Positions 1 to 64,000 of a stretch of DNA of 64,000 nt are shown here, piece by piece. The translations under genes were made by a program, and so were the position numbers. The stretch's first letter is position 1; each line of letters opens with the position of its first letter. The notes beneath the pieces were generated by a model. The model was not told the origin of the DNA and did not search any database. It worked only from the letters and a program-made list of their open reading frames with translations. The stretch spans positions 2,016 through 66,015 of the forward strand of contig CAYWKB010000002.1 in NCBI GenBank assembly GCA_964459225.1. Reading direction: 5' to 3'. Source of the DNA: an uncultured Candidatus Saccharibacteria bacterium. GTDB lineage: Bacteria > Patescibacteriota > Minisyncoccia > Phycocordibacterales > PALSA-1337.

Positions 1-14
1 TGTAAAATACCTGT

Positions 15-620
15 ATGGATTCAATTTCTAGACTTACTGAATACTTCAGAGAATTCCCAGGTATAGGCCCAAGACAAGCAAAGAGATTTGTATATTTTTT
101 ACTTACCAAAAATCCAGCATATTTGGATGAGATTTCAAAACTAATTTTAGAAATTAAAAAAAGCATTAGAATATGCTCATTATGTTTTAGATTTCATCAA
201 GGGAATGAGGGGCTGTGTAGTATATGCAATGATAAAGGAAGAAATCAAAATATATTGATGATAGTTTCAAGAGATGTTGATCTGGAAACAATTGAAAAAA
301 GTAAATTTTACGATGGTTATTATTTTATCTTAGGAGGAAATATACCGATCTTAGAAAAAGAACCAAATAAAAAAGTTAGAATTAATGAATTGATGGAAAG
401 ATTAAATAAAGGAAATTTTAAGGAAATAATAATATCTTTGAATGCAAATGCTGAGGGAGATTATACATCACATTATATTTCTGATTTAATTAAAAATAAA
501 TATAGTGAATCAAATTACACAATATCTACATTAGGACGCGGTCTTTCAACGGGCACAGAGCTCGAATACTCAGATTCAGATACCATTAAGAATGCTTTGA
601 AGCATAGAGAGAGGGTTTAA
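15..620 (+). CDS. recR: Recombination protein RecR (HhH, C4 zinc finger CxxC...CxxC, Toprim)
   Basis: The ORF translation has the RecR HhH N-terminus (LPGIGPRQAKR), the Cys4 motif (CSLC...CSIC) and a Toprim-like C-terminal half. Confidence 0.85.
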   Translation: MDSISRLTEYFREFPGIGPRQAKRFVYFLLTKNPAYLDEISKLILEIKKSIRICSLCFRFHQGNEGLCSICNDKGRNQNILMIVSRDVDLETIEKSKFYDGYYFILGGNIPILEKEPNKKVRINELMERLNKGNFKEIIISLNANAEGDYTSHYISDLIKNKYSESNYTISTLGRGLSTGTELEYSDSDTIKNALKHRERV

Positions 621-1864
621 TCAACAAAAGTCAAAGCTTTTCCCTTTTTATTTGCTCTACCTGTTCTTCCTATTCTATGAACATAGTCATCATAAGTTGC
701 TGGTATGTCAAAGTTTATAACATGACTTACATCAGGTATATCAAGTCCGCGAGCCGCAACATCAGTTGCCACCAATATTTGAACAGTATTTTCCTTAAAG
801 CCTTTTAATGCTCTTTGTCTTTGTCCATGATTTTTGTCTCCATGTATTGATTCTGCTTTAAATCCTTTTGCAATAAGTGCCTTTGAAAGCTTTTCTACAC
901 CATGCTTTGTTCTTCCGAAAATAATAACTTTATTAAAATCTTCTTTTGCAAGTAATTCGCCTAAAACATCTATTTTACTTAATCCACGAGCAACACGAAC
1001 TATATCTTGTTCTACATTTTTTGATGTATCTCTTGTTTTTACAGATATTCTCACTGGTTCATTTAGGAATTCTCCTATCATTTTTTCTATTTCTGGTGAA
1101 AGTGTAGCTGAGAAAAATAGTGTATGTCTTGGTTTTGGCATTCCCGCCATCAAAAATCTCATATCATTCACGAATCCCATATCAAGCATTCTATCTGCTT
1201 CATCGAGTACTATTGTTCCAAATTGCTTTAGTGAAATTGCTTTTCTTTCTATTAAATCCTTTAAACGTCCAGGTGTTCCTATTATAAATTCATTTACATA
1301 TCTTAATTCAGATAATTGCTTGCCAATATAAGCACCTCCAACACAACAAACTGAATATATCTTCATGTCTTTTGTGAACCCTTTTAATTCATCTTGAATT
1401 TGTATTGCAAGTTCACGTGTTGGTACAACGATTAATATTCTGTTATTTCTATTTTTCAAAACTTTATCTATAAGAGGAATAAGGAATGCTGCTGTCTTAC
1501 CTGTTCCTGTATTTGCTATACCAACAATATCTTGTCCCTTCAATATATGAGGAATTGATCTGTCTTGTATTGGAGTAGGTGAAATGTAACCCTTTGCCAC
1601 AATTCCTGCCTTTAACTTTTCATCAATTTGGAAATCTGTGAATTTATGTTCAGGAATAAAATGCTCAACTTCTTCTGTTATAGTTGCTTTATTTATAAAT
1701 CTTGCATGAGAAATATTTTCTCCTTGTGGGCCTCTGTTTCTTGTTCTGTTGTTTTTACTAAATCTACTAGTTGGTCTATTACCGAATCTACCAAAAGGCT
1801 TAGCATGTGCCTTATTGCCTCTAAAATGAGGTTTAGCGCCGTTATTTGAATGATTATTATACAT
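617..1864 (-). CDS. DEAD-box ATP-dependent RNA helicase
   Basis: Q motif (PTPIQ), motif I (GTGKTAAF), DEAD, SAT and HRIGRTGR are all present. There is an RG/N-rich N-terminal extension of about 60 aa, and the protein ends right after motif VI. Confidence 0.9.
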   Translation of the reverse strand: MYNNHSNNGAKPHFRGNKAHAKPFGRFGNRPTSRFSKNNRTRNRGPQGENISHARFINKATITEEVEHFIPEHKFTDFQIDEKLKAGIVAKGYISPTPIQDRSIPHILKGQDIVGIANTGTGKTAAFLIPLIDKVLKNRNNRILIVVPTRELAIQIQDELKGFTKDMKIYSVCCVGGAYIGKQLSELRYVNEFIIGTPGRLKDLIERKAISLKQFGTIVLDEADRMLDMGFVNDMRFLMAGMPKPRHTLFFSATLSPEIEKMIGEFLNEPVRISVKTRDTSKNVEQDIVRVARGLSKIDVLGELLAKEDFNKVIIFGRTKHGVEKLSKALIAKGFKAESIHGDKNHGQRQRALKGFKENTVQILVATDVAARGLDIPDVSHVINFDIPATYDDYVHRIGRTGRANKKGKALTFVD

Positions 1865-1980
1865 ATATTATTTATCACACAATATATTATTTTGCGATAT
1901 TTGTCAATGTTTTATATGTATTTAGCATACTGTTGATATTATTTATAAAAATAAAAATATTAGATGTTATAATTAAATGC

Positions 1981-2667
1981 ATGAATCTTATTTATGCTCT
2001 TTTGGCTGGAGTACTACCAACATTGCTATGGTTATGGTTTTGGCTTAGAGAAGATAATTTACATCCTGAACCGAAGTCTGTAATAGCTGTTTCATTTATC
2101 CTAGGTATTGCTGTTGTACCACTTGCTGTAGTTGTAGAACAATTTGTTGGCAATTTGATTAGAGATGAATCATATAGATACATAGCATGGGCTGCTGTAG
2201 AGGAGCTTTGTAAGGTATTTGCAGTTTTACTTATAATATTAAAATCTAAAAATGTAGATGAGCCAATTGATATTATGATTTATTGTATTACTGTTGCCTT
2301 AGGATTTGCCGCACTCGAAAATACACTCTTTATACTATCCCCCATTCAAAATGGTGAAATTGCAAAAGGCATAATAACTGGAAATATGAGATTTATAGGT
2401 GCAACACTAGTACATGTTGTAAGTTCAGCGATTATTGGCTTTACTCTTGGACTTACATTTTTCAAAAAGGATTATTTAAAAGCAATTTCAGGAATATTTG
2501 GAGTTATCCTCGCTATCGTATTGCATGCTTCATTTAATTTGTCTATAATTAATGAAACGGTAACGAATACGCTAAAAGTTTTTGGATTTGTATGGCTTGC
2601 TGTAGTTATACTAATCATTCTTTTTGAAGAAATTAAAGGTATTAATAATAAACATAGCACATCATAA
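1981..2667 (+). CDS. PrsW-family intramembrane protease-like membrane protein (ORF track 1846..2667; ATG at 1981 is the likely start, since 1846 would overlap the helicase)
   Basis: Multi-TM protein with EELCK (EExxK), FAALEN (FxxxE) and HVVSSA (HxxxS/N) motifs typical of PrsW/CAAX-like proteases. Confidence 0.55.
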   Translation: MNLIYALLAGVLPTLLWLWFWLREDNLHPEPKSVIAVSFILGIAVVPLAVVVEQFVGNLIRDESYRYIAWAAVEELCKVFAVLLIILKSKNVDEPIDIMIYCITVALGFAALENTLFILSPIQNGEIAKGIITGNMRFIGATLVHVVSSAIIGFTLGLTFFKKDYLKAISGIFGVILAIVLHASFNLSIINETVTNTLKVFGFVWLAVVILIILFEEIKGINNKHSTS

Positions 2668-2669
2668 AC

Positions 2670-3131
2670 ATGGCAAAAGAAAAAAAATCATTTTTTGAAA
2701 GATTGACTGGAACAATAAAGATGAGTGAAGACAAGGAAGAAGCCTTGGATGAATCTTCTGATACAGTTGATGCAATTGATGATTTTGAAGAAGATGAAAA
2801 AGATGGTGAACTAACTGTTGATGTCTATCAGACAGGAGAAATGATAATTATTAAAGCCATGATAGCGGGTGTGAGACCAGAAGACCTAGATATATCAATA
2901 ACTCGCGATATAGTAACTATACATGGTAAACGTGAAGAAGAAAGAACAGCAAAAGAAGACGATTATTTTGTAAAAGAACTTTATTGGGGATCATTTTCTA
3001 GATCTATTAGTTTACCAGAAGAGATAGATGTGGATGAAGCAGAGGCAATTGAAAAGCATGGTCTACTTATTTTAAAACTTCCTAAATTAGATAAGAAAAA
3101 GCAATCAAAGTTAAAGGTTAGAACTGCTTAA
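2670..3131 (+). CDS. Hsp20/alpha-crystallin family small heat shock protein
   Basis: Alpha-crystallin domain pattern (VDVYQTGEMIIIKAMIAGV...ITIHGKREEE...FSRSISLP) with an acidic N-terminus. Confidence 0.8.
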   Translation: MAKEKKSFFERLTGTIKMSEDKEEALDESSDTVDAIDDFEEDEKDGELTVDVYQTGEMIIIKAMIAGVRPEDLDISITRDIVTIHGKREEERTAKEDDYFVKELYWGSFSRSISLPEEIDVDEAEAIEKHGLLILKLPKLDKKKQSKLKVRTA

Positions 3132-3234
3132 TTTGCTATTGAGCAATACTTTATCGTAGGTATTGCTTTTTCCCTCTATTTATGTTATGGTTTTCCGTGG
3201 AAAGGACAATCCCATGAAGGGGTTGAATAATTGA

Positions 3235-3684
3235 ATGGAAGAAATAGTGCCAATAATGGTTGTTTTAATCGACAACGATGATGGTGTAGGATTTGCCATC
3301 GAAGCAATATTCAAGACGCTTCTAAGTGATCTTGATATATTTTTGATCAAGTACAAGAGCATGTCTGAGGCAAGACAAGTGCTTGATTTGAGGATTCCAC
3401 CCGATGCTATTATCTGGGATGGACATATTACTGACGGCATTACCACAGATAAGATCGGGGACGAGGGATCACTTATCGAGATCGCTTGCGAACAGTTCCC
3501 TGAATGTCTCATGATCGCATTTTCAAGTGATCCTGAGATACATCAAAAGCAGAGAGAGTATGGTTGCACATTGAGCTTCAGTAAGCCAATGAATTTCAAG
3601 TTGGTGATAGATACAATTAGGAGCCTCGCTCAGTCGACTGTATTGACAGAACAGGACATACCTAAAGCACAAGCAGTTGCGTGA
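3235..3684 (+). CDS. Stand-alone response-regulator receiver (REC/CheY-like) domain protein; first gene of the GC-elevated island
   Basis: LIDNDDG (acidic pocket), IIWDGH (phospho-acceptor Asp), AFSSD (T/S87 position) and SFSKP (conserved Lys) match the CheY fold. There is no output domain. GC is clearly higher than in the flanks. Confidence 0.55.
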   Translation: MEEIVPIMVVLIDNDDGVGFAIEAIFKTLLSDLDIFLIKYKSMSEARQVLDLRIPPDAIIWDGHITDGITTDKIGDEGSLIEIACEQFPECLMIAFSSDPEIHQKQREYGCTLSFSKPMNFKLVIDTIRSLAQSTVLTEQDIPKAQAVA

Positions 3685-3710
3685 CAGTTTGGTTACGCAC
3701 AAAAATCTAA

Positions 3711-3762
3711 GAACTCACCCACCCGTGTAGAAAACACGAGGTGGGTGGTTTTGTTTTTATAC
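3711..3762 (+). terminator. GC-rich hairpin plus T-run terminator, copy 1 of a repeated element (near-identical to 8261-8312)
   Basis: gaactcacccacccgtgtagaaaacacgaggtgggtggttttgtttttatac, with stem cacccacc/ggtgggtg followed by TTTTGTTTTT, immediately after the REC gene stop. Confidence 0.7.
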
Positions 3763-3959
3763 TAATCATCAAATGAAATCGGGGGTGTAGCCCAACTTTT
3801 CTTTGCGGACCGATCATACTCATCAATATCCAAATTTCTTGGTGTGGATGATTCAGGTCTCACTTGATTGTCAGGTAGTGCAACTTCACTTGACCGTAAT
3901 TCAAAATCAGCTGGAGTGAAGTATTTGAAATAATTTGAGTATTGTTTTGTGTCTACCAT
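3762..3959 (-). CDS. Hypothetical small protein (65 aa)
   Basis: The only evidence is an open frame in a GC-elevated region. No motif was recognised. Confidence 0.25.
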   Translation of the reverse strand: MVDTKQYSNYFKYFTPADFELRSSEVALPDNQVRPESSTPRNLDIDEYDRSAKKSWATPPISFDD

Positions 3960-4061
3960 AATTTATCTCCATTGTTCAGCTACTATTCAAATTATATATC
4001 ACAAATAATCTCACATCAAATTTTGATTAAAATATTGAAGTACTGAACCCCGCAACACACA

Positions 4062-4089
4062 AACGGGCAGATGCATGCATCTGCCCGTT
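4062..4089. terminator. Perfect GC-rich palindrome (bidirectional terminator-like)
   Basis: aacgggcagatgcatgcatctgcccgtt is a perfect palindrome lying just downstream of the minus-strand ORF 4105..4338. Confidence 0.6.
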
Positions 4090-4104
4090 CTGGTTTTTAA
4101 TTGG

Positions 4105-4522
4105 TTACTTTCCCCTTAAGACTTTTATAACCCATCGTATTCGATTTCCAAATAAATACCTGTCAACAATCTGACAAGTGTCACTGATTTCCCTAGCGAC
4201 GGTAGGAACGGCACAACAATCTGTTTGATGAGCACGTTCATGAGCATTCCTGATGAAAAATCCATTACTGAGAATACCTTGTGCAGTTTCTCTGGATCTT
4301 CCGATCTCAGCCATCAATTCATTACCGTTGATTCGCATAACATGCTTTCAGTGTTAGTTTTGAAACTTCCCTCCTGATAAGTTCATCATCGACACAAGCT
4401 CTGACTCTTGATCCTCCAGTGTTGTTTCTTTGTCTGATGGTATTGTGCCCTCTCAGACTGATTGGTTTCTCTCCTGGTAGAACATCATATGTCCTACCAT
4501 CACTGAACTTTTCATTTTTCAT
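4105..4522 (-). pseudogene. Two overlapping minus-strand ORFs (4322..4522 and 4105..4338) in different frames. This is probably one frameshifted gene of about 139 aa, function unknown.
   Basis: Two adjacent ORFs on the same strand overlap by 17 nt in different frames, and a terminator palindrome follows downstream. An HNH-like assignment was considered but not supported. Confidence 0.3.
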
Positions 4523-4644
4523 TTTTGTCCTTTTTTGGTTCTCTTTCGATATGAGACAACTTTCACAAAAAATAACTGCTGTACTTCATATTATCACAAA
4601 AGTTATTTTTATTTAATTTTTTACTATAAATATCTTATATATTT

Positions 4645-4674
4645 AAAGAGGGTGCCATTCTGGACACCCTCTTT
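4645..4674. terminator. Hairpin terminator directly after the stop of ORF 4678..4959
   Basis: aaagagggtg-ccattctgga-caccctcttt, a 10-bp stem. Confidence 0.55.
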
Positions 4675-4677
4675 GAT

Positions 4678-4959
4678 TTAACGAAATTCAACCATTAGCA
4701 ATCCCTTCCTAAAAAGGAATTCGAACTCTAGGCACGCTAACCTTTCCTCGTCAAAAACGAGCCCACCTACCTTATGGAAATTGAATGATTCACCAAGCTG
4801 ATTTTCCAGTAGGGTTATCTTTTGTGATACAGACTCGGCATTTGAGCTCCTATACGTCTCTAGTAGAAAAATGTCGGCATCTGCTCCAAAAGATTTCTTT
4901 TTTTGTGGAAAACCTGCTTGTTCCTGTGGGTCAATTTGTTTAATCATAATTAACCTCAA
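4678..4959 (-). CDS. Hypothetical protein (about 90 aa)
   Basis: Open frame with a terminator hairpin immediately downstream. No motif was recognised. Confidence 0.35.
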   Translation of the reverse strand: MRLIMIKQIDPQEQAGFPQKKKSFGADADIFLLETYRSSNAESVSQKITLLENQLGESFNFHKVGGLVFDEERLACLEFEFLFRKGLLMVEFR

Positions 4960-4983
4960 GATAAATATTAGTTCTATAAGGCG

Positions 4984-5220
4984 TTAGACACCTCTTGCCG
5001 AGCGGAGTTCACGCAACATTTGAGGATTCGTGACACACAGTTTATTTGCGATTTTATCTTGTTCTTGATTTAGTGATTCTAGTTCCTGACTTTCTTCAGC
5101 GGTAAGATTACGTGTGCGATTTATTGTTAAAAGAGCTAATCGCCTTTCATTTCCTTTTTTATTTGACGATGGATTTTTCATTTTAGTTTTTTGTTTTATC
5201 GGTCTGAAAGTAGTATACAT
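4984..5220 (-). CDS. Hypothetical small basic/coiled-coil protein (65-78 aa)
   Basis: Open frame 24 nt upstream of the previous ORF on the same strand. Lys/Arg-rich N-terminus. No confident family assignment. Confidence 0.35.
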   Translation of the reverse strand: MYTTFRPIKQKTKMKNPSSNKKGNERRLALLTINRTRNLTAEESQELESLNQEQDKIANKLCVTNPQMLRELRSARGV

Positions 5221-5286
5221 AATAGATAAATAACGTACAAGAAGGAATAATTCTAGATCAATTAATTTTATGTAACATGGTTGAAT

Positions 5287-6576
5287 TTATCTTAGTGATT
5301 CTAATTGAAATTTTGCAACTCTACTTATAGATAATATATCACTTTGTGAAAGTATCCCTAAGGCCTCTTTCATTTGACCAATTGACTTCTCTCCGAGTCC
5401 AGTCTGACGAGCACCATTCCCAATAGTATCAACAATACGCAACAACTGTTCTTCACTAAATTGTTCTAAGTATCCATTGGGACGATTAATGACAATACCT
5501 GTACGTTGGCGAGCATCCCCATTTAACAAGTATTCTTGTACTATAACATCTGCATTACTATGAGAGAGCTTTGTATACAACTCCAACCAATCATAGAAAA
5601 GATCAGGAGATGAGGTCTTGGGTTCATGTTCTGCAATATATTTCTTCAAATTATCTCTTGTTACATCCTCCATCACCGCAACCTTAATTAATTCATAAAA
5701 CTTAGCATTAATAGCCTCATCTCTAATCTCATTTTCAGTAATATTTAAATGTTCAAGCAATTTAGGAAGTAACACCTTTTGAGCTTCAATGTCTGCTAGT
5801 GAAGCTTCTATCCACACACCAACTATTTCATCATGATCTAGCACACTTTTACCCTCGGTATACTGAGCATTAATCAGATCCATGATTTGACCCAATTCCC
5901 CTGTTGGTAGTAATGAAGGTAATCTAATTAAAGCATATCTACTGAGTTCACTATCTGAACTCAATGTGGTCTTTTTGTAAAGATTCTGAATCTTAACTGT
6001 CTCACGACCAATGAATGCTAAGTCACTTTCCGATGAATTATTTGCAGCTGAATCAATGTAATATGTTGTATATCCCAACAACGAAAGAATTGCCCTTCTG
6101 ACTTCAGGATCAGATTGATTATTGAACTCAATAATCAGCTCATCCGTAAGCTCTATGGGCTGGAGAAGTCTTAGCCAATCTAGAATAAGGATTGCATCAG
6201 CGCGATTACTACGATAAGTATTCCAAAGTGATTCAATCTTTTTGGCTCTATTCAAGCTTGTATTAAGTATCAGTGCTTTTATGGCGTTATCGAGTTTTCC
6301 CCCATTCAAGCTGATTAATCGATTTACAAACAAAGACACATCTACATTATCTAATTCATTTGAGGGAACCAAATGACCATAATCAAAAGTCTTTTGCTTT
6401 ACATCATCTACTGAAACCGATTTTATATAATCATTAATAAACCACTGACGCACAACCAGCGTTAATGATTGACCATAATTATAGATAAGACAGAAAAATA
6501 TAATTAAAATAACTGCCACCTTACTAATTATCCTGTTATTAGTTTTCATCCCAATGGTTTTATTAGATTCAATCAT
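5287..6576 (-). CDS. Membrane-anchored protein with a large alpha-helical-repeat (HEAT/PBS-lyase-like) ectodomain
   Basis: N-terminal signal anchor (VAVILIIFFCLIY) followed by about 400 aa of repetitive helical segments (for example DPEVRRAILSLLGY). Transcribed divergently from the formyltransferase-like gene. Confidence 0.45.
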   Translation of the reverse strand: MIESNKTIGMKTNNRIISKVAVILIIFFCLIYNYGQSLTLVVRQWFINDYIKSVSVDDVKQKTFDYGHLVPSNELDNVDVSLFVNRLISLNGGKLDNAIKALILNTSLNRAKKIESLWNTYRSNRADAILILDWLRLLQPIELTDELIIEFNNQSDPEVRRAILSLLGYTTYYIDSAANNSSESDLAFIGRETVKIQNLYKKTTLSSDSELSRYALIRLPSLLPTGELGQIMDLINAQYTEGKSVLDHDEIVGVWIEASLADIEAQKVLLPKLLEHLNITENEIRDEAINAKFYELIKVAVMEDVTRDNLKKYIAEHEPKTSSPDLFYDWLELYTKLSHSNADVIVQEYLLNGDARQRTGIVINRPNGYLEQFSEEQLLRIVDTIGNGARQTGLGEKSIGQMKEALGILSQSDILSISRVAKFQLESLR

Positions 6577-6679
6577 TAGTGTATTTTATCATGCATTGTG
6601 AAGTTATAGTTGCACCTATAATCAAAACTCGATGTTATGTTGTGTAATATATTATTAAAATGTAATATATATTAATAAT

Positions 6680-7513
6680 ATGAAATTTGTATTTTGTGGA
6701 TTTGACTTCTTCATATCAACTTTTGAAACTTTTATTTCTAATGGTTATATTCCTCTTGCAGTATTTTGCCATAAAGTGGATGGTATATATAATTCTTCAT
6801 CAACAATTAAATCACGTTGTAGTGAACTTGGAATTCCTTTTTACGAAAGAAATATGACAGAAGTTGACGTAAACTTTTTTCATACGATGAATTGTGAAAT
6901 AATAATTTCTGCGGCATTTGCATATCGCCTCCCTGCTGAAGCCATAGACAGTGCTGGAATTATGGGTATAAATATACACCCCACAATACTACCGAAAGGT
7001 CGTGGTCCATGGCCACTTCCACATATAATTTTAAAAAGAGAAATAGAAAGTGGAGTTACATTACATAAATTAGCTCATAAATTTGATACAGGAGATATAC
7101 TTCTAACTCGTGAATTTCCACTTTCAAAAAATGAAAATCTTGAATCACTATCATTCAAGGTGCGCAATTGTGCAGTTACTATAATTAAGTTGTTTTTACA
7201 AAATCCCAAGGAAACTTTCAGGAAAGCAATACCTCAATCATCTGGAACATACTGGGCAATGCCCACAGAAGTTGAACGGACGTTAGATTGGAATTTAGAC
7301 GTTGACCACCTTGACCGCATCATAAGAGCTTTTGGTAATTTTGAATCATATGCTTTTTTTGATAACAAAAATTGGCTTGTACAGGATGGAAATGTCTGGC
7401 CAGAAAAACATAGTTATATCCCAGGTACAGTTGTCGAACGCACAAATCGTGAGGTAATGATAGCAGCTAGTGATGGATTTGTTTGTCTACGTAGATTTAA
7501 GGAAGACAAGTAA
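6680..7513 (+). CDS. Formyltransferase-family protein (Fmt/PurN-like N-terminal catalytic domain plus a Fmt-like C-terminal domain)
   Basis: GINIHPTILPKGRGPWP matches the formyltransferase N...H...SLLP..RG catalytic signature, and a downstream Asp (FDTGDIL) fits the third catalytic residue. An AT-rich promoter region lies upstream. Confidence 0.6.
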   Translation: MKFVFCGFDFFISTFETFISNGYIPLAVFCHKVDGIYNSSSTIKSRCSELGIPFYERNMTEVDVNFFHTMNCEIIISAAFAYRLPAEAIDSAGIMGINIHPTILPKGRGPWPLPHIILKREIESGVTLHKLAHKFDTGDILLTREFPLSKNENLESLSFKVRNCAVTIIKLFLQNPKETFRKAIPQSSGTYWAMPTEVERTLDWNLDVDHLDRIIRAFGNFESYAFFDNKNWLVQDGNVWPEKHSYIPGTVVERTNREVMIAASDGFVCLRRFKEDK

Positions 7514-7574
7514 GCAACTAATGTTATAATATAAATAGACTCACCAAACACGCACACAAAAGAAAGAGTTAGTT

Positions 7575-7930
7575 ATGGAAAATGAACAATTCAAAGAACA
7601 TATCTTGTCTGAGTATGGTAAAGACATATTGTCGCAATTTGAAAACCACCCCAAGCATAATGGTAAATTGAGCTTTTCAGATGCTCTAAATCTGCTTGAT
7701 GAGATCATATCACCTGTTGCGGTTTACCCAAGTTTTGGCCGGACAAATTCAAGATCAGAAGATGGTTATTTCAAATTTAAATTTGATGAAGGTGGCCGTT
7801 TAATCCATCAAAGAAATCCGTAGAGGAACTTGAACGTCTCAAGGCTCTAAATCAAAAGTTGCAAGACACAGCACGACTTGCGGATCGACACCCGATTAAA
7901 GGCTATAACTTTCCTTTCCACAAAAAGTGA
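7575..7930 (+). pseudogene. Small gene with an apparent -1 frameshift. ORF 7575..7823 continues in another frame (from about 7790) to a TGA at 7928-7930, ending at a strong terminator.
   Basis: The second frame reads ...EELERLKALNQKLQDTARLADRHPIKGYNFPFHKK* and overlaps the first by about 34 nt. The terminator hairpin at 7946-7976 follows the second frame, not the first stop. Confidence 0.35.
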
Positions 7931-7945
7931 CAAAAACAACACATC

Positions 7946-7976
7946 AAAATGCACCCATTTGTATAGGGTGCATTTT
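7946..7976 (+). terminator. Hairpin terminator
   Basis: aaaatgcaccc-atttgtata-gggtgcatttt, an 11-bp perfect stem with flanking T/A runs. Confidence 0.6.
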
Positions 7977-8036
7977 CCTATTTAGAGTTTTGGATCTTCA
8001 ATTGATATATGTTAACATAACACTGGAGTTTCTTAT

Positions 8037-8228
8037 ATGTCAAAAACTACTGACAAATCAGCACCCCTAATAATCCTGCGACAGCCACCATCTGAATGGC
8101 GCATGAAGCTTCGGAGTTATATAAGTGAAATATCTAAATCATTCAATGCTTCAAATTTAAACAACGATCCAATCGTCGGTCCTAGACCAGGTACTAAGAA
8201 GTCGAGATACCACCCAACCACTAAATAA
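8037..8228 (+). CDS. Hypothetical small basic protein (63 aa)
   Basis: Open frame followed by copy 2 of the repeated terminator. Confidence 0.3.
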   Translation: MSKTTDKSAPLIILRQPPSEWRMKLRSYISEISKSFNASNLNNDPIVGPRPGTKKSRYHPTTK

Positions 8229-8260
8229 TTTTATTGATGTTAGGCTCAACAGATAGTATC

Positions 8261-8312
8261 GAACTCACCCACCCGTTTAGAAAGCACGAGGTGGGTGGTT
8301 TTGTTTTTATAC
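8261..8312 (+). terminator. Copy 2 of the repeated GC-rich terminator (50/52 identical to 3711-3762)
   Basis: gaactcacccacccgtttagaaagcacgaggtgggtggttttgtttttatac. Confidence 0.7.
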
Positions 8313-8314
8313 AC

Positions 8315-8360
8315 AAAACCCGCCTACGATTTCGACGTAGTGCGGGCTATGAGTTAATTG
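8315..8360 (-). terminator. Second repeated terminator family, copy 1 (hairpin cccgcctacg...cgtagtgcggg plus a conserved tail)
   Basis: aaaacccgcctacgatttcgacgtagtgcgggctatgagttaattg lies immediately downstream of minus-strand ORF 8380..8979. It is near-identical to 9063-9107. Confidence 0.6.
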
Positions 8361-8379
8361 GTGAATGATTAACCATCGA

Positions 8380-8979
8380 TTATATCACCTCAGTTCCATC
8401 TAACAGTTTCATTACTACTTTTTGTGATTGACCATCAGTCATGATCCCACTATATTTTTTACAACAAGAATCACATAAATGTATTGGGAATACGCTACCC
8501 CATACATTATAAACAGTCATTCTTGTTGCTGGAGCATCACAGTTCTCAATAAAACAGCGATATAGTGACGGATTCTCGGAAATCCCCTTACAAAAGCTAT
8601 AAATGCTATGTGGATTATCCCCGAAAAACCTTTTTGAAAGAGTTTTAATACTCCAACCCTTTGAGACTTTCAAATTAGAAGGGTGAATATATACCACTCT
8701 AGGGCAAGTACGCCATTTATCATCAGCAAGTAATGTGGAGAAGTCCACACTTAATAACATATCCCTATTTTTCGCATCCCACGATTCTACCTGTCTATGT
8801 GTATTGAATAGACCTGCTTTGACTTCACTTCCAAAAAACACAGCGACTTTGCATCCACCTTTATCAGAGATCCCTGAGTGTGGACACACGACATATCCTT
8901 GATATCCAAAAAATAGATTCTTAACCTCTCCACAAACCTCGACAATCGATCCTGCTTGTATTTGATCTAAATTACTCAT
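8380..8979 (-). CDS. Cys-rich hypothetical protein (199 aa; C-terminal HLCDSCCKKY cluster)
   Basis: Open frame with an upstream AT-rich region and 13 Cys residues, including the CDSCC cluster. No recognised family. Confidence 0.45.
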   Translation of the reverse strand: MSNLDQIQAGSIVEVCGEVKNLFFGYQGYVVCPHSGISDKGGCKVAVFFGSEVKAGLFNTHRQVESWDAKNRDMLLSVDFSTLLADDKWRTCPRVVYIHPSNLKVSKGWSIKTLSKRFFGDNPHSIYSFCKGISENPSLYRCFIENCDAPATRMTVYNVWGSVFPIHLCDSCCKKYSGIMTDGQSQKVVMKLLDGTEVI

Positions 8980-9062
8980 GATTAATCCTTTTGTTAGAAC
9001 GCCTACAAATAGATTACACTTTTAGAAAAGTAATGTAAATGTAATTCATATTATAAAAAACA

Positions 9063-9107
9063 AAACCCGCCTACGATTTCGACGTAGTGCGGGTGCATGA
9101 TTAATTG
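9063..9107 (-). terminator. Second repeated terminator family, copy 2
   Basis: aaaacccgcctacgatttcgacgtagtgcgggtgcatgattaattg lies downstream of minus-strand ORF 9123..9581. Confidence 0.6.
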
Positions 9108-9122
9108 TATTGTGTTCATTAG

Positions 9123-9581
9123 TCACAATACGTAAGCTTGCTTCAGATCAAAATCGATTACGCGTGCTTGACCTTTATCGATATCTATTTCTTGAAAACA
9201 CACCGCCTTATCAAACATACGGCAGCCTATAATAGTAGGCAAAAAACTCGTATACTCAAAGTGGGTGACTATGATTAGTGTACCCACAGCATCCCTACGT
9301 GGTATGATTATTTGATCGATTACTTCGTTGTGTTTTGGCGCGCATTGTTCTGACGAGTAAAGGATATTTTCGGTTCTATACCTTCCAATACCCAATGTTC
9401 TCATAATAATAGCAGCACTATCGGTGGCTCGAGTAGAAACAGATGATACCAATTCCGTCTCATTTGGGTTAGTAACTGCTGCGATTTTACAAGCAAGCTC
9501 ACTGATTTGTCTTTCACCTGTGGTGGTTAAGGATCCTCTAGCATTGTAATCTCCATGACGAACAACAATTATTTTTTTCAT
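9123..9581 (-). CDS. Histidine phosphatase superfamily protein (SixA-like phosphohistidine phosphatase size and motifs)
   Basis: N-terminal VVRHGDY (RHG catalytic motif) and a later TH (IIVTHFEY) in about 150 aa, consistent with SixA-type branch-1 histidine phosphatases. Confidence 0.55.
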   Translation of the reverse strand: MKKIIVVRHGDYNARGSLTTTGERQISELACKIAAVTNPNETELVSSVSTRATDSAAIIMRTLGIGRYRTENILYSSEQCAPKHNEVIDQIIIPRRDAVGTLIIVTHFEYTSFLPTIIGCRMFDKAVCFQEIDIDKGQARVIDFDLKQAYVL

Positions 9582-9707
9582 AATTTTTGCTTTCTACCTG
9601 AATAATATTAATCAGGCTTTCTGATCAATAATGTAACATATGAGTATAAATAGGCAATTAGGTAGTATTGACCTTACTATTCAAATCGTTTATATTTTAG
9701 TAGTCAT

Positions 9708-9735
9708 TAGAAAACGCCAACCTGTGTGGCGTTTT
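9708..9735. terminator. Hairpin terminator
   Basis: aaaacgccaacctgtgtggcgtttt. Confidence 0.5.
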
Positions 9736-9854
9736 CCTTTTACCTCTAACCTATATAACACTTCTGAAACTTTTGTGATCTAAATGTTTGGCTTTCAGAA
9801 CCTATTATACAAGGTGATGGTATAAAGACAGGCATACAATCCTTAAATTCAATA

Positions 9855-10143
9855 CTATATAATTACTAGAAAAAGTATTCCACTTATAAGTAAGGGTAGA
9901 ACATATAGCACAGAGGCTATGATTGTCTCCGAGTTCGATTTGTTTGATTTCAAGCTTATAAAAAAGGCTGAGGGTAAGGATAATATAAAGATTGCTAACC
10001 CACTCCAAAATAAAGGTTGAATATTGGGGCATGCATTCGGACCTAATCCGCAAGCACCTGCAGTTACAAACATAAAAAATATTACTGCAATTGGAAGTGC
10101 TACGAGAAAAATAGTAGATAAAACTTTAGTTATTATTTTCATA
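9855..10143 (-). CDS. Small membrane protein (about 95 aa from MKIITK), with three hydrophobic segments and a CGLGPNAC motif
   Basis: Hydrophobic ORF. The track start at 10172 is probably too early. The overlapping ORF 9805..10053 in another frame is ignored. Confidence 0.35.
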
Positions 10144-10339
10144 CAATTAATCTTACCATGAATTAACAACATTCACACATTCATCATTTAATTATTTAAA
10201 ACCATAGCAAATACGAATTTCCATTTTATCTACTTTGAAGCCGTCCTTATAATTGACATATCTATCAAGTATGGTATTGTATTTTCGGTGATGTTGCTGG
10301 TAGAAAACTAGCATTAACAATTAAACGAAAGTTTGTCAG

Positions 10340-11002
10340 ATGAAAACAAGTGGAAGTATCCCAGAAATCATTCGTAACAGCAGCGATGTCTATGAGGGAA
10401 ATCTTATAGAATATTTCAAAATTGTGTTCAGAAGCGCAAACAACCTTCGAAATCCGTACCATAATTTCAGGCACATGTTCCATGTGCTTTGGCTATGCTA
10501 CCAAGCATGCATATTCTACGGAGATAGGTTGACGAAGCGAGAGAAGAGGAATTTGCTGATCGCTGCCCTTTTTCATGACTTCAATCACACAGGTACTCAA
10601 GTCAACGATGATATCAACATTATGCTGGCAACCAGGGGTCTGATGCAATTTATACTGAATGAAGACCGAACCTATTTCATGGAAATCATTGAACTTATAA
10701 AATGCACCGAATACCCATACAAGACTCCATCTGGAGAGATTGGTCTCATGCAGCAAGTAATTCGTGACGCTGACTTAGGCCAAGTATTCAGCACTGCATG
10801 GATTCAACAAGTAGTATTTGGTCTGGCTACGGAGTGGAATAGGGAGCCTCTAGACATACTCAAAATACAAGCTCCTTTCTTAAGATATCTAAGATTCTAT
10901 AGCGAATGGGGACAAGAGATGTTCCCTGAATCAGTCATCAAAGAAAAAATTGATGAGGCGAATGAAATACTTGGTTTGCTAACCGATACGGGTGTTCAGT
11001 AA
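10340..11002 (+). CDS. HD-domain phosphohydrolase
   Basis: The motifs YHNFRHMFHV (H...H), ALFHDFNH (HD) and IRDADL (D) match the HD metal-binding signature. GC is elevated. Confidence 0.65.
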   Translation: MKTSGSIPEIIRNSSDVYEGNLIEYFKIVFRSANNLRNPYHNFRHMFHVLWLCYQACIFYGDRLTKREKRNLLIAALFHDFNHTGTQVNDDINIMLATRGLMQFILNEDRTYFMEIIELIKCTEYPYKTPSGEIGLMQQVIRDADLGQVFSTAWIQQVVFGLATEWNREPLDILKIQAPFLRYLRFYSEWGQEMFPESVIKEKIDEANEILGLLTDTGVQ

Positions 11003-11327
11003 TCATTCTGACACCAGAAAAAAACATCAACCGAGTCCTTGGGCTCGGTTGTTTTTTATTTAAAATATTTCACAAAGCTCAGTCTGGATGTTCGATTTGC
11101 CTCCCAGGCATCATGTAAGTAAAAGAAAATACCGGACAGGCCGGTACCTTCTTTTACGCATGAACCCATTGCGTGGCTTTCAGAACTTACTAAACAGGGA
11201 GATTATATCAAAAGTAGTATTCAAAATCTTTCCTTGCTTATGGTCCGATAAGCTCACAACATTCACTCATTCACTTTGTACGATATAAAAAAGTGCCCAC
11301 ACCCTCCGAAGAGAATAGGGCACTTGA

Positions 11328-11912
11328 TTAACGACGGTTCTTGAACGCTATTACTAACGCCAAGCTTCCGTTACCCAGTAAACCTACGCACACTGGGTGA
11401 ATGAACTGTTGCCACGTAGTGGTCTTGTCCAGCAAAAGAGCTGTTGTCATCAAGACGTATGTTGTCGTGGCGAGAGCCCAAGGAAGCACTTGCTCCTTTG
11501 CAACTCCTGCCAAAACTCCACGAATGGCGGGTATGAATGAAACGAGCATCGCTGTCTGTAGTAGCAGGTTTGCCAATACAGGGTCTTTGCTCAATTTCCA
11601 CATCACACCAACCACGATAGCAATCACGCCCGCCACGATGTCGAACCTGTTGATTTTACTGAACTTCCCTCGATAGAATGCGTAGAAGAAAATCGCGAGA
11701 AGACCAACGGTTGAGGCGAGAGTAACGCTAGATTTCCAAGGGTTGTGTCCGTTCGTCAGAAAGTAGGTGGCAAGGTTCATCACCGAGACCACCGACCTCA
11801 CGAAAAACGTAACAGGATTTGGAGTGATTTTGCCCTGTGCGGTTTTCACCAGATACAGGACAGGGACTACGAGCAGGATTATGCTCGCAATCAATAACAG
11901 AATGTTGTTCAC
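11328..11912 (-). CDS. Integral membrane protein (about 6 TM segments), hypothetical; GC about 50%
   Basis: Hydrophobic profile. Base composition differs strongly from the core genes. Confidence 0.5.
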   Translation of the reverse strand: MNNILLLIASIILLVVPVLYLVKTAQGKITPNPVTFFVRSVVSVMNLATYFLTNGHNPWKSSVTLASTVGLLAIFFYAFYRGKFSKINRFDIVAGVIAIVVGVMWKLSKDPVLANLLLQTAMLVSFIPAIRGVLAGVAKEQVLPWALATTTYVLMTTALLLDKTTTWQQFIHPVCVGLLGNGSLALVIAFKNRR

Positions 11913-12564
11913 GAGCTATCCTTTTGTTTGGGTTTGTTGTAAAAAGCCTATTCGTACCAACACTTGTATCATAACATATAAATAATACATTGTCTATAGT
12001 TATTTCAGAACTAGAGAAATAGTGTTATTTATAAACGTTTTTATAACAACTTATTAAATTTATAAAATTTTTACTATGCGAATTGTGACCAACAACGGGA
12101 CATACGTCGAACTTTTGTAGAAGTACTTAAGTTGTTGACAATCTCTAATACCGAATACTCTTCGGATACTAAAAAGTAAGATCTTACTGATTGAGTACCT
12201 GTAAGACCAAGTATGCGGGAGACTCGTAGATAGTGAATATCACTTGTACGTTACATAGTCTTACGATACTATATACGTGGATTAGTAACATACTTCACGT
12301 AACCCTCACAAACTATGAGTGACTCAAAGCTAGACAAATACCTGGAAAGAGTAGGGCACACGGAGTGTCCTGGTGTTCTAAATCAATGTGAACCGAGAGG
12401 AAGACATTACCATCAGCGGAGTAAGACAGAATTGCTTCGATCAATAGGCGTTTAAGAAGGATTTGATCAAAATCACCAGAACACCAATCGCATGTACGTG
12501 CTGTTCAGGTATCTGATAGTATCGCATCTAACAGTTACTAGGGTAACACAAAGGAGCACCTCAT

Positions 12565-12792
12565 ATGGAAACCAATGAAGTTGATCAGTTTCTTTCCCAA
12601 CTCAAGCATACTGAATTCCCAACAGTTCTGGAAGTATTTGACATTGAACGACAAAAGATGTCACTGGATGATCAATCAAATATTGCCAAACTTTCTGACT
12701 TATTAGACCTTGTTCGGGCTAGTTCCCCGGAACACCAATTATATGTGCGTGCATCTGACCGTACGGATTCGTTGTCCTTCACTAGTGATTAA
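12565..12792 (+). CDS. Hypothetical acidic small protein (75 aa) with a strong Shine-Dalgarno sequence
   Basis: AAAGGAG lies 7 nt upstream of the ATG, and a hairpin terminator at 12812-12838 (aagagggctgtcaaaggccctctt) follows. Confidence 0.4.
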   Translation: METNEVDQFLSQLKHTEFPTVLEVFDIERQKMSLDDQSNIAKLSDLLDLVRASSPEHQLYVRASDRTDSLSFTSD

Positions 12793-12961
12793 TAATCTAA
12801 TTGCGAATCTCCAAGAGGGCTGTCAAAGGCCCTCTTTCTGTTGAATCAACGACTCGCTTATCTACATTTACAAGAGTGCTGTACAAAGGTCATATAGTCT
12901 AGCAATCAACACATACTTGTGTTTTGTGGTATATGGTAAAAGTTGCAGGACATGGCAAGTG

Positions 12962-13033
12962 TGACCCTACAGGGAATCGAACCCTGATTACCGCCTTGAG
13001 AAGGCGATGTCCTAGCCGTTAGACGATAGGGCC
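12962..13033 (-). tRNA. tRNA-Glu (anticodon CUC)
   Basis: Folded by hand as a cloverleaf. Acceptor stem GGCCCTA/TAGGGTC, anticodon stem TCGCC/GGCGG with loop TTCTCAA, T-arm CAGGG-TTCGATT-CCCTG. Its 3' end faces the island. Confidence 0.75.
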
Positions 13034-13057
13034 GTATTTTATTTATTACTATTACTT

Positions 13058-13158
13058 AAAGGGGTGAAATATGTGTCTTGAAAGCCCGAGGACTGTCTGA
13101 GCGTAGCGATAGCGAAGCGAGTTACGCAGGGCTTGAAAGACATATATTTCACCCCTTT
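13058..13158. repeat. Long imperfect inverted repeat (about 30-bp arms, 41-bp GC-rich spacer) between tRNA-Glu and murF
   Basis: Left arm aaaggggtgaaatatgtgtcttgaaagccc and right arm gggcttgaaagacatatatttcaccccttt, with 3 mismatches. The spacer contains agcga repeats. Confidence 0.6.
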
Positions 13159-13175
13159 CTAAAATAACTCAAAAA

Positions 13176-14441
13176 TTACTTCTTAGCAAGCCATTCTGGC
13201 TCCTGTCTTACGAGTAAATCAGTGGCATTTTCACCATCACGCAAAAGTACTTTACATATCCTTTCCATTCTCATTGATTGAGAGCCTTTAACAAAAACAA
13301 CATCACCACTTGCAACAGTGCCCTTTAAATATTCAGAAGCTTCAATTGAATTATTGAATTTAATAGCATTATTGCTCATCACTTTTGATCTTTGACCAAC
13401 AGTAATCAAAATGTCGCATGATTGCATGGCTTGTATTCCAGCCTTTTTATGTTCTTCAATCGAAAAGCTACCAAGCTCCATCATATCTCCAATCACTGCT
13501 ATTCTCTTGCCACTTACTTGAAGTGACGCAAGAGTATTTAATCCCTCTTTTAATGCATCAGGAGATGAATTATAGCTATCATCTATTATTGTACTGCCAT
13601 TTATACCTCTCAAAATATTCATTCTACCTCTTGGCGATACATGCTTATCAAGTGAATTAATTATTTTAACTAGAGGAACATTTTTAGTTATACCAACTGC
13701 AATACCTGCAATTACTGGATATATCTGTTGCAATCCTAAAATTCCTTTAATTTTAATGGGCACACTATTGCCCTGTGTATTTATTTTAAATGACATGCCC
13801 ATTGGTATGCTTTCATTGTCATAAATGATTACTGGATCAGAGGCATTTACTGTTGCGATCTGCTTCATACCATATGATATACATTTTTGACTTACGCCTT
13901 TTGACATTTCAATCACTAACTTATCATCAGCAGAAAGGACAAGAACCCCATCAGATTTCAAAGTTTTTATTAAAAATGATTTTTCCTTAACCAAATCAGC
14001 GACAGTTGGGAATGCTTCAATATGTACAGGTACTTCCCCTATTTTAGTAATCACAACAATATCAGACTTTAGCCACTTTGATACACTTTGAATATCCCCC
14101 GGATGATCAGCACCAACTTCAAGCACTAAACATTTTGGATATTCAGATTTAAATAAAATCAATTCAAGTCCAACCAAAATATTTTCAATCCATGCAATAG
14201 GATCGCTCCATCCATTTTGACAACCAAGAATAGTTAATGGAACACCTATTTCGCTATTAAAACTTTTTTCACTTTTCCTAACATAAGTTGTATCAGATAA
14301 AACAGTAAAAATAGCATCCTTAGTAGATGTTTTACCAACACTTCCTGTTATTGAAATAATAAACGGATTGTACTTTTTGATAATTAATTTTGATTCAAAA
14401 ATCAAAATATTTGTAATAACTTTTTTAAAAAATGATTTCAT
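13176..14441 (-). CDS. murF: Mur ligase; most likely UDP-MurNAc-tripeptide--D-Ala-D-Ala ligase MurF
   Basis: P-loop ITGSVGKTSTKD (the MurF-type GSxGKTS) and a Mur ligase middle/C-terminal domain pattern. It is the last gene of the dcw block. Confidence 0.6.
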   Translation of the reverse strand: MKSFFKKVITNILIFESKLIIKKYNPFIISITGSVGKTSTKDAIFTVLSDTTYVRKSEKSFNSEIGVPLTILGCQNGWSDPIAWIENILVGLELILFKSEYPKCLVLEVGADHPGDIQSVSKWLKSDIVVITKIGEVPVHIEAFPTVADLVKEKSFLIKTLKSDGVLVLSADDKLVIEMSKGVSQKCISYGMKQIATVNASDPVIIYDNESIPMGMSFKINTQGNSVPIKIKGILGLQQIYPVIAGIAVGITKNVPLVKIINSLDKHVSPRGRMNILRGINGSTIIDDSYNSSPDALKEGLNTLASLQVSGKRIAVIGDMMELGSFSIEEHKKAGIQAMQSCDILITVGQRSKVMSNNAIKFNNSIEASEYLKGTVASGDVVFVKGSQSMRMERICKVLLRDGENATDLLVRQEPEWLAKK

Positions 14442-14446
14442 GGAAA

Positions 14447-16156
14447 TTATCTATCTGGTGGTATTTCGTAATAATTGATAAGTAACTTTGTCAGCTGAAT
14501 AAATGGATCTGTAAGGGTTTCGGAAGCGTATTGTGCACCCTTTGGATATATATGGTATAGGAAAACAATAAATTTAGGATTATAAGCTGGGAAATATCCA
14601 AAAAATGAATGCAAATACCTGTCTTTATAATACCCTCCATTTACAGGATCTGCAATCTGAGCAGTACCTGTCTTGGCTGCAATACTATAATGTTCCATTT
14701 TTACCTCGCCTTTTTTTAATGATTTATCAACGACGTTTATAAGCATATTTGTAACATCTTTTACTGATTCTTCATCAAATATTCTCTTACTTTTTATTTC
14801 TATATCCTTTTGATTACCATTTGTATACTCTATTCTTTTAATTATATGTGGAGTAACTAAATTGCCACCATTTGCAAGAGTAGCAAGTGCAGTAATTGTT
14901 TGAATTGGTGTCATTGATATTCCCTGTCCATATGATGCAGTTGCGATTTCAATATCTCTATGAGAAATTAGATTTTTAACTATTCCAGTTTGCTCATTTG
15001 GTTGATCGATATTTGTCTTTTCACCAAAACCTAAATTCAAAAAATATTTTGAAAAAGTTTCAGGTCCTGTTTTTAATGCAATTGTTGCTGCACCAACGTT
15101 TAATGATTGACTTAATACCTCTTGCATTGGTATTACACCTCTTGCCTTTCCATCGTAATTTGATATTTTCCTTCCATTAAGATTTAATGATCCTTCATCA
15201 TTATATGTTGACCTTGCATTAATCGCTCCAGAATCAATACCCACAGCCATTGTTAAAGGTTTAATAATCGAACCCATTTCATATGCGTCCTCTACAAGTG
15301 GATTAGAAAATATTCTCGCATCTTTTACATTTGATAAATCATTGGCATTAAAATTCGGTAATTTTGACATTGCATATATTTCGCCAGTATTTGGATCCAT
15401 AATTATTCCACCAATAGAATCAGAATTCCATTTTTCTTTTGTATCTAAAAGTGTCTTTTCAAGATATGAAGCAACTGTTGGTTCAATAGATGAGATTATA
15501 TCCCCTTCAACATTTTCTGAGCTCAACACTGTTTTTCTTAAATCAGAAAAAACCTCAGCAAAAAAATTAATATTACTCTGAGTTGATTTCCTAGTTAATA
15601 CATCTTCATAAAATCTCTCAAGACCATATCGTCCCGCCAATGCATTTGTCCTATCAAGCCCAATAAGTCCGATGGTATGTGATGAAAGTGAGTCTGCAGG
15701 ATATACGCGATAATTATCTTGTTGTGCAACAACGCCAGGTATATGAAGAGAATAAATTGACTGACCAGTTGCGGTATCAAGCTTTTTAATTAATTCAAAA
15801 TACTGATTGCTTTTATCATTTGCCTTTTCCTTAAATTGACCTTCTTCTATATCAATATATTGAGTTAATGCATCATAAACTTGATCAACATTTTGTATGT
15901 TTTTTGGATTAATTGAAATATTATAGCTTTGCTTCATAGTTGCAACCGCTATTTTGTCATCATTTTTTAAAGTAAAAAAAATACTTCCCCTATCAAAACC
16001 TTTTACATTAGGTTTAACATATTGCTTTTCTGCTTTTGAAATATATGTATCGCCTTTTATAATCTGAACATAGTAAAGTCTAAATACTATAACTAGTACA
16101 AAAAAAGAAATACAAGCTAAAATTATTCTAGTTCTAAATACAAAATTAGATTCCAT
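14447..16156 (-). CDS. ftsI: Penicillin-binding protein 2/FtsI-type transpeptidase
   Basis: N-terminal TM plus a dimerisation domain, then SIIKP (SxxK), SLN (SxN) and KTGTA (KTG) motifs. Confidence 0.85.
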   Translation of the reverse strand: MESNFVFRTRIILACISFFVLVIVFRLYYVQIIKGDTYISKAEKQYVKPNVKGFDRGSIFFTLKNDDKIAVATMKQSYNISINPKNIQNVDQVYDALTQYIDIEEGQFKEKANDKSNQYFELIKKLDTATGQSIYSLHIPGVVAQQDNYRVYPADSLSSHTIGLIGLDRTNALAGRYGLERFYEDVLTRKSTQSNINFFAEVFSDLRKTVLSSENVEGDIISSIEPTVASYLEKTLLDTKEKWNSDSIGGIIMDPNTGEIYAMSKLPNFNANDLSNVKDARIFSNPLVEDAYEMGSIIKPLTMAVGIDSGAINARSTYNDEGSLNLNGRKISNYDGKARGVIPMQEVLSQSLNVGAATIALKTGPETFSKYFLNLGFGEKTNIDQPNEQTGIVKNLISHRDIEIATASYGQGISMTPIQTITALATLANGGNLVTPHIIKRIEYTNGNQKDIEIKSKRIFDEESVKDVTNMLINVVDKSLKKGEVKMEHYSIAAKTGTAQIADPVNGGYYKDRYLHSFFGYFPAYNPKFIVFLYHIYPKGAQYASETLTDPFIQLTKLLINYYEIPPDR

Positions 16157-16475
16157 TTTGATTAGCCATAGCAGTGATTTTACCTTTTGAAATATATGAT
16201 GTTATTTCAGTACTCTTAAATCCCTTTGCATTTGCTAATTCAATATTAATTGAATTTTTGATTGTAAAATATTTTGCCTCTAATTCACTTACTGTTGTAC
16301 CCAAAACTCTATTTTCCTTAACTATTTTTTCCCTTTCAACTACATTTGAAATAACATTTTGCAAAAAATATACATATAAAAATGACAGAGACATAATACC
16401 AACAATTAAAATTTGAAAAATCCTATCTCTATAACTAAATACTGTATTAATATTATTTGCTATTACTTGTGTCAT
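16146..16475 (-). CDS. ftsL: FtsL-like cell division protein (single TM plus coiled coil)
   Basis: Positioned between rsmH and ftsI. Single TM helix followed by a short coiled-coil region. Confidence 0.5.
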   Translation of the reverse strand: MTQVIANNINTVFSYRDRIFQILIVGIMSLSFLYVYFLQNVISNVVEREKIVKENRVLGTTVSELEAKYFTIKNSINIELANAKGFKSTEITSYISKGKITAMANQNGI

Positions 16476-16477
16476 GT

Positions 16478-17380
16478 TTATATTTTTTCTAATATTCTTA
16501 ATTTTGCACTTCTTGATCTTGCATTATTTGAAATTTCTTCTTCACTTGGTGTTATTGGTCTTTTTGTAATTATGAGACCATCACCCGCATCTGCTCTTTC
16601 TTTATTAAAATTTTTAACAATTCTATCTTCCAAACTGTGGAATGAAATCACTGCTATTCTGCCTCCCTTTTCCAATCTTTCAAATCCATTTACTAGACCC
16701 TTTTTTAAAGTATTTAACTCATCATTTACTGCAATTCTCAAGGCTTGAAATGTCTTTGTTGCTGGATGTAATCTTCCATGTCTATAAAATGAAGGTACGG
16801 CACTTGTTATGATTTCAACCAATTCGCTTGTTGTTTCAATTGATTTCTTTTGTCTATAATTTGCTATTGCCCTAGCTATTCTTCTTGAATACTTTTCTTC
16901 ACCATAACCATATATAACATCTGCAATATTGTTTTCCTCCCAAGTATTTACAATTATTTTTGCTGTTAAATCACCTTCTACAAAATCCTTTTTAAAGGTC
17001 ATAAGTAGTGGCTCATCATTTTTAAATGTAAATCCTCTGCCAGATGTTTCAAATTGATCTGATGAAAGTCCTAAATCAAGCATAATCCTATTTACCTTTT
17101 TTATATTTAATTTATCTAGTACTGATGAAATGTCACCATAACTAGATTCAATTAAATGAATTTTTGCATCATTGTATTTTGCAAGTCTTTCTTTTGATCT
17201 TTTTAGAGCTTCTGTATCTCTATCAAGACCAATTGCTGTTATGTTTTTATATTTACTTAAAACATAATCAGTGTGACCTGCACTTCCCAATGTTCCATCA
17301 AGATAAATATCGCCATCTTGGATATTTAGACCATCAATTGATTCTTTTAAAAGAACTGTCTTATGTATCAAATTATCCAT
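16478..17380 (-). CDS. rsmH: 16S rRNA (cytosine1402-N4)-methyltransferase RsmH/MraW
   Basis: GTLGSAGHT, LDLGLSSDQ and the conserved dcw position. Confidence 0.9.
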   Translation of the reverse strand: MDNLIHKTVLLKESIDGLNIQDGDIYLDGTLGSAGHTDYVLSKYKNITAIGLDRDTEALKRSKERLAKYNDAKIHLIESSYGDISSVLDKLNIKKVNRIMLDLGLSSDQFETSGRGFTFKNDEPLLMTFKKDFVEGDLTAKIIVNTWEENNIADVIYGYGEEKYSRRIARAIANYRQKKSIETTSELVEIITSAVPSFYRHGRLHPATKTFQALRIAVNDELNTLKKGLVNGFERLEKGGRIAVISFHSLEDRIVKNFNKERADAGDGLIITKRPITPSEEEISNNARSRSAKLRILEKI

Positions 17381-17386
17381 ATACTG

Positions 17387-17830
17387 TTATATTATTCCTA
17401 CTGATCCCAGCTTTTCGGCTAATGCATCAGTTTTCTTTTCAACAGTTGTACGATAACTCGACCATACTTTTTCATCCCAAACTTCAACTCTATTTAGAAC
17501 ACCTATTATTGCAACTTTTTCTTTTAAACCTGCATGTTCACAAAGATGAGTTGGAATAAGTATTCTACCTATTGAGTCTACTTCAACCTCTGTAGCACGA
17601 CCGAATATTATTCGGTTAAAGTTACGATTATCAGCTTGCAAAACTGATGAAGAATCTGGTCTCGATAGTCTCTCTGCGAATTCTTGCCATCCCTTTAAAG
17701 TAAAAATGAAGAGACAGCTATCTATCCCGGGAGCAATGACTACAGTGTTTCCCATTTCCTTTCTAAATTTAGAAGGAAGAGAAACTCTGCTTTTGTCGTC
17801 TATCGTGTGCAGATGTTCTCCGATTAGCAT
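17387..17830 (-). CDS. mraZ: Transcriptional regulator MraZ
   Basis: Tandem MraZ half-domains (IDDKSRVSLP ... VDSIGRILIP). Confidence 0.85.
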   Translation of the reverse strand: MLIGEHLHTIDDKSRVSLPSKFRKEMGNTVVIAPGIDSCLFIFTLKGWQEFAERLSRPDSSSVLQADNRNFNRIIFGRATEVEVDSIGRILIPTHLCEHAGLKEKVAIIGVLNRVEVWDEKVWSSYRTTVEKKTDALAEKLGSVGII

Positions 17831-17971
17831 AACTTTTTTGTGAAAAGAAATTATTTCCTACTTCTTCCCACTTACATACCATTTTATCCCACATCACTTA
17901 ACAATGCAAACAAAATTGCCCACTTTATGTGGACAACTTTGTAAAAAATATTTAATTAGAAAAATTTAATA

Positions 17972-19285
17972 TTATTGTGATAATAAATTGTCTATTCTGT
18001 TCATATCTCTTGGGAATAATGTTGCTTCTTTTACATTTGGGAGATTAAGCATACGTGCTGTGAGTCTTTCGAGCCCTGTTGATGAACCTCCATGCGGTGG
18101 CATACCGTATTTGAAGGCTTGAAGATAAAAACCGAACTTTTCTGGATCTAGTCCACGACTTTTCATCTTTTCGACTAATTCGTCATAATTATGTATTCTC
18201 TGACTTCCACTATTTATTTCTAAACCACGGAATAATAAGTCAAAACTCTTTGAAAATTCTTTATCCTTTTCATCTGCATATGTATAAAATGCTCTTTTTG
18301 ATGTTGGGAAATGTGTTATAAAAACAAAATCAGAATTATGCTCTTTTTTAGCCCATTCACATATTGCTTTTTCATGTTCTGGTTCTAGATCTGGTTCATG
18401 AGCTACTTTTAGTATATCTTGTGCTTCTCTTAGGGTAAGTACTGGAAATTTAGCTGGGACCAAAGGTAAATCAGTATTAAATTTCTTAAATACCTCAGAA
18501 TGATTTTCAATAACAGTTTTTGTTACATCTTTTAATACCTGTTCAAGTACTGCCATTGGTTCTGTATGATCCTTAATAAATCCCATTTCAAAGTCCATCT
18601 GAGTTATTTCACTCAAATGTCTTGTTGTTGCTGACTTTTCACCTCTAAATACTTTTGAAATGGTAAAAGCTCTTTCAAAAACACCTACCATTATTTGTTT
18701 ATAAAACTGAGGACTAGTAGCAAGAAATGCCTTGTGATCATAATAATAGTTAACCGAAAAGGCAGCAGCACCACCCTCCGCATCACCACCCACTAGCACT
18801 GGACTCATGAATTCCTTGAAACCTTGAGATTGAAGTGATTTCCTATATGAATCCAAGATAGTTGATTGCATAAGGAATATATCTCTTACCTTTTCATTTC
18901 TTAATGTTAGAGGAAGATTATTGAGATATGTGTCTAAGTTTAATTCAGCATTTTGATCAAATGGTAATTCTTTTGCACTACCTAATATTTCAATACCCAA
19001 AATCTCAAGTTCAATATCACCATTAACTTTATCTTTTTGAATATTTTTTTCTGGTCTTGCATTTACCTTACCATGCACCTTTACTACCCATTCAGGTCTT
19101 AACTTTACACCCACTTCATGAGCTTCTTTTGCATTTGGTAATATAACACCCTGTATCTTTCCAGTTATATCTCTGAATTCAAAAAATATAAGTTTCCCTT
19201 GATCACGTCTAATATCAACTGATCCAGAAATACTTACTTCGGTATTTAACTTTGATTTTAAGTCCTTTATATATGTTCGTTCCAT
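17972..19285 (-). CDS. aspS: Class II aspartyl/asparaginyl-tRNA synthetase, archaeal/non-discriminating AspRS-type length
   Basis: N-terminal OB fold, motif 2 (FRGEKSATTRHLSEITQMDFE) and motif 3 (GGSSTGLERL). Confidence 0.7.
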   Translation of the reverse strand: MERTYIKDLKSKLNTEVSISGSVDIRRDQGKLIFFEFRDITGKIQGVILPNAKEAHEVGVKLRPEWVVKVHGKVNARPEKNIQKDKVNGDIELEILGIEILGSAKELPFDQNAELNLDTYLNNLPLTLRNEKVRDIFLMQSTILDSYRKSLQSQGFKEFMSPVLVGGDAEGGAAAFSVNYYYDHKAFLATSPQFYKQIMVGVFERAFTISKVFRGEKSATTRHLSEITQMDFEMGFIKDHTEPMAVLEQVLKDVTKTVIENHSEVFKKFNTDLPLVPAKFPVLTLREAQDILKVAHEPDLEPEHEKAICEWAKKEHNSDFVFITHFPTSKRAFYTYADEKDKEFSKSFDLLFRGLEINSGSQRIHNYDELVEKMKSRGLDPEKFGFYLQAFKYGMPPHGGSSTGLERLTARMLNLPNVKEATLFPRDMNRIDNLLSQ

Positions 19286-19320
19286 ACTTGTTTTATATCA
19301 TTTATTGATTAAATTTGCAC

Positions 19321-20271
19321 TTATAGTACCCCAATCGCTTTTTTGACTTGTTGCATCTTTTGATTTGCTATTTCATTTGCCTTAATTGCCCCTTTTTTCA
19401 AAACTTCATTAACATAATCCATATCCTTTGCTAGTTGTGCTCTTTTATCCCTCATTGGTTTGATAAATGCATCCAAATCATCAACTAATGCATCTTTTAG
19501 TATTTTATATTTACCCTTATTATTGTCATACAAATCTTTTAATTCACCTTCTGACTTTATTAGTTTATGAATATTATAAACATTTAATGGTATATCTCCA
19601 CTTGAATCAGTAACAATACTCATTACCGCCTTTTGTATTTCATCTCTATCAGCAAAAAGAGGTATGGTATTTTTGTAACTCTTTGACATCTTTTGACCAT
19701 CAATACCTGGAACGATTGCAACATCTTTTATTATCATCTCTTCAGGTAATTTAAATACTTCTCCGAAAAGATTATTGAACTTCTGTGCTGTATCACGAGT
19801 ATATTCAACATGCTGTTTTTGATCTTGTCCCACAGGTACTATATCAGTATCGTAAAGTAAAATATCAGATGCCATGAGCATAGGATAATTAAAAGTTCCT
19901 ACACTAATCTCTTTGTCTTTTGCTTCGGCATCTTTGTATGCATGTGCACGCATAAGATATGGCATGGTAGTTATAGTATCAAATATCCAAGCAAGCTCAG
20001 TATGTGCACTAACATCACTTTGTTTAAATAGCACTGATTTTTCAGGGTGAATACCAATGGCTAAATAATCTAGAGCAAGATTAATAGTATTTTGCTGCAT
20101 TTCATCTCTGTTTTGAATAAAATTCAAAGCATGATAATCAGCAATCATAAAAAACATATTTGCATCACTAAATTGCTTTTGCAAATCTACCCATTGCTTC
20201 ATAGCACCAAAATAGTTTCCGATATGAGCAGTACCGGTTGGTTTAACACCAGAAAATAATGTCTTTTTCAT
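19321..20271 (-). CDS. trpS: Tryptophanyl-tRNA synthetase (ORF track start 20301; MKKTLFSG at 20271 is the likely start)
   Basis: HIGH-type motif TAHIGNYFG, KMSKS and a length of about 317 aa. Confidence 0.85.
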   Translation of the reverse strand: MKKTLFSGVKPTGTAHIGNYFGAMKQWVDLQKQFSDANMFFMIADYHALNFIQNRDEMQQNTINLALDYLAIGIHPEKSVLFKQSDVSAHTELAWIFDTITTMPYLMRAHAYKDAEAKDKEISVGTFNYPMLMASDILLYDTDIVPVGQDQKQHVEYTRDTAQKFNNLFGEVFKLPEEMIIKDVAIVPGIDGQKMSKSYKNTIPLFADRDEIQKAVMSIVTDSSGDIPLNVYNIHKLIKSEGELKDLYDNNKGKYKILKDALVDDLDAFIKPMRDKRAQLAKDMDYVNEVLKKGAIKANEIANQKMQQVKKAIGVL

Positions 20272-20640
20272 GTTTACTATATTAACATAAAATTGAGGCA
20301 AATAAATAGGTGTTCATTTATTTATTCAATACAATTAAATATAACCCATTAATATTTGACATGATTTCTTTATCGTGCTATTCTTTAGATGGTAAATTTT
20401 CACAAAAAGGTCATTCTATGATATATATACCTGCAGCGTGTGGTGCACTTGGTGTCTGTGGAGCAGTGGCATTTGCGATCTATGCAACGAAAAATCCATT
20501 TTGCCTACTAGGCCTTATTTTCCTTCTCACTATACATTTTCCTGGAGAAAAAAATAGGTAATTATAGCCTACCAATGAAACAGATTACCCTCTGTCTTCG
20601 GATGGTGGGTTTTTTGTTATATGAGAATAAACCCTAACAC

Positions 20641-21051
20641 CTACATCTTCAAATACCCATCATTACTTGTCTCATCCATAGCATCAATTGACCGGTAATC
20701 AACAGTTATTTCTTCTCCTATTTGAATATCCCTAGTAGCAATAGTACAAATTTCTGCATCGCCGTCAGATAATTTCTCATCTTCTGCAATATTTGGACTA
20801 GTTGAATGATTCGTGAACCTTGTATTATCTATAGAATACACATACATACCACTCTTTTTTGAAAGATAAGCAAAATGAATTATTAAATCCTTCTGTAAAT
20901 CTGACATTTTTTCTACCTCATTTGGTTCAAAATAAATATCAAACTTCGGATTAAATTTCCAAGTCACAGTACCTTTTGAAATAAACTGATCTGCAAATAG
21001 TCCAATACCTTCAATTTTACTTTGACCTATCTTGGTTTTGACTACTAGCAT
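20641..21051 (-). CDS. SET-domain protein (putative protein-lysine methyltransferase)
   Basis: GIGLFA, NHSTSPN (NHSCxPN-like) and EEITVDY motifs in 136 aa. Confidence 0.7.
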   Translation of the reverse strand: MLVVKTKIGQSKIEGIGLFADQFISKGTVTWKFNPKFDIYFEPNEVEKMSDLQKDLIIHFAYLSKKSGMYVYSIDNTRFTNHSTSPNIAEDEKLSDGDAEICTIATRDIQIGEEITVDYRSIDAMDETSNDGYLKM

Positions 21052-21106
21052 TGGTTTATTGTAGCAGAATTTTTCCTAAATCTTAAACTCTATGAGACCT
21101 CCGTCT

Positions 21107-21331
21107 TTATAAAGTCAAAACCCCACCTCCGTTTTGCGAAGATGGGGTTTTAAGTGCACCTCCTAACCCAATGAGTAGGCCTCCTAGAGCCACAAGAACT
21201 ACTGCAACACTAAAGATTGTGAATGACTCGTCTGGATTTTTTGTGAAAACACCGTATATAAACGAGACAATACCCAAAAGCATTAGAATGGAGCCAATGA
21301 TGACTAGCAAGATAACTAAATTATTTATCAT
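21107..21331 (-). CDS. Hypothetical small membrane protein (74 aa)
   Basis: Two hydrophobic helices. The 3' end overlaps a hairpin, so the gene model is uncertain. Confidence 0.3.
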   Translation of the reverse strand: MINNLVILLVIIGSILMLLGIVSFIYGVFTKNPDESFTIFSVAVVLVALGGLLIGLGGALKTPSSQNGGGVLTL

Positions 21332-21432
21332 AACTATTTCTCCTAAAATAACCTTAATAAATCATCTTTGTTTTGTCAATATAACTAAATCCTATACTCT
21401 ATATTATTTATCGATCTTTTTAATTAATTATC

Positions 21433-21538
21433 AACAAAAGTATTAGCTTATTACGGGTACGGAAATTCAGTGCTCTGAATTTCCTGAAGATCTCGCGCCG
21501 ACGCGCTCGATACCCCTACATAAGCTAATACTTTTGTT
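21433..21538. repeat. 106-bp element with perfect 19-bp terminal inverted repeats and an internal 10-bp hairpin (MITE-like, or a complex terminator), ending 3 nt before the dnaJ stop
   Basis: Arms aacaaaagtattagcttat (21433-21451) and ataagctaatacttttgtt (21520-21538). Internal hairpin ggaaattcag-tgct-ctgaatttcc plus a GC-rich gcgccgacgcgc segment in an AT-rich context. Confidence 0.5.
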
Positions 21539-21540
21539 AT

Positions 21541-22401
21541 TTATAACCCCTCCTTCTTCAACTCCTCAATTAATTTCTGTGCAGACTTTGATACTTTCCT
21601 AGGCATATTTACTTTTGTAACAATCAAAATATCACCTCTCTTTCCCCTACCATCTGGAACTCCTTTTCCTTTTATTCTTAATATTTCATTATGAGTAGTT
21701 CCTGCTGGGATTTTTAATTCAATCTTTCCATCAAGTGTTTCAATTTCGATAGTTGATCCCAAAAGTGCAGTTGTTAACTTTAAATCTAATTCCATTATGA
21801 GATTAAATCCTTCTTTTCTAAATATTTTATGATCTTCCACCCAAACTCTAACAATGAGATCACCCTTTCCTGCTGGACCATCTTCACCTTTTCCTTGAAC
21901 TCTTAATCCCTGACCATTTTCAATACCTGGCGGAATGGTTATAACTAATTTATCCCTATTTACTGTTATTTCTTTTTCAATTCCAAAAACTGATTCCTTA
22001 AATGTAAGCTGTACATCGATAGTTATATTTGCACCTCTTTTTGGTCTCCTACTTCCACCACCGAAAAATTCACCAAAAATATCACCCAAATCAAATTCAA
22101 ATGATTGACCATTTTGTCCTTGATATTGTCTTGCAAATCCAGAAAAATCAAAACCTCCCGCACCGAAACCACCTTGACCACCACCAAATCCCTGAGGACC
22201 AGCAGAACCAAATGTATCATATTGCTTGCGTTTATTGTCATCTGACAAAGTGGAGTATGCCTCGTTTATTTCCTTAAATTTAGCATCATTGCCGTTATTT
22301 TTATCAGGATGATGTTCATGAGCAAGCTTTCTAAAAGCTTTTTTTATATCGTCTTTTGAAGCGTTTTTATCAACGCCTAGTGTTTTATAATAGTCTTTCA
22401 T
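21541..22401 (-). CDS. dnaJ: DnaJ-family co-chaperone without the zinc-finger domain (CbpA/type II DnaJ-like)
   Basis: J domain with HPDKN, a G/F-rich linker and a C-terminal substrate-binding domain. No CxxCxGxG repeats. Confidence 0.8.
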
Positions 22402-22440
22402 TGGAATTAAATAATAGCAGAATGAAAGGGTTTGTTTATA

Positions 22441-22468
22441 TTGACTTTATATATTTTTATGATATAAA
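22441..22468 (+). promoter_or_regulatory. Sigma-70-like promoter (TTGACT-16-TATAAA) for ORF 22506..22784
   Basis: Near-consensus hexamers by direct reading. Confidence 0.4.
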
Positions 22469-22505
22469 GTATGAAGACAAACACAGGCAATAAACCTTAG
22501 TTGTT

Positions 22506-22784
22506 ATGAGAGTAATATTTCAATATAACATTAAAAGATTAGGTCTTACCGCCAATTATCAAATGTCAATTCCGAATGACTACATACCAAGAAAGGGTAT
22601 GTACCTAGAATTCAGTAAACTTGGTATAAAGTTTAAAACAAGAAAAGTGCAGTACTATCGTGAAAACACCAGTGATAATTTCATTGCGGTTGCCGACATG
22701 ACATTAATCGATCAAGGGGGCAAAAACATTGATCAGATGTGTATGGTATTCGCTACATGCGGATGGAATGTTACTAGGCAATAG
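22506..22784 (+). CDS. Hypothetical small protein (92 aa), GC-elevated, with its own promoter and a strong GC-rich terminator (22802-22835)
   Basis: ATG ORF. The terminator is gaaagccggtatcctctcgcaggacaccggcttc plus a T-run. It is inserted between dnaJ and dnaK on the opposite strand. Confidence 0.4.
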   Translation: MRVIFQYNIKRLGLTANYQMSIPNDYIPRKGMYLEFSKLGIKFKTRKVQYYRENTSDNFIAVADMTLIDQGGKNIDQMCMVFATCGWNVTRQ

Positions 22785-22866
22785 AATTTCATACGTAACA
22801 CGAAAGCCGGTATCCTCTCGCAGGACACCGGCTTCGATTTTTATATTTTATTTTTACTTTCTTTAT

Positions 22867-24768
22867 CTATTTCTTCTCCTTAAACTCCGCATCTTTTACA
22901 TCTCCTTCAGTACCCTTTTGCTCACCCGCCCCTCCTGTTGGTGGAGTTTGGCTTGCTTGTTCGGCTTGTGCTTTTGATAGTATTTCACCAATCTTTGAGA
23001 GTTCACTTGAGAGTGCTTCTGTAACCTTTTTTAATTGTGCCAAATCTGTACCTTCTTTTGCTGTCTTTACATCAACAATCTTGTCTTCAATTGATTTACG
23101 TAGATCTGCTGGAACTTTGTCTCCTGCATTCTTCAAAGACTTTTCTGAAGTATGTATGAGTTGTTCCGCCATGTTTTTTGCCTCTACCATTTCCTTTTTC
23201 TTGGCATCTTCGGCAGCATTCATTTCTGCATCTCTTTTCATTTTTTCTACTTCTTCTTTTGAAAGACCTGAACTTGCTGTGATTTTGATACTATTTGCCT
23301 TACCTGTTGCTTTATCTTTTGCTGTAACTGAAAGTATTCCGTTTGCATCTAGATCAAATGTCACCTCAACTTGTGGCATACCACGTGGAGCTGGAGCAAT
23401 ACCGTCCAATATAAACCTTCCCAATGACTTATTATCACTTGCCATTGCGCGTTCACCCTGTGTTATGTGAATTTCTACTGAGGTTTGATTATCAGCTGCT
23501 GTAGAGAATATTTGAGACTTTTGGGTAGGTATTGTTGTGTTCTTTTCTATTAATTTTGTTGCAACTCCTCCCATTGTTTCAATAGAAAGTGAAAGAGGGG
23601 TAACATCAAGAAGTAGCACTCCTTTAACATCTCCCGCCAATATTCCACCTTGTATAGCAGCGCCCACCGCAACCACTTCGTCTGGATTTACACCTAGATG
23701 CAATTCCTTTCCGAAGAAATCCTTAACAGCTTTTTGCATAGCTGGCATGCGTGTCTGTCCTCCGACTAATATCACTTCATTTATATCAGTAATTTTAAAT
23801 GGAGAAGCATTCATAGCCCGCTTTGTTATTTCCATTGCACGATCAATGAATTCTCTTGTTAGCTCCTCAAGCTTTGCTCTTGTCATTGTTACAAGTAAAT
23901 GCTTTGGGCCATCAGCACCTGAAGTTAGGAATGGAATATTAACTTCAGTTTGCATTGCTGTTGAAAGTTCAATCTTTGCTTTTTCTGCTGCTTCATCAAG
24001 TCTTTGTAATGCGAGCGCATCTTTTCTCACATCTATTCCCTCCTGCTTTTTGAATTCCTCTGCAAGCCAATTTATAATTTTCTGATCAATATCCTTACCT
24101 CCAAGATGTGCATCTCCGTCTGTTGATTTTACTTCTACAACATCATCCCCAACTTCGAGTACAGAAATATCAAATGTTCCTCCACCGAAGTCAAAGACTA
24201 CGATCTTTTCATCCTTTTTCTTATCGAATCCATAGGCAAGTGCTGCTGCTGTTGGTTCATTTATTATTCTTTTTACATCTAATCCTGCTATTTTACCTGC
24301 ATCCTTTGTTGCTTGTCTTTGTGCATCGTTAAAGTATGCTGGAACGGTAATAACTGCTTCAGTAACAGGTTCACCGAGACGTGCTTCTGCATCTGCTTTC
24401 ATTTTTCCTAGTATCATTGCAGAGATTTCTTCTGGTCTATACCATTTGTCACCCATTTTAACTTCAATTCCTCCTGATGCTGATTTTTGCATTTCAAAAG
24501 GCACTGATGATCTATCCTTTTGTACTGCTGGATCATCGAAATTGTGACCGATAAATCTCTTTATCTGATAAATTGTATTTTTTGGATTTGTAACTCCCTG
24601 ACGCTTTGCAAGAAGACCCACCATTCTTTCCCCTGTTTTTGATAGGGCGATAATAGATGGAGTAGTTCTCGCACCTTCTGCATTTTCTAATATTTTTGGA
24701 GTACCTGCTTCCATCACTGCAACTGCAGAGTTGGTAGTACCCAAGTCGATTCCTATTATTTTAGACAT
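22867..24768 (-). CDS. dnaK: Chaperone DnaK (Hsp70)
   Basis: [18 protein letters not shown] and the overall Hsp70 architecture, 633 aa. Confidence 0.95.
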
Positions 24769-24802
24769 GTGTTTTTTGTTAATTTCTTAATAATTTTAAA
24801 GC

Positions 24803-24831
24803 TTGACAAGTTAGTCATTAAGGTATATAAT
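24803..24831 (+). promoter_or_regulatory. Consensus sigma-70 promoter TTGACA-17-TATAAT
   Basis: ttgaca agttagtcattaaggta tataat, perfect hexamers with a 17-nt spacer, 35 nt upstream of ORF 24866..25147. Confidence 0.55.
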
Positions 24832-24865
24832 ATTAACATATTAGATCATTAAGAAAAGTTGGATT

Positions 24866-25147
24866 GTGAGAGTAAGGAATCGCAAGGTAATCACGCTTTG
24901 TATCCTTTCAAACCACAATTCAATTATGAGTTTTGAACAATTTCCCACACTCTTTAACGATGGAAAAGTGCGAATCTTCAAGAATCACTGCAATGAGATA
25001 TTTATTGAGGATTGTAAGACGAAAGCACAAATACGTCTTAATCAGCACCCACAAAATGGTCTACAGTTTACAGCTTCTTGCTGTGTCGTGGAACCGGAAG
25101 TGATTGGTCAAATGGTGGGCTGGAAAATCTATCAGCGAAAAAGGTAG
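24866..25147 (+). CDS. Hypothetical small protein (93 aa from GTG, or 73 aa from ATG 24926 MSFEQFP...), GC-elevated, with a consensus promoter and a terminator-like hairpin
   Basis: Open frame between dnaK and the grpE-proximal ORF on the opposite strand. The N-terminus M-x-x-EQF and a later HPxxNGxLxF motif resemble island ORF 7575..7823 (weak). Confidence 0.4.
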   Translation: MRVRNRKVITLCILSNHNSIMSFEQFPTLFNDGKVRIFKNHCNEIFIEDCKTKAQIRLNQHPQNGLQFTASCCVVEPEVIGQMVGWKIYQRKR

Positions 25148-25263
25148 TGTCACTTTCGAGTGTTGTATGGAACCTCGAAAACTCGTAGCGATACGGGTTT
25201 TTCTTTTATCTAATTTGTTAATTTTAATGAACTAGAAACTTACTTAATAAAACCCACAGCAAA

Positions 25264-25566
25264 CTATAGAGCAATAGCCGGTGCCCTTGTTGGTTGACTC
25301 ATTAAGAATTCTAAAGAAAAATATGGAGATATTTTTTTAATAAAATTTGGAACAGTGTCTTCAACGATAACTTTTTCAGTATTTAAAATAGGTAAACAAA
25401 CTGCCTCTTTATTTTCAGAGACAATAGGAGTAATAGAAATAACTTGTGGTTGGAATTTACCATTGATTTCAACAACAGTAAAACGCACACGCATCAAAAC
25501 ACCGTTTTTATCGCGCAGTATTCTCTCAAAGATACTATTCAATTGTTTGTTCTGAATAGTTAACAT
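25264..25566 (-). CDS. Hypothetical protein (100 aa) between grpE and dnaK
   Basis: Open frame in the same orientation as the heat-shock genes. No family recognised. Confidence 0.4.
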   Translation of the reverse strand: MLTIQNKQLNSIFERILRDKNGVLMRVRFTVVEINGKFQPQVISITPIVSENKEAVCLPILNTEKVIVEDTVPNFIKKISPYFSLEFLMSQPTRAPAIAL

Positions 25567-25736
25567 ACTAGTATTATATTGTATTTTATGATTTTGTCCA
25601 TTGATATATATGCCAGCTTTTATAGTATTCAGAAATGAAATCTTGATAAAATTTTCATTATTATTTTATCAAAATTTTATTTGGATTTTATCGAATAGTT
25701 ATATTATGTATTTACGAAAGATTAAAGTCTTTCGAT

Positions 25737-25805
25737 GGGCTCGGGATGGTTTCGATTAAATGCTTCATCAACATTTGATTATGGGTTCAATTCCCATCGA
25801 GTCCA
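25737..25805 (+). other. tRNA-like element: canonical acceptor stem and T-arm, but non-canonical D and anticodon regions (degenerate tRNA, tRNA-derived att remnant or another tRNA-like RNA)
   Basis: Acceptor GGGCTCG/CGAGTCC plus discriminator A, T-arm ATGGG-TTCAATT-CCCAT. The middle 37 nt do not fold into a standard D/anticodon pair. The best anticodon-like loop is TTCATCA (CAT). It is preceded by hairpin cgaaaga-ttaaag-tctttcg (25715-25734). Confidence 0.3.
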
Positions 25806-25887
25806 TTAAATAATTGACAAATATAACAAATTAGAATTATAATTAATATGTCGTTAATCGACTGGTGGACAGAGCAACTAGATGAAA

Positions 25888-25910
25888 TAAAACCCCTTTA
25901 TCGGGGTTTT
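25888..25910. terminator. Hairpin terminator just downstream of the grpE stop
   Basis: aaaacccc-tttatc-ggggtttt. Confidence 0.65.
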
Positions 25911-25911
25911 A

Positions 25912-26454
25912 TTATTTCTTCTCCCCCACCTTAACCTTCGGTGCCTTTAACACTTTTCCATTCAATTCATAACCCTTCTGAACAACTGTAGTAACTAGAT
26001 TACTTTCCTTACCATCTTCTATCGCCTCATCTCTCATTGGATCAAATGCTTTTCCTATTGGATCTATTTCCTTTAAACCGAAATCATTTAAAACCTTCAA
26101 TAATTGATTTGAAATATACTCTATACCTACTCTCCAGTTTTTATCTACCTTTTCCCATACCTCTTTATTCCCCATTGCCATATTGAAACTATCAAGAACT
26201 GGTATTAATTCACTAATTAGATTTTCATTTGAAAAACGCGCAAAATCCTTTTGTGCTTCTTGATCACGTTTACGTGCATTTATAAATTCTGCTTTATCTT
26301 TCTGCCAAGAATTCAGATATTCTTGTTTTTCTGCAATTGCTTGCTTTAATTTTTCTTTAAGATTTTTTATTGCATCCTGTGAATTTTCTTCTACAATTAC
26401 AGAATCATCAATATTTTCATCCTTTTCAATTTTAATATCATTATCTTCGTTCAT
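25912..26454 (-). CDS. grpE: Nucleotide exchange factor GrpE
   Basis: Coiled-coil N-terminal half, then LIPVLDSFNMA and GKAFDPMRDEAI ... VQKGYELNGKVLKAPKVKV. Confidence 0.85.
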   Translation of the reverse strand: MNEDNDIKIEKDENIDDSVIVEENSQDAIKNLKEKLKQAIAEKQEYLNSWQKDKAEFINARKRDQEAQKDFARFSNENLISELIPVLDSFNMAMGNKEVWEKVDKNWRVGIEYISNQLLKVLNDFGLKEIDPIGKAFDPMRDEAIEDGKESNLVTTVVQKGYELNGKVLKAPKVKVGEKK

Positions 26455-26495
26455 ATATAGATTATATTATATAAACTTATATTGTGTAAAATCTA

Positions 26496-26573
26496 GGTTC
26501 GACACGGTGAGGAAGACTTTTATTTTGAGCTTGCTCACAAATAAAAGTGCTTACGAACGCAAGTCGGCGAACC
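26496..26573 (-). promoter_or_regulatory. Nested hairpin structure in the rpsI-grpE intergenic region
   Basis: Outer stem ggttcg/cgaacc. Inner 13-bp stem cttttattttgag / ctcacaaataaaag with one bulge. It does not match the CIRCE consensus. Confidence 0.35.
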
Positions 26574-26584
26574 AGATTTTACTA

Positions 26585-26998
26585 TTATCTCTTAGACCAC
26601 TGAGGTGACTTACGAGCCTTCTTCAATCCGAACTTACGTCTTTCCTTTGCTCTTGGATCTCTCTTTAGGAATCCTGCCTTTTTTAGTTTTCCTCTTAGCT
26701 CTTTATCCCAGTCTATAAGTGCACGTGCTATACCATGTCTTACTGATTCTGCTTGACCGTTTATACCACCACCCTTTACAACAACTGTTATTTTAAATTT
26801 TGTCTCTGTTAAATTAGATTTTGTATATGCTTCATATACTGTTTCGATTAATTCTTTAACAAGAAAATAATCTTCAACAGTTTTGCCATTTATATCATAT
26901 GACATCTTTGCGCTTGGAGTTATACGAACACGAGCTGTAGAAGTCTTTCTACGTCCTATAGCTTCAATGTATTTATCTGTTGTTTTGATTGCTGTCAT
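26585..26998 (-). CDS. rpsI: 30S ribosomal protein S9
   Basis: C-terminal GGGINGQAESVRHGIARAL...KFGLKKARKSPQWSKR. Confidence 0.9.
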   Translation of the reverse strand: MTAIKTTDKYIEAIGRRKTSTARVRITPSAKMSYDINGKTVEDYFLVKELIETVYEAYTKSNLTETKFKITVVVKGGGINGQAESVRHGIARALIDWDKELRGKLKKAGFLKRDPRAKERRKFGLKKARKSPQWSKR

Positions 26999-27008
26999 AT
27001 TAATAAAA

Positions 27009-27380
27009 TTAATCTGTAATTGTTAAATTTTTCATCATTTGCTTTCTTAATGTATTTGAAGGAAGCATTCTGTATACTGCTCTTTCAAAAGCCTCCTTTG
27101 CGCCCTTTCTTTCGATAAGATGAGCTAGAGTTTCTGTATATAGTCCTCCTCTAAATCCTGTGAAAGTTACGTATTCCTTTCCATTTAATTTTTTGATATC
27201 AAAAGAAGCCTTACTTGTATTTATTATCTTTACTGGTACTCCGCAAACTTTATTCCTTACGTAGTTTACATTTCTCTTTCCACTCAAAAAGCTTGCTGCT
27301 TCACTTGCAACTCTTCCCATTTTCTTTCCTGATGCATCAATTGTAATCATTGTGTTTGTCATAATATTATACGAATTCAA
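27009..27380 (-). CDS. rplM: 50S ribosomal protein L13
   Basis: IDASGKKMGRVASEAA...AVYRMLP pattern. The real start is probably a few codons inside the ORF (overlap with rplQ). Confidence 0.85.
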   Translation of the reverse strand: MNSYNIMTNTMITIDASGKKMGRVASEAASFLSGKRNVNYVRNKVCGVPVKIINTSKASFDIKKLNGKEYVTFTGFRGGLYTETLAHLIERKGAKEAFERAVYRMLPSNTLRKQMMKNLTITD

Positions 27381-27717
27381 TCATAGCCATAGGTGCCGCG
27401 TCAAGCTTTCGACTTGCAAGCTTTATTATTCTTGTGTATCCGCCCTTTCTGTCTTTGTACTTTGGAGCAAGAGTTGTAAATAATACCTCAACCTCCTTTT
27501 CACCACCTATCTTTGAAATTATTAATCTTCTTGAAGCAAGTGTACCTGTCTTTGCCTTTGTAACTAGCTTTTCAACATAAGGACGAAGTTCCTTTGCTTT
27601 TGGTAAAGTTGTAGTAATTCTTGTTTCATTAATTAAGTTACGTGCTAGAGAACGCATCAAAGCATTTCTTTGATCTTTTTCTAATCCGAATTTTCTTTTG
27701 TTTGAATGGTGTCTCAT
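27367..27717 (-). CDS. rplQ: 50S ribosomal protein L17
   Basis: MRHHSNKRKFGLEKDQRNALMRSLARNLI signature. Confidence 0.9.
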   Translation of the reverse strand: MRHHSNKRKFGLEKDQRNALMRSLARNLINETRITTTLPKAKELRPYVEKLVTKAKTGTLASRRLIISKIGGEKEVEVLFTTLAPKYKDRKGGYTRIIKLASRKLDAAPMAMIEFV

Positions 27718-27734
27718 AAAATTTACTTAATTAA

Positions 27735-28703
27735 TTACTTTAATGTTATACCGTATTGTGATAACACTTTTTTGATTTCTTGAACTCCCTTACTTCCTAG
27801 ACCTTCGATATCTAGAATATCAACTTCCTTTTTTCTTGCAAGTCCACCTACTGTTCTTATATTTGCTCCTGTAAGTGCCTTTGTTGTGCGAGGTGATAGA
27901 CCTATTGCATCTATTCTTGTCTTTAGGAATTCAACATCCATTTCTTGTTTTGAATCAGCATCTGCTGAATCAATCATTTCTTCCTTTTTTGGTTCTTCAA
28001 TTATTTCCTCTTCCTTAAAACCTACAATTGCTTTCAATTGTGTAATCATCAAAGTAATTGAATTTTCAAGAGCTTGCTTTGGTGTTAGTGTACCATCTGT
28101 TTCGATTGAGATTCTTAAACGATTGAAATCTGTTCTGTCTCCAACACGCATATTTTCGACTTCATAATTTGCCTTTTTGATTGGAGTAAATGTTGCATCA
28201 ACTGATATTGTACCAATATCAACTCTATCCTTTGTTAGGATTTCCTTTGAAACATATCCTAATCCCTTTTCAACTGTAATTTCCATATCTAGATCAGATG
28301 ACTTATCAGTTAGATTTGCTATTACTAATTCTGGATTAAGTATTTCTACTTGTCCTGGAACTTCTATGTCTTTTGCAGTTACAACCTTAACACCCTTAAC
28401 TTTTAGTTTTAATGTTTGGCTTTCATCTGTAATTAGATTGATTCTTAATTTCTTTAAATTAAGTAGAAGCGCTATAACATCCTCCTTTACTCCCTCTATT
28501 GTTGAAAATTCATGTTCTGCTCCCTTTATCTTTACTCTTGTTACAGCTGAACCTGGTATAGATGAAAGAATGATTCTTCTTAGGGAATTTCCAAGTGTAT
28601 GACCATATCCTGGATATAGACCGTCAATTTCGTATATACCACTAAAACCATCCTCACGGATTATTTTTGGCTTTGATGGAACTATTATTGAATGATTTGA
28701 CAT
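27735..28703 (-). CDS. rpoA: DNA-directed RNA polymerase subunit alpha
   Basis: NTD (GYGHTLGNSLRRILLSS-like) plus a C-terminal HhH alpha-CTD (GLSPRTTKALTGANIRTVGGL). Confidence 0.9.
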   Translation of the reverse strand: MSNHSIIVPSKPKIIREDGFSGIYEIDGLYPGYGHTLGNSLRRIILSSIPGSAVTRVKIKGAEHEFSTIEGVKEDVIALLLNLKKLRINLITDESQTLKLKVKGVKVVTAKDIEVPGQVEILNPELVIANLTDKSSDLDMEITVEKGLGYVSKEILTKDRVDIGTISVDATFTPIKKANYEVENMRVGDRTDFNRLRISIETDGTLTPKQALENSITLMITQLKAIVGFKEEEIIEEPKKEEMIDSADADSKQEMDVEFLKTRIDAIGLSPRTTKALTGANIRTVGGLARKKEVDILDIEGLGSKGVQEIKKVLSQYGITLK

Positions 28704-28735
28704 ATTTTTTTTTAATTAAAAATTATTTACTAATT

Positions 28736-29338
28736 TTAACGACTATAAAATTCCAAAACTGAACCGACATTAAACATAAGCTCAGTCCTTGCTGCCATCG
28801 GTATACCATCTACTGTAACTTCCTTTTTGTCAAAATTGAGCTTCAACCATGATGGTATTTTGACTGTCTTTAATCTTTCATCCAATGTATTAAAAATTGC
28901 CTTTTTCTTACTTCCCTCACGAATACCTATTACATCACCTACTTTAACTTGATATGATGGTATTGTGACTATTTTACCGTTTATTGTTAAATGTCCATGA
29001 GAAGTCATTTGGCGAGCTGCTTGTCGTGTTACTGCAAATCCTGCGCGTAGTGCTACATTGTCAAATCTACTTTCAAGTAATGATACTAGATGATCTCCTG
29101 AATTACCCTTCATTTCAGTTGCCTTTTTAATATAGTTTGTGAATTGCTTGCTTGTTATACCATAACTGTATCTAGCCTTTTGCTTTTCCATCATACCAAG
29201 ACCATAATCACTCTTTGCCTTTGGTCTTCCTGTTTGACCTCTTTGTTCTGAGCGCACAGCAAATTTTTGTGTCTGTGTCTTTTCAAAAACAGATACTCCG
29301 AGTCTTCTTGCTATTTTGTATTTTGGTCCAATTTTCAT
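28736..29338 (-). CDS. rpsD: 30S ribosomal protein S4
   Basis: N-terminal MKIGPKYKIARRLG, S4 domain. Confidence 0.9.
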   Translation of the reverse strand: MKIGPKYKIARRLGVSVFEKTQTQKFAVRSEQRGQTGRPKAKSDYGLGMMEKQKARYSYGITSKQFTNYIKKATEMKGNSGDHLVSLLESRFDNVALRAGFAVTRQAARQMTSHGHLTINGKIVTIPSYQVKVGDVIGIREGSKKKAIFNTLDERLKTVKIPSWLKLNFDKKEVTVDGIPMAARTELMFNVGSVLEFYSR

Positions 29339-29355
29339 ATATATTAAATAAATTA

Positions 29356-29787
29356 TTATACTCTTCTTGGCTTTTTGGGCTGTGGTCCATTGTGTGGTAC
29401 TGGAGTTTCATCTACTATAGATGAAATATTTACTCCTCTTGAAATAAAGCCACGAATTGCTGATTCGCGACCTGATCCAACACCATTAACAACTACCTTG
29501 ATATCCTTTAGTCCTAGTGTTTCTGCCTTTAATGATAATGTCTCACCAACCTTTGCAGCTGCAAATGGAGTACCCTTTTTTGCACCCTTAAATCCAAGTG
29601 ATCCACATGATGACCACATAACGGCATTACCCTTTGTATCTGTTAGCAAAACCTTTGTATTGTTATATGTTGATTGAACATATAAAACACCTGAGTCCAA
29701 TCTCTTTTTTGATGAAGCGGAAACAACCTTTGGAGCTTTCTCCTTTGTTTCTGTATTTGCTGTAGTTGTACTTTGCTTTTTTGCCAT
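29356..29787 (-). CDS. rpsK: 30S ribosomal protein S11
   Basis: TPFAAAKVGE...VVVNGVGSGRESAIRG. Confidence 0.9.
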   Translation of the reverse strand: MAKKQSTTTANTETKEKAPKVVSASSKKRLDSGVLYVQSTYNNTKVLLTDTKGNAVMWSSCGSLGFKGAKKGTPFAAAKVGETLSLKAETLGLKDIKVVVNGVGSGRESAIRGFISRGVNISSIVDETPVPHNGPQPKKPRRV

Positions 29788-29808
29788 AATGTATTTATTG
29801 AATATTGA

Positions 29809-30189
29809 TTATTTCTTTTCTTCTTTCTTTCTTCCTGAACCCATAGTCTTTCTTATATTTCCTCTTACTGTTCTAGAATTTGTCTTTGTTCTTTGTCCTC
29901 TTACTGGCAAATGTCTAGCGTGACGCATACCTCTGTATGTCTTTATATCTTTATGTCTTTTTATATTTGCTGCTACCTCTCTCTTTAGATCTCCCTCAAT
30001 TCGGTATGATTCGATTATTTTTCTTATTTCATTTTCTTGTTCAACTGTTAAATCCTTTGCCTTTATATTGTGATCAACTTTTGCTTTGCTCAAAATATTT
30101 AAAGCCCTTGATCTACCAACACCATATAACACTGTAAGTGCTATATCTAATCTTTTTGTATCTGGAATTGTTATACCGAGTATTCTCAT
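29809..30189 (-). CDS. rpsM: 30S ribosomal protein S13
   Basis: MRILGITIPDTKR...GVGRSRALNIL. Confidence 0.9.
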   Translation of the reverse strand: MRILGITIPDTKRLDIALTVLYGVGRSRALNILSKAKVDHNIKAKDLTVEQENEIRKIIESYRIEGDLKREVAANIKRHKDIKTYRGMRHARHLPVRGQRTKTNSRTVRGNIRKTMGSGRKKEEKK

Positions 30190-30200
30190 ATTTGTATTAA

Positions 30201-30317
30201 TTAGCCTTGTCTTTGCTTATGTCTAGGATTAGCTGCACATATAACGTAAACATAGCCCTTTCTGCGGACTGTTTTACATTTTGGACAAATTTTCTTTACT
30301 GATGCCTTAACCTTCAT
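30201..30317 (-). CDS. rpmJ: 50S ribosomal protein L36 (38 aa; not in the ORF track)
   Basis: The minus strand translates to [38 protein letters not shown], the L36 zinc-ribbon C-x2-C...C...H. Confidence 0.8.
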
Positions 30318-30343
30318 TTTATTAAAAATTAATTTAGCTAATC

Positions 30344-30604
30344 TTAAAATCTTTTAGTAATTCTAGCCCTACCTCCATATGGATCTAACTCTAGCTCTAC
30401 TTTATCGCCGATAAGTACACGTATTCGGTGCATTCTCATCTTTCCCGCTAAATATGCTAATACTATGTCATCCTTTCCATCAAGCTTAACTCTAAACAGA
30501 GTATCTGGCAATGCTTCAGTTACTATACCACTTGCTGTGGTAGTAGCTTTTTGCTTTTGTCCATTATCCTTGTTATTTGAGCTATTGATATTATTGGAAT
30601 CCAT
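30344..30604 (-). CDS. infA: Translation initiation factor IF-1 (start may be internal; N-terminal Asn/Ser-rich extension in the ORF)
   Basis: [18 protein letters not shown]...[37 protein letters not shown]. Confidence 0.8.
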
Positions 30605-30684
30605 TAAATTTCGCGTTTATCCATACTAACAGAACTACTATATAAAAGTCAATAGCCTATATAATAGGCATGAACTTTTGTGTA

Positions 30685-32019
30685 TTACTTATACTCTATT
30701 TTAATCTTTTCTATTGAATCTGGGAAGGACCTTAGCCAGAATGGAGTTATTAATGAATACGCACTTCCTATTGCTCCATACTTATTAAATACCGTATTGC
30801 TATTTTCTAATTTAATACCCTTTAATTCAGCTTTTAATTTATTTTCATCTATTGAACCGACTATTGATATATCGCCTTTTAATGTAAATATCATTGGTGT
30901 ACCCTTTTCGGCTGAAAAGTCTTTTGAATTAGATAATTTAAATTGTAAATCTTTGTCACCCTTAATTGTAAATGTATCTGATGGGAATTTCCTTGCTTCA
31001 GTTCCTGCCAAACTCTTGATAAGTAAATCTGTTTTGAATATCGCTACGTATATTGTTCCTTTTACTGTCATTTCGGCTTTTGTTGAATCCTTCATCACTG
31101 GTTCTAGAGACTCTAATCTTATAGTGTATGAATTGTCATAATATGTATAATCTTTTGGAACAATTGACTTTATCTTTTCGAGTAAATCGGCTTTAATATT
31201 ATCTTCTAATAACTTTATTGCGGAATTTTTGGATTCTTGTGAGATAGTGATTTTGCTTCCAGAATATCCTCCTGTTAAATCAGACTTTAATCTAGCGTAA
31301 AACTTATCGTACTTTGCTGTACCCATATAACCCGGTAATTTGAAGTCGTATTTATTATCAACATATTTTAAATTGTATTCCAAACCAACCTTGTCTGCTA
31401 TAACAGTAACATCTATGCTTCCTGGATTTGTCTTTGCAGCCGGAACAGTAACTGTCTTTGAAGTTCTATATATTAAACCGCCTGAACTTGATATTCTTGT
31501 ACCCGCAACCAATACCTGAGCGGTATTACTCTTATTGTAAATTGTTACTATACCTTTTGCCTTTGTTTGTATAACAGCGCCTTTTGTTGCCGGTATTGTT
31601 GTAGTAGCTTCAACTGATGATGTAACTACTTCGTATTTTAAATCAGAATTAGCGTCTTTTTTGGCTGTATAAGTACCATTAATATTTAAATTAACTACCT
31701 TAGGTGTAATGGTCACAACTGCTTTTGAATAAGAAAGTGAAAATGCGATAGCAATAACTATAATTGAAAGGAGTATTATAATAAAAGACATCAAATGCTT
31801 TGGTGAAAACTTTTTCTTTTTCTTTGGTATTTCTTTTTTTATAAATACAACATCGGAACTATCGTCATCTTCCAAATCAGTTTTTGTACTAGTCCTTTTA
31901 GTCCTTCGAACAGGTCTTTCATCCTCAATTTCCATATCTTCATCATGTTCAATATCAACATTCTTTATCGAACGTCTCTTATTTGGAATTACTATGTCTT
32001 GAACAATTTTTTTAGCCAT
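30685..32019 (-). CDS. Hypothetical bitopic membrane protein: acidic cytoplasmic N-terminus, one TM and a beta-rich extracytoplasmic domain of about 330 aa
   Basis: TM at LMSFIIILLSIIVIAIAFSL. Immediately downstream of the actin-like ATPase gene. Confidence 0.45.
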   Translation of the reverse strand: MAKKIVQDIVIPNKRRSIKNVDIEHDEDMEIEDERPVRRTKRTSTKTDLEDDDSSDVVFIKKEIPKKKKKFSPKHLMSFIIILLSIIVIAIAFSLSYSKAVVTITPKVVNLNINGTYTAKKDANSDLKYEVVTSSVEATTTIPATKGAVIQTKAKGIVTIYNKSNTAQVLVAGTRISSSGGLIYRTSKTVTVPAAKTNPGSIDVTVIADKVGLEYNLKYVDNKYDFKLPGYMGTAKYDKFYARLKSDLTGGYSGSKITISQESKNSAIKLLEDNIKADLLEKIKSIVPKDYTYYDNSYTIRLESLEPVMKDSTKAEMTVKGTIYVAIFKTDLLIKSLAGTEARKFPSDTFTIKGDKDLQFKLSNSKDFSAEKGTPMIFTLKGDISIVGSIDENKLKAELKGIKLENSNTVFNKYGAIGSAYSLITPFWLRSFPDSIEKIKIEYK

Positions 32020-32035
32020 TTTGATATTTCAATAA

Positions 32036-33133
32036 TTATAACATGTCACTTAAAACATGTGTATACATATTTAACAAGTCTTCATTATCTTTATCCACAA
32101 AATCTTTAAATGATAGGATTTCAAATGGAATTTCATTTTGAGATATTAATGAATTTTTAAAGAAATCGAAATGGCTATGAGTAGAAAGGTATAGAGTTTT
32201 GGGTAATTGTAAAATATTAAATGCTTTAGAAAATAAATCCGTACATACCTTACTAAATTCAGCTGAAAAACCATCAATGAGAGATTTTATTTTTTTCTTT
32301 TCGCTCTCACTTAATTTATCTGCATAATACAATGTTAATACAGAATCAGATGCTTCAATACTATGATTTGTTACTTCTCCGATCTTCCTTAATAAGGTTT
32401 TAATACCGAAAGGAAATGAAGATATATACTTGCATTGTCTGTTTTTAACGATAATTATATCGGTTAATTCACCATGTACATGCATATAGATGTATTCGCT
32501 GTTATTTGCAATTTTATTTGGAATTGCCAAATACTGAGTCAATAATGCAGAGTGGAATGAATGATTTTTAATATGAATTATCTTATTTACATTATGTTTT
32601 AATTCGTCAATAAAAGCCTTTTCACTAAGAGACACAGAATACGAAATCTCTATTTTATTTGCTTGTCTATTATTATATAAATTAACAGAATATCCATTTA
32701 ACTTTATATCGTAAATCTTTTTTTCAAATACATATGCATCGAATTTACTAGGTTCCTTATCTATATCCTTACTCACAATTTGATTTACAATATCATCTGA
32801 AATACTAATATCCTTTTCGAAATCCACTTTTAATGTTTTTAATTCAGAAAAAACCCAAGGAGTTGATAGGATATAGTGAATATGTTTTATACCATTATGT
32901 CCTGCGTATTTTATTATATGATGGACAACATCATGGACATTTTTAAGAATTTTTTTCTTAATTCTTTGACTGTTTTTAGGAATTAGATTTTCGGAAATAG
33001 ACTTTGAATAAGTTAAAATGATTTTGTCATTTACACCATCTATGTACTCAATCAAAGCACCCCTAACCAAATCACTTTGAATATCGAGTATTATACTTTT
33101 ACTAGAATTTTTATTGGAAAAAAACTCAAACAT
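32036..33133 (-). CDS. Actin-like ATPase fold protein (FtsA/PilM-like)
   Basis: Hydrophobic phosphate-1-like start (IILDIQSDLVRGALIEY) and a later YMHVHGELTDIIIV segment, resembling FtsA/PilM strand patterns. No strong motif identity. Confidence 0.35.
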   Translation of the reverse strand: MFEFFSNKNSSKSIILDIQSDLVRGALIEYIDGVNDKIILTYSKSISENLIPKNSQRIKKKILKNVHDVVHHIIKYAGHNGIKHIHYILSTPWVFSELKTLKVDFEKDISISDDIVNQIVSKDIDKEPSKFDAYVFEKKIYDIKLNGYSVNLYNNRQANKIEISYSVSLSEKAFIDELKHNVNKIIHIKNHSFHSALLTQYLAIPNKIANNSEYIYMHVHGELTDIIIVKNRQCKYISSFPFGIKTLLRKIGEVTNHSIEASDSVLTLYYADKLSESEKKKIKSLIDGFSAEFSKVCTDLFSKAFNILQLPKTLYLSTHSHFDFFKNSLISQNEIPFEILSFKDFVDKDNEDLLNMYTHVLSDML

Positions 33134-33180
33134 AAAATAATTATAGCACGATATCTAAATGTCAAAAATAATTGCTATTA

Positions 33181-34956
33181 TTATTGTAGTATTGCCTTTA
33201 TTCTCCTTACTCCTTGTGAACTTGCTTCTTCTTTTTGAATTTTAAATATTCCTAATTCACTTGTGTTTTTGACATGAGGACCACCACAAAATTCCTTTGA
33301 ATATGCAGAATGCAAATCTTTACCCACATAGTAAATTGAAACTTCATCACCATATTTTTCACCAAAAAAGTGTCTTGCGCCTGTCTTTTCTGCGTCCTCC
33401 TTTTTCATTACTATCATATTTACGGGCAATGCTTCTTTAATTTTTGAATTTACAATATCCTCCACTTTCTTTTTTTCTTCATCTGTCATTTTTGCATTAT
33501 GAGAAAAATCGAAACGTAATCTTTCAGGAGTTATATTTGAACCCTTTTGAGATACATGATCACCTAATACATCATGCAAGGCCTGATGCAGAAGGTGTGT
33601 AGCTGTATGATATCTAACTGACATTTCACTAGTATCACCGAGACCTCCTTTGAATTTCTTTTCAGAACCAGAACGAGAAAGTTCTTGATGCTTTTTCATT
33701 AATACATCAACGTCACCCCAAGAAACAGTTTTATTATTTTTCTTTAAATAGTCATCTATAATATCTTTAGATAAACCATGTGAAGTGATTAATTCAAAAA
33801 CTTTTTCTGGACTAATCTCAGATTGTTCCAATTCCTTTAAACCATTATCTATTGTCTTACCAAACTTCTCTGACTCAATAACAATTTCATCTATTATTTT
33901 ATTTGAATTATCTTTTATATTTGTATATGTATTTCCGTATTTACTTACTATTTCATTTACAAATCTTGTTATTATTTCCCTTGATAGACTTCTATCCTTT
34001 GTATTAAATATTGCTCTTCTAATTAGTCTTCTTAATACATATCCTTGATCTGTATTACTTGGAGTCACTCCATCACTTATTAGGAAAACCGCAGATCTCA
34101 TATGATCTGAAATAATTCTTTGTGATTTTATATTATTTGAAATTTCGTGAGCAATATTCATAATCCCAGCAAAAAGATCAGTTTCAAATACATTTTTCTT
34201 GCCTTGTAGTATTGCTGTAACCCTCTCAAGTCCTGCTCCTGTGTCTACATTTTTCTTTTGAAGTTTTGAAATTATTTTTCCATCCTTTTTTTCAAATTCC
34301 ATAAATACATCATTCCAAATCTCAACAACTTTTTGTTCATCATCTGCTTTATTGTATTCTTCAAGTGTCATGTCTCCGAGACCGTTTTCGGTTAAATCAT
34401 AAAACATTTCACTACAAGGGCCTGTAGGGCCAGTCCATGTATCATTACCCTTTACTGCTGGCCACCAGTTTGCACTTGCGTCTTTAAAATATATTCTATT
34501 TTCCTTTACACCCGCATCCATCCATATCTTTTTTGCTTCCATATCTGCCTCGGCATTTTGATCTCCTTTAAATACAGTTACATATAGTCTATTTACATCC
34601 AGACCAAATCCGAATTCTTTTGATGTTAGCAATTCATAACTCCACTTTATTGCATCTTTCTTGAAATAACTTCCAAGTGACCAATTTCCCATCATTTCAA
34701 AAAATGTTAGATGAGTATTGTCACCAATATCCTCAATATCAGTTGTTCTTACACATTTTTGAATATTTGCGAGCTTATCTCCTTGTGGATGTGGCTTGCC
34801 CATAAGATAAGGCACGAGTGGTTGCATACCAGCAGTATTAAAAAGTACTGTCGGATCATTTTCTGGAACAAGTGGTGATGAAGGTAAAATAGCATGACCT
34901 CTTTTTGCAAAAAAGTCTAGGAATCTCCTGCGTATTTCATTACTGTCCATATTCAT
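33181..34956 (-). CDS. alaS: Alanyl-tRNA synthetase, compact form (catalytic plus tRNA-recognition plus editing; no C-Ala domain)
   Basis: FNTAGMQP, the editing HxxxH (HTATHLLHQALH) and CGGPHV, 591 aa. Confidence 0.85.
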   Translation of the reverse strand: MNMDSNEIRRRFLDFFAKRGHAILPSSPLVPENDPTVLFNTAGMQPLVPYLMGKPHPQGDKLANIQKCVRTTDIEDIGDNTHLTFFEMMGNWSLGSYFKKDAIKWSYELLTSKEFGFGLDVNRLYVTVFKGDQNAEADMEAKKIWMDAGVKENRIYFKDASANWWPAVKGNDTWTGPTGPCSEMFYDLTENGLGDMTLEEYNKADDEQKVVEIWNDVFMEFEKKDGKIISKLQKKNVDTGAGLERVTAILQGKKNVFETDLFAGIMNIAHEISNNIKSQRIISDHMRSAVFLISDGVTPSNTDQGYVLRRLIRRAIFNTKDRSLSREIITRFVNEIVSKYGNTYTNIKDNSNKIIDEIVIESEKFGKTIDNGLKELEQSEISPEKVFELITSHGLSKDIIDDYLKKNNKTVSWGDVDVLMKKHQELSRSGSEKKFKGGLGDTSEMSVRYHTATHLLHQALHDVLGDHVSQKGSNITPERLRFDFSHNAKMTDEEKKKVEDIVNSKIKEALPVNMIVMKKEDAEKTGARHFFGEKYGDEVSIYYVGKDLHSAYSKEFCGGPHVKNTSELGIFKIQKEEASSQGVRRIKAILQ

Positions 34957-34983
34957 AAATATGAGTTTATCACAAAACTAGTA

Positions 34984-36759
34984 CTATTTCATCAACTTTT
35001 CTAATGTATCTATATCTCTTTTTATTTCATCCAATCCATCCTTAAACACCTTTCCATTATCAATCTCTATTCCAATATCTCTTAAAATATTTTCTGGAGT
35101 ATCTATACTTCCCGCACTTAGGAATTTTTCTATTTTATCTTTGAATTTTGCATCCTCTCTGTATTTCTTTAACATGGCTTTGCTAACTAAAAGTCCATAA
35201 GCATATGAATATACATAAAAATATCTTCTAATATGACTCCATTGAACATAGAAATATCCATCATCAATATCGATTTTAAATACTGGACCCAAATATGCCT
35301 TCATATTTTTATTATGAAGTTCTGCTATTTCTTCTTTTGATAGATATCCTGTCTCCCTTATTTTATTATGTAAATCATTTTCAAAATTAAAACATGCGAT
35401 TTGTCTAAATACAGTTGAAATTTCATCATTAATTTTATTATGCAATGCTATTATCCTCTGCTTATCAGTTAATGTTCCCAAAATCTTTTCGAAAGCTAAT
35501 GCTTCAAAAAATGTACTTGCAGTTTCAGCCAAAGACATTGAGTATGATGAATATATTGGCATTTGCTTTCTTGATAATTCAGAATGAAATGCATGCCCCA
35601 TTTCATGAGCTAAAGTTGAATATGACCTAAATTCATTTGAATGATTCAAAAGCACAAAAGTAGGTAATGAATATGAACTAGAACAATATGCGCCTCCAAC
35701 TTTACCTTTTCTTGGATATACATCTATTTGACCATTTTCTAAATATTTATTAAATATTTCTAAATATTTTGAATCAAATTCATTTAATACTTCACTAAAT
35801 ATCTTTTTAGAATAATCAAAAGTATAGTCTCCCTTTATTTTTCCGTATACTGCATTTCTATCACAATAATTTAAAGTTTTTAATCCTAATAATTTTGCTT
35901 TTAATTTAAAGAATTTATTTGAAATTCCAAAATTATCTGTAACTACTTTTACTAAATTTAAAACAGTTTTACTATCATTCTCATAATTTAAAATTGTGGC
36001 ATCATAAGGTTTTGTAAAACCGCGTAGATTATCCTCTATTTTTTTATCTGTATATACTGCATTTAATTCTGCTTCAGTGAAAAATGAGATTTTCTTTAAT
36101 TCAATGGAAATCAACTTTGACAATTCCCTTCTTTGCTTATTATTTAATGCTTGTATTATATTATTTGCTTCTGCTAGTGGAAGATTTTTACCTTTCCACT
36201 TGATAGTAATACTTGATAGAGCTTTTAAATGAGAATCAACCCACATATTATTTGCTGGAGCTGATTTTAAATTAATTATCTTTTCCTCTTTATCGGTTAA
36301 ATTATGTTTTGCACTATTAAATATTTGAGATAGGAAATAATGATATTTTGAAAAATCAGAATTGCCCATAACTGAATCTTGTCTTTGCTTACTCATTTGC
36401 CCTAAAACAATTTTATAAAAAACAGTTTTATTATCAGCTTTCACTATTTTATCCATAACCAAATTAAGAATTGCTCTCGTCTTATTATCATTTACATTTA
36501 AATCAAGCATATACCATAAATAAACTACTGGTTTTGCTGGAGTTTTAACTAAGAAAGATTCATAATCAATAAGTGACTGCAATAATGTACTATCATTTTC
36601 AACAAATGAATTGTTTGAATTATTATATTTCCTTCCAAACTCTGTACAGGTTTCCTCATAATCAATAATATCCTTTTCGAACTTTTCATCATTTATTGAT
36701 GAGTACAACAAAGACAAATTCCATTCATTTTTCTTTTTGGTATTTTTCTGTATAGCCAT
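34984..36759 (-). CDS. pepF: Oligoendopeptidase F (M3B peptidase)
   Basis: HEMGH zinc motif (LAHEMGHAFHSE) at the expected position, about 590 aa. Confidence 0.85.
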   Translation of the reverse strand: MAIQKNTKKKNEWNLSLLYSSINDEKFEKDIIDYEETCTEFGRKYNNSNNSFVENDSTLLQSLIDYESFLVKTPAKPVVYLWYMLDLNVNDNKTRAILNLVMDKIVKADNKTVFYKIVLGQMSKQRQDSVMGNSDFSKYHYFLSQIFNSAKHNLTDKEEKIINLKSAPANNMWVDSHLKALSSITIKWKGKNLPLAEANNIIQALNNKQRRELSKLISIELKKISFFTEAELNAVYTDKKIEDNLRGFTKPYDATILNYENDSKTVLNLVKVVTDNFGISNKFFKLKAKLLGLKTLNYCDRNAVYGKIKGDYTFDYSKKIFSEVLNEFDSKYLEIFNKYLENGQIDVYPRKGKVGGAYCSSSYSLPTFVLLNHSNEFRSYSTLAHEMGHAFHSELSRKQMPIYSSYSMSLAETASTFFEALAFEKILGTLTDKQRIIALHNKINDEISTVFRQIACFNFENDLHNKIRETGYLSKEEIAELHNKNMKAYLGPVFKIDIDDGYFYVQWSHIRRYFYVYSYAYGLLVSKAMLKKYREDAKFKDKIEKFLSAGSIDTPENILRDIGIEIDNGKVFKDGLDEIKRDIDTLEKLMK

Positions 36760-36764
36760 AGTGT

Positions 36765-37622
36765 TTAATTAGTTTTTACTGTATTGCTTGTAACTATCAT
36801 TTCTGCTTCCTTTATTATTTCATCATATTCTATACCATTTATTCCAACTTCATTCAAGATAGCCTTATTGTCTAAAATATCTCTACACAAAATCACTCCC
36901 CTACCTAATAAATCCTTTTTATTTTGATCTGTTAATGTTGAAAGACAAGTAAATGGATGTAATCTTAATTGTTCAATGACATCATGCAAATTACCTCTTG
37001 ATGGATAATTCCATCCTAGCATTTTTAAATCATTACATTCACCGTATTTGATTGCTTGATCTGTGAATTTTGTATTTGTAATAAGCCATCCTTCATCTAA
37101 CTTTCTTTTTTTGCCTCCGTATTCAAAAAGACTTTTACTCAAATCCTCAAAGCGAGCCTTGATATATAGTGCGACTTTTAAATCAGACTTCATTGCAAGC
37201 TCATTATGGAACTTTGCTTCTATCATAAGTAGCTTTTGATCATTCCAAGCAACAACATCAACTTCATGTGATACGCACACACCTAAAACGGTTTGATCAG
37301 TAAGTGTCTCATAACCCCATGCATTAAATATTTTAGCTATGTATTTTTCGAATGGGAAACCTCCAGGACCGAGTTCTGAAAGTGCCCTTCTAAGTGAATA
37401 CTTTATAGCACTAGACATTGAGTGCGCCCTCAAGAGCTTAAATGCCCTTGAATATATTTCCCCTGTTTTCATTCCATCATGTAGCTCTTTGCCGATATGT
37501 AAAACTATTTCATCAATAACTTCATCAGTACCTCCTGCATTTTTGAGTGATTCTATTAATTTGCTTTCTTCAAATAATTCCTTTGTACCATCGGCTTTAA
37601 TAACTGTAATTAAATGATTCAT
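36765..37622 (-). CDS. ATP-cone domain fused to a restriction-endonuclease-like (Mrr_cat/PD-(D/E)xK) domain
   Basis: N-terminal VIKADGTKELFEESKL (ATP-cone). Middle GGFPFEKYIAKIFNAWGYE...VDVVAWN...IEAKF (Mrr-cat-like D...E.K). Confidence 0.55.
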   Translation of the reverse strand: MNHLITVIKADGTKELFEESKLIESLKNAGGTDEVIDEIVLHIGKELHDGMKTGEIYSRAFKLLRAHSMSSAIKYSLRRALSELGPGGFPFEKYIAKIFNAWGYETLTDQTVLGVCVSHEVDVVAWNDQKLLMIEAKFHNELAMKSDLKVALYIKARFEDLSKSLFEYGGKKRKLDEGWLITNTKFTDQAIKYGECNDLKMLGWNYPSRGNLHDVIEQLRLHPFTCLSTLTDQNKKDLLGRGVILCRDILDNKAILNEVGINGIEYDEIIKEAEMIVTSNTVKTN

Positions 37623-37647
37623 GAAAAGATTATATCATAAGATATTA

Positions 37648-38769
37648 TCACTCTATAACAGCTCCACCTAAACATATTTGCCCATCGTAAAAGACGAGAG
37701 ATTGACCGCTTGAAATAGTGTATTGTGGTTCAGAAAATACTACCGTATTTGAATCAATAAAAGTTATTTCTTGTAATTTTTCCCTATATCTTGATCTTGC
37801 CATTAATTTTTTATTTATTATTTCTTGTCCTGTATTCCAATTTATATTTTTGAGTTTTATTTTACTATTTCCATTTGGCAATACTCCATCTGTATTTTTA
37901 TTTGCAACTGTTATTGTATTTTTATTTATATTCTTTGAGATTACATAATATGGTAAATCATTAGGAGTTTTGTTAAAAATATTAAATCCATGTCTTTCAC
38001 CTATGGTATAGAAAAATGCACCATCATGTTCCCCTATTATTTCATTCTTATCATTTAATACATCTCCCTTTTTTGATTCAATATATTTAGAAAGAAAATC
38101 CTTAATATCTATTTTACCGATAAAACATAATCCCTGACTATCCTTTTTATCTGCATTTGGTAAATTATATTTTTTTGCAATTTTCCTAACTTCTGGCTTT
38201 TCAATATTACCCACAGGGAAAAGTGTTTTACTTAATTGTTCCTGAGTTAATGTCCATAGGAAATATGATTGATCTTTGTTTTGATCTGAACCAGCTATCA
38301 AATGGTATTTATCATTTATTTTATTGATTGATGCATAATGCCCTGTCGCTACATAGTCAGCACCATTTTTAATTGCCCAATCAAAAAATCCGCCAAATTT
38401 AACATATCTATTACACATAACGTCGGGATTTGGCGTCTTTCCATTTTTATATTCTGATATCATATAATCCACAACTTCTTTTTTATATGTATCTTCTAAA
38501 TCAAGGGTTATAAAAGGTATATCAAGTTTTGCCGCTGCTCTCATAGCATCAAGCCTATCTTCCTTCCATGTACAGTTAATCCAATCAGGTTGCCAAACCT
38601 TTATAAACACACCAGTAACATAATATCCCTGATTTTTAAGCAGTAATGCAGATGTGGAGCTATCAACACCACCCGACATACCCACATATACCTTTTTGCC
38701 TTTATTATTTAACATAAGTATTTGACTATTGTTGTATTTCAATATATAACCAAAATGACATTTGGGCAA
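37648..38769 (-). CDS. mnmA: tRNA-specific 2-thiouridylase MnmA (likely start MLNNK at about 38715)
   Basis: PP-loop VGMSGGVDSS and the MnmA C-terminal domains. Confidence 0.85.
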   Translation of the reverse strand: MPKCHFGYILKYNNSQILMLNNKGKKVYVGMSGGVDSSTSALLLKNQGYYVTGVFIKVWQPDWINCTWKEDRLDAMRAAAKLDIPFITLDLEDTYKKEVVDYMISEYKNGKTPNPDVMCNRYVKFGGFFDWAIKNGADYVATGHYASINKINDKYHLIAGSDQNKDQSYFLWTLTQEQLSKTLFPVGNIEKPEVRKIAKKYNLPNADKKDSQGLCFIGKIDIKDFLSKYIESKKGDVLNDKNEIIGEHDGAFFYTIGERHGFNIFNKTPNDLPYYVISKNINKNTITVANKNTDGVLPNGNSKIKLKNINWNTGQEIINKKLMARSRYREKLQEITFIDSNTVVFSEPQYTISSGQSLVFYDGQICLGGAVIE

Positions 38770-38851
38770 TACTATTTCAAAATATCAATAAAAAGATATT
38801 TGACATACAGGGTCATATGGTGTATAAATATAACAGTAGCACATTCATGTT

Positions 38852-39253
38852 ATGACAAACGCGATAATCGCAGTAGTGCTTTTGGTCGCCTTTATGGCGC
38901 CATATTACAGCACTTCAAGGGAGCAAAGAAGGAAACCATACTTCTTCGCTCACCTTTCGGTGTGGTTGATCTTTACAATCACATTTATCACGCTCAACAA
39001 TGACAGAAAAGTCCAATCGTTGGACTTTCACACTGTACCAAACGGTGTATTTAGTGTCCAAAGGGTCGAAAAGGCCTTCATGGAACATTTATACACAATT
39101 GAAGTGGGCGGAACAAACACATTGCTGAGCCTAGACTCTGCAACGTACTCACAAATTGAAAAAGGTGGAGTCCCCCCATCTAAAATACGGGTAATCGGCA
39201 AAGGCCATATGAGGGAAATCCTCTCCGCCGAAAACTTACTCACCAAGAAGTGA
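38852..39253 (+). CDS. Hypothetical membrane protein (133 aa) in a GC-elevated patch of about 450 bp with its own terminator
   Basis: Two N-terminal TM helices. GC is well above the flanks. The terminator is ccccgc-aaccaaaagt-cgcgggg plus a T-run at 39272-39300. Confidence 0.4.
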   Translation: MTNAIIAVVLLVAFMAPYYSTSREQRRKPYFFAHLSVWLIFTITFITLNNDRKVQSLDFHTVPNGVFSVQRVEKAFMEHLYTIEVGGTNTLLSLDSATYSQIEKGGVPPSKIRVIGKGHMREILSAENLLTKK

Positions 39254-39304
39254 GCTTAATTTCAAAAAAAACAAACCCCGCAACCAAAAGTCGCGGGGCC
39301 TTTT

Positions 39305-40270
39305 TTATTTCAATTTATCAATATATTTATTTTTATTTTCTAAATGCTTTGAGTATGTATTTGCGTATCTCATTACTCCATCTGTACCTGATAGGTAAAA
39401 ATAGTAGCTTGATTTTACTGGTTTTAATGCAGCGTCAATTGAATCAATACTAGGATTACTTATCGGTCCCTTGGGTAATCCATCATATAAATATGTATTG
39501 TATGGAGAGTCAATTTTTAAATCCTTAAACGTAAAATTAGTTGCCCTACCTGTAATATAGTAAAAAGGTGCATCGACTTGTAATTTCATTTTTTCATTCA
39601 GTCTTTTCCATAATATGCCCGATACCATTCTTCTTTCGTTATAGTCATTTGTTTCTTTTTCTATTATAGATGCCATAGTAATAATTTCATCTAATGATTT
39701 ATTACTTTTATTTATTTCCTCTTTTAATTTATCTATTTTATTATCAAAATTATCTAGCATTGTATTTATAATTTCTTCAGATTTTACATTTGCATAAAAA
39801 TCATACGTATCAGGATATAAATATCCCTCATGTCTCTTTGCTAAAGAAAGAAATCTGGGAGCATTAAAATCAGGCAGGACTCTTAATAAAATATATGCCA
39901 TATCAAATGTATTTGTGCCTGGGGGAATAGTTATTCTGACTTTTGGTTGATCTTGATATCCCTTAATCATTCTATACAAAATATGTATTAGTCCTTGTTT
40001 ATCGGTAAATCTATAATCTCCTGCATGTATGCCATTTTTACCAGATAAAAAGACAGCCAGAAGTTTAAATGTGAATGCTGAAGAAATTACATTTTTCTTA
40101 TACATTTTATCCGCTATCTTAGATACACCATCACCCCTTTCAACATGAATATTAAATACTCCCTTAGGGAATTGTTTTGGCGGAGTATTAGCAACAACCA
40201 ACATAAAGAAAAATGTCAGTGAAAAAAACAATATTAGACTTAAGGCAAAATATTTTTTGAAAAAATTCAT
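39305..40270 (-). CDS. mltG: Endolytic murein transglycosylase MltG (YceG family)
   Basis: N-terminal TM, YceG-like domain with a conserved Glu region (IIEKET) and C-terminal YYFY..G.DG. Confidence 0.7.
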   Translation of the reverse strand: MNFFKKYFALSLILFFSLTFFFMLVVANTPPKQFPKGVFNIHVERGDGVSKIADKMYKKNVISSAFTFKLLAVFLSGKNGIHAGDYRFTDKQGLIHILYRMIKGYQDQPKVRITIPPGTNTFDMAYILLRVLPDFNAPRFLSLAKRHEGYLYPDTYDFYANVKSEEIINTMLDNFDNKIDKLKEEINKSNKSLDEIITMASIIEKETNDYNERRMVSGILWKRLNEKMKLQVDAPFYYITGRATNFTFKDLKIDSPYNTYLYDGLPKGPISNPSIDSIDAALKPVKSSYYFYLSGTDGVMRYANTYSKHLENKNKYIDKLK

Positions 40271-40285
40271 ATCTGTATTTCAGTA

Positions 40286-41563
40286 TTAAATAGGTAAATT
40301 TGCAGGAGCCTGACTCTTTTTTGATGCTACTCTGTCTAAGTTTGGAGTTCCAGCTACAGCACCTGGGAAATGGAATATTGTAGCAAGCTCCTCTGAATTT
40401 AATACAAATGGAGTTTCTTCTACTGGTTCATAAAAATACATTCTACGCTTATATGCATTTAGTGCCTCACCACGCATTTTGTTTTGTCTATAATCCTTAA
40501 AGTCCTGCCATGGATAACTAAATGAAGGACTGTATTTATCACCGTTTGGTTTAAAGCCGTTTAGATTTTCTGATCCAAATTGTTTGAAACTTCCCAAAAT
40601 CTTTCCAGCATTTGAACCATCAAATACATCTTTTTTGGCTATATACAATGCACGTATACCCACATCAAAGGGTAACTTTGTAATACTCCTTTCAAGTGCC
40701 TCAACAATACTTTGTTCTCCCTTTGAAATTGTTGGTAATTTACTAAATCCAGTTTCTTCATCCTTCATTCCTGAGACTTTTGTTTTTGGATCACGCATCA
40801 ATATCTTATCTATTTCCTCCTTTGCTTCATCAATCCATTTATCAGTTGTCTTCCATAAATGTCCTGCTTTTATTTGCTCCTTTTTATGTGCTCTTATTAT
40901 TATTTGTATCCAAGTTTGCTGATTATTACCAACACTTCCCAAATATTCAATTAAAGGTGTTAATGGATCTACCTTAAATTCCTCTTTTGGATCTTTATCA
41001 AGCCCATAGTCAACATAAGTTTTAATTGGATATGGATCTGGCTTAGTTAACATCATTTGTACAGCAAAAATATTATTTTCTTTTGGATCAAAATGAACAT
41101 CTTTTGTATAGTCTGGAACTACGGTTATTTCTATTCCTGGAAACTGAGCATACATACTTGTTTCGATAAAGCTTCGTTGTGAATCTCTAGTCCAAATAAA
41201 AAACTTAACCTGACCATTAATTGAAACCATTTCAAGTGAAAACCATGGTCTAGTCTTACCCAACCAGTATTTATCATACCAAGTACCCTCACCACCAGTT
41301 TGATGAAGTGAAGTTAAAAACAATTCCATAGCATGAGGCGATCTAAAATGATCTTTTGGAATTTTAATTTCAATAAGTGAAGTCTTTTGACTTAAGAAAA
41401 AACTAGACCTAACATAATTGACCCATAATGGCCAAAATATAAGTAGTAAAATAAAACATAATATTACAGGAGAAGCAGCTATTATGATTTGTACGACATT
41501 ATTACTAACATCACCGGTTGCGATTTTGACTATTTCGATATAGATATCACTTAAACTCATCAT
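40286..41563 (-). CDS. Hypothetical membrane-anchored protein (425 aa)
   Basis: N-terminal TM region and a large soluble domain. No family recognised. Confidence 0.45.
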   Translation of the reverse strand: MMSLSDIYIEIVKIATGDVSNNVVQIIIAASPVILCFILLLIFWPLWVNYVRSSFFLSQKTSLIEIKIPKDHFRSPHAMELFLTSLHQTGGEGTWYDKYWLGKTRPWFSLEMVSINGQVKFFIWTRDSQRSFIETSMYAQFPGIEITVVPDYTKDVHFDPKENNIFAVQMMLTKPDPYPIKTYVDYGLDKDPKEEFKVDPLTPLIEYLGSVGNNQQTWIQIIIRAHKKEQIKAGHLWKTTDKWIDEAKEEIDKILMRDPKTKVSGMKDEETGFSKLPTISKGEQSIVEALERSITKLPFDVGIRALYIAKKDVFDGSNAGKILGSFKQFGSENLNGFKPNGDKYSPSFSYPWQDFKDYRQNKMRGEALNAYKRRMYFYEPVEETPFVLNSEELATIFHFPGAVAGTPNLDRVASKKSQAPANLPI

Positions 41564-41593
41564 GTTATAAATTATTATAACATGAGTTATGTA

Positions 41594-42640
41594 TTATGCC
41601 TCAACCTTGACTTCGATTAGTTCGTATTTACCGTCTTTATTTTTCTTAAAATGCTTTTGGTTTTGGAGATTAACCATAATAGTATTTTCCTTTACATATC
41701 TTTCCTTCATAACCTTATCGATTATTTCTTCTTTTGTAAGAGGTCCATACTTTTCTAGAATATTTTTGATAACATCTTTAACAACTCCAGACATATAACC
41801 CCATTCACGAAGTGCATATAATCCACGTCCAACAAGTACAAATCTCTTGTCTTTGATAAGTTCATTATGTGTTGTAGCGATATGTGCCTTTTTCTTAAAT
41901 ACTTGAGTTATTTGTTTTGCAACTTCTTTAAAGTGTATTGGTGAACCATGCTTTCTTATTACTAGAAAGGCGTAATCTCTCATACCCTTAGTCTTTATAT
42001 TTGGTGAATGTGCAACTCCCCACTCTCCTATTGCATTTTTACCTAAATTTTTAGAAAGTGATAACCATCTTTTAACAATTTCTTGATTTTTATATTTTTC
42101 TGAAACATTCTCAAGATGTCCTAGGAATTTACTTACTATTTCTGATTCAACTAACAAATCATCATCAGAAAGACCTCCGTATAGTTTGCGTAGCGAATCT
42201 TCGACTTGCTTTGCAAGATCTTCATTTACATGCCATCTGTGCTTGAATTCGTCATCCTCCTTTCTCTTTTTAAATACATCTCCAATAACCAAAACAAAGT
42301 GTATATGGTTTTGTAATGACTGATCCTTTGCCATATGACCTAGGAAATCTTCTTCAACGACTATTCCTCCTAGACTATGTAGTAATCCCTCAATTTCAGT
42401 AAATACTGCCTTTTCAGCTTTATAAGCATCTGACTTTCTTATATTTGTTAATGCGTAGTTTTCGATTTGGCGAACTCTCTCACGAGTAATACCATATAGT
42501 TTACCTATAGCATCTAGTGTCATTTTTTCGGTATCTTTACCTAGACCATATCTTTTAACCAATACCTCGCGAGCGCGATCTGGTAATGTAGCAAGTAGTC
42601 TTTTTGTTGTTTGTTTTGGTTTAAATTGATATGTTGCCAT
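41594..42640 (-). CDS. Protein with an N-terminal sigma-70 region-4-like HTH domain and an uncharacterised C-terminal domain
   Basis: LPDRAREVLVKRYGL...TLDAIGKLYGITRERVRQIENYAL is a region-4 HTH. No regions 2 or 3. Confidence 0.5.
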   Translation of the reverse strand: MATYQFKPKQTTKRLLATLPDRAREVLVKRYGLGKDTEKMTLDAIGKLYGITRERVRQIENYALTNIRKSDAYKAEKAVFTEIEGLLHSLGGIVVEEDFLGHMAKDQSLQNHIHFVLVIGDVFKKRKEDDEFKHRWHVNEDLAKQVEDSLRKLYGGLSDDDLLVESEIVSKFLGHLENVSEKYKNQEIVKRWLSLSKNLGKNAIGEWGVAHSPNIKTKGMRDYAFLVIRKHGSPIHFKEVAKQITQVFKKKAHIATTHNELIKDKRFVLVGRGLYALREWGYMSGVVKDVIKNILEKYGPLTKEEIIDKVMKERYVKENTIMVNLQNQKHFKKNKDGKYELIEVKVEA

Positions 42641-42706
42641 GCAAATTGTTTATTAATGTTTAATCATACTACATTATCATTGTTATAATGTCAAACCCAC
42701 CATCTT

Positions 42707-45568
42707 TTACAATACAATATTTATAACTTTATTCTTTATTACTATCACTTTTTTAATCTCTTGTCCACTAATCCATTTTTGTATTTCAGGCTTATTGATA
42801 GCCATATTTTCGACTTCCTTATCATTTAGATCGGGCACAGTTTCCATAGTGCCTCTGACCTTTCCATTTATCTGTATCACCATCTTTACCTTATCTGTTT
42901 TATTGACATTTTCACTAAAATCGGGCCACTTAATCTCATGTATGCTATTTGTATTACCTAACACTTCCCATAATTCTTCTGTTATATGTGGCGCAAAAGG
43001 TGAAAGAAGTTTTATAAATATCTCATAATTTTCTTTTGAAATATTTTTTTGTTTTTCAAATTCATTTAACATTATCATCAAACTACTTATCGCTGTATTG
43101 AATTTCATTTCCTCAATATCATCGCCAACCTTTTTAATTGTTTTATTTAATAGCTCATTAAATGAATTTTCAGAATCTGAATTTATTTTTTCTTTTAATT
43201 TCCAAACTCTTTCCAAAAATCTTCTAGACCCCGCTATAGCATTTGAATCCCAAGCAATTGGTTGATCAAATGGACCCATAAACATTTCATGAACTCTTAA
43301 TGTATCCGCACCCACCTTTTCAATTATTTCGTCTGGATTAACGACATTTCCTTTTGACTTAGACATCTTTTCACCACTACCTGCCAATATAAGCCCATGT
43401 GAGGTGCGTTTTTTGTATGGTTCACTTGTTGGAACAAGCTTAATATCATAAAGGAATTTATGCCAAAATCTTGAGTACAAGAGGTGTAGAGTTGTATGCT
43501 CCATTCCACCGTTATACCAATCAACTTGATTCCAGTATTTTATACTTTCTTCACTGAAAATTCTTTCATCATTATGCGCGTCCATATATCTCAAATAATA
43601 CCAGCTAGATCCTGCCCAATTTGGCATTGTATCTGTTTCCCTTTTTGCATCTCCTCCGCATTTTGGACACTTAGTATTTACCCAATCTGGAATACTAGAT
43701 AATGGAGATTCACCATTATCAGTTGGCTTGTAGTTAGGAACTTCAGGTAACTCTAATGGTAATTCCTTTTCTGGAATTGGGACAATTCCACATCTGTCAC
43801 AGTGAACTACAGGTATAGGCTCTCCCCAATATCTTTGACGAGAAAATATCCAATCACGGAGTTTGAAGTTTGTGACCCATTTACCATTCACAAAACTTGT
43901 AATTTCCTTTTTTATTTCTTCTGAATTTTTACCATCAAATTTATCTGAGTTAATTATTTTACCCTCACCGAAATAACAATAGTTACCAGTAATTAACCTG
44001 TTCCAAAATAAATATAAATATCTTTGATCACCACCGTTTAGTGGGGCGGATTTTATAAAATTTAAAACTTCTTCTTTAGGAATCCATTTTATTTCGTGCT
44101 TAGAGTTTTCATCGGCATTTATTTCATCCTTATCACCATTTTGTAACTCATAATATAGTCCATAACCTTCAATATTCTGATTTCTGTCCTTATGTGGAGC
44201 ATAAAAACTTGAAAAGTATTTTTCACCTAATTGCTTTATAAATTTAATATTTTTGTAACCCGTCTCTTCTTGTATTTCTCTTATCCCACCCATCTCAGGT
44301 GATTCACCCTCTTCTATACCACCTGTTACAAAAGTCTTCCATTTATTTACTTTCCAATCCAAACAAATATATTTATCTTCTGACCAATGTTTTACTATTG
44401 ATATTGCAACCTTCCTATCTACAGTCTTTGCATTATCTCTAATCTTGCATTCATCACTTATATCAATATAGTGTGGTGCAACCACATTTATAATCTCTAG
44501 ACTGTATTTTTTTGCAAAATCCCAATCTCTTTCATCATGTGCTGGCACTGCCATTACTGCTCCAGTACCATATTCAGATAATACATAATCAGCAATCCAA
44601 ATAGGGATTTCTTTATTATTTGCTGGATTAATTGCCTTTATACCCTTCAATTCAATTCCGGTCTTTTCTGATTTTGAATCTGTTCTTTCTATTTCAGTTT
44701 TACTTTTAACTTCTTGTATGTATTTTTTAACTTCATCTAAATTTTTGATTTTATCGCCAAATTCATTTAATATTTTATTTTCTGGAGACAATACCAAATA
44801 GGTTACACCGAATATTGTATCTGGTCTTGTTGTAAAAACTTTTATATTTTTATCGCTATTTAAGATATTGAAAGAAATCTCCGCCCCCTCACTCTTTCCT
44901 ATCCAATTTCTTTGTTGTATTTTTATTTTTTCTAAAAATTCAGTATCATCTAAATCTTTATCCAATCTTTCTGCGTATTTTGTAATTGCCAACATCCACT
45001 GTTCCTTTTCCCTTTTTTCTACTTTTGTACCACATCTTTCACAACATCCATTTACGACTTCTTCATTTGCAAGACCTATTAAGTCTTTTGGACACCAATT
45101 TATTGTCATCTTTTTCTTGTATGCAAGACCTGCTTCTAACATTTTCAAAAATATCCATTGTGTCCATTTATAATATTTCGGATCTGTTGTATTAATTTCT
45201 CTATCCCAATCAAATGAAAAACCTAAAGACTTTAATTGCCTTCTAAATGTATCTGTATTTTGTTTTGTCACTATCTTTGGTGAAATACCAGTCTTAATTG
45301 CATAGTTTTCGGTTGGCAATCCGAAAGCATCCCAACCTATTGGATATAACACATTGTAACCCTCGGCTCTGCGCTTGCGAGATATTATATCCATTGCAGT
45401 ATTGCTCCTTATATGTCCAACATGCAAACCATTTCCTGATGGATATGGGAATTCTATTAGTGAATAGAACTTTTTTTTATTTTTATCCTCAGTTGCTTTA
45501 TTTGGCTTTGTTTCTTCCCATATCTTCTGCCATTTATCCTCTATTTTTTTATGATCATAATTATTCAT
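42707..45568 (-). CDS. leuS: Leucyl-tRNA synthetase carrying an inserted NUDIX hydrolase domain (ORF track start 45631; MNNYDHKK at 45568 is the likely start)
   Basis: HVGH (HIGH), CP1 editing TTRPDT, KMSKS and an anticodon-binding C-terminus. The NUDIX box GGIEEGESPEMGGIREIQEETGY sits at about aa 438-459 of the ORF, within an insertion of about 150 aa (nt about 43990-44434). Confidence 0.9.
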   Translation of the reverse strand: MNNYDHKKIEDKWQKIWEETKPNKATEDKNKKKFYSLIEFPYPSGNGLHVGHIRSNTAMDIISRKRRAEGYNVLYPIGWDAFGLPTENYAIKTGISPKIVTKQNTDTFRRQLKSLGFSFDWDREINTTDPKYYKWTQWIFLKMLEAGLAYKKKMTINWCPKDLIGLANEEVVNGCCERCGTKVEKREKEQWMLAITKYAERLDKDLDDTEFLEKIKIQQRNWIGKSEGAEISFNILNSDKNIKVFTTRPDTIFGVTYLVLSPENKILNEFGDKIKNLDEVKKYIQEVKSKTEIERTDSKSEKTGIELKGIKAINPANNKEIPIWIADYVLSEYGTGAVMAVPAHDERDWDFAKKYSLEIINVVAPHYIDISDECKIRDNAKTVDRKVAISIVKHWSEDKYICLDWKVNKWKTFVTGGIEEGESPEMGGIREIQEETGYKNIKFIKQLGEKYFSSFYAPHKDRNQNIEGYGLYYELQNGDKDEINADENSKHEIKWIPKEEVLNFIKSAPLNGGDQRYLYLFWNRLITGNYCYFGEGKIINSDKFDGKNSEEIKKEITSFVNGKWVTNFKLRDWIFSRQRYWGEPIPVVHCDRCGIVPIPEKELPLELPEVPNYKPTDNGESPLSSIPDWVNTKCPKCGGDAKRETDTMPNWAGSSWYYLRYMDAHNDERIFSEESIKYWNQVDWYNGGMEHTTLHLLYSRFWHKFLYDIKLVPTSEPYKKRTSHGLILAGSGEKMSKSKGNVVNPDEIIEKVGADTLRVHEMFMGPFDQPIAWDSNAIAGSRRFLERVWKLKEKINSDSENSFNELLNKTIKKVGDDIEEMKFNTAISSLMIMLNEFEKQKNISKENYEIFIKLLSPFAPHITEELWEVLGNTNSIHEIKWPDFSENVNKTDKVKMVIQINGKVRGTMETVPDLNDKEVENMAINKPEIQKWISGQEIKKVIVIKNKVINIVL

Positions 45569-45587
45569 GTGTAATGATAATACAATA

Positions 45588-47612
45588 TTATTTATTAATT
45601 GTGAATTTCTTTTTAATTGCAAGTATCTCATCTCTTATGAGGGCTGCGGTTTCAAAGTCTAATTCCTTTACCGCCTCTTCCATCGCCTTTTCTTTTTCTT
45701 TTATAAACTTTTCTGAATTGTTTTTTGCTAACTCCTCATCTATCCTTACCAATTCATTTACGGCTTTATCATGATCGCTACGCAGTTCATCTGTTATATC
45801 CTGTATTTTCTTTATAATTGTCTTTGGAGTAATTCCATTCTTTTTATTATATTCTATTTGTATATTTCTTCTTCTTTCTGTTTCTCTTATTGCATATTCT
45901 AATGTCTCATTCATTTTATCTGCATAAAGTATTACTCTACCATTTATATTTCTTGCTGCACGACCTATTATTTGTATAAGTGATGTTTCAGAACGCAAAA
46001 ATCCTGCTTTATCTGCATCCAGTATTCCAATTAGGGATACTTCTGGTAAATCTAGTCCTTCGCGCAGGAGATTAACTCCAACAAGCACATCGAATTTACC
46101 TTTTCTAAAATCAGTGAGTATTGTTATTCTATCTATTGTCTTTATATCACTATGCAAATATTCTGATTTAATTCCTTTTTCTTTCAAAAATTCACTCAAA
46201 TCTTCCGCCATCTTTTTGGTTAATGTTGTAGCTATTACTCTATCCCCTTTTTTAATTACTTTTTCTGCTTCTTCAATAAAATCAAAAATCTGGCTTTTAT
46301 TTTTACCTTTAACTTCTGCAACTGGATGAACATCTATAACTGGATCAATAAGTCCTGTTGGGCGTATTATTTGCTCAATTATCTGATCACTATTTTCTTT
46401 TTCAAATTTACCTGGTGTTGCTGTAGTGTATATAACTTGATTTACCGCATTTTCAAATTCCTCAAATTTCATAGGTCTATTATCCCTCGCTGATGGAAGT
46501 CTAAAACCAAAATCAATAAGTGTCTTTTTCCTCGATGCATCTCCTGCATACATACCGCCAAGTTGAGGAACTGTAACATGCGATTCATCAATAACAGTCA
46601 AAAAATCTGGTGTACCATCTGCTTTATGTGGAAAATATGACAAAAGTGAATCAGGCGCCTCACCTGCTTTTTTACCTGAAAAATGCCTTGAATAGTTTTC
46701 GATTCCATTACAATATCCAACCTCACGTATTAATGCCAAATCATATTTCACTCTTCTCTTTAATCTTTCTGCCTCCAGATTTTTCCCTTCCTTTTCTAAT
46801 TCTTTTAATCTCTGTTCTAATTCTTTTTTTATACTTTCAAATGCTTTTTTTGATTGTTCTTCTGTACTTATGAAATGTTTTGCAGGAAAAAGAAAAACAC
46901 TTTCATGATCTGCTTTAATATTCATTGTGACAGGATCAAGCTCTATAATATTTGAAATAATATTTCCATCATATTGAATACGATAAACAGTTTTATCATT
47001 CACTGGCATAATCTCAACCATATTTCCTATAGCTCGGAATTGGCCGGCATTTAGATCTGCATTTGTTCTTTCAAAATGAATATCTATAAGTTTTCTAATC
47101 ATTTCATTTCTTGGAATTTCCATTCCTTTTTCAATTTTCAAATTCACCTTTAAATATTCCTCGGGACTTCCAAGACCATAAATACAAGAAACAGATGCAA
47201 CTATTATCACATCTTTCCTTGTTAGTAATGCTTGAGTTGAGGCATGACGTAATCTGTCTATTTCTTCATTTATCATTGCCTCCTTTTCAATATATGTATC
47301 AGTCACTGGCATATATGCCTCAGGTTGATAGTAGTCATAATATGATACAAAATAATGCACGGCATTTTCCTTGAAAAATTCCCTATACTCCTGAGCAAGC
47401 TGTGCAGCGAGAGTTTTGTTATGTGCAATAACTAGAGTGGGTTTACCATGATTTGCAATCACATTTGCCATAGTAAATGTCTTTCCAGATCCGGTAACAC
47501 CAAAAAGGGTTTGTTTTTTGAAACCCTTTTCTAGTCCCGTGGTTAAAGCCTTTATTGCCTTTGGTTGATCCCCTGCCGGACTCATATCCTTTGATAATTT
47601 GAATATAGACAT
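45588..47612 (-). CDS. uvrB: Excinuclease ABC subunit B
   Basis: GVTGSGKTFT Walker A, helicase motifs and a C-terminal UVR domain (DFETAALIRDEI). Confidence 0.95.
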   Translation of the reverse strand: MSIFKLSKDMSPAGDQPKAIKALTTGLEKGFKKQTLFGVTGSGKTFTMANVIANHGKPTLVIAHNKTLAAQLAQEYREFFKENAVHYFVSYYDYYQPEAYMPVTDTYIEKEAMINEEIDRLRHASTQALLTRKDVIIVASVSCIYGLGSPEEYLKVNLKIEKGMEIPRNEMIRKLIDIHFERTNADLNAGQFRAIGNMVEIMPVNDKTVYRIQYDGNIISNIIELDPVTMNIKADHESVFLFPAKHFISTEEQSKKAFESIKKELEQRLKELEKEGKNLEAERLKRRVKYDLALIREVGYCNGIENYSRHFSGKKAGEAPDSLLSYFPHKADGTPDFLTVIDESHVTVPQLGGMYAGDASRKKTLIDFGFRLPSARDNRPMKFEEFENAVNQVIYTTATPGKFEKENSDQIIEQIIRPTGLIDPVIDVHPVAEVKGKNKSQIFDFIEEAEKVIKKGDRVIATTLTKKMAEDLSEFLKEKGIKSEYLHSDIKTIDRITILTDFRKGKFDVLVGVNLLREGLDLPEVSLIGILDADKAGFLRSETSLIQIIGRAARNINGRVILYADKMNETLEYAIRETERRRNIQIEYNKKNGITPKTIIKKIQDITDELRSDHDKAVNELVRIDEELAKNNSEKFIKEKEKAMEEAVKELDFETAALIRDEILAIKKKFTINK

Positions 47613-47662
47613 AGTGTGAATACTATATCATAACTAAAATAGTATAACTATTGTAATTTACA

Positions 47663-48676
47663 TTATGAGACCTTTCTTAATAAAACCTTTTTGATTGATT
47701 CTTTAATATGCTTTTCACCCATTCCATAATGTTCTAGTAATTCTTGTGGTTTACCTGATTGACCGAATTTGTCTTTTACACCAATAAATTCCATAGGTAC
47801 TGGATAATGTCTTGCTAAACATTCAGATACAGCGGAACCCATTCCTCCTGCTATTTGATGCTCTTCTACAGTAACTATTGCTCCTGCTTCATGTGCTAAT
47901 CTCCATACTGATTCCTCATCTAGTGGTTTAATAGTAGAAAGATTTAACACTTTAATTTTGATTTCATCTTTTAAATCATTTGCAACTTTTAATGCCTTGT
48001 GAACAAGTGCTCCAGTTGCAATAATTCCCACTTGAGGACGAATATCATTTCCTTTATTGTCTTTTGGACTAAATAAAATCTGCGCCTTACCTATTTCAAA
48101 TGGAGTTTCATTTGTTGTTATTATCGGTGTCTTTTCGCGTGCGAGACGAATATATGTTGGATGTTTTGTTTTTGCACATACTATAACTGCTTTTCTTGCC
48201 TCTATAGCATCACATGGAGATATCACTACCATATTTGGTATAACTCTAGTTATGGCAATATCCTCTATTGCTTGATGAGTTCCACCATCAGGACCGACAG
48301 ACACGCCAGCATGTGAACCCGCTATTTTAACAGCTCTATCGTTATAGCAAATTGTCGTTCTAATCTGTTCCCAATTTCTCCCTGGGCTAAACATGGCATA
48401 AGAAGTTATAAAAGGTATTTTACCCATTGCTGCCATACCCGATGCGACACTGGCCATATTTTGCTCAGCCACACCCATTTCAAAAAATCTATTCGGAAAT
48501 TTATCCTTAAATAAATGCATATTTGTAGATTCCAAAAGATCAGCGCAGAGTCCTACAACATTTTTGTCCATTTCACCCGCAATAACTAAACCCTCACCAA
48601 ATCCCTTTCTAATAGGAAATTGTTCAACATCAGTATCAAATATTTTTGGATTTAGTTTTTGATTTGGGTTTAGCAT
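47663..48676 (-). CDS. tkt: Transketolase, C-terminal section (pyrimidine-binding plus C-terminal domain)
   Basis: Split-transketolase arrangement with the N-terminal section immediately upstream. Confidence 0.85.
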   Translation of the reverse strand: MLNPNQKLNPKIFDTDVEQFPIRKGFGEGLVIAGEMDKNVVGLCADLLESTNMHLFKDKFPNRFFEMGVAEQNMASVASGMAAMGKIPFITSYAMFSPGRNWEQIRTTICYNDRAVKIAGSHAGVSVGPDGGTHQAIEDIAITRVIPNMVVISPCDAIEARKAVIVCAKTKHPTYIRLAREKTPIITTNETPFEIGKAQILFSPKDNKGNDIRPQVGIIATGALVHKALKVANDLKDEIKIKVLNLSTIKPLDEESVWRLAHEAGAIVTVEEHQIAGGMGSAVSECLARHYPVPMEFIGVKDKFGQSGKPQELLEHYGMGEKHIKESIKKVLLRKVS

Positions 48677-48677
48677 A

Positions 48678-49520
48678 TTATTTAATATTTAAAGATGTAC
48701 GAGCAATATTTATTTCCTCATCTGTCATTGGTGGCTTGCCATGCCATTCGTACTTGCCTTCAAATTCTTTTATACCCTTACTTGGTATTGTATTTGCTAT
48801 TATAACTGACGGCATTTTTGTTTCATTTTTTGCATTTATATATGCCATATTTATTTCAGAAAAATTATGTCCGTTTATTTCCTGAACATGGAAATTAAAT
48901 GCCTTGAATTTATCAGCTAGTGGATTAAGTGGCATTATGTTTTCAGTAAATCCGTCAATTTGAATATTATTTCTATCTACGATAATAGTTAAATGCTTTA
49001 ATTTTTCTTTTTGTGCAAGCATTATTGCCTCCCAGTTTTGTCCTTCATCAAGTTCACCATCGCCAACTAAACATACAAATTGTTTATCCGAGGTCTCCGC
49101 AAAATCAATACGTTCAGCAAGTGCCATACCAACAGCTTGAGAAATACCAGAACCGAGTGGTCCAGAAGATGTTTCCAAAATATCGAGGAACTCTCTATGT
49201 GGATGCCCTTGCAATTTACTTCCAAATTTCCTCAATGTTTGTAGTTCAGATAGAGGAAAATATCCAGCATGAGCTAGAGTTGCATATAGCACTGGACAAA
49301 TATGTCCATTTGAAAGTACAAGTCTATCTCTATATTGCCATTTTGGATTTTTAGCATCATGTTTTAAACCATGGAAATATAAATAAGTAAAAATATCCGC
49401 CATATCAAGTGGTCCCGCTGTATGACCTGATTTTGCTTCTATTAACATTTCAACAATTGACTGACGTATTGAATGAGCTTTATCAGTTAAGAATTTAATT
49501 TTATCTTCATTGAGTAACAT
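48678..49520 (-). CDS. tkt: Transketolase, N-terminal section (TPP-binding)
   Basis: GHxxxxLS and GDGELDEGQNWEA (TPP-binding GDG motif). Confidence 0.85.
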   Translation of the reverse strand: MLLNEDKIKFLTDKAHSIRQSIVEMLIEAKSGHTAGPLDMADIFTYLYFHGLKHDAKNPKWQYRDRLVLSNGHICPVLYATLAHAGYFPLSELQTLRKFGSKLQGHPHREFLDILETSSGPLGSGISQAVGMALAERIDFAETSDKQFVCLVGDGELDEGQNWEAIMLAQKEKLKHLTIIVDRNNIQIDGFTENIMPLNPLADKFKAFNFHVQEINGHNFSEINMAYINAKNETKMPSVIIANTIPSKGIKEFEGKYEWHGKPPMTDEEINIARTSLNIK

Positions 49521-49570
49521 TTGAGATAATTATAGCACTTTAAAATACTAAATGTTATATAAAATCCACA

Positions 49571-50236
49571 TTAAACCCTCTTTAACTCCTCATAAGCCTC
49601 AAATACATTTTCGCTTTCAAAAATTGCTGAACCCGCGACTAGTCTATCCGCACCTGCTTCCTTTAATATTTCTGCATTATCAATACTTACCCCGCCATCA
49701 ACCTGTATTATCGCAACTGGAAATTCCTTTCTTATTTCTTTTATTTTTTCAATTGAAGCATTTTCTAGATTTTGTCCTTGAAATCCTGCCTTTCTAATAC
49801 CCATAACTTGTATGTATTGTACTTTGTTTATGTATTTTTTTATCTTATCAATACTTGTATCCATATTTACAGCAATACCAATCTCTACCAAACCTGAAAT
49901 TGTATCAATAATACTATTTAAATCCTCTTTGCTTTCTATATGTAATATTATCCTTTCTGCTCCCGCCATTATCCATTTTTTTATTTCTTCTTCACTTATA
50001 TCCTTAATCATCAAATCAAATTCATAATTGATTTTTTCCCATTCTGGCATACCTCTTTCTTCATTTATAATTGCCTTAAAATTTTCATCTTCTTTCCAAT
50101 ACGGCCATGTTGTTGTTGGAACATATTTACCATCACAAATATCTATTTGAACAATTGGCACTAATCCAATTATCTGTTCAATTTTTTCTGCTATTTCCCT
50201 GAAGTTTTTTGGTAAAATTGCTGGTATTATTTCCAT
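49571..50236 (-). CDS. rpe: Ribulose-phosphate 3-epimerase
   Basis: IDICDGKYVP (D-x-DG-x-FVP), VMGIRKAGFQGQ and VDGGV...AGSAIF. Confidence 0.75.
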   Translation of the reverse strand: MEIIPAILPKNFREIAEKIEQIIGLVPIVQIDICDGKYVPTTTWPYWKEDENFKAIINEERGMPEWEKINYEFDLMIKDISEEEIKKWIMAGAERIILHIESKEDLNSIIDTISGLVEIGIAVNMDTSIDKIKKYINKVQYIQVMGIRKAGFQGQNLENASIEKIKEIRKEFPVAIIQVDGGVSIDNAEILKEAGADRLVAGSAIFESENVFEAYEELKRV

Positions 50237-50241
50237 ATTAT

Positions 50242-50688
50242 TTACTCAATATTATCTAGCATATTATTTCTTTTAATATGTCTTTCATCATTACTAAACT
50301 GTGTTGATATCCAGATCTTTACTGCTTCTTTTGCTTCTTCTTCATTTACAAAATGCGCTCCTATTGATAGTACATTTGCATTATTATGCTCTCTTGAAAG
50401 TCTTAGTATTTCAGTATTTCCTCCATAGTACACTGCTGCTCTTACACCTGGAAATCTATTGCATATCATAGCCTCACCCTGTCCTGATTTACCGAATATT
50501 ATTGCTTTTGCATTGTCATCTGATAGTAACTTCATAGCAACTGGAATCATGATTTCTGGATAATTATCGTCATTTACAAGTGTATGCGCCCCCATATCTT
50601 CAACATCAAATTTTTCACCAATTAAAAAATCCTTTACCTTGTTTTTTAAATCAAAACCCGCATGATCAGATGCTAATATTATTTTCAT
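50242..50688 (-). CDS. rpiB: Ribose-5-phosphate isomerase B
   Basis: MKIILASDHAGFDLK, RpiB/LacAB family, 148 aa. Confidence 0.85.
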   Translation of the reverse strand: MKIILASDHAGFDLKNKVKDFLIGEKFDVEDMGAHTLVNDDNYPEIMIPVAMKLLSDDNAKAIIFGKSGQGEAMICNRFPGVRAAVYYGGNTEILRLSREHNNANVLSIGAHFVNEEEAKEAVKIWISTQFSNDERHIKRNNMLDNIE

Positions 50689-50706
50689 TTAACTATTATA
50701 TATTAT

Positions 50707-52509
50707 CTAAGCCGTTAAACCAATTTGTAATTCATACAGTCTTCTGTATTCACCTCCCTCTATTTTTAGCAATTCATCATGCTTTCCTGATTCTATTATT
50801 TTTCCTTCTTTAAATACTAGTATCTTATCTGCCTTCCTTACCGTACTTAATCTATGGGCTATTATAAAAGTTGTCTTACCTTTCATGAGTTCATCAAGTG
50901 AATCAGAAATAATCTTTTCTGATCCTGCATCTAGCGCTGAAGTAGGTTCATCAAGTATTAGTATTTTAGGATTTCGAAGTATTGCTCTTGCAATTGCTAC
51001 TCTTTGCTTTTGTCCAACTGATAACTTTACACCTCTTTCACCAACCATTTGTTCCCATTTACTTGGAAATTTCATAATAAAATCATATGCATGAGCCTTT
51101 TTTGAAGCTATTTCCATTTCTTCATCAGTAGAATTAAAATTTCCGTATTTTATATTTTTCTTTATTGTATCATTAAACAAAACAACTTCCTGAGGAACTA
51201 TTGCTATACTTTCTCTTAATTTTCTTAAATTTATTTTTCTAATATCATATCCCTCTATGAGTACTTCGCCTGATACAGGAAAATGATACCCAGAAATAAG
51301 ATCGACAAGAGTACTTTTACCTACACCAGACTCACCCACTAGAGCAATAACTTCACCTGCATTAACTTTAAAATTAATATTTTGTAAAACTGGCTTATCA
51401 CTTTCATAAGAATAATTTACATTTTTAAATTCCATCTGTCCTGTAATAGATATATTTGGTGCATCTTTTGGTGCATAATTTTCAGCTGGAATTCCTAATA
51501 TATTTTCAGTCTTTTGAATATTGATTATTCCACCTTGAATACTTTGCCAATCTCTGGCAATAGACATAAATGGTCCAAATATCATTGCGGTATAAGCATT
51601 AAATGATAGTAATTCACCTAATGTCATTATTCCATTTCTAATATTAATAATTGAAATTATAAAAATACTTATTTGAGTAATTAAAATAATTATTTTTTGA
51701 TATAAACTAAGTGTACTCCATACTTTTGAAAGTCTCATCCATAGCGGTATAGATAAGGCAGATTTATTTTGTAATTTATCTCTTTCATATTCTTCGGCTG
51801 ATGATTGCTTTATAGCATGTGTATTTAAAATTGAATCATAAGCATCACCAAATAATTCTCTAACATTTTTCCTATATTCTTTATGATATTCAGCAACTGG
51901 ACGTATTTTTAAAGATAGTACAAAAATATAAATAATTAATGCAGAAACTAAAATAAATGCTAATTTAATATTTATATACATTGCAATTATCAGAGCTATT
52001 ATTATACTAAGTAACTGAGGTGCAATATCAATAACGTGCCTACCTACAATTGTTTCTAATGAATTTGCAGCAATGTTAATAGTCTCCCCTATTTCTCCCA
52101 TTTTATTTTTCTTATGAAATGAAATTGGCAAATTTAAAACATAACTAAAACCTCTTGAGAGATAGTTTAGCCATATTTTATTTGATAAATATTGACTCAT
52201 TATTTCATTTCGCCAATCAATAGTGTATGTGATAGCTTGTATAATTGCCCAAATGATTAATAGCACCGCATAAGCAGGAAGTTGATTTCCAAACAAGTCG
52301 ATTACAGTATCTGAATTAATAGAATCAAAAAACCTACCAGCAATATATGGCACGGTAGCATTACCAATGGCTGACAGTATTCCAAGGACAATAAGTACAA
52401 TCAACTGAACCTTGAATTCGGTGATGTATTTTATTATTACCTTTAGCCCTGTATATATATTGTCTTTATTAAGTTTTTCAACTTTTTCTTCTGTTTTTTC
52501 TTGAGGCAT
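50707..52509 (-). CDS. ABC exporter, fused permease plus ATPase (MsbA-like)
   Basis: 6-TM N-terminal half. Walker A GESGVGKST, signature LSVGQKQR and Walker B ILILDEPTSALD. Confidence 0.85.
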   Translation of the reverse strand: MPQEKTEEKVEKLNKDNIYTGLKVIIKYITEFKVQLIVLIVLGILSAIGNATVPYIAGRFFDSINSDTVIDLFGNQLPAYAVLLIIWAIIQAITYTIDWRNEIMSQYLSNKIWLNYLSRGFSYVLNLPISFHKKNKMGEIGETINIAANSLETIVGRHVIDIAPQLLSIIIALIIAMYINIKLAFILVSALIIYIFVLSLKIRPVAEYHKEYRKNVRELFGDAYDSILNTHAIKQSSAEEYERDKLQNKSALSIPLWMRLSKVWSTLSLYQKIIILITQISIFIISIINIRNGIMTLGELLSFNAYTAMIFGPFMSIARDWQSIQGGIINIQKTENILGIPAENYAPKDAPNISITGQMEFKNVNYSYESDKPVLQNINFKVNAGEVIALVGESGVGKSTLVDLISGYHFPVSGEVLIEGYDIRKINLRKLRESIAIVPQEVVLFNDTIKKNIKYGNFNSTDEEMEIASKKAHAYDFIMKFPSKWEQMVGERGVKLSVGQKQRVAIARAILRNPKILILDEPTSALDAGSEKIISDSLDELMKGKTTFIIAHRLSTVRKADKILVFKEGKIIESGKHDELLKIEGGEYRRLYELQIGLTA

Positions 52510-52537
52510 AGTCTAGTTATTATAGACTATTATACAC

Positions 52538-53014
52538 TTAATTTATAGAAGATCTACGAATTACAGTAAATGTAGATACGCCTATGACTAAAGTTATCAG
52601 CCAAAAGACAGCTATTAATGGTAATTGAAATATTAGAACAATAAATGAGTCACCTTTTAGAGGTACGTCATATACAATCATTCCCGCAAAAATTAACCAA
52701 ATGAGCACGACAGAGTGTAGGATTGAAGTAAAGATTAAATAAATTTTGTGTAATACGGTACCTGGCATTGATTTTAGTCTATGATGCAGGTATGAAGAAA
52801 GTATTAAACCTCCGAAATATAGTACCAAAATTAGAACAGGTCGGAAAAGTGTCATTACTAGTTGTGAAAAATTAAGACCACTAAAGTAATTGAAATAATA
52901 ACTAATACTATTAGGAAAAAATTCATTAGAAAAGAATTCACTAGAAAAAAATAATAGAGAGCCAATAAAAATCAAAATGTAATCTATAGAAAATAATGTG
53001 TTTAATTTTTTCAT
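52538..53014 (-). CDS. Hypothetical integral membrane protein (158 aa)
   Basis: Four hydrophobic helices. Nothing else recognised. Confidence 0.4.
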   Translation of the reverse strand: MKKLNTLFSIDYILIFIGSLLFFSSEFFSNEFFPNSISYYFNYFSGLNFSQLVMTLFRPVLILVLYFGGLILSSYLHHRLKSMPGTVLHKIYLIFTSILHSVVLIWLIFAGMIVYDVPLKGDSFIVLIFQLPLIAVFWLITLVIGVSTFTVIRRSSIN

Positions 53015-53127
53015 AAATTAATAATTTTATTAATCTTAGCAGTATAACACATAGAAGTATTGATTTATATAGTAGTGGATAAAAACATTTCATCATGATA
53101 AAAGCCATATGTTATGATTGAAACAAT

Positions 53128-54651
53128 ATGTATCATAAACAACTCGTAAATCATGTTTCGATGAGGCAAAAAGCGGGCATGCCAGACGATGCTATTCGCA
53201 ACGAATTAATCATGGATGGTTGGACTGAAGATGATATCAAAGTAGCTTTTTATTATAGTTCATTTCCTTTAAAACTTGGACACTTCTCTTTCTGGAGAAT
53301 ATTACACTCAGAAATACCAGCACCGATTATGATTATCTTATTAGTACTTACAGCTGTAGGAATTGGTGGTTTTTCTTATGCTTATAGCAATAAAACCCAA
53401 AACTATACAATCAATATACCAACAAATCTGCCCGAGCAACACGTTCAATTAGTATACGGTGCGCAACCAGCATTATCTGATCCTGATTTTTTTGGTAAAG
53501 TTAGGCAACAGTTTATTAGCGAAAAGGCAGACTTCATTGAAGCAAATTTAACGACAATGAAAATGCAGGTTTATAAAGAAGGTATTCTATCACTTGAAGT
53601 ACCTATTGTTACAAAAGGAAGACCTGGCTCATGGTGGGAAACTCCGGCAGGATTATATAAAGTTGAAAGTAAAGAAAAAGCACATTTTTCTGGAATGGGA
53701 CATGTATGGATGCCTTGGAGTATGAAATTTCAAGGAAACTTTTATATTCACGGTCGTACATATTATCCAGATGGCACATTGACTTCAAAAACTTATACAG
53801 GTGGTTGTATTCGCCTAGATACTGATGATGCCCAAAAAGTTTATGACATAGTAGATACCGGCACTCCAGTCCTTGTCTTTGAACAGAGTTTTACACCTGA
53901 TAACTTCACATACACAGATGCAGCCCTATCACTTTCTGCACCAATATATCTTTCTGCTGATTTACAAAACAATCACGTTTTTGCAAGTAAAAATTCTACT
54001 GAAGTTGTACCAATAGCGTCAATAACCAAACTTGTATCTGCTCTAGTGATAACAGAATACATTAACTTAGATAATACAGTCACAGTACCAAAAGCGGCGA
54101 TAATATACACATCAAAAGCAAGATTACAGCCAGGAGCACAATATACTATTTATCAACTACTCTTCCCATTACTTATGGAATCATCAAATGAGGCAGCCGA
54201 GACAATAGCTAGGTTTTACGGGCGAGATGATTTTATCAAACATATGAATGACAAGGCAGCATCTATTGGTATGACACATAGTCATTTTGATGACCCTTCT
54301 GGTGTATCGAAGGATAATATTTCTACCGCTGAAGATCTTTTTATGTTGGCAAAATACATTTATAATAATCGTAGCTTTATATTTAATATAACTTCTGGAA
54401 AACTCAAAGATAGTGCATATGGCACAAGTGGATTCCCTGATATCAATAACTTCAATGATTTCACTGAAAATGAATATTTCTTTGGTGGCAAAAATGGAAA
54501 AACGACTGCTGCAGCAGAATCAAATTTATCTGTTTTCGAATTCCCTACCGACAATACAAAAAGACCAGTTGTAACAATTGTATTAAAATCACCAAATGAA
54601 AAAAATGATTCTGAGACTTTAATAGATTATACGTTGAATCATTTTAGATAG
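53128..54651 (+). CDS. Fusion of an L,D-transpeptidase (YkuD) catalytic domain with a serine-type D-Ala-D-Ala carboxypeptidase (S11/PBP5-like) domain
   Basis: YkuD signature HGRTYYP...TGGCIRL, then SITKL (SxxK), SSNE (SxN) and KNGKT (KTG-like). N-terminal TM. Confidence 0.6.
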   Translation: MYHKQLVNHVSMRQKAGMPDDAIRNELIMDGWTEDDIKVAFYYSSFPLKLGHFSFWRILHSEIPAPIMIILLVLTAVGIGGFSYAYSNKTQNYTINIPTNLPEQHVQLVYGAQPALSDPDFFGKVRQQFISEKADFIEANLTTMKMQVYKEGILSLEVPIVTKGRPGSWWETPAGLYKVESKEKAHFSGMGHVWMPWSMKFQGNFYIHGRTYYPDGTLTSKTYTGGCIRLDTDDAQKVYDIVDTGTPVLVFEQSFTPDNFTYTDAALSLSAPIYLSADLQNNHVFASKNSTEVVPIASITKLVSALVITEYINLDNTVTVPKAAIIYTSKARLQPGAQYTIYQLLFPLLMESSNEAAETIARFYGRDDFIKHMNDKAASIGMTHSHFDDPSGVSKDNISTAEDLFMLAKYIYNNRSFIFNITSGKLKDSAYGTSGFPDINNFNDFTENEYFFGGKNGKTTAAAESNLSVFEFPTDNTKRPVVTIVLKSPNEKNDSETLIDYTLNHFR

Positions 54652-54696
54652 GAGTATTTAAGTAAACAAATACTAATCTTTTTCTTGAATCGAGCG

Positions 54697-55317
54697 CTAA
54701 CTAAATAGATTTTTAAACCAATAAATGATCTTTTGTATAAAATTTTGTTTTACTTTATTATCTGTAACTATCTGAGCTTCATTTGTTTTTGATTGAAAAT
54801 CAGATATTGGTACAATCACAGGACTTGTCTTAACTACTGGTGCAGTTTTAATTACTTTACTTAGTGTAAGTCCATTACCTAGAAAAACTAGATCCGCATT
54901 TGCTGAAACTATTTCTTTTATTTCTGTATAATTTATAAAATAAAAATTTGAACTTGTATCTTTATATGCATAAACTAGATACTCTCCTCCTACTGATTTT
55001 GGAATAAAAATAGGACATGAGTAACCGTCTAGCGCGGTAGATTTTAAGGTTACATACTCCGCAGGATTACCCTTCCAATATTTCAGAACCTTAAAAACCA
55101 TAGTACTAGTTTTCATCCTTGAACTCTCTCCTTCACCCACTATTACCTCTGTTGAAGTTGCAATCGATATTACCTTACCTGAAAATACTGAGTTTGCATT
55201 ATTAAATGATTCTTGAGGTGTTCTGTAAACAGGGGTGCAGGCAAAAGTAGTTTCAATACCTGTGAAAAAGAGTGTGGTGATTATAAGTATATAAATTATT
55301 GTTTTTTTATTTTTCAT
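54697..55317 (-). CDS. Secreted hypothetical protein. After the signal peptide the mature N-terminus is predicted to start at a Cys (…FA|CTPVY), as in TIMP/NTR-like OB-fold inhibitor domains.
   Basis: Signal peptide IIYILIITTLFFTGIETTFA, then CTPVYRTPQESFNNANSVFSGKVISI, loosely reminiscent of the TIMP N-terminal region. Speculative. Confidence 0.35.
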   Translation of the reverse strand: MKNKKTIIYILIITTLFFTGIETTFACTPVYRTPQESFNNANSVFSGKVISIATSTEVIVGEGESSRMKTSTMVFKVLKYWKGNPAEYVTLKSTALDGYSCPIFIPKSVGGEYLVYAYKDTSSNFYFINYTEIKEIVSANADLVFLGNGLTLSKVIKTAPVVKTSPVIVPISDFQSKTNEAQIVTDNKVKQNFIQKIIYWFKNLFS

Positions 55318-55340
55318 AATGTTTTCCGATTATATTATAT

Positions 55341-55413
55341 TAATTTCCCCACCTTAATAACATGCCCCACCAATATATACATATACCTCACTTCATTATC
55401 GTAACACGTAAGG
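55341..55413 (-). pseudogene. Diverged duplicate of the last about 24 codons of gap (about 75% nucleotide identity, same stop position), located downstream of the inserted gene 55415..55711
   Basis: The minus strand translates to ..CYDNEVRYMYILVGHVIKVGKLI*, compared with the gap C-terminus ..WYDNEMGYTNTLVEHVIKAGKLI*. Confidence 0.55.
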
Positions 55414-55414
55414 T

Positions 55415-55711
55415 TCATTTTACTTTTTTATCGTAAAACTTGTACATAACCAGTGCAGCGTAAGGTACTATCAGAAAGAAAAGGAATTCTTCAATTGGCA
55501 ATCCGTAAATTCGCCAACCTATCAATCCATCTCCTGGAAAAATCCAATGATGTCTGTAAGTCGCGAAGTAATCCCAGATCATTCCAAACAAGAAAATATT
55601 TAGTACAACACATAGTCTTTCTTTACGCGAGTGATAGAGGTGGATTTTATTTCTCCACTCAATCACAATTGTCACTATAAGAATTACTATGAGTATCGCT
55701 AGATATTCCAT
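55415..55711 (-). CDS. Small membrane protein with a lycopene-cyclase-domain-like motif (PxEE), 98 aa, wedged 3 nt after the gap stop
   Basis: Three TM helices and the motif YGLPIEEFLFF typical of CrtYcd-type lycopene cyclase domain proteins. Confidence 0.4.
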   Translation of the reverse strand: MEYLAILIVILIVTIVIEWRNKIHLYHSRKERLCVVLNIFLFGMIWDYFATYRHHWIFPGDGLIGWRIYGLPIEEFLFFLIVPYAALVMYKFYDKKVK

Positions 55712-55714
55712 ATT

Positions 55715-56692
55715 CTATATGAGTTTTCCAGCCTTAATTACATGTTCTACTAAAGTATTCGTATACCCCATCTCATTATCATACCAAGCTAAAACCTTCA
55801 CTAGATTCCCCCCGACAACTCTTGTAAAAGCCAAATCTGCAATTGATGCATATGAATTCCCCTTTATATCACTTGAAACCAAATCTTCATTTGTCACTGC
55901 AAATATTCCCTTCCATCTTTCTTCTTTACTTGCCTTTTCTAATATTGCATTTACTTCTTCTGCTGTTGTATTCTTTTTTGAAATAAATGTTATATCAACT
56001 ATTGAACCTACTGGTACTGGAACTCGTATTGATATACCATCGAAAAGTCCTGAGAATTTTGGCATAACTTTTGCAACCGCTGTAGCTGCGCCAGTTGATG
56101 ATGGTACTATATTTTGTGCAGCTCCTCTTCCTTCTCTCATATCCTTTTTATTTGGACCATCAACAAGAGACTGACTAGCGGTGTATGCATGAACTGTATT
56201 TAATAATGCTTTTTCTATTCCCAATGTTTCATCAAGTATTGCAATCAGAGGACTTCCTGCATTTGTTGTACATGATGCATTTGATGAGATTTTTGTTTCT
56301 TTTAATTTGTCCTCATTCATAGCCATAAGCACAGTTGGTGAATTATCATCCTTTATAGGTGCTGAAATTACCACTCTTTTTGCCCCTGCGTCTATATGTG
56401 CCTGCGCTTTTTCTGTAGCGGTATATAAACCGGTACATTCCACAACGACGTCAATATCCAAATCCTTCCATGGAAGTTTATTTGGTTCTTTTTCGCTTAT
56501 ATACTTTATACCCTCAAGATTATAGTCAGTCTTTCCATATACACTGTCATATTTAAGTAGATATTCCATGCTTTCAATGGTTCCCAAGTCATTTACCGCA
56601 ACAATTTCAATGTCTTTATTTTCCTTTGCAACCTTATAAAATGCACGTCCAATTCTTCCAAAACCATTTATTGCTACTTTAATCTTTTTCAT
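55715..56692 (-). CDS. gap: Glyceraldehyde-3-phosphate dehydrogenase (type I)
   Basis: INGFGRIGR NAD-binding start and the catalytic SNASCTTN. Confidence 0.9.
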   Translation of the reverse strand: MKKIKVAINGFGRIGRAFYKVAKENKDIEIVAVNDLGTIESMEYLLKYDSVYGKTDYNLEGIKYISEKEPNKLPWKDLDIDVVVECTGLYTATEKAQAHIDAGAKRVVISAPIKDDNSPTVLMAMNEDKLKETKISSNASCTTNAGSPLIAILDETLGIEKALLNTVHAYTASQSLVDGPNKKDMREGRGAAQNIVPSSTGAATAVAKVMPKFSGLFDGISIRVPVPVGSIVDITFISKKNTTAEEVNAILEKASKEERWKGIFAVTNEDLVSSDIKGNSYASIADLAFTRVVGGNLVKVLAWYDNEMGYTNTLVEHVIKAGKLI

Positions 56693-56754
56693 TTTATTTA
56701 TTAAATTATATAACTGTATTATACTCCCTTTTTTTGATATAATACAAATTAAAT

Positions 56755-58437
56755 ATGAATATTAAAAAATTTAAAAACAGTGTCTTTGATTTTGTCATTA
56801 AAAGAAAGATTATTTCAATAATTTTAGCGATAGTAATTATCCTAATTGGATATTGGTCATACAGGAAATTATTCCCTGCCCCAGTTATAAACAATTATGT
56901 ATTGGGTAATGCCAAAATAGCAAATATAGTTACCACAATAACAGGTACAGGACAAGTCACTGCTTCAAATCAACTAGATATTAAAAGCAAAGTGTCAGGA
57001 GACTTGGTATATCTAAATACCAAAGCAAATGGCACACAAATCAAAAAAGGCACACTAATAGCACAAGTTGATGCAAGAGATGCACTTGTGGCATTAGAGT
57101 CTGCAAGGATTGCATATGCAAAATTAACTAAACCAGCAACAGAATCAGAAATACTAAAAGCACAAAGTACGTTAAATGATGCAATAGCAACAAATAAAAA
57201 ATCATACGAAGATGCATTTAGTACAATTGCAAGTACATTTATTGATTTACCAACTGTATTAAGTGGTTTAAACGACATGTTATATACGAGTAGTGGCTAT
57301 CTTGATACAGAAAATGTTAGAAGTGTTGGTCAAAATACTGGATTAAGTTATAGAGACAAAACAACAGCAAGTTATGATAAAGCAAAGGGTCAATATGATG
57401 CCATGAGTATTAGATACAAAAATCTTTCAAGAACTAGTGATACAAGTACAATTGAAAATTTCCTAAATGACACATATTACCTAACAAAAGATGTTAGTGA
57501 AGCATTAAAAAATGCACAGAACACTGTGGACTTCCTAAGAAAACAAAAAAGCGATAGCGCAGGTACAACAGCATCAGGATATTTATCTACATGGACAAGT
57601 ACTATAAACACTGACTTAAATACCCTACTCACAATAAAGACAACAATGTTAAGTTCTGCAAATGATATAAAAGAATCAACACTCGATTTAAATGATTTAA
57701 AAGATGGTCCAGATAGTTTGGATATAAGATCAGAAAAGTTATCATTGCAACAAAAGGAAAATGCTTACGCGGATTATTTTATTCGTGCCCCATTTGACGG
57801 AGTGCTTGCTAGATTGACTGTTAAAGGCACAGATACAGTAAGTAATGGTACTGTGATAGGTACAATAGTATCTCCACAAAAAATAGCTACAATTACTTTA
57901 AACGAAGTAGATATTGAAAAAGTAAAAGTAGGACAAGTAGCGGAATTAACCTTTGATGCTGTAAACAACTTAACCATACCAGGAACAGTCACAACTGTGG
58001 ATTTGGTTGGTACAGTCACTCAGGGAGTTGTAAATTATAATGTTGAAATTTCATTAGAGGGAGATGACGCAAGAGTAAAGCCTGGTATGAGTGTTAGTGC
58101 ATCAATAATTACAGATACAAAAAACAATGTACTCACAGTTCCAAGTAGTGCCGTTAAATCACAAGGTAAAAATAGTTATGTTGAAGTATTTGATCCAGCA
58201 ATAGAAATAGTAAGAGGATCAATAGGAACACCGTCAAAAACATTGCCAACCAGAAAATCAGTAGAGACAGGTATTTCAAATGATTCACTAATAGAAATCA
58301 TTTCAGGTATAAATGAGGGCGATCAAATTGTAATTAGAACAGTCAAATCAGCAGATATAGCCAAAGCTTCTGCCACACCTCAAAAGAGTTTATTTGGAAC
58401 AGGTGGACGTGCAGTAGGAGGAGGTCAAAATAAATAA
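56755..58437 (+). CDS. Efflux ABC transporter periplasmic adaptor (membrane fusion protein, MacA/HlyD-like)
   Basis: N-terminal TM, long coiled coil, RAPFDGVLARLTVKGTDTVSNG beta-barrel region and a C-terminal Gly-rich tail. Confidence 0.8.
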   Translation: MNIKKFKNSVFDFVIKRKIISIILAIVIILIGYWSYRKLFPAPVINNYVLGNAKIANIVTTITGTGQVTASNQLDIKSKVSGDLVYLNTKANGTQIKKGTLIAQVDARDALVALESARIAYAKLTKPATESEILKAQSTLNDAIATNKKSYEDAFSTIASTFIDLPTVLSGLNDMLYTSSGYLDTENVRSVGQNTGLSYRDKTTASYDKAKGQYDAMSIRYKNLSRTSDTSTIENFLNDTYYLTKDVSEALKNAQNTVDFLRKQKSDSAGTTASGYLSTWTSTINTDLNTLLTIKTTMLSSANDIKESTLDLNDLKDGPDSLDIRSEKLSLQQKENAYADYFIRAPFDGVLARLTVKGTDTVSNGTVIGTIVSPQKIATITLNEVDIEKVKVGQVAELTFDAVNNLTIPGTVTTVDLVGTVTQGVVNYNVEISLEGDDARVKPGMSVSASIITDTKNNVLTVPSSAVKSQGKNSYVEVFDPAIEIVRGSIGTPSKTLPTRKSVETGISNDSLIEIISGINEGDQIVIRTVKSADIAKASATPQKSLFGTGGRAVGGGQNK

Positions 58438-58438
58438 A

Positions 58439-59149
58439 ATGATAGAAGTCAAAAATGTAACAAAAACATATCAAAGTGGCACAAATGAATTTCAAGCATT
58501 AAAGGGTGTAACCTTTGATATTAAAGATGGTGAATTTGTGGCAATTATGGGACCATCTGGATCCGGTAAATCAACTCTTATGCATATATTAGGTGCTCTT
58601 GATACACCGACAAGCGGTAAATATTATCTTGATGGAAAGGACACATCTAAAATGTCAGATGATGCTTTGGCGGATATTCGTCGTGAAAAAATAGGCTTCG
58701 TATTTCAGGCATTCAACCTATTACAAAGAGCCACAGTACTTAGAAATGTAATGCTTCCATTGGTGTATGAAGGTGTAGAGCCGGTTGAAAGAGAGAGACG
58801 AGCACGTGAGGCACTCTTTTCCGCAGGGCTAGATGAAACACATTTTAAACATTTATCAAATCAGCTTTCAGGAGGACAGATACAGCGCGTTGCTATTGCA
58901 AGAGCATTAGTTAACAATCCTGCTCTCATACTCGCAGATGAACCCACAGGAAATCTAGATTCAAAAACAGGTGAAATAGTACTTGGAACATTTCAAAGAT
59001 TAAATGAAGATTTGGGTAGAACAATAATACTCATTACCCATGAACCAGACGTTGCTGAGCATGCGGAGAGAATAATACATATAAAGGACGGCATGATACT
59101 CAGTGATTCAAAAAAGCATAGTAGAAGAATAATTAAAAGAGAAAAATAA
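58439..59149 (+). CDS. ABC transporter ATP-binding protein (MacB/LolD-type)
   Basis: [24 protein letters not shown] and [11 protein letters not shown]. Confidence 0.9.
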
Positions 59150-59150
59150 A

Positions 59151-60368
59151 ATGAAAATAATAGACACATTACATGAGACATATACTGCCCTTTCATCAAA
59201 TAAAGTCAGATCTGGACTTACTATGCTTGGTATTGTGATAGGTATTAGTTCAGTTATAGCACTGACTTCAATCGGTAATGGTGCTAAAGCAAGTATTGAA
59301 GGAAATATCGAAAAATTAGGTTCAAATTTATTAACAGTAGTGCCTGGAGTAGTTCAACCCGGTAGAGGTATTGTGTCATCTGGTCGTGGTGCAGCACAAA
59401 ATCTAAAACTTGAGGATGTTGAAGAAATAAAAAAAGTAGAAGGAGTAAGAGATGTCGCTCCAGAGCTTGATCGTAAATTTCAAATAGTTTCAAATACCGG
59501 TAACAATACTAATTCAACGGTTATAGGCACAATACCTGAATACCTTTCACTCAAAAACCTTTCATTACAAGACGGCTCATTTATATCTGAAACAAATAAT
59601 AGAAGTTTAAGTAGAGTTGCAATACTCGGCCCCACAGCAGCATCAGATTTGTTTGGTGAGGAAAGTCCAATAGATAAAACAGTTAGAATAAATGGTTCAA
59701 ATTTTAAAGTTATAGGAGTATTAAATCAAAAAGGTAGTGGTGGCTTTTTTAACCCTGATGATGCTGTATTTATCCCTCTTTCTGTAATGCAAAAAATACT
59801 TACGGGCGCAGACTATCTTTCAAGTATAACTGTTGGAGTGGATAGTAAAGACATAATGGATCAAGTAAAGGAAGGAATATTTGATATTGTTGCATTAAAA
59901 CATCGAGTTGATCCTGCAAATCCTGATTTTTCAATATTTTCACAAGCTGATATTTTAGGAGCATTAACTCAGATAACCGATACATTTACAATATTTCTAG
60001 CATCAGTTGCGGGTATTTCACTCGTTGTCGGTGGAATAGGTATTATGAATATGATGCTTACAACAGTTACTGAAAGAACAAGAGAAATAGGATTAAGAAA
60101 GGCAATTGGTGCAAAGCGTAAAGATATAAATATTCAATTTTTAATTGAAGCAGTTATGTTAACATTTACCGGAGGACTTGTAGGTGTAATACTTGGTTGG
60201 GCAATTTCATTTGTGATTTCAAGTTTAGGAATTATAGATACAAGTATAACTATGGGTTCAGTAATGTTAGCATTCGGTGTATCAGCATTTATTGGTATTG
60301 TATTTGGATATTATCCAGCAAGACGCGCATCTAGATTAAATCCAATTGAAGCGTTAAGATACGAATAA
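59151..60368 (+). CDS. ABC transporter permease (FtsX/MacB family, large periplasmic loop plus 4 TM)
   Basis: MacB-type topology and the conserved C-terminal YYPARRASRLNPIEALRYE. Confidence 0.85.
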   Translation: MKIIDTLHETYTALSSNKVRSGLTMLGIVIGISSVIALTSIGNGAKASIEGNIEKLGSNLLTVVPGVVQPGRGIVSSGRGAAQNLKLEDVEEIKKVEGVRDVAPELDRKFQIVSNTGNNTNSTVIGTIPEYLSLKNLSLQDGSFISETNNRSLSRVAILGPTAASDLFGEESPIDKTVRINGSNFKVIGVLNQKGSGGFFNPDDAVFIPLSVMQKILTGADYLSSITVGVDSKDIMDQVKEGIFDIVALKHRVDPANPDFSIFSQADILGALTQITDTFTIFLASVAGISLVVGGIGIMNMMLTTVTERTREIGLRKAIGAKRKDINIQFLIEAVMLTFTGGLVGVILGWAISFVISSLGIIDTSITMGSVMLAFGVSAFIGIVFGYYPARRASRLNPIEALRYE

Positions 60369-60375
60369 TAAATAT

Positions 60376-61599
60376 ATGAAAAATAAAATCAAAGTTATAA
60401 TTGTCGGTGGTGGATTTGGTGGAGTTTATTCAGCTAAAAATCTCTTAAAATATTTTAATCATGATGAAATAGAAATTACATTAATAAATAAGGGTAACTT
60501 TTTCTTATTTACTCCCCTTTTACATGAAGTAGCAACCGGTGCCCTTACACCAGATAGTATTGTTGAGCCTATACGAGAGGTATTTAGAAATACTCCTATC
60601 AATTTCCTAGAAGATTCAGCTATTGAAATAGATAAAGATACAAAACAAGTAATCACAACAAAAGAAAAGTTAAAGTATGATTATTTAATAATTGCTTCAG
60701 GTGCAGTGACAAATTATATGAATGTACCAGGAGCAAATGAATTTACTTTTACACTCAAAAACCTTCAAGACGCAATAGCAATACGAAATCATATACTAAA
60801 TACTTGTGAAAATGCATATAAGACAAATAATAAAGATCTCTTAACCTTTTCAGTTATTGGTGCTGGCCCAACTGGTGTTGAACTTGCAACCGAATTAATC
60901 GAATATATTGAACATACAATATGCTCATACTATAAAAGTTCAGTATTAAAAAAAGAAGATATAAAAGTAAATTTAATTTCAGCAGGTGCAGATATAATTC
61001 CACAATTCCCTGTCGAAATGCGCCAAATAGCCTTAAAAGAAGTCTTGAGGAAAGGTATAAATGTATTAACAAATACAATTATAAACAAAGTCGAACCAGG
61101 ATTAATGTATACAAAAGACGGCAATACAATAAAATCAAATACAATAATCTGGGTGGCAGGAGTTAAACCAAATGCAAATGAAATTAAAGGTATAGTCGTG
61201 GGTGAAAAAGGCAGAATAAATACTAGTAAATACCTAATGAGTGATTTTGATGAAAGCATATTTGCACTTGGTGACTCATCTGGAAATCTACCAATGCTTG
61301 CACAAGTAGCAGTTGTACAAGCACAAGTAATTGCAGAAAATATATATAAATTAAGTAAAAATGCCGATCGAAGTAAATTAACTGAATTCAATTTCAAAGA
61401 AAAAGGATTGCTAATATCTCTTGGGCAATGGTATGCTCTTGGAAACTTTTATGGTGTTACATTTAGTGGAAAGATAATGTGGTGGGTATGGAGAACAGTA
61501 TATCTCATCAATTTCCTTTCATGGAGAAAGAGAGTTGAGATAGCAATCGAATGGACTATAGATTTATTTTATCCAAGAGATATTACAGTAATAAAATAA
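60376..61599 (+). CDS. ndh: Type II NADH dehydrogenase (NDH-2) / FAD-dependent pyridine nucleotide-disulfide oxidoreductase
   Basis: Two Rossmann motifs (VIIVGGGFGG and VIGAGPTG) and a C-terminal membrane-anchoring region. Confidence 0.75.
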   Translation: MKNKIKVIIVGGGFGGVYSAKNLLKYFNHDEIEITLINKGNFFLFTPLLHEVATGALTPDSIVEPIREVFRNTPINFLEDSAIEIDKDTKQVITTKEKLKYDYLIIASGAVTNYMNVPGANEFTFTLKNLQDAIAIRNHILNTCENAYKTNNKDLLTFSVIGAGPTGVELATELIEYIEHTICSYYKSSVLKKEDIKVNLISAGADIIPQFPVEMRQIALKEVLRKGINVLTNTIINKVEPGLMYTKDGNTIKSNTIIWVAGVKPNANEIKGIVVGEKGRINTSKYLMSDFDESIFALGDSSGNLPMLAQVAVVQAQVIAENIYKLSKNADRSKLTEFNFKEKGLLISLGQWYALGNFYGVTFSGKIMWWVWRTVYLINFLSWRKRVEIAIEWTIDLFYPRDITVIK

Positions 61600-61625
61600 C
61601 TGTATTAAATAATAAAAGAAAAGAG

Positions 61626-61657
61626 AAAACGGGAGCCACAAGCGGGGCTCCCGTTTA
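61626..61657 (+). terminator. Hairpin terminator
   Basis: aaaacgggagcc-acaagcgg-ggctcccgttt. Confidence 0.65.
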
Positions 61658-61771
61658 GTTGTCATGAGTATTTTGGTACTACTGCAAGTGGTAAGCCCTG
61701 CAACACCTCAACTTCATAACTCCTCCTTAACTCTAAGTAGTATATAATACTTATGTTAAAATGTAAAGGGA

Positions 61772-62209
61772 TTAAAACATTGATCTTGTCATTGCCCTGT
61801 TTGTCCACCAATGTGTTAGTGAATACTTGCCCGCTCCTAAAGTTGTAACAGCGAGTGCTGCGAGTAGTAAAACAAGCACGTATTCATAGCCATTATTTTG
61901 TAAACTGTAACCCATTGGTAAATGAACCTTAACAATAGCGACTATCATAACAATTGAAATCAAAATTCCAGCATATCTAACCGCAATACCCAAAATCATA
62001 GCTATACCACCTAAAAACTCCACGAGAGAAACAATATAAGCAAATATTGGAACAAGTCCCATTTTGCCAAATCCTTCGATTACCATGTCTATATTGTTTA
62101 ATTTAAACCATCCTGCCATAACAAATGTTATACCAACAGCCAATCTTATAAGCAAAAGACCGATATCATGATTATGTAGGCTGTTTATGAGTGTATTTAT
62201 CTTATTCAT
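61772..62209 (-). CDS. DoxX-family membrane protein
   Basis: GLLLIRLAVGITFVMAGWFKL is a typical DoxX start. Four TM helices. Confidence 0.7.
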   Translation of the reverse strand: MNKINTLINSLHNHDIGLLLIRLAVGITFVMAGWFKLNNIDMVIEGFGKMGLVPIFAYIVSLVEFLGGIAMILGIAVRYAGILISIVMIVAIVKVHLPMGYSLQNNGYEYVLVLLLAALAVTTLGAGKYSLTHWWTNRAMTRSMF

Positions 62210-62292
62210 ATTATTTTAATTACTTTTAATTCACATAGTATATCAGATTTTAGTGTTAATTATCAATTGTTTTTATAGTATAATATTAGCAA

Positions 62293-62559
62293 ATGGATTT
62301 ATTACAATTAATAAATACGATAAGTAGTCCTAGTGTTTTGTTTTTTATTTTCATTGCAACTATCTTTTTAGTCTATTGGATAATGACTTTTACTATTTTT
62401 TACCATCTTGTGAGATTTAGTGTTGGAACATTAGCAAGGAAAATCGCTATAGTCTTTTTCCTTGGATCTGTTATTTTATTTAGTATTAATTTTCTTTTTA
62501 TTGCATCAATGAATTACGAGACCCTTATTCAAAAGCTCGTTTATTTAATTAAAATATAA
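62293..62559 (+). CDS. Hypothetical small membrane protein (88 aa)
   Basis: Two hydrophobic helices. Precedes the bPH_2 gene. Confidence 0.3.
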   Translation: MDLLQLINTISSPSVLFFIFIATIFLVYWIMTFTIFYHLVRFSVGTLARKIAIVFFLGSVILFSINFLFIASMNYETLIQKLVYLIKI

Positions 62560-62561
62560 TT

Positions 62562-63101
62562 ATGAAAATATTTTCTATTTTTAATGAGACACAAAACTCT
62601 TTTGAGGGAAAAGAAAATGATGAAGTGGTTTTGTTGCTTGTAAGACGGCATCCTTTTTATATCATTTTAAAATTTATTTCTATAATTATTTTGCTTATTG
62701 TGCCAATTATGGCTATGTATATCTTTTATGATTTTTTGCAATTAAATGATTTATTTGTCTTTTCTATTTTTATTTATACTTTTTGGTGTTTATTGTTATG
62801 GCAAGTATTATTTTATCAATTTACAATGTATGCACTTGATGTATGGATAGTTACAAATAAAAGAATTATAGATAGTACACAGCATGGATTTTTTAATCGT
62901 ACTGTTGCTGAATTACACCTTGCAAGAGTTCAAGATATTTCAGTAAATGTAACAGGTTTTTTCCAGACATTACTCAAATTTGGAGACTTAGAAATACAAA
63001 CCGCAGGAACAGAAAATAAATTTGATTTCCTACAAATACCCTATCCAAATGAGGTTAAAGATCAGATAATGAGTTATGCGGAGGATAAGATAAATAATTA
63101 G
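62562..63101 (+). CDS. Membrane protein with a bacterial PH (bPH_2/YdbS-YdbT-like) domain
   Basis: Two TM helices, then WIVTNKRIID...VAELHLARVQDISVNVTGFFQTLLKFGDLEIQTAG. Confidence 0.6.
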   Translation: MKIFSIFNETQNSFEGKENDEVVLLLVRRHPFYIILKFISIIILLIVPIMAMYIFYDFLQLNDLFVFSIFIYTFWCLLLWQVLFYQFTMYALDVWIVTNKRIIDSTQHGFFNRTVAELHLARVQDISVNVTGFFQTLLKFGDLEIQTAGTENKFDFLQIPYPNEVKDQIMSYAEDKINN

Positions 63102-63241
63102 TTTGATTGTTTGATTATAAGCTTGCTGCTTGTGGGGTAATAAGTTTGAATGATTTTATTAATTAAATAGTTCGAAATGTGTTACTATTGACTTAATTAT
63201 CAAATAATGATACTATAGTATAGTAGGTTTTGAACTGATCT

Positions 63242-63658
63242 TTGAGTAAAAAATCATTGAAAATTAATATGATAGAAGAAAAGCATACCCATTTGAGCAG
63301 GTTGGAAAAAATGATTGCAGACTGGGCGGAACAAGAAAAACTCCTTAGTTTTGATGAAATACTTGAGGTTGAACTTCATATAAAGAAGGTACCTAAAGTT
63401 ACTGTTAAAATTGAAGGTTACCACGGTACTGTTCGGGATCCAGACACCATACTGGTCACTGAGATAGGATTTACCCCAAAGACAGAACGTTGTCTCGATT
63501 TAGCCTATCTTAAAACCATTGGGGATATTCGAAAGAAGTCTCTTGGTGAAATACTTAAGTATCGGAATTTTGGTAAAAGGTCTGCAAGAGAAATTGCTGA
63601 CAAACTCCAAAATCTTGGAATACCTCTAGATTGGGACTTTGACAAACACCCACTCTAA
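63242..63658 (+). CDS. Stand-alone RNA polymerase alpha-subunit C-terminal-domain-like (alpha-CTD HhH) protein
   Basis: TPKTERCLDLAYLKTIGDIRKKSLGEILKYRNFGKRSAREIADKLQNLGIPL matches the alpha-CTD HhH pattern (..NFGKKS..EI...L...G..L). Confidence 0.5.
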   Translation: MSKKSLKINMIEEKHTHLSRLEKMIADWAEQEKLLSFDEILEVELHIKKVPKVTVKIEGYHGTVRDPDTILVTEIGFTPKTERCLDLAYLKTIGDIRKKSLGEILKYRNFGKRSAREIADKLQNLGIPLDWDFDKHPL

Positions 63659-63726
63659 CAACTTTTGGGATTGAAATGGAATCTCAAAGAGCTCGACATA
63701 AGTCGGGCTTTTTCTTTTAAAGTTTG

Positions 63727-63797
63727 CTGCCGGACTTGGAATCGAACCAAAATTTTCGCTTTCAGAGAGCGACGTACTACCATTATACGATCCGGCA
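63727..63797 (-). tRNA. tRNA-Gln (anticodon CUG)
   Basis: Folded by hand. Acceptor TGCCGGA/TCCGGCA, D-stem GTAT/GTAC, anticodon stem TCGCT/AGCGA with loop CTCTGAA, T-arm TTTGG-TTCGATT-CCAAG. Confidence 0.75.
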
Positions 63798-63840
63798 ATA
63801 CATACAAAATACCTTAAATTTACTCTTTTTTCAAGGTAAA

Positions 63841-64000
63841 TTATTTGCTACATTTATCTCCCCACAATCCCCTTTTTCCTTCCCTTGCCTCTTTTTCTAA
63901 ATTTTTAAATTCTGCTTGCTTAAGATAGGGCACTTTGTATGTATATTCATGCGCATATCCTTCCTTAATCAATTTTGAATTTAATAGACTATTGTCATCT
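63841..64000 (-). CDS. Thermonuclease (SNase-like) family protein, C-terminal part only (5' end beyond the window)
   Basis: Translation ...SKLIKEGYAHEYTYKVPYLKQAEFKNLEKEAREGKRGLWGDKCSK* matches the SNase C-terminal EGxA..Y...........A...K.GLW pattern. Confidence 0.5.
   Translation of the reverse strand, partial: DDNSLLNSKLIKEGYAHEYTYKVPYLKQAEFKNLEKEAREGKRGLWGDKCSK

Follow-up and report, generated by a model that had tools for sequence, protein, structure and literature searches.

A gene island beside tRNA-Glu in an uncultivated Patescibacteria genome, probably a degraded composite

Serial insertion of mobile DNA beside a tRNA gene is a well-known route to flexible genome regions in bacteria. 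In the tycheposon-type islands of Prochlorococcus, such serial integration leaves partial tRNAs and remnants behind (bioRxiv 10.1101/2020.12.28.424599), while cis-mobilizable elements (CIMEs) and tandem accretion have been described in PMC5704250 (Pavlovic 2004 and Bellanger 2011, cited there). The locus described here can also be compared with integron cassette arrays and CALINs (attC clusters lacking the integron integrase), and with large-serine-recombinase elements located at the 3′ ends of tRNA and tmRNA genes.

The window, i.e. the whole 64-kb stretch of DNA that was analysed, contains a compositionally deviant block (3180-12960) flanked by Hsp20 (2670-3131) and tRNA-Glu. This block is probably a composite genomic island, now devoid of an integrase, in a low-GC Patescibacteria host, formed by small integrative elements inserted serially at tRNA-Glu. 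Its features are, from left to right:

3132-3234, no strand: left core junction, following the Hsp20 stop at 3131; as read from the sequence, only the terminator-like hairpin of Hsp20 lies inside
3235-3762, plus: leftmost island gene, REC-like, 149 aa (3235-3684; GC3 0.44), and terminator D1 (3711-3762)
3763-8260, no strand: nested indel of 4.55 kb, lying between the 52-bp direct repeats D1 and D1′
3762-3959, 4105-4338, 4322-4522, 4678-4959 and 4984-5220, minus: small ORFs of the nested block
7575-7823 and 8037-8228, plus: further small ORFs of the nested block
5287-6576, minus: 429-aa anchored helical protein, an ORFan
6680-7513, plus: divergent formyltransferase
8261-9772, minus: inner block, including a terminator at 9710-9736
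8261-8312 and 8304-8346: terminators D1′ and D3 of the inner block
8380-8979: Cys-rich SH3-like protein of 199 aa, in the inner block
9051-9093: terminator repeat D3′, in the inner block
9123-9581, minus: histidine-phosphatase-like gene with an RHG motif, in the inner block
9773-9839, minus: decayed attR-like arm W1 (...AGGTTCTGAAAGCCAAACATTTAGATCACA; nhmmer E = 7.1e-5)
9840-11158, no strand: segment S2, with hairpins at 11119-11157 and 11028-11051, the HD gene and the 105-aa membrane protein
9855-10172, minus: 105-aa three-helix membrane protein
10340-11002, plus: HD/PDEase_I-like phosphohydrolase
11159-11227, minus: decayed attR-like arm W2 (...AAGTTCTGAAAGCCACGCAATGGGTTCATG; nhmmer E = 1.8e-10, and alignment)
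11228-12960, minus: segment S1, nearest the tRNA and bounded by its 3′ end and W2, with a hairpin (12813-12836), plus-strand small ORFs (12565-12792 and 12315-12455, a diverged tandem duplicate), an AT-rich promoter region and the membrane-gene cassette
11256-12013, minus: mobile cassette, with the CDS (11328-11912) of a 194-aa six-helix membrane protein (GC3 0.58)
12961-13033, minus: tRNA-Glu(CTC) (ARAGORN; Rfam tRNA, 59.5 bits), whose 3′ end, ...GTAGGGTCAC then A, faces the island

The GC content is 0.374 in the island versus 0.323 in the remaining window (Mann-Whitney p = 5e-5 on 1-kb bins), above every other 9.8-kb window (mean 0.324, sd 0.011, maximum 0.346), and the tetranucleotide distance peaks at 9-13.5 kb. 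The initial annotation had recognised the deviant block between Hsp20 and tRNA-Glu, which holds, but had overstated its GC shift: the 40-50% it gave is reached only in patches (about 0.42-0.45 at 3300-3900 and 0.40-0.49 at 10350-12000), long parts of the island being at 0.30-0.36. The codon usage of the island is foreign, with GC3 values of 0.21-0.58 and host-codon scores from -0.56 to +0.21, versus a GC3 of about 0.20 and a score of 0.33 +/- 0.07 in host genes. Coding density is 74%, against 94% in the core, the median ORF length is 93 aa, against 254 aa outside, and six of the seven perfect GC-rich hairpins of the 64 kb lie within the island. One pair of its ORFs overlaps (4105-4338 and 4322-4522), and its candidate frameshifted ORFs have no homologues.

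Foreign DNA wrongly joined to this MAG contig by mis-assembly or chimeric binning is an extremely improbable explanation. Short-read contigs do break at 8342, 9064 and 13094-13113, but these breaks fall at the D1/D3 repeats and at a long palindrome, and the contigs overlap consistently. Moreover, both island-core junctions lie within single Logan contigs, 100% identical to the window, in 5-6 samples, the left (Hsp20) junction being assembled identically in six.

As the tRNA-Glu gene is on the minus strand, its 3′ end abuts the island, just where the initial annotation had placed the boundary, and would represent the attB/attL anchor. The comparison with relatives that had been suggested confirms hotspot behaviour downstream of tRNA-Glu. 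The adjacency of murF and tRNA-Glu(CTC) is kept in seven relatives, and in three other lineages differing foreign DNA begins exactly at the 3′ end of tRNA-Glu. L005 carries a serine recombinase that overlaps or abuts this end, the element has a GC content of 0.41-0.43 against 0.335 in its host, and homology with L006 ends at the end of the tRNA. In L012, tRNA-Glu and ValRS lie about 9.6 kb apart, and the DNA between them includes a restriction-modification (R-M) pair as well as a radical-SAM gene. In L008, ValRS directly follows the tRNA, a difference of about 9.6 kb at the same site. The L005 element and a second one, in L058, share with the island the class of target and the lineage. They differ from it by a recombinase gene overlapping the 3′ end of the RNA gene, whereas the window harbors none, and the target in L058 is tmRNA rather than tRNA-Glu. 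No similarity between the L005 and L058 recombinases was detectable by tblastn.

No integrase, integrase fragment or transposase was detected in the island, in agreement with the initial annotation. A repeat of the tRNA-Glu 3′ end, which the initial annotation had suggested looking for near 3130-3240, is absent there and anywhere as a 12-mer or longer, and no tRNA-end repeat extends beyond an 8-nt core. The left junction at 3132-3234 has no att-like sequence (nhmmer, no match), nor is there any att remnant in the left 6.6 kb (3180-9772).

Signs of the proposed integrative history lie in the right part of the island and are recognised by reference to another genome, L057, where three tandem integrase-less mini-elements of 1.4-3 kb each lie at tRNA-Glu(TTC), separated by an arm. 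The order there is tRNA-Glu(TTC), a 77-nt arm (attL), two attP-like joints composed of a 62-nt arm, GGGTCACA and the 77-nt arm, and a final attR-like joint; a joint of about 140 nt forms an imperfect palindrome. An arm HMM for which the three L057 copies were the sole input was used to scan the window with nhmmer and gave two matches, W1 and W2, both inside the island, on the strand of the tRNA and downstream of it, with no further match of E below 7 in the 64 kb. The counterpart to which W2 is homologous in L057 is the 62-nt arm with its GGGTCACA core, found between the tandem elements. Both 8-nt cores in the window are mutated (GGGTTCATG and AGATCACA), and no homologue of the 77-nt left arm follows the tRNA of the window.

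These arms could alternatively be hitch-hiking regulatory or terminator sequences in a hypervariable accessory region produced by ordinary illegitimate or homologous recombination, the tRNA being incidental. The absence of both an integrase and an intact att pair favors this explanation, as do the breakpoints of the left 6.6 kb, which coincide with terminator hairpins D1 and D3 and not with tRNA fragments, and the promoter-like sequence (-10 TATAAT) carried by the 77-nt arm of L057 upstream of genes. We nevertheless regard it as unlikely, because the attL/attP-like/attP-like/attR pattern of L057 begins precisely at the final 8-9 nt of the tRNA-Glu gene, both arms of the window share the orientation of the tRNA downstream of which they lie, and the three other lineages place the start of foreign DNA at the same point.

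The membrane-gene cassette links the island to mobile elements. It shares 90.5% nucleotide and 99% amino acid identity with L057, where the gene lies within the array and is also a GC anomaly (0.47 against a background of 0.32), and its dN/dS is 0.05. The protein is 95% identical to its counterparts in L058-60, and in L058 the gene is cargo of the element described above, in which a large serine recombinase overlaps the 3′ end of tmRNA. Elsewhere, elements that target tRNA-Glu and tmRNA carry the gene as cargo. Its 90%-identity cluster comprises 11 proteins from other assemblies, whereas the other island proteins looked up and MurF are singletons; MurF has no relative at 90% identity anywhere and a best match of 66%. 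The att-like arms could be passive flanks of a travelling cassette rather than marks of local integration, which fits W2 but less easily W1, since the latter has no adjacent L057-like cargo.

The other genes are largely those first proposed, with some corrections. The HD hydrolase is well supported (Pfam PDEase_I, 7.5e-7; phrog_16069, 2.5e-29), as are the formyltransferase-family protein, with Formyl_trans_N and Formyl_trans_C domains (its fmt score of 94 bits is far under the 201-bit cut-off), and the N-terminal membrane anchor of the 429-aa helical protein. The Cys-rich protein belongs to a real family of 81 representative clusters with four invariant Cys. It is an SH3-plus-zinc-ribbon protein, with an N-terminal SH3/KOW-like barrel in its AlphaFold model (pLDDT 92) and no whole-chain PDB match. 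The supposed SixA-like phosphatase retains the RHG motif, but its His_Phos_1 match is below threshold (18.8 versus 21.7 bits). The proposed orphan REC domain has no Pfam or PDB sequence match, although the DD/D/S/KP motifs and the (beta-alpha)5 pattern are present and nearly all Foldseek matches of its low-confidence model (pLDDT 54) are receiver domains (E 5e-4 to 1e-2); the predicted product is consistent with a receiver domain. Of the two membrane proteins described as GC-rich, one is (11328-11912, GC 0.49) and the other is not (9855-10172, GC 0.32).

This mix of REC-like, SixA-like, HD and membrane proteins recalls a phosphorelay with cyclic-nucleotide turnover, and could suggest one signalling or nucleotide-second-messenger module acquired and selected together, in line with the novel accessory module considered initially. 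One HD homologue, in L036, adjoins a His_Phos_1 protein, and the REC-like and Cys-rich genes are neighbours in L041. However, the L036 protein is unrelated to the phosphatase-like protein of the island, homologues of the HD gene, like those of other island genes where there are any, are found one at a time in settings that have nothing in common, the membrane gene has different neighbours elsewhere, and PADLOC gave no match. The island genes form separate transcription units on both strands, have their own terminators, vary in codon usage from one to the next and range in GC3 from 0.21 to 0.58, which makes a single module very unlikely. The cargo consists of independent single-gene units with no common pathway, each with its own strong intrinsic terminator, and no unified function was found.

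A single degraded prophage or integrative conjugative element (ICE) would account for the tRNA location and for the PHROG family match of the HD hydrolase. The latter has 591 homologues at 52-61% identity, several with Patescibacteria or Paceibacterota source names, and relatives at 48% identity in IMG/VR contigs of 60-315 kb. It is, however, the only one of five island proteins scanned with IMG/VR viral relatives; structural, replication, conjugation and integrase genes are all absent, and no DNA match was found among 50,697 phage or 72,556 plasmid records. A single element of this kind is highly improbable. The internal att-like joints, together with the heterogeneous composition, indicate several units, and the degraded integrative element suggested initially stands as to its integrative origin (att-type arms, mobile cargo, hotspot) but not as one element: at least three or four acquisitions went into the island, which is a mosaic.

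The nested block would be one of these. Its flanking repeats are terminator hairpins, 96% identical and without further copy in the window; the 32-nt core of D3 is identical to that of D3′, and both fold as a hairpin followed by a U-tract. In the metagenome contig L041 the block is absent: the end of the REC-like gene, one D1, D3 and the Cys-rich gene directly adjoin each other, the C-terminal REC-like homologue being convergent with the Cys-rich gene, a 64%-identical homologue of the 199-aa protein with the same terminators. From sequence, this arrangement appears to be an unoccupied site, the 4.55-kb difference between the two taxa compared reflecting either an insertion here or a deletion in L041. 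The block has a GC content of 0.353 and codon scores nearer the host than the outer parts.

We propose that small elements integrated serially at the tRNA-Glu 3′ end (core ...GGGTCACA) through site-specific recombination, every newcomer displacing earlier ones away from the tRNA, with a recombinase that would have been provided by a helper element or lost later. The att joints would then have decayed, leaving two attR-type arms (W2 and W1) as the limits of segments about 1.8 and 1.4 kb long. Independently, the 4.55-kb block may have entered the older inner part, or left other lineages, via recombination at a 52-bp terminator hairpin, giving the direct repeats at 3711-3762 and 8261-8312. The order of these events and the identity of the recombinase are our reconstruction.

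The island resembles tycheposon-type islands, some of which use large serine recombinases, in lying beside a tRNA in a streamlined genome, in the proposed entry of newcomers at the tRNA with older elements pushed inward, and in its scattered remnants, partial att/tRNA repeats and small niche-type cargo. It differs in that neither an integrase nor a replication module survives, the repeats are element arms with an 8-nt tRNA core rather than long partial tRNAs, the host is a Patescibacterium, and the units are very small (1.4-3 kb). With integron arrays and CALINs it shares small, mostly single-gene units, imperfectly palindromic recombination-site-like separators (the L057 joint) and the lack of a nearby recombinase, but a reading of the arm sequences shows no R''/R' consensus (RYYYAAC / GTTRRRY), genes lie on both strands with their own promoters and terminators, and the anchor is a tRNA gene and not attI, with no IntI. 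Like CIMEs, it has lost integration genes and kept att-type joints; unlike them, it has decayed att sites and no ICE or IME partner. Cis-mobilisation is doubtful because of this decay, and we know of no conjugation machinery in the host lineage. The island has probably ceased to be mobile. What this uncultivated Patescibacteria (CPR) genome carries in these 9.8 kb is a genuine horizontally acquired gene island, degraded and composite, apparently assembled at a tRNA hotspot.

The island (3180-12960) lies in a low-GC contig (33%) of a member of the Patescibacteria (CPR), whose best MurF relatives belong to MAGs labelled Saccharibacteria, Paceibacterota or Wolfebacteria, with at most 66% identity (top values 66% among GTDB genomes and 57% among JGI metagenomes). 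The main features are listed below.

Features of the island and its flanks (window coordinates)
Left flank: RecR, DEAD-box helicase, PrsW, Hsp20 (2670-3131)
3235-3684: REC-like gene
3711-3762 and 8261-8312: D1 and D1', 52-bp terminator hairpins
Between D1 and D1', 4.55-kb indel: ORFan, formyltransferase, seven small ORFs
6680-7513: formyltransferase, divergent superfamily member
8304-8346 and 9051-9093: D3 and D3', second terminator pair
8380-8979, minus strand: Cys-rich gene
9773-9839 and 11159-11227: arms W1 and W2, att-like
10340-11002: HD hydrolase, small PDEase_I type
11328-11912: membrane gene (194 aa, six helices)
12961-13033, minus strand: tRNA-Glu(CTC)
Right flank: tRNA-Glu, murF, PBP2/FtsI-type transpeptidase, ftsL, rsmH, mraZ

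The initial annotation had given this region a GC content of 40-50%. The deviant block is real (0.374 against 0.323 in the rest of the window), but values of 40-50% are reached in patches only. No 9.8-kb window elsewhere in the 64 kb exceeds 0.346.

GC content of the sub-blocks of the island
3180-3762: 0.417
3763-8260: 0.353
8261-9093: 0.378
9094-10250: 0.345
10251-11930: 0.429
11931-12960: 0.378

Tetranucleotide distance also peaks within the island, and codon usage deviates as well. In host genes, GC3 is near 0.20 and the host-codon log-odds is 0.33 +/- 0.07 (minimum 0.148), whereas GC3 of the island ORFs ranges from 0.21 to 0.58 and their log-odds from +0.21 (formyltransferase) to -0.56 (membrane protein), under the host range or at its bottom. 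Coding density is 74% versus 94% and median ORF length 93 versus 254 aa. Structured RNAs were considered and rejected as a source of the GC patches, and the Rfam matches in the window were two tRNAs only. The organisation of the genes differs too: of seven perfect GC-rich hairpins with a stem of at least 8 bp found across the 64 kb, six are inside the island, along with the four imperfect D1/D3 hairpins, therefore a strong intrinsic terminator follows nearly every single island gene, which is not so in the core operons. The only perfect GC-rich hairpin beyond the island (61627-61656, AAACGGGAGCC...GGCTCCCGTTT) lies right after an ORF (60376-61599), in a region with positive GC skew from about 57 kb on.

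The possibility that such a deviant block is an assembly chimera is ruled out by Logan contigs from 5-6 samples, which match the window with 100% identity and run across both island-core junctions. Window proteins are likewise recorded in Logan assemblies besides the NCBI contig, and Logan contigs break only at internal repeats (8342 and 9064) and at a palindrome (13094-13113).

The gene content is heterogeneous, and no evidence for a unified function of the island genes was found. The 6680-7513 protein scores 94 bits with fmt (TIGR00460; cut-off 201.5) and 86 bits with the ArnA N-terminal domain; being under the equivalog cut-off, it was assigned to the formyltransferase superfamily only and not to methionyl-tRNA formyltransferase (Fmt). 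The HD hydrolase has 591 homologues at 52-61% identity, several of them named Patescibacteria or Paceibacterota, always as a lone gene in varied contexts, and this family (loci L028-L032) may take part in cyclic-nucleotide turnover. A conserved pair of HD and His_Phos_1 genes was rejected, as the neighbour at one homologue locus (L036) is unrelated to the island protein encoded at 9123-9581, which carries an RHG motif and a sub-threshold His_Phos_1 match. The REC-like protein has no Pfam match even at E <= 1, but shows the receiver-domain motifs (DNDD, D, S, KP) at the ends of the strands where they are expected; a low-confidence model (pLDDT 54) retrieves nearly only REC domains among its top Foldseek matches (E 5e-4 to 1e-2, TM about 0.5). 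The Cys-rich protein belongs to a family of 81 representative clusters in which four Cys are invariant; its AlphaFold model (pLDDT 92) has an N-terminal SH3/KOW-like barrel, and no whole-chain structural relative was found in PDB or BFVD. In these proteins of about 200 aa the barrel is followed by a helical linker and a zinc-ribbon-like end with C142, C147, C169 and C172; at one locus (L040) the homologue adjoins a zf_Tbcl_2 protein. The 429-aa protein (5287-6576) has no relative among 5.8 billion clusters and is thus an ORFan, and the small ORFs 12315-12455 and 12565-12792 are diverged tandem duplicates.

Strong PHROG matches are limited to the HD hydrolase and the formyltransferase, two other proteins reaching E 0.002. 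As neither phage genes for structure, packaging or lysis nor a blastn phage match were found, a prophage was rejected. IMG/VR contigs as large as jumbo phages (24-315 kb) contain relatives of the HD hydrolase at 47-48% identity, and phage matches of the formyltransferase are remote only (<30%). Neither relatives of the 429-aa, REC-like, membrane and Cys-rich proteins nor the D1 and D3 hairpin patterns were found in viral contigs, and the island DNA matches no phage or plasmid record. A defence island was also rejected, with zero PADLOC matches.

The right-hand boundary lies, as initially annotated, at the 3' end of tRNA-Glu(CTC), position 12961, with the island starting at 12960. Of the proposed direct repeat of this end, k-mer and fuzzy searches of the whole window recovered no copy of at least 12 nt. 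A candidate pseudo-tRNA at 7816-7906, resembling the tRNA end and its downstream flank, scores 25 in alignment against 24-28 in whole-window shuffles and was attributed to chance. The reported lack of an integrase or transposase held up, no mobility gene or fragment being found among the island ORFs in Pfam, PHROGs and NCBIfam. A six-frame Pfam scan of 11900-12965 likewise gave no integrase remnant; tblastn with the recombinase of a relative's locus (L005) gave a best E of 0.16, and recombinases and neighbours from the relatives gave no trace. On the other side of the tRNA, the spacer between its 5' end (13033) and the murF stop (13176) is filled by a nearly perfect hairpin of about 100 nt (13050-13165; -43 kcal/mol, z = -7.6), with no DNA similarity in any relative and no Rfam match. 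Both short-read contigs stop within its loop. The hairpin may represent a MITE-like insertion or else a terminator of an unusual kind.

The adjacency of murF and tRNA-Glu(CTC) is kept in seven relatives. None of the relatives with this pair, the nearest having 66% MurF identity, carries island genes downstream of the tRNA, and the DNA found there varies among five loci (L005, L008, L011, L012 and L014). In L008, ValRS directly follows tRNA-Glu, which begins 2 nt past murF. In L012, about 9.6 kb (11469-21050) separate tRNA-Glu from ValRS and form a further island at this site, with a radical-SAM/PqqD protein (RiPP-maturase-like), an ABC-F ATPase, an N6_N4 DNA methylase with a MutH/Sau3AI-like nuclease, and a serpin-like protein. 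L005 carries a large serine recombinase of 573 aa (Resolvase and Recombinase domains) that overlaps the tRNA-Glu 3' end and heads an element with a GC content of 0.41-0.43 versus 0.335 in the host, and homology with its close relative L006 ends at the tRNA end. About 21 C-terminal codons of this recombinase are antisense to tRNA-Glu(CTC) (element at 11590-15556), so that the element probably contributes part of the tRNA 3' end; proteins of 216 and 450 aa without Pfam match follow. The tRNA-Glu site is thus an integration hotspot in Patescibacteria relatives.

Joints of the att type are seen in L057, an NCBI contig with a GC content of 0.32 and CPR-type core genes. After its tRNA-Glu(TTC) (6996-7068), whose end reads ...GGGGTCACA, comes a 77-nt sequence that is repeated at 8569 and 11520, each time after a 62-nt arm and GGGTCACA, and a last 62-nt arm with core (12829-12890) is followed by unrelated DNA. 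The array reads attL / attP-like / attP-like / attR, that is, three tandem elements of 1.5, 2.95 and 1.36 kb, none of the three with a recombinase. The whole array (6996-12890) looks intact, its attP-like joints are imperfect palindromes of about 140 nt, and its cargo includes two methyltransferases and a 194-aa membrane protein.

An HMM trained on the three L057 arms alone matches the window only twice, at 11161-11226 (E 1.8e-10) and 9773-9839 (E 7.1e-5). Both matches are on the tRNA's strand, downstream of tRNA-Glu, with mutated cores, and the window tRNA-Glu(CTC) itself terminates in the L057 core, GGGTCACA. On these arm matches and the shared tRNA end, 12960-11228 and 11158-9840 are read as two putative small elements, integrated successively and with decayed right-hand joints. 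The decayed arm-and-core copies are confined to the interior of the island, with none at the Hsp20-side boundary, and the left 6.6 kb carry no att remnant. The exact core GTTCTGAAA of the att-like arms also occurs beyond the island (33660, 37373, 45986 and 55081), with seven copies in total versus 1.05 expected. Integron or CALIN cassettes were rejected on two counts: as read from the sequence, the arms (AAGTTCTGAAAGCCACGC...GGGTCACA) have no RYYYAAC/GTTRRRY pair as in attC, and the island genes are not co-oriented promoterless cassettes but occur on both strands and have terminators and promoter-like sites of their own.

The membrane-gene cassette is mobile. Eight proteins of the window were looked up, and the 194-aa membrane protein alone belongs to a multi-member 90% cluster, with 11 members (JGI, Logan and NCBI). 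The L057 copy is 99% identical in amino acids and 90.5% in nucleotides across 772 bp, with a dN/dS of 0.05 (strong purifying selection), and the gene is a GC anomaly in L057 too. A further copy (L058, 95% amino acid identity) lies in the module of an integrative element (9212-14198) that encodes, in order, two proteins of 93 and 132 aa, then the membrane protein, a MerR-like protein (271 aa), a 158-aa protein and a large serine recombinase of 531 aa. The recombinase gene and a tmRNA gene overlap at their 3' ends; a direct repeat of the tmRNA end was not found on the far side. Searched with tblastn, phages and plasmids gave no match to the membrane protein.

A second kind of boundary is found on the left side. 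The D1 hairpin is present in two copies that are 96% identical and absent elsewhere in the window. In a JGI metagenome contig (L041, GC 0.34), the C-terminus of a REC-like homologue, one D1, D3 and a Cys-rich homologue (64% identical) are directly adjacent, therefore the 4.55 kb between the D1 repeats are an indel bounded by direct repeats. In the simplest reading, this block was gained via repeat-flanked Campbell-type recombination, the direction of the indel not being polarisable. A third break of synteny with L041 lies 12 nt from D3'. D3 and D3' share a 32-nt core and are terminators of the consecutive minus-strand Cys-rich and phosphatase-like genes; these 43-nt direct repeats, 747 bp apart, flank the Cys-rich gene, which may be a further hairpin-bounded cassette.

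Taken as a whole, the island is best explained by elements that integrated one after the other at the tRNA-Glu hotspot and then decayed, with hairpin-mediated rearrangement of the interior in addition. Serial accretion of this kind has been described for tycheposon islands (10.1101/2020.12.28.424599) and likewise for CIME/ICE accretion (PMC5704250). As such accretion at tRNAs is already well known in other bacteria, the locus adds to known biology without changing it.

A bolder proposal, which we hold to be rather unlikely, is that Patescibacteria carry a family of tiny (1.4-3 kb) integrase-less elements of one to a few genes, each with an imperfectly palindromic attP-like site (62-nt arm, GGGTCACA and 77-nt arm, about 140 nt together), which accumulate in tandem at tRNA-Glu genes and are mobilised in trans by a recombinase whose gene lies elsewhere. 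L057 would then be an intact array, and the window island a decayed one; for this question L057 is the better specimen. If true, such trans-moved mini-elements would give ultra-small genomes an integron-like cassette system anchored on tRNAs.

Patescibacteria (CPR) have very small genomes, and how they gain genes is little documented. In the literature searched, few papers bring genomic islands or recombinases together with Patescibacteria or CPR, and none of those listed takes this as its title subject. Two protein families that are uncharacterised yet clearly real (SH3-like with four Cys, and small PDE-like HD) come to light in the island, along with a six-helix membrane cargo gene common to otherwise unrelated genomes at 95-99% identity. 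At this locus terminator hairpins serve as indel boundaries, and the site offers a concrete and testable tRNA-Glu integration hotspot in Patescibacteria, with recognisable joints.

Follow-up and report, generated by a model that had tools for sequence, protein, structure and literature searches.

A NUDIX hydrolase domain nested within the CP1 editing domain of a leucyl-tRNA synthetase from Parcubacteria

Leucyl-tRNA synthetase (LeuRS) is among the best-studied enzymes of translation. Canonical bacterial LeuRS, as represented by the T. thermophilus structures 1h3n and 2byt and by the E. coli 4aq7 family, carries the HIGH and KMSKS motifs of the catalytic domain, a CP1 editing domain with a T-rich motif and an AHDxxD motif, and anticodon-binding and C-terminal domains. 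CP1 is itself an insertion in the Rossmann fold and has been treated as a pure guest module. A survey (Protein Sci 2026, PMC13114784) classed CP1 as "insertion-only" and reported zero cases in which PF13603, the CP1 editing domain, acted as a host for another domain. A whole second enzyme within a class Ia aaRS is known from NF040702, an IleRS with an N-acetyltransferase domain; since both the synthetase and the guest fold differ from those discussed here, it is an analogy only, and the NF040702 model scores 74.4 bits on our protein against a cut-off of 1999. The LeuRS described below has the same domain architecture and motifs as the canonical enzymes, and its CP1 is likewise a Rossmann-fold insertion; yet in this protein and in those of hundreds of Parcubacteria a NUDIX domain is housed within CP1. 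It differs from T. thermophilus (Tth) LeuRS in two respects: a 168-aa NUDIX domain stands in place of the CP1 loop formed by Tth residues 363-376, and in the alignment of the two proteins Tth residues 595-635, the region of the leucine-specific domain, have no counterpart. No description of a LeuRS-NUDIX architecture was found in the open-access literature searched.

The gene lies on the minus strand of the window, by which we mean the whole 64-kb stretch of DNA that was analysed (Table 1). A sequence-only reading of the window had described a 974-aa LeuRS. That is indeed the length of the ORF as called mechanically (42707..45631, minus strand), but it would run into the end of uvrB, and the start shared with homologues and with database entry P0157 (MNNYDH) is M22, which gives a protein of 953 aa. 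The bacterial LeuRS model TIGR00396 (leuS_bact) matches with 1001.8 bits (cut-off 548.4) in two stretches separated by the insert, and the comparison with 1h3n gives an E-value of 6.6e-217. Both class I motifs are present: residues 70-73 read HVGH (the HIGH motif), and KMSKS occupies residues 755-759. PF13603 scores 214.9 bits, and the CP1 motifs TTRPDT (aa 267-272) and AHDERD (within aa 355-369) are in place. All four motifs are conserved in 81 homologues, the two CP1 motifs being invariant or nearly so. Judged by these profiles, motifs and alignments, this is a genuine bacterial LeuRS. An AF2 model of the full-length protein reached a pLDDT of 87.1 and a pTM of 0.75, with values of 88-97 for the blocks of the NUDIX domain.

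Table 1. Features of the LeuRS gene and its nested NUDIX domain, in coordinates of the window.
Feature	Position	Strand	Evidence
Leucyl-tRNA synthetase CDS (953 aa + stop, start M22)	42707..45568	-	ORF, TIGR00396, homologue starts
Rossmann-fold catalytic domain, N-terminal half (aa 22-240), HVGH at 45413-45424	44912..45568	-	PF00133 and PF09334
CP1 editing domain part a (aa 241-384), TTRPDT at 44816-44833, GTGAVMAVPAHDERD at 44525-44569	44480..44911	-	PF13603 positions 1-146, aa 241-390
Nested NUDIX hydrolase domain (aa 385-552, 168 aa), from strand APHYID to helix ...LFWNRLITGNYC	43976..44479	-	
NUDIX box GGIEEGESPEMGGIREIQEETGY (aa 437-459), catalytic and metal-binding motif	44255..44323	-	exact consensus match
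Motif HKDRNQ (HKxxNR), NUDIX subfamily-specific, downstream of the box	44177..44194	-	alignment
CP1 editing domain part b (aa 553-580, YFGEGKIINSDKFDGKN...), completing the CP1 fold	43892..43975	-	PF13603 after deletion of the insert; Tth 377 onward
CP1 with NUDIX (aa ~249-586), not alignable as DNA to the syntenic sister locus L083	43874..44885	-	blastn
Catalytic domain, C-terminal half (KMSKS at 43355-43369), with anticodon-binding and C-terminal domains	42710..43891	-	profiles, Tth alignment, motifs

The sequence-only reading had the insert follow CP1 and precede the catalytic core, and this proved incorrect. Upstream of the insert PF13603 matches only over its profile positions 1-146, whereas in silico deletion of aa 385-552 makes the match contiguous over positions 1-183 of 185. 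Because the CP1 profile is recovered end to end once the insert is removed, the NUDIX domain is nested inside CP1. Alignment to T. thermophilus LeuRS gives the same location: residues 384 and 553 of our protein correspond to Tth 362 and 377, so that about 155-168 aa take the place of a 14-aa loop, and the earlier observation of a large insert in the position of a short loop holds. According to these profile and alignment data the NUDIX domain occupies a beta-hairpin loop of CP1 and is thus a domain within a domain within a Rossmann fold. In sequence it lies 16 aa from the conserved AHDxxD editing motif.

The identity of the guest is clear from several measures. In the whole LeuRS, PF00293 (NUDIX) matches aa 429-527 with 48.7 bits (E 9.7e-13), and it gives 53.1 bits on 43990-44434, the extent first proposed; both values exceed the gathering score of 21.1, and the profile match that the sequence-only reading had suggested as a check therefore agrees with its claim of a complete, in-frame NUDIX domain with a canonical box. 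Its extent needed a small correction: the NUDIX match does fall within 43990-44434, while the full insert is slightly wider. The box GGIEEGESPEMGGIREIQEETGY fits the consensus GX5EX7REUXEEXGU exactly and is the sole match in a six-frame translation of the window. In the subfamily-specific HKxxNR motif, N100 is invariant and K97 is conserved in at least 90% of the aligned sequences. The insert adopts the alpha/beta/alpha sandwich of the NUDIX fold, which fills residues 3-164 of its 168 aa, and it covers a NUDIX protein of the free-standing type over its full length, from the N-terminal strand to the C-terminal helix. By all these features the insert is a complete and apparently active NUDIX domain.

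The architecture is also widespread. PF00293 is present in 117 of the 120 closest LeuRS proteins in the database, and a survey of related genomes, which had been recommended on the basis of the sequence, found the NUDIX insertion at the same site in 78 of 80 related GTDB species representatives, all Patescibacteria/Parcubacteria. The description of the arrangement as unusual is thus apt in comparison with model bacteria only and does not apply within Parcubacteria/Patescibacteria. Mean identity to the window protein falls from 69% and 59% over the LeuRS core to 34% over the NUDIX domain, in which the box is kept; outside its catalytic residues the NUDIX domain has evolved at roughly double the rate of the LeuRS core. 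Of 166 NUDIX copies, 164 retain E15 of the box, 162 retain E18 and all 166 retain E19; the two glycines are kept in 163-164, and one subclade has an altered box (E6 to Q, R14 to A or M). Retention of the box glutamates and glycines at about 34% domain identity is characteristic of an active site that has been maintained. The insert is an old, vertically inherited trait of Parcubacteria (CPR) LeuRS, and on the strength of these comparisons the segment is a real, inherited and probably functional domain.

Exceptions exist at the same loop. Two close relatives (P0236 and P0259) have 10 aa in place of the NUDIX domain and a third (P0205) has a different CP1; these relatives without the insert keep the LeuRS motifs, which indicates that the NUDIX domain is dispensable for LeuRS function. 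L066 and L070 carry non-NUDIX inserts of unknown fold at the identical loop. At the syntenic sister locus L083 the DNA flanking the unalignable CP1 segment is 80-84% identical, and protein identity by region is 91%, 35% and 90%.

The NUDIX domain belongs to a subfamily with other hosts and other sites. A word-indexed search returned only six proteins, which at face value meant extreme rarity; this was an artefact of sensitivity, since an exhaustive HMMER search yielded 431 cluster representatives at E<=1e-3, of which 184 also passed E<=1e-10. In the top 150 of these, 104 are LeuRS, 3 are ProRS and 31 are free-standing proteins, and no recognised host beyond LeuRS and ProRS occurs among them. 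Within LeuRS the subfamily is found at at least four positions, with one to three copies per protein; in ProRS its position is unrelated to the LeuRS sites. Other enzymes are nested in LeuRS relatives as well, namely HAD (P0084, P0228 and about 10 of the 120 nearest proteins), Ser_hydrolase or alpha/beta-hydrolase (P0035 and about 11 of the 120 nearest) and Ham1/ITPase (P0018). Free-standing relatives (P0001-P0004, P0006, P0020, P0023, P0027 and others; 160-190 aa) align with the insert at about 40% identity, beginning with the N-terminal xPxF strand and ending with the C-terminal helix; for those retrieved in the six-protein search the identity is 37-42% over 85-92% of the insert. They have the box and the WxKxxW, HKxxNR, FEL and HxxxW motifs in common with it but, unlike the insert, are encoded by separate genes in ordinary neighbourhoods. 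As far as sequence can tell, the nested domain derives from this family, whose free-standing enzymes are about 160 aa long. Some other free-standing proteins, of about 275 aa, have LeuRS CP1 segments flanking the NUDIX domain on both sides, which suggests that the NUDIX domain and the CP1 stalk form a unit. In a neighbour-joining tree of the 166 NUDIX copies the different sites and the free-standing proteins are intermixed; the tree has long branches and no measure of support, and we therefore draw no conclusion from it about repeated transposition.

What the domain might cleave can be approached through its neighbours. The closest solved fold is the E. faecalis MutT/nudix protein 2azw, an unannotated structural-genomics entry. 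The nearest characterised structures are NUDIX enzymes acting on ApnA, on diphosphoinositol polyphosphates or in RNA decapping, and the best sequence matches among solved structures are the Ap4A hydrolases 1f3y and 3i7u, with matches that span little beyond the box. Sequence and fold neighbours include E. coli RppH, the lupin and Aquifex Ap4A hydrolases, Tth Ndx1, Rv2985 of M. tuberculosis and yeast DDP1. The RppH-, ApnA- and DIPP-type enzymes all act on polyphosphate chains, but their identity to the insert is only 12-23% and they lack its subfamily-specific motifs. Among the NCBIfam models, those of PRK00714 included, no curated NUDIX subfamily model reached its cut-off on the protein, the best being RppH NF001936 (33.6 bits, cut-off 118); the free-standing relatives score 20-31 bits with the RppH models, whose cut-offs are 116-139. 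Given these sub-threshold scores, the structure matches largely confined to the box and the 12-23% identity to neighbours, any substrate assignment is weak. The neighbours may be said to fit the idea of an Ap4A hydrolase without proving it.

The reading that we favour, and that we rate at slightly better than an even chance, is that the nested NUDIX domain of Parcubacteria LeuRS is an inherited, autonomous hydrolase of nucleoside polyphosphates, tethered within an otherwise canonical LeuRS. Aminoacylation and editing by the synthetase would remain normal, and the NUDIX domain would act independently of the editing mechanism as a Mg2+- or Mn2+-dependent hydrolase. It would cut a nucleoside-polyphosphate compound, the best guesses being dinucleoside polyphosphates (Ap4A/ApnA, by-products of aaRS adenylate chemistry) or the Np4- or polyphosphate 5' ends of RNA. 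In minimally regulated genomes the fusion might provide constitutive expression, a one-to-one ratio and a location of the hydrolase near the synthetase. The occurrence of NUDIX domains at at least four LeuRS sites and in ProRS, together with the nesting of other hydrolases, argues against the NUDIX domain being geometrically coupled in any precise way to the active sites of LeuRS. With so many sites and several kinds of guest hydrolase, a housekeeping enzyme that merely hitch-hikes on LeuRS would fit equally well. Such a NUDIX enzyme, engaged in nucleotide sanitation, in ADP-ribose or NAD metabolism or in RNA 5'-end turnover, would be unconnected to leucylation; the tiny CPR genomes would simply use an essential, constitutively expressed gene with insertion-tolerant loops as a carrier. 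We regard this as possible but doubtful. The unrelated hydrolases nested elsewhere in LeuRS, the multiple NUDIX sites and copies, the non-NUDIX inserts in the identical loop, the ordinary gene contexts of the free-standing homologues and the intact LeuRS motifs of close relatives without the insert all speak for it. Conversely, the recognised hosts among the top 150 representatives are limited to two aaRSs, which would be unexpected if any essential protein were suitable, and the free-standing proteins of about 275 aa keep CP1 segments around their NUDIX domain.

A role other than catalysis is conceivable too. NUDIX folds in NrtR, in CFIm25 and in the C-terminal domain of MutY provide precedents, and the domain could serve as a ligand sensor or as an additional tRNA- or RNA-binding surface that modulates editing or aminoacylation. 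Its position in the editing domain, so near in sequence to AHDxxD, and the altered box of one subclade are in keeping with such a role; even so we consider it unlikely, as the metal-binding glutamates and the glycines persist in 162-166 of the 166 copies despite the low identity of the domain, and the box of the window LeuRS is fully canonical. NUDIX enzymes cut pyrophosphate linkages and are not known to cleave acyl-phosphate, phosphoramidate or sulfamoyl bonds, and this chemistry counts against the proposal that the nested hydrolases protect the synthetase by destroying non-cognate adenylates or the Trojan-horse aaRS inhibitors that mimic aminoacyl-adenylates. Toxin or antibiotic loci linked to the gene were found neither in the window nor at L083. 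The nesting of several hydrolase folds in one synthetase is compatible with self-protection, as is the detoxification of peptide-nucleotide aaRS inhibitors by hydrolases of other families, described in one report (10.1101/2020.03.04.977132); we nonetheless give this explanation very little credence. The possibility that the arrangement reflects a chimeric assembly, an intein or a mobile element inserted recently can be set aside almost entirely; nothing but the unusual architecture speaks for it. Three independent contig records (one NCBI, two Logan) encode the identical 974-aa product, the same insertion is present at 78 of 80 orthologous loci in other MAGs, and the NUDIX fold takes up the whole insert. 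No Hint/intein Pfam match was obtained, the junctions VV/APHYID and GNYC/YFGEG lack splice residues, and the insert shows neither a GC anomaly nor flanking direct repeats.

In Parcubacteria, a whole CPR class, a second enzyme inside CP1 is the normal state. If the tethered hydrolase of our favoured reading cleaves Ap4A/Np4N or polyphosphorylated RNA ends, aminoacyl-adenylate chemistry would be hard-wired to the turnover of alarmones or RNA caps in organisms with almost no regulatory capacity. Should the domain be a mere passenger, it would still offer a clear natural example of reduced genomes packing several enzymes into one essential polypeptide, and a natural map of permissive LeuRS sites of use in protein engineering. 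A broader and more tentative view is that Parcubacteria LeuRS, and ProRS to a lesser degree, are platforms for nested "house-cleaning" hydrolases, with one mobile NUDIX subfamily nested almost only in aaRSs. Equally tentatively, this view would have the NUDIX domain shift between loops, between synthetases, and out of them as free-standing proteins made of the CP1 stalk and NUDIX. It would imply either an aaRS-centred complex for nucleotide sanitation or alarmone control that is specific to CPR, or an undescribed route of in-frame domain mobility; in the latter case, the swap of the CP1 cassette between sister genomes would show one step of the route. Because of the insert, some of these genes have been annotated automatically as "class I tRNA ligase family protein" or "hypothetical protein".

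The host of the domain is a leucyl-tRNA synthetase (LeuRS). The bacterial LeuRS model TIGR00396 scored 1001.8 bits on the window protein (cut-off 548.4), T. thermophilus LeuRS (1h3n) matched it at E 6.6e-217, and HIGH (as HVGH), KMSKS and the editing motifs TTRPDT and AHDERD are all present. Because the defining sequence features tested were found, the protein can be assigned by sequence to both bacterial LeuRS and the NUDIX superfamily. The 974-aa ORF has 21 codons ahead of the conserved start (window 45569-45631) and runs into the 3′ end of uvrB (45588..47612); the preferred start follows the uvrB stop after 19 nt. T. thermophilus residues 595-635, in the leucine-specific-domain region, lack a counterpart around KMSKS (window ~43340-43370); residue 765 of the window protein joins T. 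thermophilus 594 and residue 754 is aligned with 636. No RNA genes were detected in the window apart from tRNA-Glu(CTC) at 12961-13033 and tRNA-Gln(CTG) at 63726-63797.

Coordinates of the LeuRS gene, its nested domain and related insertions (P numbers are database proteins)
Feature	Position	Strand	Remark
LeuRS, mechanical ORF	42707..45631	minus	974 aa
LeuRS CDS, preferred	42707..45568	minus	start M22 (MNNYDHKK...), as in homologues and P0157, the database copy (953 aa)
Nested NUDIX domain	aa 385-552, window 43976-44479	minus	from T. thermophilus LeuRS alignment
Further LeuRS site	aa ~229-232		before CP1 linker, after LDKDLDxTE; same NUDIX subfamily
Further LeuRS site	aa ~257-260		first CP1 loop; same NUDIX subfamily
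Further LeuRS site	aa ~651, after DWVN		zinc knuckle replaced; same NUDIX subfamily
Ham1/ITPase (PF01725) nested in LeuRS	P0018 aa 984-1167		
HAD (PF13419/PF00702) nested in LeuRS	P0084 aa 654-808; P0228 aa ~1000-1155		
Ser_hydrolase or alpha/beta-hydrolase (PF06821/PF00561) nested in LeuRS	P0035 aa 601-766		

The sequence-only reading had proposed a NUDIX domain with a canonical box at 43990-44434, and both are present far beyond chance. The Pfam NUDIX model PF00293 matched aa 429-527 of the LeuRS at 48.7 bits and that nucleotide interval at 53.1 bits (gathering score 21.1), and the box, GGIEEGESPEMGGIREIQEETGY, fits GX5EX7REUXEEXGU exactly, being the single match to this pattern in a six-frame translation of the window. 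Alignment to T. thermophilus LeuRS delimited the insert: residues 384 and 553 correspond to T. thermophilus 362 and 377, so that ~168 aa stand in place of a 14-aa loop. The location originally suggested, between the CP1 editing domain and the catalytic core, has to be revised. Upstream of the insert only positions 1-146 of the 185 in the LeuRS editing-domain model PF13603 were matched, whereas positions 1-183 were matched in one piece after in-silico removal of aa 385-552, which places the NUDIX domain within CP1, a domain that itself interrupts the Rossmann fold. In a recent survey of domain insertions, PF13603 figures as insertion-only, with zero cases as host (PMC13114784); the window LeuRS is a counter-example.

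An AF2 model of the insert (40-sequence alignment; pLDDT 94.7, pTM 0.89) has the secondary-structure order of the NUDIX sandwich, which fills residues 3-164 of 168. Foldseek against the PDB gave probability 1.0 to NUDIX hydrolases, with TM ~0.6 for the top matches, namely 2azw, E. coli RppH, the Chlamydia Ap4A hydrolase CT771 and the Aquifex and C. elegans Ap4A hydrolases. Searching solved structures by sequence and by profile gave matches extending little past the box, the best being lupin Ap4A hydrolase (E 4.4e-4 with the single sequence, 6.5e-7 with the profile). No NCBIfam subfamily model scored above its cut-off on the insert (nearest RppH, 33.6 bits vs 118), and the insert is therefore not assigned to the RppH or Ap4A-hydrolase subfamilies. 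It falls in an uncharacterised NUDIX subfamily, recognisable by conserved motifs of its own: WxKxxW, HKxxNR, FEL and HxxxW, and an invariant Arg ahead of the first strand. A full-length LeuRS model (81 sequences; pLDDT 87.1, pTM 0.75) is confident in both CP1 and NUDIX; in it the strand VAPHYI prolongs the CP1 strand ahead of it, and at GKII the polypeptide re-enters CP1, so that the domain is seated on a two-stranded stalk.

A word-indexed search with the insert returned 6 proteins, a low number that reflects the sensitivity of the method. When 1.84 billion cluster representatives were searched exhaustively, 431 matched at E<=1e-3, 184 of them at E<=1e-10, the best 150 comprising 104 LeuRS or LeuRS fragments, 3 prolyl-tRNA synthetases (ProRS), 31 free-standing proteins (<=215 aa) and 12 others. 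With the whole LeuRS as query, PF00293 was found in 117 of the 120 best matches, which are named leucyl-tRNA synthetase, "class I tRNA ligase family protein" or "hypothetical protein" at source. GTDB species representatives contain 526 loci encoding a LeuRS relative; among the best 80 (50-66% identity), 78 have the NUDIX at the same LeuRS site, and all are labelled as Patescibacteria/Parcubacteria-type groups (Paceibacterota, Nomura-, Taylor-, Adler-, Kaiser-, Moran- and Vogelbacteria, Minisyncoccia), apart from a few labels that are evidently generic or mis-binned. Many of the related loci L003-L082 are titled "uncultured Candidatus Saccharibacteria", "Gammaproteobacteria", "Thermodesulfobacteriota" or "Fimivivens", yet encode a Parcubacteria-type LeuRS; these titles are probably generic, or the contigs mis-binned. 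The shared site, together with an identical 974-aa product in three contig records, indicates that the insertion is ancient and inherited, neither a chimera nor a recent event. GC content showed no anomaly, and no direct repeats were found flanking the insert. An intein was considered and rejected, there being no signature in the Pfam search or at the insert junctions.

The arrangement had been called unusual, which holds only in comparison with model bacteria: it is surprising for the aminoacyl-tRNA synthetase (aaRS) field, but the window case is ordinary within its lineage. Searches of the open-access literature gave no account of a LeuRS editing domain that hosts a NUDIX throughout the Parcubacteria, although such sequences have been public for years with a precomputed Pfam NUDIX match. 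Synthetases with embedded enzymes are a known kind; the IleRS of the NCBIfam family ileS_w_GNAT is likewise one.

The same NUDIX subfamily occupies three or more further sites in LeuRS, and proteins with further sites or multiple copies include P0007, P0008, P0010, P0011, P0038, P0040, P0092, P0014, P0022, P0072, P0154, P0030 and P0228, with up to three copies each (P0007, P0008, P0228). Tandem pairs combine one canonical box with one variant GQT...A(A/M)E box. ProRS is also a host (P0150, P0029, P0059): in P0150 (643 aa, archaeal-type) the domain spans aa 398-515, between the anticodon-binding domain and the ProRS-C_1 C-terminal domain. Other hydrolases are guests in ~21 of the 120 nearest LeuRS (HAD ~10, alpha/beta-hydrolase or Ser_hydrolase ~11), and LeuRS with such guests reach 1518 aa. 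Two Parcubacteria LeuRS (L066, aa ~376-481; L070, aa ~396-519) have 105-125 aa inserts in the same CP1 loop that showed no NUDIX similarity and no Pfam match, and the loop is thus a general insertion hot spot.

Close relatives without the NUDIX show that LeuRS as such can dispense with it. P0236 and P0259 (71-73% identical overall) have a ~10-aa loop at the insert site and intact editing motifs. P0205 (806 aa) is 91% identical to the window LeuRS in the N-core and 90% in the C-core but 35% in CP1, and lacks both the NUDIX and the T-rich motif (TTRPDT to FSAHFEAF). The locus that encodes it, L083, shares synteny with the window (uvrB, leuS, a sigma-like gene, DUF8128, yceG and onward). The DNA flanks are 80-84% identical, while window 43874-44885 (aa ~249-586, exactly CP1 plus NUDIX) and L083 6684-7254 are unaligned except for 100 nt around AHDERD; in one of the two sister genomes the CP1 cassette has thus either been replaced or diverged beyond recognition, and P0205 represents either a cassette replacement or an editing-defective allele. 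L083 also has a HicB/HicA toxin-antitoxin pair and a 109-aa ORF (2036-2905) between two transketolase genes that are adjacent in the window (junction near 48669-48677).

The sequences show a canonical LeuRS in which a conserved NUDIX with an intact catalytic site is nested, and the domain is predicted to be a metal-dependent pyrophosphohydrolase that acts autonomously while tethered to the synthetase. On average, orthologues are 69% identical to the window over the N-terminal core and 59% over the C-terminal part, but 34% over the NUDIX. In the 166 copies that the representative search supplied, residues of the box, counted from G0, are nevertheless near-invariant (E15 164/166, E18 162/166, E19 166/166, G0 164/166, G21 163/166), with R14 in 134/166; a variant subclade with the GQT...A(A/M)E box has E6 changed to Q and R14 to A or M. 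A fixed catalytic motif in a fast-evolving domain is the pattern expected if the enzyme is active and otherwise little constrained, and argues against a purely structural role; a non-catalytic or regulatory function is accordingly improbable.

Synthetases make Ap4A from aminoacyl-adenylate and ATP. Since, in addition, the only recognised hosts among the best 150 representatives are two aaRS, and those structural neighbours that are characterised have polyphosphate chains as substrates (ApnA, PP-InsP, RNA caps), our best guess at the substrate, a tentative one, would be ApnA/Np4N or Np4-capped RNA. Tight coupling to LeuRS is disfavoured by the many positions, the other hydrolase guests and the close relatives without the domain. 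The main rival, in which a housekeeping enzyme merely hitch-hikes with an essential gene of a minimal genome, is possible but not favoured. Detoxification of an inhibitor seems very unlikely, and an artefact is scarcely conceivable given the three records and the recurrent site. The arrangement is directly testable.

Free-standing homologues (P0001-4, P0006, P0020, P0023, P0027 and others) match the insert from its N-terminal xPxF strand to its C-terminal helix, with listed identities to the window of 30 to 55% in alignment A1, showing that a complete small enzyme was nested whole into LeuRS. The genes around one of these free-standing members are of an ordinary bacterial kind (a proB-like kinase, homoserine dehydrogenase and others). 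A further free-standing family of ~275 aa (P0005, at L001 131-955, P0093, P0097, P0112, P0118 and P0147) joins a degenerate C-terminal half of CP1 (IPAHIQED), the NUDIX and the CP1 tail (GEGIMINS...). P0005 comes with a Shine-Dalgarno-like sequence and a stop of its own, and these proteins look like an excised unit of CP1 stalk and NUDIX.

Follow-up and report, generated by a model that had tools for sequence, protein, structure and literature searches.

Gene content of the locus and the repeated end of gap

The window, i.e. the whole 64-kb stretch of DNA that was analysed (64,000 nt), contains an intact gap gene, 50–80% identical to gap of Paceibacteria MAGs, which is followed by a small membrane-protein gene, termed here lyc98, and by a second copy of the gap 3' end. 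The features from gap to rpiB are as follows; the terms attL-like and attR-like denote putative roles of the two gap tails.

55715..56692, minus strand: gap, glyceraldehyde-3-phosphate dehydrogenase, 325 aa, intact (Pfam Gp_dh_N 3.7e-29, Gp_dh_C 6.8e-55)
55715..55786, minus strand: present gap tail, from the Trp codon of WYDNE to TAG, attL-like copy (repeat; analogy with prophage attL)
55415..55711, minus strand: lyc98, gene of a 98-aa lycopene-cyclase-domain membrane protein (PF18916), putative cargo
55407..55414, minus strand: junction of 8 nt, ACCTTACG, joining the lyc98 stop to the displaced tail (read from the sequence)
55335..55406, minus strand: displaced gap tail, attR-like remnant, pseudogene fragment with its own TAA stop (repeat, MAFFT, HMM)
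54697..55317, minus strand: ORF of 206 aa without a Pfam match, hydrophobic segment at the N-terminus (ORF list, Pfam)
50689..54696, both strands: rest of the variable gap–rpiB island (ORF list, Pfam)
53128-54651, plus strand: YkuD+S11 peptidase gene, within the variable island
52538-53014, minus strand: 158-aa membrane ORF, within the variable island
50707-52509, minus strand: ABC transporter, within the variable island
50242..50688, minus strand: rpiB (tblastn, ORF list)

As stated in a preliminary description of this locus, lyc98 starts 3 nt past the gap stop and encodes a lycopene-cyclase-domain-like protein (PF18916 Lycopene_cyc, 1.9e-8, 35.2 bits with a cutoff of 27). The first gene past the displaced tail is the 206-aa ORF, which starts 17 nt after the tail stop and has no homologue in 80 related loci, and rpiB is located ~5 kb from gap, with rpe and tkt after it. 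An HMM of the gap C-terminus revealed no further tail remnants in 50689..54696. The 380-bp unit flanked by the two att-like copies contains lyc98 only, without recombination or transfer genes; a repeat search revealed no terminal inverted repeats at its ends, and no transposase was found in the window (ORF list, Pfam). The 64-kb window also has no integrase, excisionase-like ORF, phage gene or AAA_24 homologue (best tblastn E = 4). At 54600-56900 there is no Rfam family or terminator-like site, and promoter-like sites are no more numerous than in shuffled sequences. Single-stranded DNA folding of both strands of both copies gave -0.6 to -2.5 kcal/mol (z from -0.05 to +1.14), no better than shuffles.

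The last 72 nt of gap (55715-55786) recur at 55335-55406, colinear, in frame and with a stop codon, both copies lying on the minus strand. A repeat search of the window returned 55331-55406 and 55711-55786 as an ungapped match of 76 nt with 72% identity and a spacing of 380 nt, and the same register was obtained from a MAFFT alignment of both gap-tail copies. In the upstream copy, the Trp codon occupies 55784-55786 and the TAG stop 55715-55717; the downstream copy extends from 55404-55406, where TGT replaces TGG, to the TAA stop at 55335-55337. Their translations, WYDNEMGYTNTLVEHVIKAGKLI for the gap tail and CYDNEVRYMYILVGHVIKVGKLI for the downstream copy, each followed by the stop, are identical in 15 of 23 residues as counted by eye. 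The local alignment score of the copies is 47, i.e. ~12 SD above 2000 shuffles (mean 16.7, sd 2.5, maximum 30), and the best score elsewhere in the window on either strand is 26. The recurrence of the gap end claimed in the preliminary description was thus confirmed by repeat search, MAFFT alignment and shuffles, with its coordinates (55341-55413 and 55715-55790) off by a few bases. Among the 91 long ORFs, gap alone has a copy of its 3' end downstream (score 47; next best 34; reverse-strand control at most 34). An independent Logan assembly of SRR14271374 shows the same arrangement of gap, the 98-aa gene and the tail, which is therefore not a quirk of one assembly.

The downstream copy is recognized by a custom HMM of the gap C-terminus with E = 1.2e-5 at profile positions 10-31. 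It carries a Trp to Cys substitution in the invariant WYDNE motif and a Gly to Arg substitution in MGY and is non-functional, gap itself being intact. The closest matches of this copy are the functional tails of the related loci L007 (77%) and L005 (76%) and a remnant, tail 2 of L112 (76%). The present gap tail is 83% identical to the tail of the relative L003, compared with 71% to its own downstream copy.

Gap tails, empty sites and integrases in related genomes

In Paceibacteria relatives, rpiB is the conserved neighbour of gap, located downstream of it in 66 of ~80 related loci. The gap–rpiB distance is at most 40 nt in 21 of these 66 loci, which represent empty sites, and from 200 nt to 4 kb in 37. 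In the closest relatives, lyc98 is missing after gap.

Extra gap tails were found downstream of gap in at least 7 of ~80 species, up to four in a row. The gap C-terminus HMM detected them on the same strand as gap in the window, L003, L013 (3-4 copies), L044 and L077, and in truncated form in L007 and L025; weak matches past gap in L018, L029, L033, L038, L054, L070 and L073 proved to be the C-terminus of rpiB and were discarded as false positives. The left boundary of the tails is the Trp codon of WYDNE, within a few to 15 nt, and most tails reach a stop. The cargo between tails is unrelated from locus to locus, and the coding stretch for WYDNEMGY is nearly invariant across lineages. Remnants in the relatives possess stop codons, a frameshift or truncations, i.e. 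they are decaying rather than conserved. Three remnants from unrelated genomes have in common a non-gap signature, GAAGTRAGRTAT, and a search of viral contigs with the remnant signature TAYGAYAAYGARGTRAGRTAYA gave 0 matches. Upstream of gap, there is an HlyD/ABC transporter in the window, a sigma-factor-like ORF (by eye) in L003 and an unrelated 272-aa ORF in L077. Recent transfer was considered for a recurring 100-aa MESYNKLVRDKIPEILD family and rejected, since this family, which has no Pfam match, tracks gap identity (65-75%) and looks vertically inherited.

Intact elements occupy the same site. In L083, L084, L089, L006 and L012, phage genes (Sak4-like, methyltransferase, terminase, portal) directly follow gap, and a 38-kb prophage is bracketed by gap and a tail. 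The contig IMGVR_UViG_3300014208_001117 has the order gap, phage genes, tyrosine integrase (PF00589, 4e-21), gap tail and rpiB, and shows an identity block of 57/58 nt that begins at 'A TGG TAT GAT'. Real prophages possess a hairpin with a T-run terminator past their tail and 190-350 nt of arm DNA ahead of the attR tail, and no second tail-like core was found inside intact elements.

A clade of tyrosine integrases is tied to the gap tail. Among the 16 integrase relatives that are at least 60% identical and whose genes are followed by 420 nt of DNA or more, all 16 have a gap tail on the same strand, 373-487 nt past the integrase, and none was found after the integrase in relatives at 48% and 26% identity. 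The integrase adjoins a tail in L090/L101, L092, L104-L120 and L112. L092, a 59.9-kb viral contig, has an integrase, a small ORF, the in-frame tail TWYSNELGYTYTLVNHVIAAGRLV up to its stop and phage replication genes, without a gap body; this order is a circular permutation of the prophage order, and its tail is a free attP. In L108, a 7.38-kb contig, an integrase is also followed by a tail without a gap body; its 127-nt terminal overlap suggests a circular element of 7.4 kb, in which no recognisable conjugation genes were found. In L112, the order is integrase, arm, tail 1, ORF, tail 2, ORF, tail 3, phage-arm relic, tail 4, ORF and rpiB. This locus is a tandem accretion, one of its units being a decayed element that has kept its phage-arm relic, and a tandem arrangement with an integrase-bearing element is seen in L112/L103.

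Origin of the present gap end and competing explanations

Third codon positions account for 12 of 20 differences between the copies in the window and for 13 of 17 in L003. The pooled proportion (25/37) departs from uniform decay (p = 2e-5) and from a model of one copy decaying while the other is functional (p = 0.005). This bias implies that, for most of their divergence, both copies served as functional gap ends in separate lineages, and the incoming DNA appears to have brought its own gap end. Thus, the preliminary description was right in calling the downstream copy non-functional, but the differences between the copies do not stem mainly from decay. As to the present gap C-terminus, which it described as preserved, the arrangement of attL and attR seen in intact prophages at this site suggests that this tail is imported and the downstream tail native. 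By analogy with prophage attL, the imported stretch would comprise at least the 3' part of the present tail. The VGK ending shared by the remnants of the window and L003 with the functional tail of L005, a close relative, fits a native origin of the remnant. A single ancestral insertion common to the window and L003 was judged, informally, to be unlikely, because the cargo differs and neutral remnants should not stay 74% identical when the GAPDH proteins are 80% identical.

Given the repeat, its recurrence at the same boundary, the empty sites, the integrase–tail linkage, the prophage attL/attR and the free attP, we interpret the window as an integrase-less, att-flanked scar of site-specific integration at the gap 3' end, with a probability of roughly 0.78. 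The gap 3' end from the WYDNE Trp codon to the stop would be a chromosomal attB in Paceibacteria, used by temperate phages and smaller integrative elements with the particular clade of tyrosine integrases. These elements would carry a surrogate gap tail as attP next to the integrase, and putative attP x attB recombination by integrases of this clade within the tail would join the body of the host gap to the tail of the element, keeping GAPDH intact. The element would land between gap and its operon partner rpiB and move the native tail to the far side. A comparison of one lysogen and one attP (L006 and L092) places the likely crossover near the GGGTAY (Gly-Tyr) codons. In the window, the end-product would be the present gap tail, 3 nt, lyc98, 8 nt and the displaced native tail, without an integrase, where the incoming element would be the source of both the present gap end and lyc98, the latter probably now being co-transcribed with gap. 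Since no integrase, excisionase or phage gene is present in the 64-kb window, only the analogy of site and boundary links it to the integrase clade, and we infer on this basis that the unit was made by the integrase route. The insertion of a small gene at the gap 3' end, with the end present twice and gap intact, had been recognized correctly in the preliminary description; the event would be one use of a recurrent integrase-linked att site and no peculiarity of the 98-aa gene.

The junction ACCTTACG matches the arm end AGCTCACG of tail 4 in L112 at 6 of 8 positions and the own upstream bases of gap at 3-4 of 8, a weak difference by our own count, and may represent the last bases of the left arm of the element. 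The unit of the window, like several units in relatives, is tidier than expected of a randomly decayed prophage, and it lacks a terminator and arm DNA, save this possible 8-nt arm end. With 380 bp, it has no room for arm-type sites and could not serve as a lambda-type attP.

Units of a tail and an ORF could, alternatively, be mobile by themselves as promoterless mini-cassettes with a core-only site, moved by an integrase in trans and expressed from the gap promoter, so that the array would be integron-like and not debris. In at least eight units (in the window, L003, L013, L044, L077 and L112) both junctions are tight, the ORF starting 2-30 nt past the tail stop and ending 0-8 nt before, or within, the next tail, and the cargo is always co-oriented with gap; tight spacing alone, however, is weak evidence in compact CPR genomes. 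A small membrane-protein family, marked by KRYWLRGG at the N-terminus and GWIYGKIKNR at the C-terminus, is encoded past a tail in L013 (twice), L039, L044 and L112 (twice). The reading frame of this family ends inside the next tail in L044, in ORF142 of L013 and in ORF98 of L112, each time in a different frame, and ORF104 of L112 apparently ends in a decayed tail. These YWLR proteins are, however, only 27-50% identical, and no cassette was found in two places above host-gene identity. Toxin-antitoxin pairs (AbiEii with DUF6922) in the L013 array, the signature shared by three remnants of unrelated genomes and the lack of the terminator and arm DNA of real phages also speak for cassettes. On the other hand, no circular or excised cassette was seen, no integrase adjoins gap, its upstream neighbours varying by locus, the tails show no tendency to form hairpins (z from -0.05 to +1.1) and are thus not attC-like, and one unit of L112 is clearly a decayed element with a phage arm. 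On balance, we consider autonomous mini-cassettes unlikely. Still more doubtful is the wider proposal of an integron-like store downstream of gap in Paceibacteria, with tiny, promoterless, mostly single-gene cassettes, the gap coding end as their site and phage-type integrases acting in trans, where lyc98 would be one cassette placed on a strong gap promoter.

The occurrence of lyc98 homologues elsewhere bears on two further explanations. We found 64 homologues with 45-82% identity, which also occur in other contexts without any duplication. In L131, lyc98 is located 3 nt past gap without a remnant; hence, gap–lyc98 adjacency is possible without a scar. A circular or looped foreign DNA with a gap tail and lyc98 from an L131-like lineage might have entered by a RecA-type single crossover at the conserved TGGTAYGAYAAYGARATGGGGTAYAC, independently of any recombinase. 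L131 and the window share the TAR-AAT-ATG junction despite only 65% identity of their gap proteins, the WYDNEMGY stretch is nearly invariant, and the window lacks an integrase. However, this scenario leaves unexplained both the same-codon left boundary across many independent events with unrelated cargo and the 16/16 linkage of the integrase clade to the site, and perfect identity spans only ~26 nt, which is short for RecA-mediated exchange. We therefore regard it as quite improbable.

About as improbable, or slightly more so, is the mechanism favoured in the preliminary description, in which the insertion of lyc98 duplicated ~75 nt of the target in situ and one copy then decayed while the other stayed under selection. 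The colinear, in-frame arrangement of the copies and the damaging Trp to Cys and Gly to Arg changes in the downstream one agree with this, but the third-position bias (25/37, p = 0.005) exceeds what one decaying copy would yield, and intact elements demonstrably carry their own tail. Target-site duplications known from transposition are far shorter than 72 nt. Here, neither a transposase nor terminal inverted repeats accompany the unit, and the repeat is 72 nt long with 72% identity, compared with the short identical duplication left by a transposon. Moreover, lyc98 homologues after gyrB or gap elsewhere are not accompanied by a significant duplication of the upstream gene end. Accordingly, lyc98 itself was rejected as the cause of a target duplication: the gyrB–lyc98 loci (L094-097, L128) have no significant duplicated gyrB end, the best match downstream of lyc98 in L096/L094 being 16/18 nt, equalled by 39 of 1000 shuffles, and such a copy is missing in L095 and L128.

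Finally, retention of the downstream copy for a function of its own, as a peptide, a regulatory RNA, a promoter or ribosome-binding site, or a terminator, is hardly credible: an ATG in the window remnant overlaps the lyc98 stop (ATGA) and opens a 27-codon ORF, and remnants usually keep their stop with the next ORF 2-30 nt later, but other remnants do not conserve this start codon, several contain internal stops, frameshifts or truncations, and there is no Rfam match or terminator-like site, with promoter-like sites and folding within the range of shuffles.

Relation to known integration sites

Integration scars at gene ends are well known in other bacteria, and the proposed scar at the gap end would be a further case of this known integration type, comparable to a CIME. 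No description of an attachment site at the gap 3' end was found in the literature searched. The CIMEs and microCIMEs of ICESt3-type elements at the 3' ends of streptococcal fda, rpsI and rpmG are likewise att-flanked, integrase-less and located at housekeeping-gene ends, fda being a glycolytic target as well, and, as in L112, an integrase-bearing element often adjoins them in tandem. CIMEs originate from elements that are conjugative or mobilizable, whereas the integrase-bearing partners observed here are phages and one 7.4-kb element; in addition, single-ORF units of 300-500 bp are tidier, with the ORF end often lying within the next att copy. Published sizes are 130-220 bp for microCIMEs, which contain no gene, and 1.2-13 kb for classical CIMEs (PMC7563491).

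Similar to e14 and phage 21 in Escherichia coli icd (with the icdC pseudogene), a tyrosine-integrase element would have used the 3' end of a central-metabolism gene and supplied a surrogate end, leaving the enzyme functional and the native C-terminal fragment displaced as a far-side pseudogene. The differences concern the target (gap), the Patescibacteria hosts and the integrase clade, as well as the element itself, which in the window is one 98-aa gene without an integrase, with copies that are 72% identical instead of near-identical. Islands are frequent at icd, where they also form tandem arrays (PMC13626634; PMC9580842).

In tRNA- and tmRNA-gene integration, an identity block extends from the crossover to the gene 3' end, since the element has to bring all of the sequence 3' of the crossover if the target gene is to be restored, and remnants accumulate at hot spots. 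The gap site follows the same logic, but its target is protein-coding, and the surrogate end would evolve under codon constraints, which would lead to the third-position-biased divergence observed. Sites in tmRNA genes and tandem arrays have been discussed previously (PMC9580842). With integron cassette arrays, the gap tails share short, mostly single-ORF, promoterless and co-oriented units with a site copy each, all lying downstream of a fixed point, as well as toxin-antitoxin cargo. Unlike integrons, the array has no intI beside it, a coding fragment takes the place of the attC hairpin, and neither cassette circles nor shuffling were seen.

Very little is known of lysogeny and gene flow in Patescibacteria (CPR). 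The present results tie the gap 3' end to one specific clade of integrases and include attP, attL/attR as well as empty sites, and extra gap tails between gap and rpiB offer a simple metagenome marker for prophages, their relics and their hosts. In genomes that are otherwise streamlined, the gap–rpiB junction emerges as a hypervariable island that collects genes of small membrane proteins and of toxin-antitoxin systems. In annotation, what appeared as a diverged duplication would be explained as an integration scar, and in such genomes the last ~17 codons of gap may derive from a phage.

The duplicated gap 3' end and its surroundings

Downstream of gap in the window, a diverged copy of the last part of this gene was found on the same strand. 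We use "tail" for the gap 3' end from the Trp codon of its WYDNE motif to the stop codon, and "remnant" for a displaced downstream copy of the tail. We read the window feature as an integration scar at a gap-tail attachment site that serves a clade of phages and elements with tyrosine integrases in Paceibacteria; a single cargo gene is left in it. Its components are as follows.

55715-56692, minus strand: gap
55715-55786, minus strand: present gap tail, 72 nt (Trp codon 55784-55786, TAG stop 55715-55717)
55415-55711, minus strand: 98-aa ORF, termed lyc98 (Pfam Lycopene_cyc above the curated cutoff)
55335-55406, minus strand: remnant, aligning colinearly and without gaps; its TAA stop is in register with that of gap
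54697-55317, minus strand: 206-aa ORF

The two tail copies (translated, WYDNEMGYTNTLVEHVIKAGKLI and CYDNEVRYMYILVGHVIKVGKLI) are 72% identical over 76 nt at a spacing of 380 nt in a repeat search, and MAFFT placed them in the same register. Their local alignment score of 47 is far above those of shuffled sequences (16.7 +/- 2.5, maximum 30) and of the best match elsewhere in the window (26). Among the 91 long ORFs of the window, which were searched for further duplicated 3' ends, gap alone has such a copy downstream. The recurrence noticed in the preliminary description is thus real, although its coordinates were a few bases off, and the lycopene-cyclase-domain gene does start 3 nt past the gap stop, as proposed there. 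An independent assembly has the identical gap-lyc98-remnant arrangement. An ATG in the remnant frame overlaps the TGA stop of lyc98 (ATGA) and opens a 27-codon ORF (55335-55418, MNLTCYDNEVRYMYILVGHVIKVGKLI), which is not conserved among other remnants and is probably fortuitous.

To compare relatives, one genome per species was scanned, yielding 80 loci whose gap is 49-80% identical; almost all come from Patescibacteria (Paceibacteria/Parcubacteria) MAGs. Extra tails were sought by tblastn and with an HMM of the gap C-terminus, the E-values of which derive from a small custom database. Such tails, co-oriented with gap and located beyond its stop, occur in the following loci.

L003: one
L013: three clear, and a fourth decayed
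L044: one
L077: one
L007 and L025: truncated

Weaker HMM matches in seven other loci sit in the rpiB C-terminus and were discarded. The left boundary of every remnant is the Trp codon, and in some the homology continues to the left for another 2-15 nt; most remnants extend to a stop codon, and the next ORF begins 2-30 nt beyond. The DNA between tails is unlike in every locus and encodes small membrane proteins, AbiEii/DUF6922 toxin-antitoxin pairs or unannotated ORFs. Since some remnants are frameshifted, truncated or read TAG at the Trp position, the remnants in relatives are decaying, and not the conserved coding sequences that would speak against an insertion.

In 66 of about 80 loci, gap is followed by rpiB and then by rpe and tkt. 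The gap-rpiB spacing, approximate because distances were taken from tblastn ends, is at most 40 nt in 21 loci, 41-199 nt in 8, 200-999 nt in 22 and 1-4 kb in 15, and in the window rpiB (50242-50688) lies ~5 kb from gap. The gap-rpiB junction is therefore a variable island, of which the bracketed 380 bp is the youngest recognisable layer in the window. lyc98 is missing behind gap in the closest relatives. Inside the island of the window, the opposite strand (53128-54651, plus) encodes a 507-aa protein fusing YkuD L,D-transpeptidase and S11 D-Ala-D-Ala carboxypeptidase domains. The GC skew turns from negative to positive near 52-56 kb (52000-57000), at the divergent junction (56693-56754) between gap (minus) and an HlyD/ABC transporter operon (plus), and changes sign again near 4 kb; these changes could be origin-like or an effect of gene orientation.

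Phages and elements carrying gap tails

The 40.5-kb IMGVR_UViG_3300014208_001117 opens with a complete gap, which is followed by phage genes for AAA_24, a PD-(D/E)XK nuclease, an IstB-like ATPase, a 2069-aa product and a peptidoglycan-binding protein. Beyond these come a tyrosine integrase (PF00589, 4e-21), a gap tail at a distance of ~370 nt and, last, rpiB of the host. Its two tails have 57 of 58 nt in common from "A TGG TAT GAT" and are unlike in the last five codons; they form a classical attL/attR pair bracketing an intact prophage. Viral contig L092 (59.9 kb) encodes a 65%-identical integrase, followed by a small ORF, ~190 nt, an in-frame tail TWYSNELGYTYTLVNHVIAAGRLV* and phage replication genes. 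Because this gene order is a circular permutation of the prophage order, the L092 tail is a free attP with a surrogate gap end. Three further viral contigs open in gap and continue with Sak4-like, methyltransferase/ParB, terminase and portal genes. Among the 80 species representatives (GTDB), two, L006 (5961-9031) and L012 (6143-7243), have L092-like phage genes directly after gap (AAA_24 94% identical in L006), and both are lysogens.

Scanning an integrase alignment against metagenomes gave 27 loci. A gap tail lies 373-487 nt downstream of the integrase, on the same strand, in 16 out of 16 loci whose integrase is at least 60% identical and is followed by 420 nt of DNA or more; the relatives at 48% and 26% identity have no gap tail. 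These genomic arrangements point to the gap tail as the place where a clade of phages and elements with tyrosine integrases inserts in Paceibacteria. The literature searched does not describe gap as an attachment site in Patescibacteria, which does not by itself prove novelty.

The 7.38-kb contig L108 (1-7508), whose ends overlap by 127 nt, carries the integrase, a gap-tail attP, a P-type ATPase and, 1 nt past the tail stop, a 54-aa membrane ORF. It lacks structural genes of phages. Its TrpR-like gene and 359-aa gene both have homologues, matched by eye, upstream of the integrase in phage L092. L108 is probably a small, non-phage integrative element using the gap-tail site, which we infer to be circular.

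Proposed crossover position and origin of the present tail

Whenever an element integrates by a single crossover, whatever lies to the right of the shared block derives from the element at attL and from the host at attR. Compared with the L092 attP, the tail of lysogen L006 has 7 differences within its first 18 nt and only 2 in the ~50 nt that remain. In addition, WY[R/S/G/H]NE, a sequence with which GAPDH would not work, is found in many tails linked to an integrase. For these two reasons, we infer a crossover 3' of the Asp codon, near GGGTAY. The L006 gap tail is near-identical to the phage attP from GGGTAC onward, and not before.

Under this scheme, the last ~17 codons of the present gap of the window, together with lyc98, would have arrived with the element, and the 3' part of the remnant would be the displaced native gap end. 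Consistent with an incoming tail, the remnants of the window and of L003 end ...VGK.., as does the functional tail of the close relative L005, and the present tails of both loci end ...AGKLI*. Moreover, differences between the copies fall on third codon positions in 12 of 20 cases in the window and in 13 of 17 for L003 (25/37 when combined; p = 2e-5 versus uniform change and p = 0.005 versus a rough 45% expectation for one decaying copy), indicating that the copies had for the most part diverged before the insertion. The remnant also shows some decay after it, e.g., W to C. Insertion at the gap 3' end, as originally proposed, thus stands, but duplication of the target by the insertion does not.

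Among known systems, e14 (and phage 21) in E. coli icd comes closest: the gene receives a new 3' end from the element, while its native C-terminal fragment survives as the icdC pseudogene (PMC13626634); icd is a hot spot with tandem arrays (PMC9580842). The window shares the structural criteria of this system except the integrase. Equally close are the streptococcal CIMEs (integrase-less, att-flanked relics), which together with gene-free microCIMEs form tandem accumulations at the fda, rpsI and rpmG 3' ends (PMC7563491), and with which the window shares the structural criteria, without an integrase. In contrast, the window fails the defining features of transposon target duplications and of integrons (no intI, no attC hairpin).

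Tandem units and the lyc98 family

Tandem accretion is seen in L112 (same element as L103), where an integrase, a small ORF, arm DNA, tail 1, a 115-aa membrane ORF, tail 2, a 98-aa ORF of the YWLR family of small membrane proteins and a frameshifted tail 3 are followed by ~250 nt that contain a relic with homology to the arm preceding tail 1, and then by tail 4, a 104-aa YWLR ORF, a decayed tail start, a SIMPL-domain ORF and rpiB. This array thus unites an element that looks live, tidy units with a single ORF each, and a unit that is plainly what is left of an earlier element from that family.

In such tidy units, including that of the window and several others, the ORF begins 2-8 nt past the tail stop and finishes 0-8 nt short of the next tail or inside it. 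Real prophages have a strong GC-rich hairpin and T-run immediately past the surrogate gap stop (L083 1033-1090; L084 937-1000; L085 1293-1375; L089 125-190), a predicted terminator that would end gap transcription before the phage genes, uncoupling rpiB-rpe-tkt from gap, and 190-350 nt of arm DNA ahead of the attR tail. Given this terminator and arm DNA, the tidy units would not be simple random-deletion products of those prophages.

YWLR proteins (L013 6613-8291; L039 6082-6384; L044 6036-6314; L112 4723-5727) have an N-terminal KRYWLRGG, a C-terminal GWIYGKIKNR and a variable middle, are 70-142 aa long and occur only right after a gap tail. Their reading frame ends inside the next tail in L044, L013 ORF142 and L112 ORF98, in three different frames, and L112 ORF104 apparently ends in a decayed tail. 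Three remnants of unrelated genomes (window 55378-55389; L077 6295-6306; L112 tail 2, 4659-4670) have GAAGTRAGRTAT replacing GARATGGGGTAT, i.e., GAA GTR AGR TAT ("NEVRY") versus GAR ATG GGG TAT of functional gap. This signature is present in none of the 16 integrase-linked tails and was not found in the viral contigs; it may mark a distinct family of small elements or reflect convergence. A less likely reading is an integron-like mini-cassette system at the gap tail; no cassette circles, no near-identical cassette in two genomes and no hairpin folding of the tails were seen.

The lyc98 family (window 55415-55711; L094-L100, L128-L131) comprises 64 homologues of ~98 aa at 45-82% identity, from Parcubacteria and from MAGs labelled as DPANN archaea (Nanoarchaeota/Woesearchaeota), organisms without an obvious carotenoid pathway. 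Members are found behind gyrB, in front of rpiB (L098), behind gap with no remnant (L131), and in an archaeal setting. A candidate duplication of the gyrB end beside lyc98 was not significant and was rejected. Since lyc98 occurs elsewhere without significant duplication, the duplication is a property of the gap site and not of lyc98. Homologues often begin 3-6 nt past the stop of a housekeeping gene (gyrB, gap), and that of L129 is found with ribosomal S17e and a tRNA-intron endonuclease. In L131 (3300-3829), a 133-aa HTH gene immediately downstream from lyc98 is surrounded by three occurrences of the palindrome ATAGCGATRTATCGCTAT.
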